Source: Chlamydiota bacterium (GTDB lineage: Bacteria; Auribacterota; JACPWU01). Taken from it: a stretch of DNA of 32,000 bases. The stretch spans positions 30,001 to 62,000 of the forward strand of contig JACPWU010000002.1 of the NCBI GenBank assembly GCA_016196885.1. Direction: 5' to 3'. Every line of letters starts with the position of its first letter. Positions within the stretch are counted from its first letter, which is position 1. A program made the position numbers and the translations under genes. The notes below the pieces were generated by a model, which worked only from the letters and a program-made list of their open reading frames with translations, was not told where the DNA came from and ran no database searches. This document shows positions 1 through 32,000 of the stretch, piece after piece.

Positions 1-52
1 GGTTGTTTATTACAGTGGGTGTTAAGCAAGAAAAGCTTTCAGCACTCAAGAG

Positions 53-90
53 GCGCCTGGGATTTCGTTCAGAATCCCGGGCGCTTTTTT
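53..90 (+). terminator. Rho-independent terminator of a gene ending upstream of the window
   Basis: GCGCCTGGGATT / AATCCCGGGCGC forms a 12-bp stem (one G-T pair) with an 8-nt loop, followed by T6 at 85-90. Confidence 0.65.
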
Positions 91-99
91 ATTCTTCCA

Positions 100-128
100 T
101 TGACCGGGGGATATTCATTTGATTAAAT
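100..128 (+). promoter_or_regulatory. sigma70-like promoter for hpnH
   Basis: TTGACC (100-105), 17-nt spacer, TTAAAT (123-128), about 35 nt upstream of the hpnH start. Confidence 0.4.
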
Positions 129-163
129 GACCCTGATCTATATCATAAATCATAAAGAGGCGT

Positions 164-1189
164 ATGTCTGTACCGATTCGTCAAGTTTTGAAGGTAGGTT
201 CTTATGTTTTTCGCCAGCGCTTGAAAAAAAATAAGCGCTATCCTCTGGTCTTGATGTTGGAACCTCTTTTTCGTTGTAATCTCGCCTGCCCGGGCTGCGG
301 TAAAATTCAATACCCGACAGACATTTTAAGAAGGCATCTTTCCCCTGAGCAATGTTTTAAGGCAGTGGAAGAATGTGGGGCGCCCGTGATTTCTGTTGCT
401 GGAGGAGAGCCTTTACTGCATCCGCAAATTGAGGAAATTGTGAGTGGCCTGATTGGGCGCAAGAAATTTATTTATCTTTGTACCAATGCCATTTTGCTTG
501 AAAGGAATTTACATAAATTTAAGCCGTCGGTTTATTTGACCTTGAGTATTCACATGGATGGCCTAGAAGAATTGCATGACAAGGCTGTGGATCGCCGAGG
601 GGTTTTTAGAGAGGCCGTAGGTGCGATTCAAAAGGCGAAGGAGTTGGGGTTTCGCGTGACTACCAACACCACCGTTTTTGATGGGGTGAATCCTCAAGAG
701 ATGATAGATCTTTTTGATGGTCTGACAGATTTAGGAGTAGACGGGATGATGGTGTCTCCCGGGTATGCGTATGAGAAAGCACCCGATCAAGAGCATTTTC
801 TGAAGCGAAACAAGACGAAGACCCTTTTCTCCAAAATTTTAGGTGAGGATGGAAAGGGCAAAAAGAGGTGGAGATTTAATCATTCTCCTTTGTATCTGGA
901 ATTTTTGACAGGGCAGCATGATTATGATTGTACCCCTTGGGGCAATCCCAATTACAGCGTCTTAGGGTGGCAGCGTCCTTGTTATCTGATGGCGGAAGGG
1001 GGGCATGTTGAAAGTTTTAAAGAGTTAATAGAGGGGACCGATTGGTCCGGCTATGGATGTAAAAGTGGCAACCCCAAATGCCAAGATTGTATGGTTCACT
1101 CCGGTTATGAGCCCACTGCGGTCAATGATTCCATGACCAGTGTTTCTAAAGCGCTGAAGTCTTTGGCGGGTGCTTTGGGGATTCGGTAA
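164..1189 (+). CDS. hpnH: Hopanoid biosynthesis radical-SAM protein HpnH (adenosylhopane synthase)
   Basis: 341-aa ORF. The N-terminal [25 protein letters not shown] carries a CxxxCxxC radical-SAM motif and matches the HpnH family as I know it. AAGAGG RBS upstream. Confidence 0.85.
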
Positions 1190-1196
1190 AAGATGG

Positions 1197-1261
1197 CGTA
1201 CAGCGTGCAGAAAACAAACCTTCCTTTTTTACTGTCCGCTCCGCGCTGAACGCTATACGCT
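1197..1261. repeat. Heptamer-repeat inverted array, AGCGNNC / CTNNACG family
   Basis: Left arm gcgtacagcgtgcag. Right arm ctgtccg ctccgcg ctgaacg ctatacg ct has a 7-nt period. The arms are partly complementary (gcgtacagcg vs cgctgaacgc, 9/10). Starts 8 nt after the hpnH stop. Confidence 0.6.
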
Positions 1262-1433
1262 TCTTTTCAACTTTTTCTCAAGAAAAACGCACAGTTTTGT
1301 ACGAAATTTGCATGAGAACCCTTCAAGCAAAATAAATTGTATTAAATTCAAAAATATTTTTTTACCTCTTCTATCTCAATCGTGTCTATCTCAATGGGTA
1401 GATGGTGTAACGAGCAAGCCTCAGGAGGCAGTG

Positions 1434-1640
1434 ATGAAACCATTAAAAGTTTCACAACATGCTGAAGGTGAGGTTATTGCGTATTCTAAAGCCTGTCCGG
1501 ATTCTTCCTCTCTTCAGGATCAACTTCATCTCGAAAATCTTCGGTTTTTGAAATCTGAGGGTATTCTTTCTAAACATGATCTTTTGGATCTTTCTGTCGT
1601 CATTCTGCGGACAAATTCAGAAGAATTTAAAAAAGTTTAG
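1434..1640 (+). CDS. Hypothetical small protein (68 aa) upstream of the ECF sigma factor
   Basis: AGGAGG RBS (1423-1428) lies 5 nt before the ATG. The longer 1170..1640 ORF in the track runs through the repeat hairpin and an AT-rich spacer, so only this internal start is plausible. No recognisable domain. Confidence 0.4.
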   Translation: MKPLKVSQHAEGEVIAYSKACPDSSSLQDQLHLENLRFLKSEGILSKHDLLDLSVVILRTNSEEFKKV

Positions 1641-1681
1641 TTAAAATTTGCCGGGGCGCGTTTTTTAGAAGGGGGCGAGAC

Positions 1682-2245
1682 ATGGAAGACTCACCGCGAG
1701 ATCGGGAATTACTAAGGATTTTTCTCAAAGGAGGCGAAACGGGTTTCGATGAGTTGGTCTTGAAATATCGAAATCGTGTTTATAACACACTCTTCAGTCT
1801 TTTACGGAGTCGGGACTTGGCATGGGAAGGGGCGCAAGATGTTTTTTTAAAGGTGTATCGCGAGCTAAAAGATCGAGAGGACGAATCCATTTTGGTGAAG
1901 GCATGGGTTTTTAGGATCACGTTAGATGAGGGCTTTGATCTTTTGAAAAGGGTTAGCAAACAGGTGAAAGTGGCTTTTGGCACAGGTGAAATGTTGGAGG
2001 CTGTCAACGGTTCGAAAGAATTAATTTTCTGGGATGAAGGTGAAGAATGGGATCGCGACCAGTTTAGTCAAGCTTTGGGGAAGCTTTCTAAACTCCAAAA
2101 GGCGATTGTGGTCCTAAGACATTTCAGTGGGCTTTCTTTTGGAGAGGTTGCAGAGGTGCTGGCTCGAGACGAGGAGTCTGTGAAGGCCAATCATTATGAT
2201 GCAGTTTCTCGCTTGAGGGAGATTTTGAAAAATGAAAGCACATAG
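1682..2245 (+). CDS. ECF-type RNA polymerase sigma-70 family factor
   Basis: 187 aa. Region-2-like FDELVLKYRNRVYNTLFSLL...AQDVFLKVY and region-4 HTH LQKAIVVLRHFSGLSFGEVAEVLARDEESVKANHYDAVSRLR. AGGGGG RBS. Confidence 0.8.
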   Translation: MEDSPRDRELLRIFLKGGETGFDELVLKYRNRVYNTLFSLLRSRDLAWEGAQDVFLKVYRELKDREDESILVKAWVFRITLDEGFDLLKRVSKQVKVAFGTGEMLEAVNGSKELIFWDEGEEWDRDQFSQALGKLSKLQKAIVVLRHFSGLSFGEVAEVLARDEESVKANHYDAVSRLREILKNEST

Positions 2246-3377
2246 TCTCGCACACAAATGGGATGATGAGGGGTGGAAAAATCCTAGAGGGGGGCCTTCT
2301 CATGTTCATGAGTCCGGGAAGAATTGTGAAATTTGCACTTCCGAATACCAGGCAAATCTTCAACTTGCGGATCAATTGAACAAGCGGGGCATTCATCAGG
2401 TGCGTTTCGGGAATGATCCGAACGATCCTTTCATGCTTACGCTTCGCAGGAGAATCAATCAGGAAGTTCGAAGCGGTCAGAAAAAGCAATTGGCCTTGTG
2501 GATGCTTTTGGGAAAGGTGGAGGCAGCTGTCATTGGCCTTTTAATGGTAGGTCAGGTTTTGGCCTTGCAGAGCAGTCGGGCCGACCAGGCACGAATTGAT
2601 TTTCTTTTGGGCAGGCAAACGATTTTAGAAAAAACCATCTCCTATTTGAAAGAACAAGTCTCCGTCGCCTCTACTACACTTTCTCAGACGATCGTTTCAA
2701 AAAGTGTAGTCGTTGAGGAAGGTGGAGTTGAAGAGTCGGATGAAGGAAAGGGGGAAGTACCTCCAGAGGTACGTTCTTCATCGCAGGAGGAAATCAAGTT
2801 GAATCCAATTCGAAAAGATATTCCACCCTTAAGATCGCCGCAGGTTTTAAAATCATCTTCATTCAATTTTATTTCTGATTTAAAAGGAAACCCTGTGATG
2901 CGTGTAGATTCTTTCAAGCCGGAGTTCATCAAGGATTTGAAAATGGGTTTGGGAAAAGACTTCAAATCTTTTATCCAGGACTCTATTTTTCCCATTGAAA
3001 ACGTCGAAAATATTGAGAAAAACTTGAAGGTGCAAAATGCAAATTTAAGAGAAGGTCTTTCGAGGGAGAATGCCTCTTTGAGAAGTTCGTTGAATGTTCC
3101 ACAGCCGAGTGTGGACACTTCGAAAAGTGACTTTCGAACTTCTCAATCTCAAGCCTTACCTTCTGGAGGCAAGAAAAGTGAAAAGGATGGCCCTGCCGTT
3201 TCTCAAGTTCAGGATATTTCCAATATTCCTAGACCCCCCGGGTTGGCCAAGCCTGATTCAGGTGATGTACGTCAGTCGGTTCTGGAGTCCAATCCCTCTG
3301 ATAACCATCCTCGGTTGAATGAGTTAAAAGATAAGCTTTCTCCATCTCAAGGAACCTTAAAGGATCATCAATCCTGA
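2232..3377 (+). CDS. Putative membrane-anchored anti-sigma factor
   Basis: Overlaps the sigma gene by 14 nt. N-terminal His...CxxC (HVHESGKNCEIC, not a canonical HxxxCxxC). One TM helix (LALWMLLGKVEAAVIGLLMVGQVLAL). Ser/Pro-rich extracytoplasmic tail. The function is inferred from position. Confidence 0.5.
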   Translation: MKAHSLAHKWDDEGWKNPRGGPSHVHESGKNCEICTSEYQANLQLADQLNKRGIHQVRFGNDPNDPFMLTLRRRINQEVRSGQKKQLALWMLLGKVEAAVIGLLMVGQVLALQSSRADQARIDFLLGRQTILEKTISYLKEQVSVASTTLSQTIVSKSVVVEEGGVEESDEGKGEVPPEVRSSSQEEIKLNPIRKDIPPLRSPQVLKSSSFNFISDLKGNPVMRVDSFKPEFIKDLKMGLGKDFKSFIQDSIFPIENVENIEKNLKVQNANLREGLSRENASLRSSLNVPQPSVDTSKSDFRTSQSQALPSGGKKSEKDGPAVSQVQDISNIPRPPGLAKPDSGDVRQSVLESNPSDNHPRLNELKDKLSPSQGTLKDHQS

Positions 3378-3462
3378 TCTTTTTTTTCTTCCTTTTTTAT
3401 TTCATCTTTCCCCTTAAATCAGTTAGAATGCCCCCTTTAGTTCAAAAGGGAAAGGGGTTAGA

Positions 3463-5673
3463 ATGATGAAAATTTTATTTCGTATCTTGGTGGCTTTTTC
3501 CATTTTACTCATTGGGCTTTTTGTGACCGCCCAAGTGATTGTTAATCGTCCGTTCTTCCGTGAGAAAATCACACATGTCATTGCTGAGAAATTAAACCGA
3601 GAGGTGACTCTTTCAGGTTTAGGTTTGAGCTTTTTCCCCAACTTGGGATTGAATCTGAAGGGATTTACCATTCAAGAGAAGGACGGAAAAAGTTCCTTTC
3701 TCAGTTTAGAAAATCTTCAGATCCAGGCTAAAATCCTTCCCCTTCTCAAGAAAAAAGTGGTGGTCAGCGAGATTGTCCTCAGCACACCCAAGGTGAATGT
3801 GGTGAAAGATGCCCAGGGAAATTTTAATTTTTCGGATCTTGTATCAGCGTCATCCACTCCTCCTAAAGTTGCAGATGTTCCTTCTCCAGCAGTCAGTTCA
3901 GGAGGCGCTCCCAATCTTGACATTCATTCTATTCAGGTCAGCAGGGCTGAATTTTCCTATACCGATCATTCATCCGAGCCCTCTGGGGCTTTTAAAATCG
4001 CTGGTTTGGATGTTGACATTGAGCATTTTTCCCTGGATCAGCCGATCACGATAAAGCTTTCTTGTGATTTGGGAAGCCGTTCGAAATTTTCTGTGAAGGG
4101 CGAGGTAGGTCCCCTCAATGCAGGGATGGAAAAGGGAGAGGCCAACGTCGAAGTCGCTTTGGAAAATTTGAATTCCAGTGATTTATCTCTCTTTATGGGA
4201 AAGGGAAAAGAGGCTCTTCATTTTGAAGATCTTTCAATTCAGGGATCTTTGAAAGGGAGTTTGGCGAAAGGGATTGCGGGCGACTTGGCCCTTTCTCTCA
4301 AGCCTTCATCGAGTCAGACCCTGGATTTGAAGGTTAAGCTTGAGGCAAACACTTTAGACGATGTGGTGATCCAAGAAATGAATCTCAAGACGGGCGCTTC
4401 AGATTTATCACTTCATGGACAATTTCAAAATTTTTTCTCCGCTCTGAACAAATCTGAAAAGCTTCCCAAATTTCAGTTAGATCTTTCTTCTTCACAATTA
4501 AATGCAGATGACTTTGCTTTTGCAAAAGGGGCCTCCACAGAGTCTCAAGCCCCTCAGCCTTCAGCCCCTTCTGTTCAGGCCTCTACATCCGTGTCACAAA
4601 AGGGACTTGAAAATCCTCTTCGGACCCACAGCCTCTTTCAAAACACGCAAGGGTCTTTTTCGGCACAATTGAAAAAGGTGAAGGTTCAGGGGAATGAATT
4701 CAATGATATTCAAGTGAAGGCCCGATTGCAGGGGGGTATCCTTTCTATTGAAACGGCTGAGCTACAAGCCTATGACGGGAAGGTGAAGAGCGCTGGAGAA
4801 GTCAATTTCCAGGCTCAAAAAATAGGATATGATTTGAATTTTGATGTACAGGGTGTCGAGCTGGCAAAGGTTTCTTCTGCAAATACAGGTGAGGAAAAGA
4901 TCGAAGGAACTTTGATGGGGCATGGCGCCTTTAAGGCAGTGGGGTATGCCCGACCTGATTTGGAAAGAAATTTATCTGGGAATGCGCTTCTAGAGGTAAA
5001 GGAGGGAAAGATTTTGGGAAACGATATCAAATCTGAAGTTTTGATGAAAATGGACAATCCTATTCTGATGCAATTTTTGCCGGGACTCTCTGCCATGCGT
5101 GATGAGGCTCAGCAATCTCCCAAGAAGGAAACTCCTTTTCATGATTTTGCCGTAGATTTGGTTGTGGCCAATGGCAAGGCCCATCTTCAAAAAATGACGC
5201 TCCATACAGAGGATTTTCGTTTCAGGGCCAATGGCGTTGTGGATTTTGCATTGCAAGCGAATTTAGAAGCCCATGTGGTTTTTTCAAAAGAATTAACCGA
5301 GAAAATGACGCGGGGGCAGGATCTTTCCAATAAGCTTCCTTATGAAGACGGAGGGCTTCATATTCCAGTGAAAATCACAGGTCCTCTCACCAAACCTCGG
5401 GTGATGCCCGATTTGGCCACCCTTATTTCTGCTTTGACCCGTGGACAGCTTTCTGATAAGGTAGGGGGCCTTTTAGGAGGTCAAAAAGGGGGGAGTAACC
5501 CTTTAGGCCAGATTTTGGGAGGTCAAAAATCCAGCAGTTCCGGGACATCTTCTAACTCAGGTTCTTCCAATACGTTAGGTAAAATTTTTGGAGGAGGAAG
5601 CCAAGATCAAGGGGGTTCTGAAGGGGGAGAAGAGAATAATAGCTCTAGTAAGTTGCCTTTCAAGTTATTTTAA
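3463..5673 (+). CDS. AsmA-family outer-membrane biogenesis protein
   Basis: 736 aa. N-terminal anchor plus AsmA-like ITHVIAEKLNREVTLSGLGLSFFPNLGLNLKGFTIQEKDG. Long beta-rich body with a Gly/Ser-rich tail. AAGGGG RBS. Confidence 0.7.
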   Translation: MMKILFRILVAFSILLIGLFVTAQVIVNRPFFREKITHVIAEKLNREVTLSGLGLSFFPNLGLNLKGFTIQEKDGKSSFLSLENLQIQAKILPLLKKKVVVSEIVLSTPKVNVVKDAQGNFNFSDLVSASSTPPKVADVPSPAVSSGGAPNLDIHSIQVSRAEFSYTDHSSEPSGAFKIAGLDVDIEHFSLDQPITIKLSCDLGSRSKFSVKGEVGPLNAGMEKGEANVEVALENLNSSDLSLFMGKGKEALHFEDLSIQGSLKGSLAKGIAGDLALSLKPSSSQTLDLKVKLEANTLDDVVIQEMNLKTGASDLSLHGQFQNFFSALNKSEKLPKFQLDLSSSQLNADDFAFAKGASTESQAPQPSAPSVQASTSVSQKGLENPLRTHSLFQNTQGSFSAQLKKVKVQGNEFNDIQVKARLQGGILSIETAELQAYDGKVKSAGEVNFQAQKIGYDLNFDVQGVELAKVSSANTGEEKIEGTLMGHGAFKAVGYARPDLERNLSGNALLEVKEGKILGNDIKSEVLMKMDNPILMQFLPGLSAMRDEAQQSPKKETPFHDFAVDLVVANGKAHLQKMTLHTEDFRFRANGVVDFALQANLEAHVVFSKELTEKMTRGQDLSNKLPYEDGGLHIPVKITGPLTKPRVMPDLATLISALTRGQLSDKVGGLLGGQKGGSNPLGQILGGQKSSSSGTSSNSGSSNTLGKIFGGGSQDQGGSEGGEENNSSSKLPFKLF

Positions 5674-5778
5674 CTCATTCTTGTAAAGGAAGTTATAAAT
5701 TTTTAACTTTTTTTTAACCCTTTTTGGCCTTTGAGGTGTCTCTTATATTAGGGGGGGACCTTTGGAAGGAGGTTCTGA

Positions 5779-6216
5779 ATGCAGTTTTTAAGACGGTTTT
5801 TTCAGGGTCTTTTGGCTTTCCTTTTGCTTTCGTCTTGGGCTTTGGCAGGCAATACCAATCTGAGCTTTGGGAGAAACAGTGCCGAGAGCCAGATGAGCAG
5901 CCCTGGTTTTGGTAAACTCAGTCTTCTGATTCAAGCATTTCTGGAAAGTTCTTTTGGAGATAAAATAGATCCTGATTCTCGTAAAAGGATGGGGGATCTT
6001 TTTGAATCTGAAGCCATTGAGATGAGGCTCTACAGAGATATTGTTCTCAATGAGCTGGATCTTTTTAAGAGTCGGGAAGAGCGATTGAAGAAAAGATATG
6101 TTTTATGTAAGAAGGTTCTTATTTCTTTGTGGAAAAAATCTCATCAAGATCCTAGAATGAGAAAGTTGTTTAATCTTCTCAGGGATTCGAGGGATGAGAC
6201 AAAACAAGCGTTTTAA
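5779..6216 (+). CDS. Hypothetical secreted protein
   Basis: AAGGAGG RBS. Signal-peptide-like N-terminus (LLAFLLLSSWALAG). No recognisable domain. Confidence 0.55.
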   Translation: MQFLRRFFQGLLAFLLLSSWALAGNTNLSFGRNSAESQMSSPGFGKLSLLIQAFLESSFGDKIDPDSRKRMGDLFESEAIEMRLYRDIVLNELDLFKSREERLKKRYVLCKKVLISLWKKSHQDPRMRKLFNLLRDSRDETKQAF

Positions 6217-7318
6217 TTTTTTTCAACTCTGGATTTTTTTCTTTTTCATTCTCTTCCTCGGGTCGCATTTCTTTTCTTTTGCTTCTGAAACTCGAGGTCG
6301 GTCCTATCGCTATTACATCGTTCAGAAAGGCGATACCCTTTCTTCTATCGGCCGAAGATTTCAGGTGAGTGTTCAAGATCTTGTCTCGGCCAATCATCTT
6401 CGAAATCAAAATCGCATTCGCGCGGGGCAGGCTTTGTTGATTCCTGCAGGACAAACCTCGTTTGTTCTTCCCAGAGAGGAGAAGACCTTGTCTATAAAAG
6501 AGTCTCCTTCCGAGATGAAACCAGAAGTGCCTGAAACCCTTGTGAAACCTCCCCCAGAGGGACCAAAACCTGAAGAGACATGGGTGGAGGCGCCTCCCGT
6601 TTTAGCTCAGGATGAAGAGGGTGTCGTGCGAAAAGAATCTCCTCCCATTGAAATGATTTCTGATGAAGAAGAAAATTCTTCTGTGAGTCGCCGATATTTT
6701 GGCGTGGGCTTTGGCTGGTGGTTTGGTTTCATAGATGCGAAGGCCCAAATTTCTGTGGAGGGCCTGACGGGCACCGAAATTGATTTGGAAGATGATTTGG
6801 GTGTGGATGATTCGGTAGGGCTTCCGGTGGTCAATGTATGGCTTGCCCCTTTCTCCTGGCTTCGCCTTCAGGGGGAGTACATGAATTTGAGCGTGGAGGG
6901 ACAGGCAGATATTGATCGGGATATTGTTTTTAATGGGATCACCTATCATATTTCAGATCATGTCAGTGGGGAAGTAGATGTAGATCGCTTCAGTGGTTGG
7001 GTGGAGCTCAATCCTTTGAATGGCTCCTGGGGGTATTTGGGCGTCATGATCGGTGGGGAATATGTTCGATTGGATGCAGCGCTTTCTTCCGAATGGGTAG
7101 GAGAGACCCGTGCCAGTTTAGATGCAGGGACCGTCACTTTGGGTGCACAGGGGAGTTTAAATTTGACAGATCATTTTGAGTTACATGGCCGCTTGAGAGG
7201 GATGAAGTTTGAAATAAGGGATATTGATATTGCCGTTTTTGATTTAGGGGGGGGGGCTTTCTTATACCTTTTTAGATCATTTTCAATTGTCACTGGATTA
7301 TCGCTATCTCACCTTTGA
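6194..7318 (+). CDS. LysM-domain protein with C-terminal beta-barrel region, apparently truncated by a frameshift in a G10 tract
   Basis: Signal peptide, LysM motif (YIVQKGDTLSSIGRRFQVSVQDLVSANHLRNQNRIRAGQALLIP), Pro/Glu linker, then a beta-strand-rich domain. After G10 (7247-7256) the reading frame gives a non-OMP-like tail. The +1 frame continues to 7391 and ends ...LTLQGPVLSTLVKF. Confidence 0.75.
   Translation: MRQNKRFNFFQLWIFFFFILFLGSHFFSFASETRGRSYRYYIVQKGDTLSSIGRRFQVSVQDLVSANHLRNQNRIRAGQALLIPAGQTSFVLPREEKTLSIKESPSEMKPEVPETLVKPPPEGPKPEETWVEAPPVLAQDEEGVVRKESPPIEMISDEEENSSVSRRYFGVGFGWWFGFIDAKAQISVEGLTGTEIDLEDDLGVDDSVGLPVVNVWLAPFSWLRLQGEYMNLSVEGQADIDRDIVFNGITYHISDHVSGEVDVDRFSGWVELNPLNGSWGYLGVMIGGEYVRLDAALSSEWVGETRASLDAGTVTLGAQGSLNLTDHFELHGRLRGMKFEIRDIDIAVFDLGGGAFLYLFRSFSIVTGLSLSHL
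7247..7256 (+). repeat. G10 homopolymer inside the LysM/beta-barrel gene
   Basis: Counted directly: gatttaGGGGGGGGGGcttt. Confidence 0.95.
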
Positions 7319-7412
7319 TTTGGCAGAAAAAGAGGACTCAGGCGATTTGACTTTGCAAGGGCCAGTACTCAGTACACTTGTGAAGTTTTGATTTTCGTTA
7401 TTCAGAAAGGTT

Positions 7413-7442
7413 TTGACAAGCTTGAGATGAAAAGGCTACGAT
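7413..7442 (+). promoter_or_regulatory. sigma70-like promoter for the small zinc-ribbon gene
   Basis: TTGACA (7413-7418), 18-nt spacer, TACGAT (7437-7442). Confidence 0.35.
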
Positions 7443-7506
7443 TTGGGTGTTGATTTAGTTTTTTAGGTCAAGGTGTGTGAGGTTCTTAAAAAAGGGAGGC
7501 TATTTC

Positions 7507-7653
7507 ATGGAAGGCTATTGTGTAAAATGCAAGGCGAAGAGAGAAATGACCCAGACAAAAGAAGTTGAGATGAAGAATGGAAAAAGGGCCATGCAGGGGA
7601 AATGCCCTACCTGCGGTACAGGCATGTTTAAGATTTTAGGGGGAAAGAAATAA
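7507..7653 (+). CDS. Small zinc-ribbon protein, DUF5679-like (48 aa)
   Basis: Absent from the ORF track because it is under 60 aa. Sequence MEGYCVKCKAKREMTQTKEVEMKNGKRAMQGKCPTCGTGMFKILGGKK has two CxxC pairs. GGGAGG RBS. A strong terminator follows. Confidence 0.7.
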   Translation: MEGYCVKCKAKREMTQTKEVEMKNGKRAMQGKCPTCGTGMFKILGGKK

Positions 7654-7677
7654 TTTTAAGAGTTTTGTTTAAAATTT

Positions 7678-7713
7678 AACAAGCAGCTTGTCCATCAAGC
7701 TGCTTGTTTTTTT
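7678..7713 (+). terminator. Rho-independent terminator
   Basis: AACAAGCAGCTTG / CAAGCTGCTTGTT forms a perfect 13-bp stem with a 5-nt loop, followed by a T-run. Confidence 0.85.
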
Positions 7714-7740
7714 ATTTAGTCTTCCTTCTCATTTGTTTTT

Positions 7741-7749
7741 TGATATAAT
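7741..7749 (+). promoter_or_regulatory. Extended -10 promoter element (TGATATAAT) for the NDK-like gene
   Basis: TGnTATAAT match lies 39 nt upstream of the ATG at 7788. Confidence 0.4.
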
Positions 7750-7787
7750 CCGTGCCCTGTAAACTTTGAGAGAAAGTGGTGTGAATT

Positions 7788-9002
7788 ATGGCGAAGGAAT
7801 TGGCTTACGTTTTAATCAATCCGTATACCATTTTGAAATCCAGAACGGGAGGGGTTATTGCCCGATTGCTCGGTCGGACAGATCAAGAGTTGATCGGGGT
7901 GAGGCTCTTCTCCCCCAGTCAGAGGTTGGTTCAGGAATACGCCGAGCTCATTCGGACTCAGGATGTGGAGGATGAAGTAGACATTCGAGATGGTAACAAA
8001 GAGGCGGTTCGGGATTTAGTCGCTCAATATGTGCTTGAAAATTATGGACCTGAACCGAGGACGGGACGGTGCCGGCGTGTTTTGATGCTTCTTTTTTATG
8101 GGGAAGATGCGGTTCATAAGTTGAGAGATGAGGTGGTGGGACATATTACCTCTCTTTCCATCAGTGGCGAAACCATCCGGGACACGTATGGTGATTGCGT
8201 CTTGGATAAAAGTGGGAAGGTCCGATATTTTGAGCCGGCTGTTTTGGTGATCCCCAATCGAAAAGCGGCTCGAGAAAGTCTGGAGCTTTGGGCCAAATAT
8301 TCCGATCAAGAGGCTGGGATTTTAGAAGATGTGATCAAGTATCCCAAGGGGGTGAAGCCCGAAAAGGTTTTGGTGCTCATTAAGCCAGAGAATTTTCAGA
8401 GGCCGACCAGTCGCGTCGGAAATATCATTGATATGTTTTCGAAGACGGGGCTTTACATCATTGGAGCGAGAATTGTTCAGATGAGTGTAGCCCAGGCGAT
8501 GGAATTTTATGGTCCTGTGAAGAAGGTGCTTCAGGAGAAAATGAAACCGGCGGTGGCAGATCGTTTGAAAGCAGCCATGCTAGAAAAATTTGATTTTCCG
8601 ATGCCTGAGGGGGTGATTCAAAATGCGACTTCAGAGATTGCACCTCTTTTTGGCGCGCATGAATTTAATAAAATCATCAAATTTATGACAGGGAAAGATC
8701 CCACAGAGGTTTCTGAAAAGGAGCATGCACTTCAGGGTGAGCAAAAATGCCTCGCCTTGGTGTATCAAGGAAGAGATGCCGTTTCCAAGATTCGCGGCGT
8801 TTTGGGTCTCACGGATCCTAAGAAGGCGGCGCCGGCCACCGTTCGCCGAGAATATGGTCAGAATATTTTAGTGAATGCGGCTCATGCCTCTGATTCGGTG
8901 GAGAATGCCGAACGGGAGCTGAAGATTTTGGATATTGCAAAGAATGATATTCGGCCGATCATTCAAAACTTTTTTTCTCAAAAGGTGGAGAGTTTAAGAT
9001 GA
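7788..9002 (+). CDS. Two-domain nucleoside-diphosphate-kinase-like protein
   Basis: 404 aa. The C-terminal domain has NDK signatures (VLIKPENF..., RGVLGLTDPKKAAPATVRREYG, NAAHASDSVENAERELKIL, corresponding to NxxH[GA]SDS). The N-terminal half is NDK-like (AYVLINPYTILKSRTGGVIARLL) but lacks the catalytic His motif. Confidence 0.7.
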   Translation: MAKELAYVLINPYTILKSRTGGVIARLLGRTDQELIGVRLFSPSQRLVQEYAELIRTQDVEDEVDIRDGNKEAVRDLVAQYVLENYGPEPRTGRCRRVLMLLFYGEDAVHKLRDEVVGHITSLSISGETIRDTYGDCVLDKSGKVRYFEPAVLVIPNRKAARESLELWAKYSDQEAGILEDVIKYPKGVKPEKVLVLIKPENFQRPTSRVGNIIDMFSKTGLYIIGARIVQMSVAQAMEFYGPVKKVLQEKMKPAVADRLKAAMLEKFDFPMPEGVIQNATSEIAPLFGAHEFNKIIKFMTGKDPTEVSEKEHALQGEQKCLALVYQGRDAVSKIRGVLGLTDPKKAAPATVRREYGQNILVNAAHASDSVENAERELKILDIAKNDIRPIIQNFFSQKVESLR

Positions 9003-10177
9003 ACACCCTGACCAAAACGCAAGTCGGTTTGTCGAAGCGGGTGGTGAGTATCAGCGAGTCTGAAACCTTGGCGATCAATGCCCGTTCGAATGAATTGAAG
9101 GCCCAGGGAATGGATGTGGTGAGCCTTGCGGCTGGGGAGCCTGATTTTGATACGCCAGAGCATATCAAGGCCGCCGCCAAAAAGGCGATTGATGAAGGTT
9201 TTACGAAATACACACCTTCGGGTGGAACGGTCGAACTGAAAAAAGCTATTTGTGAAAAATTGAAGCGGGATCAACATTTAGAATATGGTCCTGAAAATAT
9301 CATCGTTTCTTGCGGGGCCAAGCACTCTTTGTTTAATGCGATTTTGACGCTTTGCGACAAGGATGATGAGGTGGTGATCCCAGTTCCTTATTGGGTCACT
9401 TATCCGGAACTCGTGAGACTGGCCAATGCGACACCCGTTTTCTTGAAGACGCGGGAGGAAAATGGATTCAAGATTAATCCGGTAGATTTAAAAAAGGTGG
9501 TAAGTCGAAAAACAAAAATCATTATCATTAACAGTCCTTCAAATCCAACAGGAGCTGCCTATTCTGGGGATGAGCTGAGAGAGATTTCTAAAATTGCCTT
9601 TTCGGATGGCATTTATGTGATTTCGGATGAGATTTATGAAAAGGTGCTTTACGATGGGTTGACTCATGAAAGCATCGCCTCTTTTCAGAAGGATCAGACT
9701 TTAATTGTCAATGGAGTTTCTAAATCGTATGCCATGACGGGCTGGCGGATCGGTTATTTGGCAGGGCCGGCACCTTTTGTGGCTGCAATGAATCGTCTTC
9801 AGAGTCACAGCACATCCAATCCGACCTCCATTTCTCAGAAGGCGGCCTTGGCGGCTTTAAAAGGCTCAGATGAATGCGTGACAAAAATGGTTCAGGCCTT
9901 TGAGGAAAGAAGGAATTATATCGTAGATCGCTTGAACAGCATTCCCAAAGTTCATGTTCGTAAGCCAGAAGGTGCTTTTTATGTTTTTCCCAATATTTCG
10001 AAATATGGAGTGGGATCCAACAAGCTTTCTCAACGTTTGCTCGAAGAGGCGCATGTGGCGGTGATTCCAGGCGCTCCTTTTGGAACAGATGATCACATTC
10101 GGCTTTCTTATGCGACTTCGATGGAAAACATCAAGAAGGGGATGGATAGAATAGAGGAATTTTTTAGAAAACTTTAA
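8999..10177 (+). CDS. PLP-dependent aspartate-type (class I) aminotransferase
   Basis: 392 aa. Contains GEPDFDTPEHIK, INSPSNPTG and SKSYAMTGWRIGY (PLP-lysine motif). GGTGGAG RBS. A 4-nt overlap with the preceding gene. Confidence 0.85.
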   Translation: MNTLTKTQVGLSKRVVSISESETLAINARSNELKAQGMDVVSLAAGEPDFDTPEHIKAAAKKAIDEGFTKYTPSGGTVELKKAICEKLKRDQHLEYGPENIIVSCGAKHSLFNAILTLCDKDDEVVIPVPYWVTYPELVRLANATPVFLKTREENGFKINPVDLKKVVSRKTKIIIINSPSNPTGAAYSGDELREISKIAFSDGIYVISDEIYEKVLYDGLTHESIASFQKDQTLIVNGVSKSYAMTGWRIGYLAGPAPFVAAMNRLQSHSTSNPTSISQKAALAALKGSDECVTKMVQAFEERRNYIVDRLNSIPKVHVRKPEGAFYVFPNISKYGVGSNKLSQRLLEEAHVAVIPGAPFGTDDHIRLSYATSMENIKKGMDRIEEFFRKL

Positions 10178-10186
10178 TTAGAAATC

Positions 10187-10230
10187 CGTACTTCGAACAT
10201 CGTACTTCGATGCTCGATGTTCGAAGTACG
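10187..10230. repeat. Heptamer-family (GTACTTC) hairpin after the aminotransferase gene
   Basis: cgtacttcgaacatcg (10187-10202) is the perfect reverse complement of cgatgttcgaagtacg (10215-10230). The 12-nt loop itself contains tacttcg. Confidence 0.8.
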
Positions 10231-10253
10231 AATTACGGGGTTTAGAATAAAAT

Positions 10254-11489
10254 ATGACACGTCACGAAGTTCTTGAGAAGGGTTCGCCTATCATTAAAGA
10301 GGGAGGTCGGCTTAAAGTTTCTGTGAAGCCGATTGTCCCTTATATTGAAGGCGATGGAGTGGGGCCCGATATTTGGGCAGCTTCGCGTCCTGTTTTTGAT
10401 GCGGCCGTTCGCAAGGCTTATCAGGGCCAGAGAGAAATTCAATGGTGTGAGATTTTTGCCGGAGAAAAAGCTAAAGATAAAAAGGGCGAATGGCTGCCCA
10501 AAGAGACTTTAGATGCGCTTCGTGAATTTAGAGTGGGGATTAAAGGGCCTCTGACGACACCGGTCGGTGGAGGAATCCGCAGCCTTAATGTGACGCTTCG
10601 CCAGGAGTTGGATCTTTACGCTTGTGTGAGGCCTGTGAGACATTTTGAGGGAGTTCCCTCGCCTGTGAAAAGGCCAGAGCTTGTAAACATGGTGATTTTT
10701 CGGGAGAACACTGAAGATGTTTATGCAGGGATTGAGTGGAAGGAAGGAACGCCTGAGGCTCAAAAGGTCATTCGATTTTTAAATGAAGAAATGAAATGCC
10801 ATGTTCGATCAGATTCGGGTATTGGCGTCAAGCCGATGAGTGTGATGGGCTCGAAGCGCTTGGTTCGCATGGCTATTTTATATGCCCTTCAACATCATAA
10901 GCCCACGGTGACCTTGGTGCATAAAGGCAATATCATGAAGTATACCGAAGGTGCTTTTCGGGAGTGGGGATACGAACTGGCTCGCGATGAGTTCTCTGGG
11001 AAGGTCATGAATTGGGAAGAAGTTGAAAAGCATTTTAGCGGCAAGAGACCGCAAGGGGTCGTGCTCATCCATGATGTGATTGCGGACGCGATGTTTCAGC
11101 AGGTTTTGCTGAGGCCAGCGGATTACAGCGTATTAGCGCTTCCTAATTTAAATGGCGATTATATATCCGATGCCTTGTTGGCTCAGGTAGGTGGTTTGGG
11201 ACTGGGACCGGGGGCCAATATTGGAGATGATGTGGCCGTTTTTGAAGCGACGCACGGCACCGCTCCAAAATATGCGGGCCAGGACAAAGTTAATCCTAGC
11301 TCTCTGATTCTCTCTGGAGTGATGATGATGGAGCATCTGGGCTGGGATGAAGCGGCTCAATTAATTTTAAAGGGTCTTCAGAAAACTTTTAGAGAAAAAC
11401 GTGTCACTTATGACTTGGAACGTCAGATGGAAGGCGCTAAACTCTTAAAATGCTCCGAATTTGGTCGAGCGATTATTGAAAATATGTAA
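10254..11489 (+). CDS. icd: NADP-dependent isocitrate dehydrogenase (homodimeric prokaryotic type)
   Basis: 411 aa. Contains [55 protein letters not shown] and [15 protein letters not shown]. Confidence 0.9.
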
Positions 11490-11492
11490 AGA

Positions 11493-11572
11493 CCGTACTT
11501 CGTGCTTCGTACATCGTACTTCGTAATAAACGAACGACGTACGAAGTACGATGAACAATGTACGAAGTACAG
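11493..11572. repeat. Heptamer-repeat inverted array, GTNNNTC / (G)ANNNAC family
   Basis: Left arm gtacttc gtgcttc gtacatc gtacttc gt. Right arm acgaacg acgtacg aagtacg atgaaca atgtacg aagtaca. catcgtacttcgt (11512-11524) pairs perfectly with acgaagtacgatg (11541-11553). Starts 4 nt after the icd stop. Confidence 0.8.
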
Positions 11573-11580
11573 CTTTTCGG

Positions 11581-11657
11581 GGGGGTGTAGCTCAACCGGC
11601 TAGAGCGCTGCCCTGTCACGGCAGAGGTTGCGGGTTCGAGCCCCGTCACTCCCGCCA
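11581..11657 (+). tRNA. tRNA-Asp (anticodon GTC), CCA encoded
   Basis: Manual cloverleaf: acceptor GGGGGTG/CACTCCC, D stem GCTC/GAGC, anticodon stem CTGCC/GGCAG with loop CTGTCAC, T arm GCGGG-TTCGAGC-CCCGT, discriminator G, CCA. Confidence 0.9.
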
Positions 11658-11658
11658 G

Positions 11659-11733
11659 TTTGGATTTTAGATTGCGGATTTTGGAATAAAAAAATTTCAA
11701 AATTTCTAAATTCTAAAATCCAAAATCCAAAAT
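11659..11733. repeat. Heptamer-repeat inverted array, TTTGGAT / AATCCAA family
   Basis: Left arm tttggat tttagat tgcggat tttggaa. Right arm attctaa aatccaa aatccaa aat. ggattttggaat (11676-11687) pairs with attctaaaatcc (11710-11721) with one G-T. Begins 2 nt after tRNA-Asp. Confidence 0.75.
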
Positions 11734-11749
11734 TGAAAAGGGGGATACT

Positions 11750-12313
11750 ATGGTTCAAATTAATCATAAAGTCACGGATTTTGAGGTGGATGCGTTTCAG
11801 AATGAAGAAATTAAGAAGGTTAAATTTTCAGATTATCGTGGCAAATGGATGGTGCTTATTTTCTATCCTGCGGATTTTACCTTTGTCTGTCCGACGGAAT
11901 TAGAAGATGCAGCGAGGCATTATGATGAATTTAAAAAAGAAGGTGCTGAGGTTTTTGCGGTGAGTACGGATACCGTTTACGCTCATAAAGCTTGGCATGA
12001 TACATCTCCTGCGATTAAGAATGTCCAATATCCCATGGTTGCGGATCCGACAGGGAAGGTTTGTAGAGAGTTTGGAACCTACATCGAAGAAGCAGGGCTT
12101 TCCTTGCGCGGGACTTTCATTATTGATCCCGATGGGATTTTGAAAACCATTGAGATTCATGACAACAGCATTGGCCGGAGTGCCAAGGAATTGCTGCGCC
12201 GGCTTCAGGCTGCAAAATTTGTGCGGGAGCACAAAGGCGAGGTTTGTCCCGCCAGTTGGGAACCTGGAGGTAAGACATTAAAGCCAGGGCTCAATCTTGT
12301 AGGAAAAATCTAG
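11750..12313 (+). CDS. ahpC: Typical 2-Cys peroxiredoxin (AhpC/Tsa family)
   Basis: 187 aa. Peroxidatic Cys in FYPADFTFVCPTEL and resolving Cys in GEVCPASW. AGGGGG RBS. Confidence 0.9.
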   Translation: MVQINHKVTDFEVDAFQNEEIKKVKFSDYRGKWMVLIFYPADFTFVCPTELEDAARHYDEFKKEGAEVFAVSTDTVYAHKAWHDTSPAIKNVQYPMVADPTGKVCREFGTYIEEAGLSLRGTFIIDPDGILKTIEIHDNSIGRSAKELLRRLQAAKFVREHKGEVCPASWEPGGKTLKPGLNLVGKI

Positions 12314-12337
12314 CGATTGATTCAATAGGGGGGAACC

Positions 12338-13018
12338 ATGAATTTCTTAAAGAGATTTTTTCTTCTTTCTTTGCTGTTTTCTATCATGAGTACTTCTCTT
12401 GTCTTTTCGGGGGAAGAATTGCGTCGTTGTGTGAATGAAAAATGCGGTCAATACGCCGTTTCGGAAACCTGGGCCTATTGCCCTTACTGCGGAACCCGGT
12501 TGCCTGAACTGGAAAAGAAGGAAATGGATTTTTCAGGAGAGAGCATCGTTTTGGGCAATGTCTATAAGAATAAGACCTATCAATTCCAGATCGAGAAGCC
12601 AACAGAGGCATGGTCCTTTTTGACAGACGAGGCCTTGAATGAATTTAACAAAGAGGCGACGGTCGCCATGCGTTCAGAAAATGTTTACAGCATGGTCATC
12701 GTCGACAAGATGCCCAATGTCTCATTGAAAGATTATGAGGAAATTGTCTCTCCAGATTTGGAAGGTCTTGAGAAAGTCTATGAACAGGAGACAGAGGTTT
12801 CAGGACAAAAGGGATTAAAAATCAAATGGTCTGGTAAATTTCACAAGCTACCTCTCTATTATTATTATACCTTGGTAGAATCTGGAAACTTGAAATTCCA
12901 GATCATTGCTTGGTGTTACTCTGGAAATGATACGGATCAAACTCAAGCAGAGGTCCTGGGCATTGAAAACAGTTTTAAGATTTTAACTCCAGAGGAATCC
13001 TCTAAGGGAGAGAAGTAA
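12338..13018 (+). CDS. Hypothetical exported protein with an N-terminal zinc-ribbon-like CxxC...CxxC
   Basis: Signal-peptide-like N-terminus (LLSLLFSIMSTSLVFSG), then CVNEKCGQYAVSETWAYCPYCGTRL. GGGGGG RBS. No family recognised for the C-terminal 160 aa. Confidence 0.6.
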   Translation: MNFLKRFFLLSLLFSIMSTSLVFSGEELRRCVNEKCGQYAVSETWAYCPYCGTRLPELEKKEMDFSGESIVLGNVYKNKTYQFQIEKPTEAWSFLTDEALNEFNKEATVAMRSENVYSMVIVDKMPNVSLKDYEEIVSPDLEGLEKVYEQETEVSGQKGLKIKWSGKFHKLPLYYYYTLVESGNLKFQIIAWCYSGNDTDQTQAEVLGIENSFKILTPEESSKGEK

Positions 13019-13027
13019 ATTTTTAAT

Positions 13028-13100
<73 letters not shown>

Positions 13101-13110
13101 TTTTTAAAAG

Positions 13111-13143
13111 CCGTTCTTCGTATTTCGTGCATCGTTGTTCGTT
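13111..13143. repeat. One-armed heptamer tandem repeat (GTNNNTC family)
   Basis: gttcttc gtatttc gtgcatc gttgttc gtt gives four and a half 7-nt units with no inverted partner. Lies in the convergent spacer between tRNA-Phe and the LuxC-like gene. Confidence 0.65.
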
Positions 13144-13156
13144 AAATCCTAACTAC

Positions 13157-14374
13157 TCATTTCTTTAATTGCATAAGTTCAATTCTTTCCCGAATATGCT
13201 CCTCAAAAGTTAAAGCCTGCATTTGCCCCAGGGGACGTAGAAAGACGGCCCCTGTTTTTCGAGCCATGTCTTGGAAGCGCTTTTTGTTTTTTGGATGAAT
13301 CGAATAGCCAATCGCTTGAAGCGCATTTTCCCATCCTTTAAGAACAGAAACAAGACTTCCTAAACCTCCAAGGGGTTTTACGAAAATGGTGCGATTCAGA
13401 CAAGAGGGATGAAAAGCAGAATCATTTTCGTAGAGGACTGTCCAGCTTGTATTCGGATGACTGGAGAGAGAAAAAGCTTTTTTCTTAAATTGATAGCGGC
13501 CTCGTATTTGATGAATCTGAGAGGCTTCTCCCGCAGAGATTTTGCCTGGGGGAAAAAGATGAGAAATTTCTTTCATGGCTTCAGCCAGTATTTTGGCCCA
13601 TTCGCGAGCCGAAATTTTTGATTCTTTCTCAACATAAATGGCATGGGGTGATACGCAACCTTGTTGATCATAGAGGCAAATGTCATAAGCCGCGCGTCTA
13701 GCTAATTTCTTTGCGTTTTGAGAGCGGAGACTTTCTTTATCAATGACCGCGATACTGACTTTGTGTCCAAAGGGTAAGAATTTCTTTCTGGAAGGAAGCC
13801 GTTTTTGAATTTCTAAAAGGGTCTCATCGTTTCCATAAACATGGATAAGATCAGATGCTTTAAAAATGGTTTTCTCAAAATTAAATTCTCCGCCTTTCCA
13901 CCCACAACAAGAAATGCAGTTGCCTAGTTTAGGATCTACTTGACGAATAGATTCAGCCAAGAGCATGGGAAAGAAAGGTGCGCGGGAAGAACATTTCACG
14001 AAAACAGATGATTTGAGAAGAAGCGCCCAAAAAATATCAAACAACATGGGGGTGGGAATAATGCCTGCGAAAATAAAACTGGAGAGTTTGGGATTTGAAA
14101 AGACGTGTTTTTTCTGAAGGGCCGTCTTTAAATGATGAGATTGAACTTCCCTAAAGGCGATATTGAGGCCTTCAGAAATAACTTTCCTTGAGCATCCTGT
14201 GCTTTCAGAGAGGATGGTTTCTGCCTCCCGACGGGTGGGACTTTTCGTATCTAGCCAGAGAAGGGTGACTTGATGGAGTTTTTGAATGAGGGCTTCGTTG
14301 GGGAGAGGACTTAAGTAGGATGCTTGTTTTTCTTTAAGTCTTTTTAAGATTTTTTTTAAGTTGTTTTGATTCAT
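13157..14374 (-). CDS. LuxC-family acyl-CoA/acyl-protein reductase (aldehyde-forming)
   Basis: 405 aa. LuxC-like layout with the active-site Cys context YDQQGCVSPHAIYVE. Lies downstream of LuxE-like and aminotransferase genes on the same strand. Confidence 0.7.
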   Translation of the reverse strand: MNQNNLKKILKRLKEKQASYLSPLPNEALIQKLHQVTLLWLDTKSPTRREAETILSESTGCSRKVISEGLNIAFREVQSHHLKTALQKKHVFSNPKLSSFIFAGIIPTPMLFDIFWALLLKSSVFVKCSSRAPFFPMLLAESIRQVDPKLGNCISCCGWKGGEFNFEKTIFKASDLIHVYGNDETLLEIQKRLPSRKKFLPFGHKVSIAVIDKESLRSQNAKKLARRAAYDICLYDQQGCVSPHAIYVEKESKISAREWAKILAEAMKEISHLFPPGKISAGEASQIHQIRGRYQFKKKAFSLSSHPNTSWTVLYENDSAFHPSCLNRTIFVKPLGGLGSLVSVLKGWENALQAIGYSIHPKNKKRFQDMARKTGAVFLRPLGQMQALTFEEHIRERIELMQLKK

Positions 14375-14380
14375 AAGACC

Positions 14381-14413
14381 TTGACAAAAGAAAACTAGTT
14401 TATTAAACTAGTT
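14381..14413 (+). promoter_or_regulatory. Promoter plus palindromic operator of the phd/vapC operon
   Basis: TTGACA (14381-14386), 17-nt spacer, TAAACT (14404-14409). Perfect 10+1+10 palindrome aactagttta-t-taaactagtt (14393-14413) overlaps the spacer and -10. Confidence 0.5.
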
Positions 14414-14439
14414 GTGTTGGAAAACTGCAAGGACTTTTT

Positions 14440-14712
14440 ATGATGGAAGAGTATGGATATGGACAAGATGTAAGTGCCTTTGAGGCCAAAACCCATCTTT
14501 CGGAGCTTTTAAGGGAGACGGAGCAAGGAAGGTCTTTTGTGATTCGTCGCAGGGGGAAAATGGTTGCAAGGTTGGTTCCCCCTCTACGAGAAAATAAACA
14601 TGCCGAGATGGATAAAATTCTGGCGTCGTTTCGAGAAATTCGTCGGCATGTTGCAGGTCGTGGGAAGCCCATCAAGATTAAGAATCTTATTGAAGAAGGA
14701 AGAAGGTTTTGA
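14440..14712 (+). CDS. Type II antitoxin, Phd/YefM family
   Basis: 90 aa. Contains VSAFEAKTHLSELLRETEQGRSFVIRRRGKMVARLVP, typical of prevent-host-death antitoxins. Its stop overlaps the toxin start (TGATG). Confidence 0.75.
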   Translation: MMEEYGYGQDVSAFEAKTHLSELLRETEQGRSFVIRRRGKMVARLVPPLRENKHAEMDKILASFREIRRHVAGRGKPIKIKNLIEEGRRF

Positions 14713-15137
14713 TGGATTGGGTTCTGGACTGTTCTTTTGCGCTCTCCTGGACTTTCCCTGATGAGCGTTCAGAGTCGTCAGAGCGGCTCCTTAAAAATCT
14801 ATCACAAGAATCTTTACTTTGGGTCCCTTCCTTGTGGTGGGTGGAGCTATCCAATGCAATGAGGGTGGGTTTAAAGAAGAAGAGGTTGTCAGAAGCTGAT
14901 TTGACACTGGCGATGGATCATTATGGGTCACTTCGGATTCAAACGGATTTTGCGGGTCAATCTGACTATGTGTGGCGTCTTCTGAGTTTGACCAGAGAAT
15001 ATGATTTGTCTGCCTATGATGCTTCTTATCTCGAGTTATCTCAGAGAAAGGGTTTGGGTCTTGCTACTCTGGATCGTGCCTTAGCTTCTGCTGCTCAAAA
15101 AGCAGGTGTTAAATTGGCTCTTCGTCACTTAAGTTAA
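14712..15137 (+). CDS. vapC: Type II toxin, VapC (PIN-domain ribonuclease)
   Basis: About 141 aa. PIN acidic residues in the expected contexts (VLDCSF, WWVELSNA, SAYDASYLELS, LATLDRAL). The track start at 14709 is TTG, and ATG at 14712 is more likely. Confidence 0.75.
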   Translation: MDWVLDCSFALSWTFPDERSESSERLLKNLSQESLLWVPSLWWVELSNAMRVGLKKKRLSEADLTLAMDHYGSLRIQTDFAGQSDYVWRLLSLTREYDLSAYDASYLELSQRKGLGLATLDRALASAAQKAGVKLALRHLS

Positions 15138-16220
15138 ATAATTCTGCATAACTAGAGAGCAACCTCTGGGTTCTGCGCGAGGAGCCCTTCCCAGAATTTC
15201 GAATCCATCTCCCATTTTCACACCCATGTCTTCCGTCAAAAGCCCCATGACACTGGAGCGATTGGCCAAATCATAATGTTGAAGAAGACCTATTTTACCT
15301 TTGGGTTGTTCCTCCAGTGTAGAGGGATTGAGCACACGTGTTCTTACCCAAGGAGGAATGTTTTTGTAAATTTTTCTTTTTCGTTTCTGAATAAAATTTT
15401 GAAGGGTGTTGTCATAAAATTGGGAACCCATTTCGGTCATGCCGTATTCGTTTACAATATGGGTGAGAGGAATATCCAATATTTGATGAATCATTTCATA
15501 AAGTTCTTTTTTCGCAAGCTCCCGGGATTTCCCTTTGGTGCCCCCTGTTTCCATCACACGTGAACCTGAAGGGAGTTTAAATTTCCACTTTTTCTCGACA
15601 CAATGATCTAGAAAATGGACGAATGAGAAGGCTGTTCCTAAGATAATGACGGGTTGATCGGACGAAGAAAATGATTCCAGTTTTTTCTGAAGGAATTCTG
15701 AAAGGAGTTTCCCTTTTTTTAAGAAATAATAGGTTTTACCTTTGATGCCTATTTCTTTTTCGAGAACACCCATCATGTGACACAGAGATGAATGGGGCAT
15801 TTCTTGAGGAGTGGGCGTTAGGATGAGCAAGGGCCATCGCTTTTCATGGATGCAAAAGCTATTTTTAAAATGGATGAGAAGCGATTTTTCGTAGAACCTT
15901 AAATTTTCAAGATAGTGGCGACCCTTCTTTTGAAGGGTTGTTCCACTGGTGTGAAAGACTTTTTGTGCCTTTCGAAATGGGAAACAGCATAGGATTTCTT
16001 CTTTGAAAACAGTTGTGGGTACAAAGGGGATCTCTTTCCAATGGGAAATTTTGCAAGGGATTCGGCCTAATTGAAGGCAGTATTTTTGAAAAGGGCGATT
16101 GTGAAGATATTGATATTTAAAAAGTTCAAGGGCGAGGGAATTAAATTTTTTTTCATTTGCTTGTGCCTCTTCCATAAAATCCAAAATAAGACAGTCTAAT
16201 TTTTTTGTGCTGAGAGACAT
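15129..16220 (-). CDS. LuxE-family acyl-protein synthetase / acyl-adenylate-forming enzyme
   Basis: 363 aa. The N-terminal FNSLALELFKYQYLHNRPFQKYCLQLG...WKEIPFVPTTVFKEE matches the LuxE family pattern. The 3' end overlaps vapC convergently by 9 nt. Confidence 0.7.
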   Translation of the reverse strand: MSLSTKKLDCLILDFMEEAQANEKKFNSLALELFKYQYLHNRPFQKYCLQLGRIPCKISHWKEIPFVPTTVFKEEILCCFPFRKAQKVFHTSGTTLQKKGRHYLENLRFYEKSLLIHFKNSFCIHEKRWPLLILTPTPQEMPHSSLCHMMGVLEKEIGIKGKTYYFLKKGKLLSEFLQKKLESFSSSDQPVIILGTAFSFVHFLDHCVEKKWKFKLPSGSRVMETGGTKGKSRELAKKELYEMIHQILDIPLTHIVNEYGMTEMGSQFYDNTLQNFIQKRKRKIYKNIPPWVRTRVLNPSTLEEQPKGKIGLLQHYDLANRSSVMGLLTEDMGVKMGDGFEILGRAPRAEPRGCSLVMQNYLT

Positions 16221-17533
16221 TTTTCAATCACTTTGTAAGCGTGTCCAAGTTGTTTTTCGGAAATGCTCAAGGGAGGTGTAAAGATGAGCACGTTGCCATC
16301 CATCCCATCTGAAAGGAAGATAACTCCTTCTCTCAAAGCTTGCGTAACCAAATCTCTTGCCCTGCGGGGATCCGCTCTTCTAGAATTTTTCTGAACAATT
16401 TCGACTCCGATCATGAGTCCTCTTCCTCGAATTTCGCCGATACAAGGATAGGTCCTTTGAAGCTTCCGGAGTTGTAAAATCCATTTTTCTCCCAAGATTC
16501 GTGCCCTTTCTATCAATTTAAGCTTTTGAATTTCTTGAAGATTCCTAAGGGCCATGGCACATCCCAAGGGACTTGCCATGAAAGTGCTGGTGTGAAGTGC
16601 CTCGTCGTGGTAGCGAGGCCAATGGGACATGACTTTGCGAGTACCGATGCAGGCGGAAATAGGAAAACCTCCAGAAAGGCCTTTACCAATGGTCATAATA
16701 TCAGGAACAATGTCACTCGCTTGGAAGGCAAACCAAAATCCAGTTCTCCCCATCCCTGAATAAATTTCGTCAGCAATCAATAAAACATGATATTGATTGC
16801 ACAGATGCCGCAGCCCTTTTATGAAGAGGGGAGGGGCCATTCGAATGCCGCCTCTTCCCTGAATGGGTTCAATCAGCACAGCGCCTATTTTATTTTTTTT
16901 GAAAAGCGTTCCCATTTTTTTGAACAAGTGATGGATTTGTTCGGAGGTGAAATTGTGAGGATAAGAAACTGAAATGCTTCGAAGGCCCAGTTGATTTTTA
17001 AAAGGTTGATGTAGATTAAGAAAATTTGTGGCTTTCAAGGCTCCGTAACTCATGCCGTGATAGCTGCCTTCGAAAGTGATAAGGCCTGATTTTCCCGTGG
17101 CCAAAAACGCTGTCTTAATAGCGATTTCAACTGCCTCTGCCCCTGACGATCCAAAAATTATTTTTTCAAGAGGGGAGGGAAAAATTTTACTTAAGCGTTC
17201 AAGCAATTGGATTTTGGATTTGTCAGGATAGACATCACTCAAGGAATGAAGAAGTTTTTGGGCCTGTTTCATTAGGGCTTTCACGACGCTAGAATTTGTG
17301 TGGCCCGTTTGTGCTACACCAAATCCAGCTGTGAGATCAAGGTAGCGATTCCCATCCACATCCCAGACGTTGGCTCCTTGGGCTTTTTCCCAAACAATGG
17401 GGGTGTTCTTATTGATAAGGGTGATGTTGGGGCATTCATGACGCAAAAGTTTTTTTGCCAGGGCCCTAGATTTTGGGCCTGGAATTGCGGTGCTTCTGAT
17501 TTCAGGAAGAAATGTCCTAGAGGTATTTTTCAT
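16196..17533 (-). CDS. Class-III (omega-type) PLP aminotransferase
   Basis: About 445 aa. Contains GSYHGMSYGAL, LIADEIYSGMGRTG and PDIMTIGKGLSGGFP (PLP lysine). Overlaps the LuxE-like gene by 25 nt. The track start at 17536 is TTG, with ATG at 17533. Confidence 0.8.
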   Translation of the reverse strand: MKNTSRTFLPEIRSTAIPGPKSRALAKKLLRHECPNITLINKNTPIVWEKAQGANVWDVDGNRYLDLTAGFGVAQTGHTNSSVVKALMKQAQKLLHSLSDVYPDKSKIQLLERLSKIFPSPLEKIIFGSSGAEAVEIAIKTAFLATGKSGLITFEGSYHGMSYGALKATNFLNLHQPFKNQLGLRSISVSYPHNFTSEQIHHLFKKMGTLFKKNKIGAVLIEPIQGRGGIRMAPPLFIKGLRHLCNQYHVLLIADEIYSGMGRTGFWFAFQASDIVPDIMTIGKGLSGGFPISACIGTRKVMSHWPRYHDEALHTSTFMASPLGCAMALRNLQEIQKLKLIERARILGEKWILQLRKLQRTYPCIGEIRGRGLMIGVEIVQKNSRRADPRRARDLVTQALREGVIFLSDGMDGNVLIFTPPLSISEKQLGHAYKVIEKCLSAQKN

Positions 17534-17638
17534 CAAGACGAATTTACCGTGTCTGTTAGAGGAAGATCAAGAAAATCCGAAAAGTATTTAATCCCTTTCA
17601 GATATCTTTAGAAACCTCTGGACAAATACACTTTTTTG

Positions 17639-17677
17639 GAATAATATGCGATTATAATCGCATATTATTCTTTTTTT
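17639..17677 (+). promoter_or_regulatory. Perfect 32-nt palindrome followed by T7, acting as operator, attenuator or orphan terminator
   Basis: gaataatatgcgattataatcgcatattattc equals its own reverse complement (14-bp arms, TATA centre), followed by ttttttt. A possible TGGACA-17-TAATAT promoter (17619-17647) overlaps its left arm. Confidence 0.5.
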
Positions 17678-17705
17678 ATCTTAACCATCTTATTACAAAT
17701 AGGTT

Positions 17706-18989
17706 ATGGACTCTAAAATTCCGAAATATCAGAATCCTTGGTGGGAAAACCCACAGGCCATGCTTGATGACCAGCATCTTCTTGCCATTCGAGGGAAACC
17801 CTACGAATATACCCCATCGCTGGTTTGTGAGACGCCATTTGCTCCAGGGGACATTTTTGTCTTGAGAGGTCCTAGACAGGTTGGGAAGACAACAACCCTT
17901 AAAATGTTTATTCACCGTTTGCTCCAAAAAGAATGTGTCGACCCACACTCTGTTTTTTACTTGAGTTGTGAGGCGATCATTGATTTTAGAGAGTTGATAG
18001 AAGTTCTTTCAGAATATTTTGCGGACCGGAAAGGAAAAAGAACTTACCTCTTCCTGGATGAAATTTCTTTTGTTTCAAAGTGGCAAAGGGCGATTCTTGC
18101 AATTGCAAATCAAGGCTTGATAAATTCTTCAACCCTTGTGTTGACAGGATCCAATGCAAGAGATTTGAGAGAGAGCAGTGAGCGTCTTCCCGGAAGAAGA
18201 GGGAAGGGAAAAGATCTGGAACTTTTTCCGCTGTCTATTCCACAATTGAAAACATTACCCTGTTTTCAAGAGTGTTCGTTCAAGAGGCTTTTAGAGATTT
18301 ATATGCTTGTGGGAGGGTTTCCCAGGGCAATTGCAGACTTTGTCACGCTGGGGGCTGTTACTGACAATACTTATGATATCTATCGTAATTGGATTGTGGG
18401 GGATGCCAGTCGCTATGATTTAAGACAGGAGACATTAAAGCAGATTCTCTTTCGGATTGCCCAAACCATGGGAAGTCGTATCACCTGGCCTAAACTGATT
18501 GAGAATAGCCCTGTCAAAAGCCATGAAACAGCGCTTGAATATGTTGAACATTTGAAAGATGCTTTTCTCTGTCATGTCCATTACTGTTATGACCCCGATC
18601 TAAACGGCCCCTCTTTTCATAAGGCGAGAAAAATCTATTTTATGGATCCTCTTCTTTATGGGGTTGCTGTATGTTGGCGTGAGGGCAGGGTCAATATAGC
18701 CCAGTGGATGAAAGAAACGCTTCAGGATGATTCAGAATACGGCCACATGTTTGAGTCTACTGTGATCAATCACGCGGCAAGAATTTATCCTGAAATTTTC
18801 TTTTGGTACTCTGCCAAAGAGCAAAAAGAGATTGACCTCGTTCTCAAATATTCAGGTGAAACAAGCCTTTATGAAGTCAAGCGATCAGAAGATTCAACGG
18901 TGCTTCGCGCCTTGGGTAGAAACGTCTCTATTCTTCATCCGCAATCGTTCGAGAAATTTCTAACAAATTGTTCAGTGCCTCGTTCTTGA
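17706..18989 (+). CDS. AAA-family ATPase (AAA_14 N-domain plus DUF4143-like C-domain)
   Basis: 427 aa. Walker A LRGPRQVGKTTT, Walker B YLFLDEISF and LVLTGSNARDL. The architecture is typical of DUF4143 ATPases. Confidence 0.7.
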   Translation: MDSKIPKYQNPWWENPQAMLDDQHLLAIRGKPYEYTPSLVCETPFAPGDIFVLRGPRQVGKTTTLKMFIHRLLQKECVDPHSVFYLSCEAIIDFRELIEVLSEYFADRKGKRTYLFLDEISFVSKWQRAILAIANQGLINSSTLVLTGSNARDLRESSERLPGRRGKGKDLELFPLSIPQLKTLPCFQECSFKRLLEIYMLVGGFPRAIADFVTLGAVTDNTYDIYRNWIVGDASRYDLRQETLKQILFRIAQTMGSRITWPKLIENSPVKSHETALEYVEHLKDAFLCHVHYCYDPDLNGPSFHKARKIYFMDPLLYGVAVCWREGRVNIAQWMKETLQDDSEYGHMFESTVINHAARIYPEIFFWYSAKEQKEIDLVLKYSGETSLYEVKRSEDSTVLRALGRNVSILHPQSFEKFLTNCSVPRS

Positions 18990-20435
18990 AGAAAGTTTTT
19001 TAGTTTGCTTAATATCGAACTCATTTTCCGAAATCAAAATGGCGGTCATCCCTCCTTGCTGGGCGACGTTGACGATTTCTCTCTGGGAGGCTCGGCCTAA
19101 AATGCCCAATCCATAAGGAGAATAAATGAAGCCGCAGACGACATTCAAGTTTTTCTCAGTGACTCTTCCTTTTTCATCTAGGATGGGAAATTTTTTCTTT
19201 CTTGTCGCGCATCGTTTTTGAAGAACATAAGAACCTGGATCTCGAATGGCCTTCTCGAGGGCCTTCTCCCAAGTTATTTTTGGAGTCTCGTCCCCCATCA
19301 AAATGCCCATGCCTCCGTAACCGCGATTGGGTTTGAGAACCCATTCATTTCGATGGTGAATCGCATGGGAGATCAGGTCAACCCTTTTTCCATCGGGGTC
19401 TGTCGTTTTTGTCTCTCGCACGAGCCGTGTCCACAAAACATGTTTCTTGAAAATTTTCCTTTCCTCTAAATTGAAGTGGTGTTCAAACTCTGGGTTGCTG
19501 AAAATTTCAAAGGCGCTTTTATGATCGAGTTCTCCGGAGAGTCCTGAAACCACGACATTTTCTTGAAAGGCTTTTCGAATGGCTTTAAGAGGCTTTCCCT
19601 CTTCTTTTTCCATTTCGATGAATTCTTCGAGGGTGCTGTCACGGTAAAGAATGTCTAGGGGCAAATCCTTATACACGATTTCTCCCTTTTTGATTTTGAG
19701 GTCTCGTGGATCTGCAACCACGGCTTCGATTCCTTGGGATTGAAAAAGTTGGGCGAGGTAAAAAAAATCGAGAGGTCCGCCTTTGGTTCGGTCATCTAGG
19801 ATGAGTCCGATGTTACATCGACGCTTGCCCAACATTTTTAAATGGGCTTGAAGTTCCCATAGAAGAATGGAGCGAATGTCATCATTGGGCCGGACTTGAA
19901 GGTTTGGGGCGAGGGGACGTAAGGAGTGGATCACCGTTTCTAAAATAATTCTTTCAGCCGTCGGCGTGTAATGAAGGCCGCCCACCCCTACGCCATTAAC
20001 CTCCAGAAAATGAAAGGCCGCCCGCCAATCTTGTCCACTGAAGTTGGCATTTGCGTCCCAGCGGGTGATGGCGGTACGGGGAGCCTCTCGATTTTGGGGG
20101 AAGTATTGGAGGAACCATTCCTCTTCTTTTTTCTGAAAGGGGAAGAGTTTTTTCACTTTAGGATTTTTGAGATAAAGCCATGACAATTTTTGATAGGCCT
20201 GGTTCATGTGGTAGCATGTCTTTAGAAAAAAGGTGCGTTGGAGAGGTGTGATCAAGCGAGGCCTCATCAGAAGTGGGATCAGGCGGGTAGAGCCGTTTTC
20301 CTCTTCGTACACCATGCCTTTTTTGCGGCTTTCTTTTTGAATTTCTCGAAAAAGTTTTTGAATCTCGTGTTTGTCCAACTTCATGAAGAGCTGATGAATG
20401 GAGTTAGAGAGGGAATAATCGGGCCAAGGACTCAT
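18972..20435 (-). CDS. Circularly permuted ATP-grasp (type-2-like) amidoligase
   Basis: Blocks resemble the CP_ATPgrasp_2 family: STRLIPLLMRPRLITP, RWDANANF...FHFLEVNGVGVGGLHY, EWVLKPNRGYGGMGILMGDE, GILGRASQREIVNVAQQGGMTAILI. I prefer the ATG at 20435 (AAAGGTG RBS). The TTG-extended track start at 20477 runs into a heptamer repeat. Confidence 0.6.
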   Translation of the reverse strand: MSPWPDYSLSNSIHQLFMKLDKHEIQKLFREIQKESRKKGMVYEEENGSTRLIPLLMRPRLITPLQRTFFLKTCYHMNQAYQKLSWLYLKNPKVKKLFPFQKKEEEWFLQYFPQNREAPRTAITRWDANANFSGQDWRAAFHFLEVNGVGVGGLHYTPTAERIILETVIHSLRPLAPNLQVRPNDDIRSILLWELQAHLKMLGKRRCNIGLILDDRTKGGPLDFFYLAQLFQSQGIEAVVADPRDLKIKKGEIVYKDLPLDILYRDSTLEEFIEMEKEEGKPLKAIRKAFQENVVVSGLSGELDHKSAFEIFSNPEFEHHFNLEERKIFKKHVLWTRLVRETKTTDPDGKRVDLISHAIHHRNEWVLKPNRGYGGMGILMGDETPKITWEKALEKAIRDPGSYVLQKRCATRKKKFPILDEKGRVTEKNLNVVCGFIYSPYGLGILGRASQREIVNVAQQGGMTAILISENEFDIKQTKKLSSRTRH

Positions 20436-20452
20436 GAAGCACCTTTTATGAC

Positions 20453-20524
20453 CAGCGGTCAGCGTACAGTTTTGCAAGGAATTGATTTTTTTTCCTGACT
20501 GCTAAACGCTGACCGCTGACCGCT
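20453..20524. repeat. Heptamer-repeat inverted array, AGCGNNC / CTNNACG family
   Basis: cagcggtcagcgt (20453-20465) pairs with acgctgaccgctg (20506-20518). The right arm ctgactg ctaaacg ctgaccg ctgaccg ct has a 7-nt period. Lies in the divergent spacer of the ATP-grasp locus. Confidence 0.7.
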
Positions 20525-20602
20525 TCTTTATTTATGATATTAAAATAAGTCATCAGTTGCTATGATTAAAGGGGAGTCCTTGGGTTAAAGAAAGGAGAAA
20601 TC

Positions 20603-20836
20603 ATGGTTGATACAGATTTGAAAGATGTGAAGGAGATCGTTTCTACTGTGAAAGAGTTGCAGGGAAATATTAAGGATTTAGTGGAGATTTTTTCAAAATT
20701 GCCTTCGGGGAAGCACCGCGGTGTTTCTGGAGATTTAGAATTGACCACGAAAGAAAAAGAAGTCTTGAAATTAATTCAGCGGGAACAAGAGAGGGCAGAT
20801 CAGGTCGTCAATGCCTTGACGCAGGCGATTCGTTAG
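20603..20836 (+). CDS. Hypothetical small charged/coiled-coil protein (77 aa)
   Basis: Strong AAAGGAG RBS 5-6 nt upstream of the ATG, and its own hairpin plus T-run downstream. No recognisable domain. Confidence 0.6.
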   Translation: MVDTDLKDVKEIVSTVKELQGNIKDLVEIFSKLPSGKHRGVSGDLELTTKEKEVLKLIQREQERADQVVNALTQAIR

Positions 20837-20837
20837 A

Positions 20838-20952
20838 CAATGGCCTATTCCCAATGACAAATGACAAATCAATATCCAATGCCCAATGACCTATGGGACA
20901 TTCGTTGTGGGTCATTCATTTGGCATTGGGGATTGGAAATTTGCCATTTTTT
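20838..20952 (+). terminator. Heptamer-repeat inverted array (CCAATGA family) with trailing T-run
   Basis: Left arm acaaatg acaaatc aatatcc aatgccc aatgacc. Right arm gggtcattcatttggcattggggattggaaatttgccatt. aatgacc/ggtcatt and atccaatgcc/ggcattgggGat pair. T6 at 20947-20952. Starts 2 nt after the stop of the 77-aa ORF. Confidence 0.6.
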
Positions 20953-21057
20953 AATTACAAATGAGAAAGGGTCTGATATTCTTAGTTTGAGTGGGCGTTA
21001 AATGATGAGTTTAATGAAGGCCATTTAAAGGAGAGGAAGGATCGTACTTACACGATC

Positions 21058-22083
21058 ATGCGAGTCGGGCTGACATACAATCTCAAAGAAAATGCCAGTC
21101 TAGCAGATGAACATTCTGCAGAATGGGACTTACCTGAAACCATTGACGCCATCGCGAATGCTCTTTCCCGCGAGCATGAGGTCATTTGGGTTTTGGCGGA
21201 TGCCGATGCCTATGAGAAGTTGAGACATTCTCGGGCAGACATCGTGTTCAATGTTGCGGAAGGAAAAGACGGCCCCAATCGAGAAGCACATTTACCTGCC
21301 ATTTTAGAATTCTTGAGAATTCCATACACAGGTTCTGACTCTTTGACTTTGAGTCTTTGTCTCAACAAGGCTCGGACCAAGGAAATTCTTTTCTATCACG
21401 GGATTCCCACACCTGATTTCCAAGTTTTTCACGCCTCCAATGAACCTCTCGTCTTGACCGATTATCCAATGCTGGTGAAGCCGTTATGGGAAGGTTCGAG
21501 CATTGGAATTCATGACAATGTCTGGGTTGAAAATGAGAAGGAACTTCGTTCAAAAATGAAGGGGATCATTGTTCAACATCATCAACCTGCGATTGTTGAA
21601 GAAGCCTTGACGGGAAGAGAGTTCACCGTGGCTCTTTTGGGAAATGGAACTCAGTTGAAGGTGTTGCCTTTGGTTGAAGTGATGTTGGATGCATTGCCCC
21701 ATGAGGCCCATCCGCTTTATTCTTATGAGGCGAAATGGATTTGGGACACCCCTGAAAAGCCTTTGGATATTTTTCATTGTCCGGCCCAGGTGGAGGATGT
21801 TTTAAAGGGAAAAATAGAAGGAATTGCCAAGGCCGCTTTTAGAGCCTTGGGGTGCCGTGATTGGTGCCGGATCGATGTTCGGTTGGACCGAGAGGGAAAT
21901 CCCTCCATCCTAGAGGTGAACCCGCTCCCGGGCATTTTACCCAATCCTCGTCAAAATTCTTGTTTTCCAAAAGCGGCTCGGGCGGCTGGGATGGATTATC
22001 CCGAAATGGTTCTTTCCATTTTGGGGGCGGCGCTGGAGCGCTGTGGAATGTTAGAATCTGTGGGGAGTTCGAAAAGGCGTTAG
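21058..22083 (+). CDS. D-Ala-D-Ala-ligase-like ATP-grasp amidoligase, paralog 1
   Basis: 341 aa. Ddl-family blocks: LNKARTKEILFYHGIPTP, PMLVKPLWEGSSIGI, AIVEEALTGREFTVALLG, YSYEAKW, RIDVRLDREGNPSILEVNPLPG. The substrate cannot be inferred. Confidence 0.75.
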   Translation: MRVGLTYNLKENASLADEHSAEWDLPETIDAIANALSREHEVIWVLADADAYEKLRHSRADIVFNVAEGKDGPNREAHLPAILEFLRIPYTGSDSLTLSLCLNKARTKEILFYHGIPTPDFQVFHASNEPLVLTDYPMLVKPLWEGSSIGIHDNVWVENEKELRSKMKGIIVQHHQPAIVEEALTGREFTVALLGNGTQLKVLPLVEVMLDALPHEAHPLYSYEAKWIWDTPEKPLDIFHCPAQVEDVLKGKIEGIAKAAFRALGCRDWCRIDVRLDREGNPSILEVNPLPGILPNPRQNSCFPKAARAAGMDYPEMVLSILGAALERCGMLESVGSSKRR

Positions 22084-22263
22084 CCCGCATTTCTCATCAG
22101 ATTTCGTCGCGAGAGCGTCGAGTCTGCCTTGGATGCGAGGAAGACGCTCCGTGCCATGCGAGGCATACTTTACAGTATGTTGAGCGTGGCCGACCGAGTC
22201 TGCACGGAGAGACGAGGCGGAATCGGAGAAGAGCAGCAGAAATGTGATGAGAAATGTGGGCTA
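22081..22263. repeat. GC-rich 183-nt structured insert bounded by 19-nt inverted repeats (element A)
   Basis: tagcccgcatttctcatca (22081-22099) against tgatgagaaatgtgggcta (22245-22263), complementary except for one G-T. Internal helices gagcgtc/gacgctc and catact/agtatg. The left repeat starts on the TAG stop of paralog 1. Confidence 0.75.
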
Positions 22264-22265
22264 GC

Positions 22266-23309
22266 ATGAAAAAAATTATCATTCTTTATGATGCCACTCC
22301 AGGCTTCCAGCTAGATCCGGAGGCAAAAAAGGCCTTGGATGTTTTTAGGGATGTTGAAAAAATAGGATGTATTTTGAAAAAACAGGGCTTTCAAATTCAA
22401 ACCTTGGGGTTGGACTTTCCGATCATTCGTAAGATTCAAGAATTGGTAAACACCGATGTGGATTTGGTTTTTAACCTTTGTGAGGGATTGGGGGATGAGA
22501 GTGCCTATGAAATTCATGTGGCCTCTTTGTTAGAATTGATGAAAGTTCCCTTTACAGGATCGGGTTCTCTCAGCCTCGCCTTCTGTCACAACAAGGCGAT
22601 TGCGAAGGCCCTCTTGAATATGCATGGCATGCCGACGCCGAATTATATTTTAGTTGAAGCAGGGGATCCCATCTCTAAACAAGGATTGGAATATCCTTTG
22701 ATTGTGAAGCCAGTACATGAGGACGGGAGTTTTGGAATTGATGAAGATTCAGTGGTGCACCATGATGGGCCCCTGAAGAAAAAGGTTTCTTTTATTCATG
22801 AATTTTTTCGGCAGCCCGCTATTGTGGAAGAATTCATTGATGGCCGAGAGTTTAACGTTTCGATTTTGGGAAATGATCCTTTGGAAATGGTGAAGGTTCG
22901 TGAAATTTGTTTTTCCTCAAGGTACGAGCCTCGCATTGTGAGTTTTGATGCAAAGTGGAAAAAATCAAGCCGTGCCTTTCGCGCCACGAGGCCTTGTCGG
23001 GTGGAGGATCTTCCACAAGGGGTTAAGGAAAAGATGATACAGGTTGCGATTCGATGCCACGAGATTTTTAAAATGAAGGATTATGGACGAATTGATTTTC
23101 GATTGGGGAAAAGCGAGATTCCTTATGTCATTGATTTAAATCCCAATCCCTGTATTTCAGCTGATTCGGGAATGGCCTTGGCAGCCGTTGAGGATGGGAT
23201 TTTATATGAAGAACTTATCGGAAAAATCGCAAGCCTTGCCTTGTCTCGAGAAAATGGGAAAGGTCTTCAGGGTTCGGGAAGCAACTCCATCGGATCGAGA
23301 GAGGATTGA
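22266..23309 (+). CDS. D-Ala-D-Ala-ligase-like ATP-grasp amidoligase, paralog 2
   Basis: About 347 aa. Blocks HNKAIAKALLNMHGMPTP, PLIVKPVHEDGSFGI, AIVEEFIDGREFNVSILG, RIDFRLGKSEIPYVIDLNPNP. Roughly 30% identical to paralog 1 by eye. The alternative ATG at 22254 lies inside the right inverted repeat of element A. Confidence 0.75.
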   Translation: MKKIIILYDATPGFQLDPEAKKALDVFRDVEKIGCILKKQGFQIQTLGLDFPIIRKIQELVNTDVDLVFNLCEGLGDESAYEIHVASLLELMKVPFTGSGSLSLAFCHNKAIAKALLNMHGMPTPNYILVEAGDPISKQGLEYPLIVKPVHEDGSFGIDEDSVVHHDGPLKKKVSFIHEFFRQPAIVEEFIDGREFNVSILGNDPLEMVKVREICFSSRYEPRIVSFDAKWKKSSRAFRATRPCRVEDLPQGVKEKMIQVAIRCHEIFKMKDYGRIDFRLGKSEIPYVIDLNPNPCISADSGMALAAVEDGILYEELIGKIASLALSRENGKGLQGSGSNSIGSRED

Positions 23310-23742
23310 GGAGATTCTCAAGGCGTCAAAAGTTTTTAGCCAAGCCGAGGTTGCTTGTGCCCTTTCTCTTTTCGAGATTTATCTGGAGAGAGGAGGAGCG
23401 GATGAGTATGTTTTTTGCTGTGCCTGCGATGAGGCAGATGTTGTTCAGGGATTGATTTGCTATGGGAAGGCTTCTCTGACGGATGCAGTTTATGATCTTT
23501 ATTGGGTGGTGACGCATCCAGTCCATCAGGGAAGAGGGATCGGGAGCTTGCTCATGGAAGAACTGGACCATCGCCTGAAAATTTTAGAGGCTAGAATGAT
23601 TTTAGCTGAGACTTCTTCGAGGGCTGATTACGAGAAGTCTCGGGCGTTCTACCGTGCCCATGGGTATGAGCTTGTTTCGACGATTCAAGATTATTATGCG
23701 TTGGGAGAAGATTTGGTTGTTTTTGGGAAAAGATATCCTTAA
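23254..23742 (+). CDS. GNAT-family N-acetyltransferase
   Basis: About 162 aa from MGKVFRVREATPSD. Acetyl-CoA motif VTHPVHQGRGIGSLLM (Q/RxxGxG/A). Overlaps paralog 2 by 56 nt. The track start at 23188 would lengthen the overlap. Confidence 0.75.
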   Translation: MGKVFRVREATPSDRERIEEILKASKVFSQAEVACALSLFEIYLERGGADEYVFCCACDEADVVQGLICYGKASLTDAVYDLYWVVTHPVHQGRGIGSLLMEELDHRLKILEARMILAETSSRADYEKSRAFYRAHGYELVSTIQDYYALGEDLVVFGKRYP

Positions 23743-23787
23743 GACTGTTATTCGTACTTCGTTTTAAAAGAAATAAAGGAGGATTTT

Positions 23788-25035
23788 TTGAACAATCGCG
23801 TTCAAGAAATTTTAAAGGCGACATCTCAAGAATGGAACGATTGGCATTGGCAGATGCGTCATCGCATCTTGAGCGTGGACGATTTAGAAAAATTGATTCA
23901 ACTATCTGAAGAAGAAGAAAAAGGAATTGAGTGGGCTTCTCATCAGAGAAGCCTCCCCTTGGCCGTCACCCCTTTTTTTGTCTCTCTGATGGATCCTGAG
24001 AACTTCGATTGCCCGGTTCGAAAACAGGTCATTTGTAGGCAAGAGGAATCCCTGGATGCCCTTTTTGACATGCAGGATCCTTGCGGGGAAGATTCTCACA
24101 GCCCTGTTCCCAATTTGGTGCATCGTTATCCAGACCGGGTGCTTCTGATTGCAACGGATCGTTGTCTTTCTTATTGCAGGTATTGTACGCGCAAGAGAAT
24201 TGTGGGAAGTGGAGAGGTGGGTCTCTCCACAGAGAAATTGGACAAGATTTGCGATTATTTGGAGTGCACACCGCAGGTGAGAGATGTTCTCATTTCAGGG
24301 GGGGATCCTTTGATTCTTTCAGATGAAAGAATTGATTATCTCTTGGGGCGTCTTCGGAAAATCAAGCACTTGGAAATTTTAAGAATTGGAACGCGAGGCC
24401 CTGTTTTTCTTCCGCAGAGGATTACTCCGGACTTGGTCTCTATCTTAAGAAAATACCATCCTTTTATGATGAGCATTCATGTGAATCATCCAAAGGAATT
24501 GGCGCCTGAGGTGTCGCGTGCCTTAGAAATGCTGGCGGATGGAGGGATTCCCTTGGGGAGCCAAACCGTTTTGCTCAAGGGCGTGAATGATGACCCAGAC
24601 GTTGTGATGAAATTGTGCCATGAACTTTTAAAGGTCAGGGTGCGGCCTTATTATCTTTACCAGTGCGATCCTGTCTTTGGGACAGAGCATTTTCGGACCT
24701 CTGTGGATGTGGGGGTGAAGATCATCGAGAAGATGAGGGGCCATACCACTGGTTATGCCGTTCCCACTTTTGTGGTGGATGCCCCCGGAGGGGGAGGGAA
24801 AATTCCTATCTCTCCCAATTATCTGGTTTCCAATGTTCGAGGGAAAACCATTTTGCGCAATTACGAGAATAAAATTTTTGAATATCATGATCCTTTGGAA
24901 ATTGGGGCTAAAAAGAGACGGTCGAGGGCGAAGACATGGACTTCTTTACAAATGACATTGCCTCTTAAAGTAGAATCTTTCACTCCTTCCGAGCCCTTTG
25001 TTCAGCCTAAAAAGGCCAAGAGCGCCATTCGTTAA
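23788..25035 (+). CDS. kamA: KamA-family radical-SAM lysine 2,3-aminomutase
   Basis: 415 aa. Contains NLVHRYPDRVLLIATDRCLSYCRYCTRKR (CxxxCxxC), VRDVLISGGDPL, GSQTVLLKGVNDD and RPYYLYQCD. TTG start with AAGGAGG RBS (23777-23783). Confidence 0.85.
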   Translation: MNNRVQEILKATSQEWNDWHWQMRHRILSVDDLEKLIQLSEEEEKGIEWASHQRSLPLAVTPFFVSLMDPENFDCPVRKQVICRQEESLDALFDMQDPCGEDSHSPVPNLVHRYPDRVLLIATDRCLSYCRYCTRKRIVGSGEVGLSTEKLDKICDYLECTPQVRDVLISGGDPLILSDERIDYLLGRLRKIKHLEILRIGTRGPVFLPQRITPDLVSILRKYHPFMMSIHVNHPKELAPEVSRALEMLADGGIPLGSQTVLLKGVNDDPDVVMKLCHELLKVRVRPYYLYQCDPVFGTEHFRTSVDVGVKIIEKMRGHTTGYAVPTFVVDAPGGGGKIPISPNYLVSNVRGKTILRNYENKIFEYHDPLEIGAKKRRSRAKTWTSLQMTLPLKVESFTPSEPFVQPKKAKSAIR

Positions 25036-25086
25036 ACATTTTCTTCTCGACCTTACCTTCGGATCATCTTGAAAGGGGGGTTTTCT

Positions 25087-25986
25087 GTGCAAAAAATAGA
25101 CTTTGGTATTGCCTGGGAGTGGGAATACGATGGAGATTTTATTCGGCTTTTAGAGGCCGAGTGTGAAAGGCAAGGTTTGAGTGTTTGGGTCGTCCATCCC
25201 AAGAATTTTGATGCGGTTCATGAAAAGATAGAGAGAAAAGAAATTTCTTTGAGTGCCTATTTGGATCGCGCGGGCGATGTCTTGGAGCGCTTTGCCCGAT
25301 TTGCGGAAGGCCTCAGGGCTCAAGGCGCCTGGGTTCTCAATCCATTCTCGCATGTTGAAAGGTCGAGAGACAAGGCCACGATGCATTTAGAATTTCTCAC
25401 CAAGGGTCTTCAAGTTCCTTTTACAGTGATTCTTTCCCCTTATGACAAAGACCCCGAACTGAGGTTCAGCGAACTTGAGAAATTGGGCCGTCCTTTTATC
25501 ATCAAACCTGCTTGTGGGGGAGGAGGCTTGGGCGTGGTGATGGGTGCTGAAAATTTGTTGGATGTAATTGAGGCCCGGAAGGAATACCGCGCCGATAAAT
25601 ATTTGCTTCAGAAGAAGATTATTCCAAAGTGTTTTGGGCTCCGGCGAGCTTGGTTTCGCTCCTTTTATGTGTGTGGGAAGGTCATTTCCTGCTGGTGGAA
25701 TGATGAGACGCATCTCTACGACGTTTTGACGGATGAAGAAAAAGAACTTTATCACTTGGTAAAATTAAAAAATGTGACCCGCTCTATTGCAGAGGTATGC
25801 GAGTTAAATTTTTTTTCAACCGAGATCGCTATTGACGAGGAGGAAAAATTCGTGGTGGTGGATTATGTGAATGAGCCTTGTGACATGAGAATGAAGTCTG
25901 TTCATCGGGATGGTGTTCCAGATGAAGTGGTTCAAGAGATTGTGCAAGCCTTGGTAGAAGGGGTCAAAAAGACAGTTATAAGTTGA
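25087..25986 (+). CDS. ATP-grasp-fold ligase (RimK/GshB-like superfamily, subfamily unclear)
   Basis: About 299 aa. Contains RDKATMHLEFLTKGLQVP, GRPFIIKPACGGGGLGVV, YLLQKKI and VVVDYVNEPCDM. I prefer GTG at 25087, 6-7 nt after AAAGGGGGG. The track start is TTG at 25069. Confidence 0.6.
   Translation: MQKIDFGIAWEWEYDGDFIRLLEAECERQGLSVWVVHPKNFDAVHEKIERKEISLSAYLDRAGDVLERFARFAEGLRAQGAWVLNPFSHVERSRDKATMHLEFLTKGLQVPFTVILSPYDKDPELRFSELEKLGRPFIIKPACGGGGLGVVMGAENLLDVIEARKEYRADKYLLQKKIIPKCFGLRRAWFRSFYVCGKVISCWWNDETHLYDVLTDEEKELYHLVKLKNVTRSIAEVCELNFFSTEIAIDEEEKFVVVDYVNEPCDMRMKSVHRDGVPDEVVQEIVQALVEGVKKTVIS

Positions 25987-32000: not shown

Follow-up and report, generated by a model that had tools for sequence, protein, structure and literature searches.

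A conserved aminotransferase, LuxE-like and LuxC-like gene trio as a probable nitrile-free route to preQ1

The analysed stretch of DNA, here called the window, is 32,000 nucleotides long. The first-pass annotation had placed a class-III aminotransferase gene, a LuxE-family gene and a LuxC-family gene on its minus strand, and an ORF check found all three at those places and on that strand (Table 1). The aminotransferase ORF opens with a TTG at 17536, while the ATG taken earlier as its start lies at 17533. The overlap of 25 nt between the aminotransferase stop and the LuxE-like start was borne out (16196-16220), and a Pfam profile search matched the three proteins to the LuxC, LuxE and Aminotran_3 families as proposed. 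LuxC and LuxE were each found as a single copy in the window's genome. As annotated earlier, luxAB and luxD are absent from the window, where none of the ORFs scanned matched these families. The cassette reported between the LuxE-like and LuxC-like genes is real, and consists of a plus-strand Phd antitoxin gene and a PIN toxin gene. This antisense pair (14440-15137) is an insertion outside the pathway, and it occupies the identical place in the sister genome G001. The AAA_14/DUF4143 ATPase gene is likewise an insertion and not a pathway member. G002 and G003 lack it at that position, and their ATP-grasp-like and aminotransferase genes are direct neighbours; G001 has two genes of this type there. 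The palindrome upstream of the aminotransferase gene is possibly an operator or a terminator; no Rfam family matched 14300-17760 at E<=1. The breaking up of the module by antisense insertions in the window's family, together with the adjoining ATP-grasp-like gene, was counted against the reading that we prefer below.

Table 1. Genes and other features at the locus, in window coordinates.
Feature	Position	Strand	Remarks
LuxC-like acyl-thioester reductase (predicted)	13157-14374	-	405 aa; PF05893
Phd antitoxin	14440-14712	+	PF02604, E=7.2e-9
PIN/VapC-like toxin	14709-15137	+	PF01850, E=1.4e-8
LuxE-like adenylating, self-acylating enzyme (predicted)	15129-16220	-	363 aa; PF04443
Class-III PLP aminotransferase ("group A")	16196-17536	-	446 aa; PF00202
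Perfect AT-rich palindrome, in the divergent region upstream of the aminotransferase	17638-17671	.	15-pair hairpin, then a T-run
AAA_14/DUF4143 ATPase, between the aminotransferase and the ATP-grasp-like gene	17706-18989	+	PF13173, E=5.4e-25; PF13635, E=3.1e-15
Circularly-permuted-ATP-grasp-like protein	18972-20477	-	only sub-threshold CP_ATPgrasp matches

The LuxE-like protein matched PF04443 with 92.7 bits (E=2.9e-26; cut-off 24.9) and the LuxE chain of PDB 7xc6_E with E=2.9e-18. Its residues K229, R345 and C354 align with K238, R355 and C364 of LuxE from Photobacterium phosphoreum (PpLuxE), and are invariant in 21 orthologues. The LuxC-like protein matched PF05893 with 191.7 bits (E=2.6e-56; cut-off 21) and PDB 7xc6_A with E=3.5e-14. 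The motif YDQQGCVSP noted earlier is present, and its Cys, invariant in 41/41 orthologues, aligns with Cys296, the catalytic residue of LuxC from P. phosphoreum (PMC9157457). Both assignments are thus supported by profiles at the family level. The LuxC-LuxE fatty acid reductase of P. phosphoreum (PDB 7XC6; PMC9157457) belongs to the same two families and has in common with our proteins the Lys/Arg pair and the C-terminal acyl-carrying Cys of LuxE, as well as the catalytic Cys of LuxC. Because families and catalytic residues are the same, the mechanism is probably alike, i.e., adenylation, self-thioesterification, transfer and NAD(P)H-dependent reduction to an aldehyde. The differences are considerable. 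Identity is about 20-25%, scores fall far under the NCBIfam equivalog cut-offs (72.5 bits against 550 for LuxE, 82 against 750 for LuxC), and the LuxC-like protein, at 405 aa, is about 70 aa short of the 477 aa of PpLuxC. The window has a coupled aminotransferase and no luxAB or luxD. In addition, a EYGMTEMGSQFYD block that is invariant in the LuxE-like orthologue group is absent from PpLuxE.

The aminotransferase matched PF00202 with E=5.9e-102, and its best NCBIfam match gave 349 bits against a cut-off of 574, reaching no named equivalog. The Schiff-base Lys is invariant. Compared with PuuE/GabT, the Arg of HGR is replaced by Met and that of NV(I/L)R by Ile, while QGEGG reads QGRGG, and the equivalents of GabT Arg141 and GabT Arg398 are both missing. 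Since Arg141 binds the substrate carboxylate, its loss fits an aldehyde substrate that carries no carboxylate. Arg398 is the usual alpha-carboxylate Arg; we counted its absence against our preferred reading, in which the amino donor is a prediction. In PVC, Myxococcota and other loci, an orthologue with 43-57% identity stands upstream of LuxE. In the ArgB/ArgC/ArgD and LysZ/LysY/LysJ systems a carboxylate is activated, reduced to an aldehyde and transaminated by a class-III aminotransferase. The trio shares this three-step logic, and in PDB and NCBIfam its aminotransferase is matched best by GabT, PuuE and acetylornithine aminotransferases, as would suit an analogue of arginine biosynthesis or a reversed GABA shunt, where reduction and transamination at the distal carboxylate of glutamate, aminoadipate or succinate would give a diamino or omega-amino acid. 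We regard such a role as very unlikely. All group-A orthologues have Met or Leu in place of the Arg with which GabT, OAT and ArgD bind the substrate carboxylate, the protein reaches no equivalog cut-off, and the link to que genes described below would be left unexplained. In the arginine and lysine systems, activation is by kinase phosphorylation, reduction is by a GAPDH-type enzyme, and the substrates carry a second carboxylate, which this Arg binds. Nor is the protein the standard ArgD/GabT orthologue with unconserved adjacency that the first-pass annotation had considered: it reaches no equivalog cut-off, lacks the GabT arginines, and its adjacency is kept.

Conservation of the trio in other genomes was clear. 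Among the best 80 of at least 587 species loci the trio is kept in ten or more phyla; in these 80 loci LuxE is in most cases directly followed by LuxC, and more than half of them have an aminotransferase beside the pair. This adjacency is far beyond chance. The spacing from LuxE to LuxC in other phyla is roughly 20-350 nt, and the LuxE tree groups the window's family in one clade with the modules of Verrucomicrobiota and Planctomycetota. Conserved catalytic residues and gene order argue well for the earlier idea of a path from carboxylate over enzyme thioester and aldehyde to a primary amine, operating without luciferase. The product once suggested, a fatty amine for an amino-lipid or a polyamine-like compound, fared worse. 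Pfam does assign the two proteins to LuxE and LuxC, families whose sole characterised members reduce myristic acid (PMC9157457), and the missing carboxylate-binding Arg would suit a hydrophobic aldehyde as well. However, both equivalog scores reach about a tenth of their cut-offs, the orthologue-invariant block is foreign to PpLuxE, and no lipid or acyl-carrier genes recur beside the trio in the loci examined. A fatty substrate also leaves unexplained the clustering with queE, queD, queG and queA and the exclusion from genomes with QueC and QueF, and a long-chain primary amine is therefore highly improbable as the product.

The ATP-grasp-like gene is colinear with the aminotransferase and LuxE-like genes, upstream of the former, in 4/4 genomes of the window's family, and a beta-lysine operon adjoins in the window. 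This could point to a decoration specific for the family, in which the trio would make a small amine or omega-amino acid to be ligated by the ATP-grasp-like enzyme either to a glycan or to the divergent operon's beta-lysine product. The block of genus g3 comes after three GT4 genes, a Wzx flippase gene and a GT2 gene, and we counted these adjoining glycan genes against our preferred reading. Homologues of LuxE and LuxC also occur as a non-luminous pair in flagellin glycosylation islands of Aeromonas and Enterobacteriaceae, and the module of this one genus resembles them in standing beside glycosyltransferases; the islands, however, also encode ACP, FabG and an AMP-ligase, which do not accompany the trio, and have no class-III aminotransferase (PMC7874193, PMC4875605). 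A decorating role nevertheless appears unlikely. Five trio-bearing genomes of other phyla yielded no ATP-grasp-like gene, the product of this gene has 40%-identical homologues in many phyla, and elsewhere the gene pairs with a lysine-aminomutase operon in the absence of the trio. At four metagenome loci (L114, L116, L118 and L124) it stands divergent from lysine-2,3-aminomutase/Ddl-like genes, as in the window, and it is probably a member of the adjacent beta-lysine operon, not of the trio. The glycan genes of G000 are on a different contig, and outside the window's family the neighbours of the trio are unrelated housekeeping genes or que genes.

The module lies inside queuosine clusters in Verrucomicrobiota, Methylomirabilota and Actinomycetota. 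QueE (TIGR04349, 300-305 bits) was found directly upstream of the aminotransferase in eight Verrucomicrobiota loci, and QueG (TIGR00276, 393 bits) upstream of it in three loci from Methylomirabilota and one from Actinomycetota. Locus L089 has the order QueE-AT-[insert]-LuxE-LuxC-QueD, and L045 the order QueA ... LuxE-LuxC-QueD, with a QueD that exceeds the TIGR03367 cut-off. A search for preQ1 riboswitches close to the module, in the window and at 14 loci, found none. In the canonical route to preQ1, QueC converts 7-carboxy-7-deazaguanine (CDG) to the nitrile preQ0 at the cost of 2 ATP and NH3, and QueF reduces the nitrile to the amine with 2 NADPH. Among 201 Verrucomicrobiota genomes, 165 had QueF and 158 canonical QueC, whereas the eight carriers of the LuxE-like gene had neither (0/8 for both); the hypergeometric p values of about 5e-7 (QueF) and 3e-6 (QueC) ignore phylogeny and are overstated, since related genomes are not independent. 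All eight carriers had QueE and QueA, compared with QueE in 1/28 of the Verrucomicrobiota genomes lacking both QueF and the LuxE-like gene. In a second survey of 50 carriers from many other phyla, QueA was present in 46 and a QueE-like protein in 35, and 49 were without a clear QueF, a strong match occurring in one only. A QueC-family protein was kept in 22 of the 50, which we counted against our preferred reading. Four of these proteins (175-252 bits) may be true QueC; the remainder scored 48-135 bits, and the two that were checked fell below the TIGR00364 cut-off. In the genomes sampled, the trio and the QueC/QueF route thus largely exclude each other.

Because the trio clusters with queE, queD, queG and queA and complements QueC/QueF, we consider it likely that it converts CDG via 7-formyl-7-deazaguanine to preQ1 in place of QueC and QueF. 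The substrate is proposed from comparative genomics, and the intermediate, cofactor and amino donor are likewise predictions from sequence. The LuxE-like enzyme would adenylate the carboxyl group of CDG, the product of QueE, and load it as a thioester onto its own C-terminal Cys. The acyl group would then pass to the catalytic Cys of the LuxC-like enzyme and be reduced by NAD(P)H to 7-formyl-7-deazaguanine, which the aminotransferase would turn into 7-aminomethyl-7-deazaguanine (preQ1). TGT would afterwards insert preQ1 into tRNA for further modification by QueA. The window's genome has TGT, QueA and, on the same contig, QueE (C63:1879-2517), while QueC and QueF were not found in it. The assembly, which is 94% complete, also yielded no QueD, FolE type I, QueG or QueH; this counts against our preferred reading and makes de novo synthesis of CDG in the window's genome only putative. 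Its three sister genomes have two QueD copies each.

Clustering with queD and queE by itself indicates only an involvement of 7-deazapurines, and the trio could use CDG or a related deazapurine to make something other than tRNA queuosine, e.g., a DNA modification or a secondary metabolite; DNA and antibiotics also employ 7-deazaguanine derivatives (PMC5699537, PMC6884629). We find this quite unlikely, as the carriers nearly always have QueA, which needs preQ1-tRNA, yet are without the only known source of preQ1. Several loci have QueG or QueA next to the trio, and an unsystematic look at the trio's neighbourhoods showed no DpdA-type gene.

The proposed conversion of CDG to preQ1 by the trio would share start, end and the net change from carboxylate to aminomethyl with the QueC/QueF route, and the pathway neighbours (QueD, QueE, TGT, QueA and QueG) are alike. 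The trio's enzyme families are unrelated to those of QueC and QueF, and it would proceed through an aldehyde instead of a nitrile and take its nitrogen by transamination from an amino donor instead of from ammonia. The module would thereby stand in for both the step from acid to nitrile and that from nitrile to amine. The que association likewise suggests a deazapurine carboxylate as the substrate, in place of the myristate used by LuxC-LuxE of P. phosphoreum. We found no description of such a nitrile-free route in the literature searched, and 7-formyl-7-deazaguanine is so far known solely from QueF mutants, where it arises by hydrolysis as a by-product (PMC13740343). Reduction of a thioester to an aldehyde followed by formation of a primary amine is also found in TabE with its transaminase, from tambjamine biosynthesis, and in PigE from prodigiosin biosynthesis. 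By sequence, TabE clusters with LuxC (bioRxiv 10.1101/2025.08.11.669332). These enzymes belong to biosynthetic gene clusters and act on fatty or polyketide chains bound as thioesters to a carrier protein or CoA, whereas the trio has no carrier protein and sits among housekeeping or que genes. The aminotransferase domain of PigE is a distant match of the trio's aminotransferase.

Three minus-strand ORFs make up the module, a class-III aminotransferase, a LuxE-like and a LuxC-like gene, and they lie exactly where the first-pass annotation had placed them, with an overlap of 25 nt between the first two. A TTG was taken as the start of the aminotransferase; the ATG at 17533, preferred earlier, is equally possible. 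The Pfam matches of all three proteins were well over the gathering scores and support the family assignments (LuxE-like, 92.7 bits against 24.9 with profile positions 30-391 aligned; LuxC-like, 191.7 bits against 21). The intervening cassette described earlier, which separates the LuxC-like gene from the LuxE-like one, is a plus-strand Phd-PIN pair. Its two ORFs are adjacent and share 4 nt, as expected of a type II toxin-antitoxin system (Phd/YefM + PIN), and the stop of the PIN gene overlaps that of the LuxE-like gene. Among the window ORFs scanned there was no luciferase or LuxD family, and thus no bacterial lux operon with luxA/luxB and luxD beside luxC and luxE. The genome holds one copy each of LuxC and LuxE. 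The original observation is confirmed in these respects.

Features of the module, its surroundings and the related loci (G000, genome of the window; G001-G003, sister genomes of the same family; G083, another genome with the module; L numbers, loci from other genomes or metagenomes)
Feature	Position	Strand	Details
Class-III aminotransferase	window 16196-17536	minus	446 aa; Aminotran_3 PF00202, E=5.9e-102, 341.8 bits
LuxE-like	window 15129-16220	minus	363 aa; LuxE PF04443, E=2.9e-26
LuxC-like	window 13157-14374	minus	405 aa; LuxC PF05893, E=2.6e-56
Phd antitoxin	window 14440-14712	plus	PF02604, 35.7 bits, over cut-off
PIN (VapC-like) toxin	window 14709-15137	plus	PF01850, 35.8 bits, over cut-off
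Junction insert, G000 and G001	window 14440-15137; L008 9936-10609	antisense	Phd-PIN
Junction insert, G002	L009 10100-13471	antisense	1123-aa glycosyltransferase
Junction insert, G003	L010 59-6508	antisense	AAA_5/VWA protein, >2149 aa; LuxC on another contig
AAA_14/DUF4143 ATPase, G000	window 17706-18989	opposite	between ATP-grasp-like and aminotransferase genes
AAA_14/DUF4143 ATPases, G001	L008 5484-7531	same	two copies; between ATP-grasp-like and aminotransferase genes
ATP-grasp-like protein	window 18972-20477		501 aa
Beta-lysine operon	window 21058-25986
QueE, G000	C63:1879-2517		TIGR04349, 278 bits
QueC-like paralogue, G083	L180 4451-5107
QueC-like paralogue, G001	L181 1532-2200
Palindrome	window 17638-17671		15 pairs, perfect, AT-rich
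tRNA-Phe	window 13027-13101
tRNA, G001	L008 12210-12282
tRNA, G002	L009 14796-14868
Fluoride riboswitch	L058 8922-8989	opposite to LuxE-like	61.8 bits
Radical-SAM protein with DUF3463	window 164-1189
Protein with nucleoside-diphosphate-kinase domain	window 7788-9002		404 aa

The sole solved relatives of the LuxE-like and LuxC-like proteins were the two chains of the LuxC-LuxE complex of P. phosphoreum, 7XC6 (E=2.9e-18 and E=3.5e-14, respectively). Residues K229, R345 and C354 of the LuxE-like protein align with K238, R355 and C364 of PpLuxE and are invariant in 21 orthologues, so that the Lys238/Arg355 pair and the acylated Cys364 of the C-terminal (K/R)GC motif, by which we recognized LuxE, are all present. 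In PpLuxE these three residues are required for the adenylation step and for carrying the acyl group as a thioester (PMC9157457). The cysteine of YDQQGCVSP in the LuxC-like protein aligns with the catalytic one of YDQQACFS in 7xc6_A (Cys296 of PpLuxC). It is conserved in every one of 41 orthologues, where the motif reads DQxGC(L/V/M)SP. Scores against the equivalog models stayed far below the cut-offs, 72.5 bits against 550 for NF052244 (LuxE proper, long-chain-fatty-acid--protein ligase) and 82.1 against 750 for NF052251 (LuxC proper). LuxC proper (around 480 aa) is also some 70 residues longer than the LuxC-like protein, whose alignment to 7xc6_A spans only residues 136-382 of 477, and a search of the ESM Atlas returned generic LuxE clusters only. 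Judged by sequence, the two proteins are members of the LuxE and LuxC families and not luminous enzymes. The closest system in mechanism is LuxCE (7XC6), and the pair has likely kept that mechanism.

The aminotransferase was aligned with PuuE and 19 orthologues for the reading of its motifs. Its Schiff-base lysine (K285) is invariant in 20 orthologues, as expected of class III, and among solved structures the enzyme comes closest to an archaeal amino-acid racemase, GabT and PuuE. The HGR motif is changed to HGM, and to HG(L/M) in the orthologues, at the position of GabT R141; NVIR has become NVLI, the position of GabT R398 being occupied by Ile, Met, Ser or Gly across the alignment; and the gate glutamate is replaced by arginine (QGEGG to QGRGG). 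In E. coli GabT we take R141 to bind the substrate carboxylate, Glu211 to be the gate and Arg398 to bind the alpha-carboxylate. For the first-pass annotation, a standard ArgD/GabT orthologue without conserved adjacency would have spoken against its reading. The protein lacks the key arginines and falls below every NCBIfam cut-off (best, 349 bits against 574), and on its motifs it is not a standard GabT/ArgD/OAT-type enzyme. The same motifs fit an aldehyde substrate without a carboxylate.

Conservation of the trio in other genomes, proposed earlier as a check, was found to be wide. Relatives of the LuxE-like protein number in the thousands, and a scan with one genome per species gave at least 587 LuxE-like loci. 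Most of the best 80 have LuxC immediately after LuxE, and over half of them have an aminotransferase gene right beside the pair, on one side or the other. Among these 80 the aminotransferase is upstream, with 41-46% identity, in Verrucomicrobiota, Planctomycetota, Myxococcota, Spirochaetales and 'Deltaproteobacteria', and downstream, with 33-37% identity, in Binatota, Nitrospirota and Manganitrophus. The downstream enzyme of Binatota and Nitrospirota, placed after LuxC, is of a second type with 31-37% identity, an HGD motif and the equivalent of Arg398 kept. Within the window's phylum (79 species genomes) the module is confined to the window's family, where all four genomes have it. A quick LuxE tree largely tracks phyla and groups this family with sequences of Planctomycetota and Verrucomicrobiota (SH-aLRT 94). 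In a cultured Herpetosiphon the LuxE-like gene is the only one of the three in the 7-kb locus covered. In Candidatus Manganitrophus a fluoride riboswitch, probably unrelated, precedes the LuxE-like gene by about 1 kb.

ORFs around 83 module loci were clustered in order to find shared neighbours. No universal neighbour beyond the trio appeared among them, the flanks consisting of GltBD, SufBD, YchF, thioredoxin reductase and similar genes. Two lineage-specific neighbours stood out, QueE and QueG. In Verrucomicrobiota the aminotransferase is immediately preceded by a 215-aa radical-SAM gene, which is QueE (TIGR04349, 300-305 bits, cut-off 300), and in Methylomirabilota the gene in the upstream position is QueG (TIGR00276, 393 bits). 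In a tblastn survey QueE adjoined the module in eight Verrucomicrobiota loci, and QueG in three loci of Methylomirabilota and one of Actinomycetota. The verrucomicrobial locus L089 has the order QueE, aminotransferase, antisense Snf2 helicase, LuxE, LuxC, QueD, and another locus, L045, reads QueA ... LuxE-LuxC-QueD; both QueD proteins are over the TIGR03367 cut-off. QueE makes 7-carboxy-7-deazaguanine (CDG), and preQ1 is 7-aminomethyl-7-deazaguanine. Conversion of a carboxylate by way of an aldehyde into an amine is precisely the chemistry lacking between the two. A search with Rfam gave no preQ1 riboswitch in the window or in 14 loci, nor at E<=1 within 14300-17760.

The genome of the window, 94% complete, encodes QueE about 41 kb from the module and on one contig with it, as well as TGT (E=1e-155) and QueA (E=5e-118). 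For QueC it yielded only partial PP-loop matches of at most 28 bits, and for QueF no match, which leaves a gap to be filled where the canonical CDG-to-preQ1 enzymes would act. Searches with PF01242, PF01227 and PF02677, with tblastn and with a home-built QueD HMM gave no QueD, FolE type I, QueG or QueH in it either. The three sister genomes have two QueD copies each; synteny with the QueD loci of G002 is not kept in the window's genome, so that the absence of QueD may reflect either an assembly gap or a real loss.

Of 50 module-bearing genomes of many phyla, QueA is present in 46 and a QueE-like protein in 35; one has a strong QueF, with five more showing marginal matches of 27-29 bits. QueC-family proteins occur in 22, most of them weak. 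Full-length QueC-family paralogues are indeed kept in many carriers, and the two that were checked scored 72 and 93 bits against the equivalog cut-off of 150.3. One of them, in G083, stands beside a UbiD-type decarboxylase of the futalosine pathway; such paralogues could be connected with the proposed bypass or have nothing to do with it. A further comparison used 201 evenly sampled Verrucomicrobiota genomes of at least 85% completeness. All eight carriers of the LuxE-like gene have QueE and QueA, and none has QueF or canonical QueC, against 165 with QueF, 158 with canonical QueC and 139 with QueE among the 193 non-carriers. Of the 28 non-carriers that also lack QueF a single one has QueE, and the module therefore accounts for eight of the nine genomes with QueE and no QueF. 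The nominal p values (about 5e-7, 3e-6 and 3e-7) are overstated, since related genomes do not count as independent samples. In the window's phylum QueF was found in 31 of 79 genomes and in none of the four of the window's family, which is consistent but weak.

From comparative genomics only, QueC/QueF-independent synthesis of preQ1 appears to be the most likely function of the trio, a reading in which we have good confidence. CDG would be reduced to 7-formyl-7-deazaguanine and aminated to preQ1, free of a nitrile and independent of QueC and QueF. The first-pass annotation had read the genes as a route from a fatty acid through an aldehyde to a fatty or other primary amine; its carboxylate-aldehyde-amine chemistry was right in outline, but the fatty amine, which we reject, is very probably the wrong product. 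A similar pathway logic is known from ArgB/ArgC/ArgD and from the thioester-reductase and transaminase pairs of alkaloid and tambjamine pathways, and the trio would stand in for QueC and QueF as a non-orthologous replacement. Queuosine, a tRNA wobble modification, is nearly universal. The pathway to it in bacteria is deemed solved, and we know of no route from CDG to preQ1 other than QueC with QueF. The literature searched, of partial coverage, held no description of a route through LuxE/LuxC and an aminotransferase, through 7-formyl-7-deazaguanine or without QueC/QueF, and there 7-formyl-7-deazaguanine is mentioned solely as a by-product of QueF mutants (PMC13740343). It seems fairly probable, if a little less so than the function itself, that the trio is a nitrile-free queuosine branch without QueC and QueF, the sole means by which lineages of at least ten phyla (including PVC, Myxococcota, Binatota, Nitrospirota, Methylomirabilota, Gemmatimonadota and Chloroflexota) make preQ1 de novo, and that it would be the first LuxCE-type reductase shown to act on a heteroaromatic acid. 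A second route of this kind would correct reconstructions in which many environmental bacteria are scored as queuosine auxotrophs or salvagers, and would account for 'orphan' QueD and QueE genes. It would also provide the large non-luminous LuxE/LuxC families with a first physiological substrate, and offer a carboxylate-to-aminomethyl enzyme cascade for heteroaromatic acids, relevant to biocatalysis.

The order ATP-grasp-like, aminotransferase, LuxE-like is kept in all four genomes of the window's family. We considered the ATP-grasp-like protein as a partner of the trio and rejected it. It gives sub-threshold matches to CP_ATPgrasp (circularly-permuted ATP-grasp) only, has 40%-identical relatives elsewhere, and is colinear with the trio in the window's family only; five trio-bearing genomes outside the family lack it. 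In four unrelated metagenome contigs (L114, L116, L118 and L124) its homologue is found 3-4 kb away from genes for lysine-2,3-aminomutase and a Ddl-like ligase, in divergent orientation, and in the window it is likewise divergent to the beta-lysine operon. Given its absence from the five carriers and this pairing elsewhere, it probably belongs to the beta-lysine system and not to the trio. A glycan link was also rejected: GT4, Wzx and GT2 genes precede the module block in genus g3 only, and in the window's genome they are on another contig (C42).

In this family the junction of the LuxE-like gene with the LuxC-like gene is always taken up by an antisense gene, a different one in each lineage, and the two genes abut in other phyla. 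Together with the Snf2 helicase of L089, these inserts give the impression that the module tolerates or attracts antisense insertions. AAA_14/DUF4143 ATPases occupy the position between the ATP-grasp-like and aminotransferase genes in the window and in G001, and are absent from it in G002 and G003. A palindrome followed by a T-run lies in the divergent region that separates the aminotransferase from the ATPase gene; no Rfam family matched it. Elsewhere in the window there is a 404-aa protein with a nucleoside-diphosphate-kinase domain on its C-terminal part only, the N-terminal 300 or so residues being without a family, and a radical-SAM protein with a DUF3463 domain, presumably the architecture of the hopanoid enzyme HpnH. 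Finally, the window and the loci of G001 and G002 have a tRNA gene close to where the LuxC-like gene ends (3' end), at a distance of about 60-260 nt.

Follow-up and report, generated by a model that had tools for sequence, protein, structure and literature searches.

The window, a 32,000-nucleotide stretch of DNA from a Chlamydiota bacterium, carries five adjacent genes (21058-25986) for two Ddl-like ligases, a GNAT acetyltransferase, a lysine 2,3-aminomutase (KamA), and a third ATP-grasp ligase, which with a probability of roughly 55% constitute an NRPS-independent route to a small cytoplasmic N-acetylated peptide or amide containing beta-lysine. The ligase/GNAT/KamA module is uncharacterized and present in hundreds of bacterial species from many phyla. 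A first-pass annotation of this DNA did not recognize the gene combination as a characterized pathway, and the literature we searched likewise yielded no characterized counterpart. That annotation had grouped seven adjacent ORFs (18972-25986) into a single unit with four ATP-grasp enzymes. All seven were recovered at their coordinates and strands (Table 1), and the families proposed for them agree with profile searches for the ligases, the GNAT, and KamA and with AlphaFold models for the two other ATP-grasp proteins. The seven-gene grouping itself, however, does not hold: only five of the seven genes form the conserved unit, as the circularly permuted (CP) ATP-grasp belongs to a separate operon and the 77-aa ORF occurs in this Chlamydiota clade alone.

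Table 1. Features of the window, with position, strand, and basis of assignment
Feature	Position	Strand	Evidence
LuxC-like reductase	13157-14374	-	LuxC 2.6e-56
PIN toxin gene, interrupting the rest of the CP-ATP-grasp operon (13157..17536)	14709-15137	+	PIN 1.4e-8
LuxE-like acyl-protein synthetase	15129-16220	-	LuxE 2.9e-26
Class-III aminotransferase	16196-17536	-	Aminotran_3 5.9e-102
CP-ATP-grasp amide ligase, glutathione-synthetase/GspS-like	18972..20477	-	Fold match
77-aa small protein	20603..20836	+	Conserved in relatives, strong RBS
Long imperfect hairpin then U-run, between 77-aa ORF and ligase 1	20837..20960	+	Inverted repeats
Ligase 1, Ddl-like ATP-grasp amide ligase	21058..22083	+	Dala_Dala_lig_C 2e-37
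Ligase 2, paralogous Ddl-like ATP-grasp amide ligase	22254..23309	+	Dala_Dala_lig_C 2.2e-24
GNAT acetyltransferase	23254..23742	+	Acetyltransf_7 1.6e-11, Acetyltransf_1 9e-9
KamA/AblA-type lysine 2,3-aminomutase, radical SAM, PLP enzyme	23788..25035	+	LAM_C 3.9e-26 plus Radical_SAM
Third ATP-grasp ligase, LysX/ArgX/RimK/Ddl-like fold	25069..25986	+	AF2 model + Foldseek

We surveyed the module with ligase 1 as the query, identifying relatives in at least 590 species genomes, and counted gene contexts in the 49 loci with full flanks around ligase 1. A second ligase is present in 45 of these loci, a GNAT in 42 (six of them without KamA), and KamA in 39, with ≈20% having no KamA nearby; the second ligase, GNAT, and KamA occur together in 36, and the canonical order in 28. 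This one-strand ligase1-ligase2-GNAT-KamA order is found in Acidobacteriota, Desulfuromonadales, Bacteroidota/Ignavibacteriota/Kryptoniota, Planctomycetota, Nitrospinota, Auribacterota, and Chlamydiota. The side-by-side placement of the five plus-strand enzyme genes goes far beyond chance; the same order is met again in many phyla. The third ATP-grasp is a recurrent accessory that adjoins the module in Chlamydiota, Auribacterota, and Deltaproteobacteria and stands alone in most metagenome loci. As had been proposed, the locus exceeds the two-gene abl pathway, with KamA and the GNAT embedded among two Ddl-like ligases that are repeatedly joined by a third ATP-grasp. The module genes abut or overlap one another, which suggests translational coupling; the reported 56-nt overlap of the GNAT with ligase 2 is borne out with the ATG at 23254 and is repeated in relatives.

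In Desulfuromonadales, a GNAT-HDAC-type deacetylase fusion flanks the module, joined in D. kysingii by an ArgE/DapE deacylase, neighbors that would fit the turnover of a small N-acetylated molecule. Beside the module in the loci of relatives, we saw no target protein, precursor peptide, transporter, or EF-P gene that recurs. Module-bearing habitats include groundwater, soil, wastewater, and marine settings, with osmotic stress not singled out. Glycan-biosynthesis genes border the module in this Chlamydiota clade, making a cell-surface destination possible.

KamA scores 354 bits against its family model TIGR00238 (cut-off 199) and 492 bits against the AblA model TIGR03820, slightly below the cut-off of 525, and it matches the solved lysine 2,3-aminomutase 2a5h at 2.1e-139. 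The CLSYCRYC cluster motif noted previously is present, and D293, D330, and K337 are conserved; the lysine-binding residues of the solved structure are kept. The partner KamA proteins retain D293, D330, and the PLP lysine in every locus. On the basis of these residues, we predict that KamA supplies the module with beta-lysine.

Ligase 1 is the most conserved member of the module and apparently an obligatory one, with a cross-phylum identity of 50 to 65% (typically ≈55%) as compared to ≈30% to real Ddl enzymes, and it falls under all NCBIfam Ddl cut-offs (188 versus 243 bits). Its high conservation suggests a primary or physiological metabolite as the product rather than a variable antibiotic. 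Relative to Escherichia coli DdlB, ligase 1 retains K97, K144, E180, E187, K215, R255, D257, E270, and N272 but carries the invariant changes H63 to E, Y216 to W, and L282 to C, lacks the E15 motif, and contains two loop insertions. Ligase 2 (347 aa with the NCBI start) is 31% identical to ligase 1, close to the earlier estimate of about 30%, and evolves faster. Its catalytic set is intact, and it departs from ligase 1 at S150 (A/G), Y210 (V/C), G276 (D), S281 (A), and L282 (G). Both families keep every ATP, Mg, and catalytic residue, carry an invariant acidic residue in place of H63, and are without the D-Ala determinants found in true Ddl, appearing to be two distinct and active Ddl-like ligases.

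The third ATP-grasp (305 aa) is weakly RimK/LysX-like by sequence (4.6e-10). Its AlphaFold model shows a complete ATP-grasp fold (pLDDT 96.7), for which Foldseek retrieves Ddl, ArgX, LysX, and RimK from the PDB (E about 1e-14, TM 0.6-0.76), with LysX, ArgX, and RimK giving the best TM-scores; K102, K146, E252, D265, and N268 are conserved. The GNAT is short (about 160 aa) and RimI-like, its best NCBIfam match being a weak one to rimI (34 bits), and a full-length relative in the PDB is 2r7h (1.6e-22), of unknown function. It gave no match to the AblB model TIGR03827 and is not a beta-lysine acetyltransferase of the AblB type.

In the route that we propose, KamA would convert L-lysine to beta-lysine, as its conserved active-site residues indicate, and ligases 1 and 2 would act nonredundantly, each activating a carboxylate as an acyl-phosphate to form one amide bond; these ligation steps are suggested by intact catalytic residues combined with altered acceptor pockets. 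The third ATP-grasp could add a further bond, and the GNAT would acetylate a free amino group. We predict an N-acetylated di- to tetra-amide containing beta-lysine as the product, with the number of bonds deduced only from the gene count; its most plausible role is that of a compatible solute or polyamine-like cationic metabolite. Formation of acetyl-beta-lysine as the first step is not favored, because loci lacking KamA still pair the GNAT with the ligases. For the polymer or protein tag raised in the earlier annotation, we see no positive evidence.

The KamA-less loci raise the possibility that basic amines other than beta-lysine are also used. In these loci, ligases 1 and 2 form a tight operon with genes for a deoxyhypusine synthase (DHS)-like protein, agmatinase, and the arginine decarboxylase PvlArgDC, and metagenomes repeatedly show the order PvlArgDC-third ATP-grasp-ligase1-ligase2-GNAT. 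The ligases might then acylate whichever amine the locus supplies, beta-lysine via KamA or agmatine, putrescine, or homospermidine via the polyamine genes, yielding peptidyl-polyamine-like compounds that are possibly envelope- or glycan-bound. The acidic replacement of H63 in both ligases, the glycan genes at the module border in this clade, and the precedents of E-64 and YgiC/YjfC for ligases acting on agmatine or polyamines fit such a scheme. However, the polyamine-linked loci are confined to a limited set of Deltaproteobacteria/Thermodesulfobacteriota lineages, the metagenome PvlArgDC proteins are 92 to 99% identical to the L070 query, and the polyamine genes could be mere housekeeping neighbors. 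We found no ligase-1 residue that discriminates KamA-linked from polyamine-linked loci, implying that ligase 1 may not touch beta-lysine at all, and a single ligase-2 residue tracks the switch; with so few, the enzymes may yield one and the same product in KamA-linked and polyamine-linked loci. We regard this broader amine conjugation as unlikely.

The minus-strand CP-ATP-grasp (501 aa) was correctly identified by fold, although its sequence scores 17 bits against CP_ATPgrasp_2, under the Pfam cut-off of 32; some homologs match PF14403. A model built from the 487-aa NCBI start (pLDDT 92) matches eukaryotic-type glutathione synthetase (human/plant GS), Cp1B, 3n6x, GspS, and YjfC/YgiC over the full length (TM about 0.6-0.7). 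CP ATP-grasps normally have alpha-E/transglutaminase partners; this one has none and heads its own divergent operon with a class-III (omega) aminotransferase, LuxE, and LuxC. The same operon occurs in loci L087, L089, L172, and L173, the last two inside surface-polysaccharide clusters. The CP-ATP-grasp lies beside the module in 0 of 80 genome loci, its co-occurrence being limited to two close relatives, and it is not part of the beta-lysine module. It and its partners are probably an adjacent, separate, glycan-linked system.

Membership of the 77-aa ORF in the module is uncertain. Its strong RBS was confirmed (GAAAGGAGAAATC-ATG), and it is 56 to 71% identical in four related genomes, a conservation equal to that of the enzymes, with an invariant LTTKEKEVLKLI motif and a variable C terminus; profile searches assigned it to no family. 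It adjoins the module in loci that lack the CP-ATP-grasp (L001, L003), adjoins the CP-ATP-grasp operon in a locus that lacks the module (L089), and lies between the two in the window and L087; it does not occur in any other phylum. This conserved ORF immediately upstream and the LysX/ArgX/RimK resemblance of the third ATP-grasp would suit a RimK-, LysX/LysW-, PGM1-, or graspetide-like modification system, in which the ligases join beta-lysine or amino acids onto a ribosomal peptide or a protein and the 77-aa product serves as substrate or carrier. We consider this improbable, given an ORF confined to one clade as compared to a module in at least 590 species, a C terminus that, unlike that of LysW, is not conserved, an occurrence away from the module, and ligases 1 and 2 of the Ddl-type, small-substrate class; near the module, we saw no further small ORF and no target gene that recurs, and EF-P is unlinked. 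Moreover, this ORF is separated from ligase 1 by a terminator- or attenuator-like hairpin (MFE -37.4 kcal/mol, z = -2.9), whose conservation does not extend to L003 or L001 and which has no Rfam match.

More doubtful still is an ordinary abl-type pathway producing acetyl-beta-lysine as an osmolyte. KamA beside a GNAT is the abl signature, KamA scores near the AblA equivalog model, and the genome paper of Pelobacter carbinolicus annotated the GNAT-KamA pair Pcar_1401 and Pcar_1402 in this way (PMC3543383). However, the GNAT does not match AblB, overlaps ligase 2, and remains with the ligases where KamA is missing, and a ligase-GNAT-KamA order kept in more than eight phyla does not fit chance adjacency. 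That either ligase is a housekeeping D-Ala-D-Ala ligase for peptidoglycan is scarcely credible: true Ddl enzymes are the top PDB and NCBIfam matches, and the family goes by "D-alanine--D-alanine ligase" in many database entries, but the scores below every Ddl cut-off, the altered D-Ala determinants, the ≈30% identity to real Ddl versus 55% within the family, and the constant GNAT/KamA context all argue otherwise.

Compared to known systems, the proposed beta-lysine amide module shares with AblA/AblB (KamA/YodP) a lysine 2,3-aminomutase, AblA-like and with all lysine-binding residues, adjoining a GNAT. It differs in its short, RimI-like GNAT and in two or three integral, co-oriented ATP-grasp ligases, tied to the GNAT more tightly than KamA is, so that the product is expected to carry extra amide bonds. 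Ligases 1 and 2 have the fold and ATP/Mg2+/acyl-phosphate machinery of Ddl, their best sequence and structure match, with replaced substrate-site determinants (H63E, Y216W, L282C/G, no E15 motif, loop insertions) and another genomic context. By analogy, the product logic may resemble that of the osmolyte N-acetylglutaminylglutamine amide (NAGGN), for which Ngg performs both acetylation and peptide-bond formation (Sagot et al. 2010, as summarized in PMC8070244), again combining GNAT chemistry with an ATP-dependent peptide bond to make a small N-acetylated peptide without NRPS or ribosome. Ngg is described as a single protein that carries out both reactions on glutamine, its partner AsnO being an amidotransferase of the asparagine-synthase type, whereas the module has a separate GNAT and Ddl-type ligases, no AsnO-like gene, and a radical-SAM enzyme supplying a beta-amino acid. 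E-64 may be similar, in that stand-alone ligases (Cp1B/Cp1D) build a molecule ending in the basic amine agmatine (PMC12568646). With this pathway, the L-amino-acid ligases of bacilysin, tabtoxin, dapdiamide, and rhizocticin, and MysD of mycosporine synthesis, the module shares successive amide bonds made by discrete ATP-dependent ligases, nonproteinogenic building blocks, and Ddl homologs repurposed for non-D-Ala substrates; it differs in having no warhead-forming enzyme and in a taxonomic spread unlike that of a secondary-metabolite cluster.

All seven ORFs claimed by the first-pass annotation are present in the window at the coordinates and on the strands it listed, and profile searches assign them to the proposed families, with the circularly permuted ATP-grasp (CP-ATP-grasp) and the third ATP-grasp placed mainly by fold and the 77-aa ORF left without a family. 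An alignment scan with one genome per species identified relatives of ligase 1 in at least 590 species, and we surveyed gene order in the best 80 of these loci by tblastn with the window proteins. The genes proved to be co-conserved across genomes, with the order ligase 1-second ligase-GNAT-KamA recurring in many phyla. Among the best 80 loci, these four genes lie on a single strand in Acidobacteriota, Desulfuromonadales (including the cultured Desulfuromusa kysingii DSM 7343), Bacteroidota, Ignavibacteriota, Kryptoniota, and Planctomycetota, and the same order occurs in one Chlorobiaceae MAG; in Nitrospinota and Auribacterota, the module is reduced or reordered. Reduced forms comprise ligase 1-GNAT-KamA (wastewater contigs and Auribacterota), KamA-ligase 1 (Nitrospinota), and, where KamA is missing, ligase 1-ligase 2(-GNAT).

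Ligase 1 of the window is 100% identical to a protein assigned to a Chlamydiae/Chlamydiota MAG, which agrees with the window as a whole. Full-context loci, with at least 4 kb on either side, number 49; the second ligase occurs in 45 of these, the GNAT in 42, KamA in 39, and all three in 36, of which 28 keep the exact canonical order. The module is ancient and real, and chance adjacency is ruled out. The earlier interpretation stands as to a beta-lysine/amide-ligase module but not as to seven genes with four ligases: the actual unit is five genes with a core of four, the CP-ATP-grasp lies outside it, and the 77-aa ORF is clade-restricted. In the related genome loci L001 and L003 (KamA 75% identical), the order is small ORF, ligase 1, ligase 2, GNAT, KamA, and a 300-330-aa ATP-grasp, followed by DivIC and then enolase. 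Ligases 1 and 2 are separated by 170 nt in the window (22084-22253), with nothing recognized within; they overlap in the closest relatives, L001, L003, and L087, and overlap or lie close together in most other loci. In L001 (GCA_964640155.1, the closest complete relative), a 2,104-aa Metallophos-domain protein (964-7278) splits the small ORF from ligase 1.

Features of the module and of the neighboring region in the window
Feature	Position	Strand	Assignment or remark
tRNA-Asp(GTC)	11581-11657		Upstream of the module region
tRNA-Phe(GAA)	13027-13101		Upstream of the module region
CP-ATP-grasp/aminotransferase/LuxE/LuxC operon	20477 down to 13157	minus	
PIN toxin gene	14709-15137	plus	Inside the operon, opposite strand
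AAA_14/DUF4143 ATPase gene	17706-18989	plus	Inside the operon, opposite strand; shares 18 nt with the 3' end of the CP-ATP-grasp ORF
CP-ATP-grasp	18972-20477	minus	501 aa
77-aa ORF	20603-20836	plus	MBI1884316.1; strong Shine-Dalgarno
Hairpin and U-run	20837-20960		Between the 77-aa ORF and ligase 1
Ligase 1	21058-22083	plus	Ddl C-terminal ATP-grasp domain, 2e-37
Ligase 2	22254-23309	plus	Ddl C-terminal ATP-grasp domain, 2.2e-24
GNAT	23254-23742	plus	Overlaps ligase 2 by 56 nt
KamA	23788-25035	plus	KamA-family radical-SAM aminomutase; CLSYCRYC, LAM_C domain
Third ATP-grasp	25069-25986	plus	305 aa; weakly RimK/LysX-like by sequence, 4.6e-10

The whole catalytic region of KamA aligns with the solved Clostridium subterminale enzyme 2a5h (2.1e-139), and the radical-SAM cluster motif CxxxCxxC is present as CLSYCRYC. 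The protein scores 354 bits against the KamA family model TIGR00238 (cut-off 199) and 92 bits against LAM_C (cut-off 26.7). Comparison with 2a5h (YQCD, VVDAP, and GGGGK) indicates that it retains the PLP lysine Lys337 as well as Asp293 and Asp330, the ligands of the lysine epsilon-amino group (C. subterminale numbering). The Asp pair is present both in long partner KamAs, which read "YQCD", and in shorter ones, which read "YQAD". The three signature patterns and both aspartates are found in 46 of 49 partner KamA ORFs, the exceptions being a truncated ORF (L018), an unmatched pattern (L027), and a cluster motif that reads CPIYCRYC (L058). Because the Asp293/Asp330 signatures are so widely kept, the partner KamAs are predicted to yield beta-lysine consistently.

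Ligases 1 and 2 share 31% identity. To compare individual residues, we aligned 73 ligase-1 and 67 second-ligase sequences with E. coli DdlB. All nine ATP/Mg2+/catalytic residues (K97, K144, E180, E187, K215, R255, D257, E270, and N272) are invariant in the 73 ligase-1 sequences, and eight of the nine are invariant in the second ligases, in which position 270 is Glu in 64 and Asp in three, window ligase 2 being one of the three. In both families, H63 is invariantly replaced by Glu and Y216 by Trp, and the N-terminal E15 motif is not alignable or absent. The families diverge from one another at S150, Y210, G276, S281, and L282 (L282 is Cys in ligase 1 and Gly in ligase 2, and S150 is Ala or Gly in ligase 2), and ligase 1 has two loop insertions near the acceptor site. 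Against NF002378 (cut-off 243), ligases 1 and 2 score 188 and 136 bits, respectively, and their scores against other Ddl/Van models are far below the cut-offs. Because the catalytic set is kept, the D-Ala determinants are changed, and the Ddl/Van cut-offs are missed, ligases 1 and 2 are, judging from their residues, two apparently active and non-redundant amide ligases rather than D-Ala-D-Ala ligases. Database entries often call these ligases D-Ala-D-Ala ligase, and for the ligase-1 family (≈55% identity across phyla) the name "D-alanine--D-alanine ligase" is a clear systematic misannotation.

The best NCBIfam match of the GNAT (≈160 aa) is a weak one to rimI (34-43 bits for the window protein and its D. 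kysingii orthologue), and its nearest solved relative is the uncharacterized 2r7h (1.6e-22). In six full-context loci, the GNAT stands beside the ligases where KamA is absent; it is therefore assigned to the ligase system rather than regarded as an acetyltransferase dedicated to beta-lysine.

The AlphaFold model of the 305-aa third ATP-grasp (58 homologs; pLDDT 96.7) has a three-domain ATP-grasp fold, and Foldseek matches it over its full length to Ddl, ArgX, LysX, and RimK (E ≈ 1e-14, TM 0.6-0.76). Its family is small, with 397 representative clusters at E ≤ 0.001. In Chlamydiota, the gene directly adjoins the module; it does so also in Deltaproteobacteria, where it precedes ligase 1, and in Auribacterota, where it follows KamA and apparently takes the place of ligase 2. 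In a metagenome scan run with an alignment of 10 closer sequences, it stands alone in most loci, and the neighbors of these standalone genes, read from sequence, are housekeeping only (TPR proteins, fructose-bisphosphatase, and M23 peptidase) and give no hint of function. Seven metagenome contigs show the order PvlArgDC, third ATP-grasp, ligase 1, ligase 2, GNAT.

To see what else accompanies the ligases, neighboring genes in the genome loci were grouped by clustering. In KamA-less loci of several Deltaproteobacteria/Thermodesulfobacteriota MAGs, ligases 1 and 2 form a tight operon with a deoxyhypusine-synthase-like enzyme, an agmatinase, and a pyruvoyl arginine decarboxylase upstream and a methyltransferase or GNAT downstream (polyamine-linked loci L025, L026, L032, L052, L055, L081, L093, L094, L097, L100, L111, L112, and L143). 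The three upstream genes correspond to a homospermidine-type route, and in some of these loci the methyltransferase takes the place of the GNAT. In eight Desulfuromonadales loci, including L031 (13585-15330), the module adjoins a GNAT-HDAC-type deacetylase fusion; this protein of ≈580 aa begins with a GNAT and ends with a domain of the histone-deacetylase type (acetylpolyamine amidohydrolase-like), and an NCBIfam search with it returned no match. In D. kysingii, an ArgE/DapE deacylase and a further GNAT also lie near the module. The nature of these accessory partners suggests that the chemistry involves basic amines and N-acetyl groups. The difference between KamA and polyamine contexts is tracked by no residue of ligase 1, by a single residue of ligase 2, and by two of the GNAT, too few for substrate assignment; because of the ligase counts, the idea that the ligases accept an amine that is swapped by locus is a lead rather than a result.

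The minus-strand CP-ATP-grasp scores 17.1 bits against CP_ATPgrasp_2 (PF14403; gathering score 32), a threshold that only some of its homologs reach. Its model (487 aa from the NCBI start; pLDDT 92) matches human, plant, and yeast glutathione synthetases, Cp1B, 3n6x, and GspS (Foldseek E 1e-20 to 1e-11), with glutathionylspermidine/trypanothione synthetases also among the fold matches. As the first-pass annotation had remarked, alpha-E and transglutaminase-like partners are absent, and the neighbors are instead a class-III aminotransferase, LuxE, and LuxC. Homologs at 60-70% identity are likewise the first gene of an operon with a class-III aminotransferase, a LuxE-like synthetase, and a LuxC-like reductase, which suggests carboxylate to aldehyde to amine to amide chemistry; we found no published description of this operon. 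None of the best 80 genome loci pairs the CP-ATP-grasp with the module by tblastn, the two are not near each other in L089, and their divergent abutment is confined to the window and L087/L088. The L089 copy of the operon is likewise interrupted, by equivalent AAA_14/DUF4143 genes on its own strand and by a PIN/PhdYeFM pair on the other. In the loci L172 and L173, the operon forms the distal part of a surface-polysaccharide cluster with GT4 and GT2 transferases, a Wzx-type flippase, an ABC2/Wzt exporter, and a polysaccharide deacetylase; in L173, it is flanked by a ≈2,168-aa protein similar to the Metallophos protein of L001.

What is established is that the module combines an aminomutase specific for lysine with two or three ATP-grasp ligases, whose catalytic residues are intact and whose pockets differ from those of Ddl, and with a ligase-coupled GNAT, in a deeply conserved order. 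With a probability of roughly 55%, we propose that the module makes a small N-acetylated, beta-lysine-containing peptide or amide. KamA would supply the beta-lysine, and each ligase would make a single amide bond by way of an acyl-phosphate, as ATP-grasp enzymes generally do (PMC12568646). The GNAT would place an acetyl group on a free amine, giving the small N-acetylated product.

As to the role of this product, the module borders glycan genes in this Chlamydiota clade, where the product may be destined for the cell surface. We favor a soluble, osmolyte or polyamine-like role because no target protein, precursor, transporter, or EF-P gene recurs among the neighbors of the module loci, deacetylase and deacylase genes are found there, and ligase 1 is highly conserved. 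A broader version of the soluble reading, which we advance tentatively and at somewhat less than even odds, is that ligase 1-ligase 2-GNAT(-KamA) makes an unrecognized class of N-acetylated peptides on a basic amine (beta-lysine, or agmatine or a polyamine in the variant loci), serving as a physiological solute or polyamine surrogate in hundreds of mostly uncultured species from at least ten phyla, and that at least one genome paper has mistaken its GNAT-KamA pair for ablAB. The one earlier reading that we found takes a GNAT-KamA pair of Pelobacter carbinolicus as ablB/ablA for N-epsilon-acetyl-beta-lysine, with ligases unmentioned and the neighboring genes not given (PMC3543383).

Membership of the window genes in that two-enzyme abl pathway is unlikely. 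KamA reaches 491.7 bits against the AblA equivalog TIGR03820, under the cut-off of 525.4, and an AblB-type partner is absent: the AblB model TIGR03827 matches neither the window GNAT (E ≤ 0.01) nor its D. kysingii orthologue (E ≤ 1e-5).

A peptide-like product could also be built on a carrier or precursor, for which the 77-aa ORF is the candidate. It is a real gene, with an invariant LTTKEKEVLKLI motif, 56-71% identity in relatives, and a variable C terminus, and a profile search gave no family match. It is confined to one Chlamydiota clade, where its neighbor is just the module in L001 and L003 and just the CP-ATP-grasp operon in L089, while in other cases it lies between the two; clade restriction, the variable C terminus, and occurrence away from the module exclude it as a general carrier or precursor. 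Unlike LysW-type carriers, whose C terminus is conserved, it lacks the conserved acidic C terminus and is absent outside the one clade, which does not fit a LysW/LysX amino-group carrier system. No recurrent small ORF that could be a RiPP or graspetide precursor was found among the best 80 genome loci. An analogue of EF-P beta-lysylation is discounted, with EF-P near one of 160 loci and KamA of the long LAM type, not EpmB.

The hairpin that follows the 77-aa ORF (-37.4 kcal/mol, z = -2.9) is long, imperfect, and built of CCAATGAC-like repeats. It is significant in the window only and not kept in L003 or L001, which rejects a conserved leader structure; the small ORF of L089 is followed by another structure, unlike this one and very stable (z = -5.2). 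Rfam at the gathering threshold returned two tRNAs and no riboswitch or regulatory RNA, and a permissive scan of 20400-22350 yielded nothing credible. Over the window as a whole, 30 of the 32 one-kb bins have a positive GC skew, and the remaining two are near zero. Just past a DUF2079 membrane-protein gene, a 32-nt inverted repeat (29853-29884 / 30017-30048; 91% complementary, 132-nt spacer) gives mirror-image ORFs on both strands and may represent either a large terminator or a small mobile element.

In bacteria, beta-lysine has so far been known mainly as an osmolyte in its acetylated form, as a modification of EF-P, and as a building block of antibiotics. If the proposal is true, the tie between beta-lysine synthesis and two or three dedicated amide ligases would define a new small-metabolite family, and KamA and GNAT pairs should no longer be read by default as an acetyl-beta-lysine pathway, which would affect how genomes and metagenomes are interpreted, as in studies of salinity or ammonia stress. 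The ligases would be attractive biocatalysts for beta-amino-acid amides, and the hypothesis is directly testable in D. kysingii DSM 7343.

The first-pass annotation had not recognized the gene combination as a characterized pathway, and we too found no such system in the literature searched; full-text searches gave no paper joining aminomutase, ATP-grasp ligases, and beta-lysine, and an earlier, purely computational mention is possible. Carnosine synthase is an ATP-grasp ligase that acts on a beta-amino acid, and MysD is a Ddl homologue of mycosporine synthesis; because of these precedents, substrates such as those proposed here lie within the family's range. The module would be a case of NRPS-independent, ATP-grasp small-amide biosynthesis, and its distribution is unusually broad. 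By analogy, its closest functional precedents would be E-64, in which an acid, an amino acid, and agmatine are joined by stand-alone ligases (PMC12568646), and NAGGN, for which Ngg couples N-acetylation to peptide-bond formation in the account of PMC8070244, which cites Sagot et al. 2010. An asparagine-synthase-like gene is absent from the window region and from the recurrent neighbors. Whereas NAGGN synthesis uses the bifunctional Ngg and the AsnO amidotransferase, the module encodes its GNAT and its ligases as separate genes.
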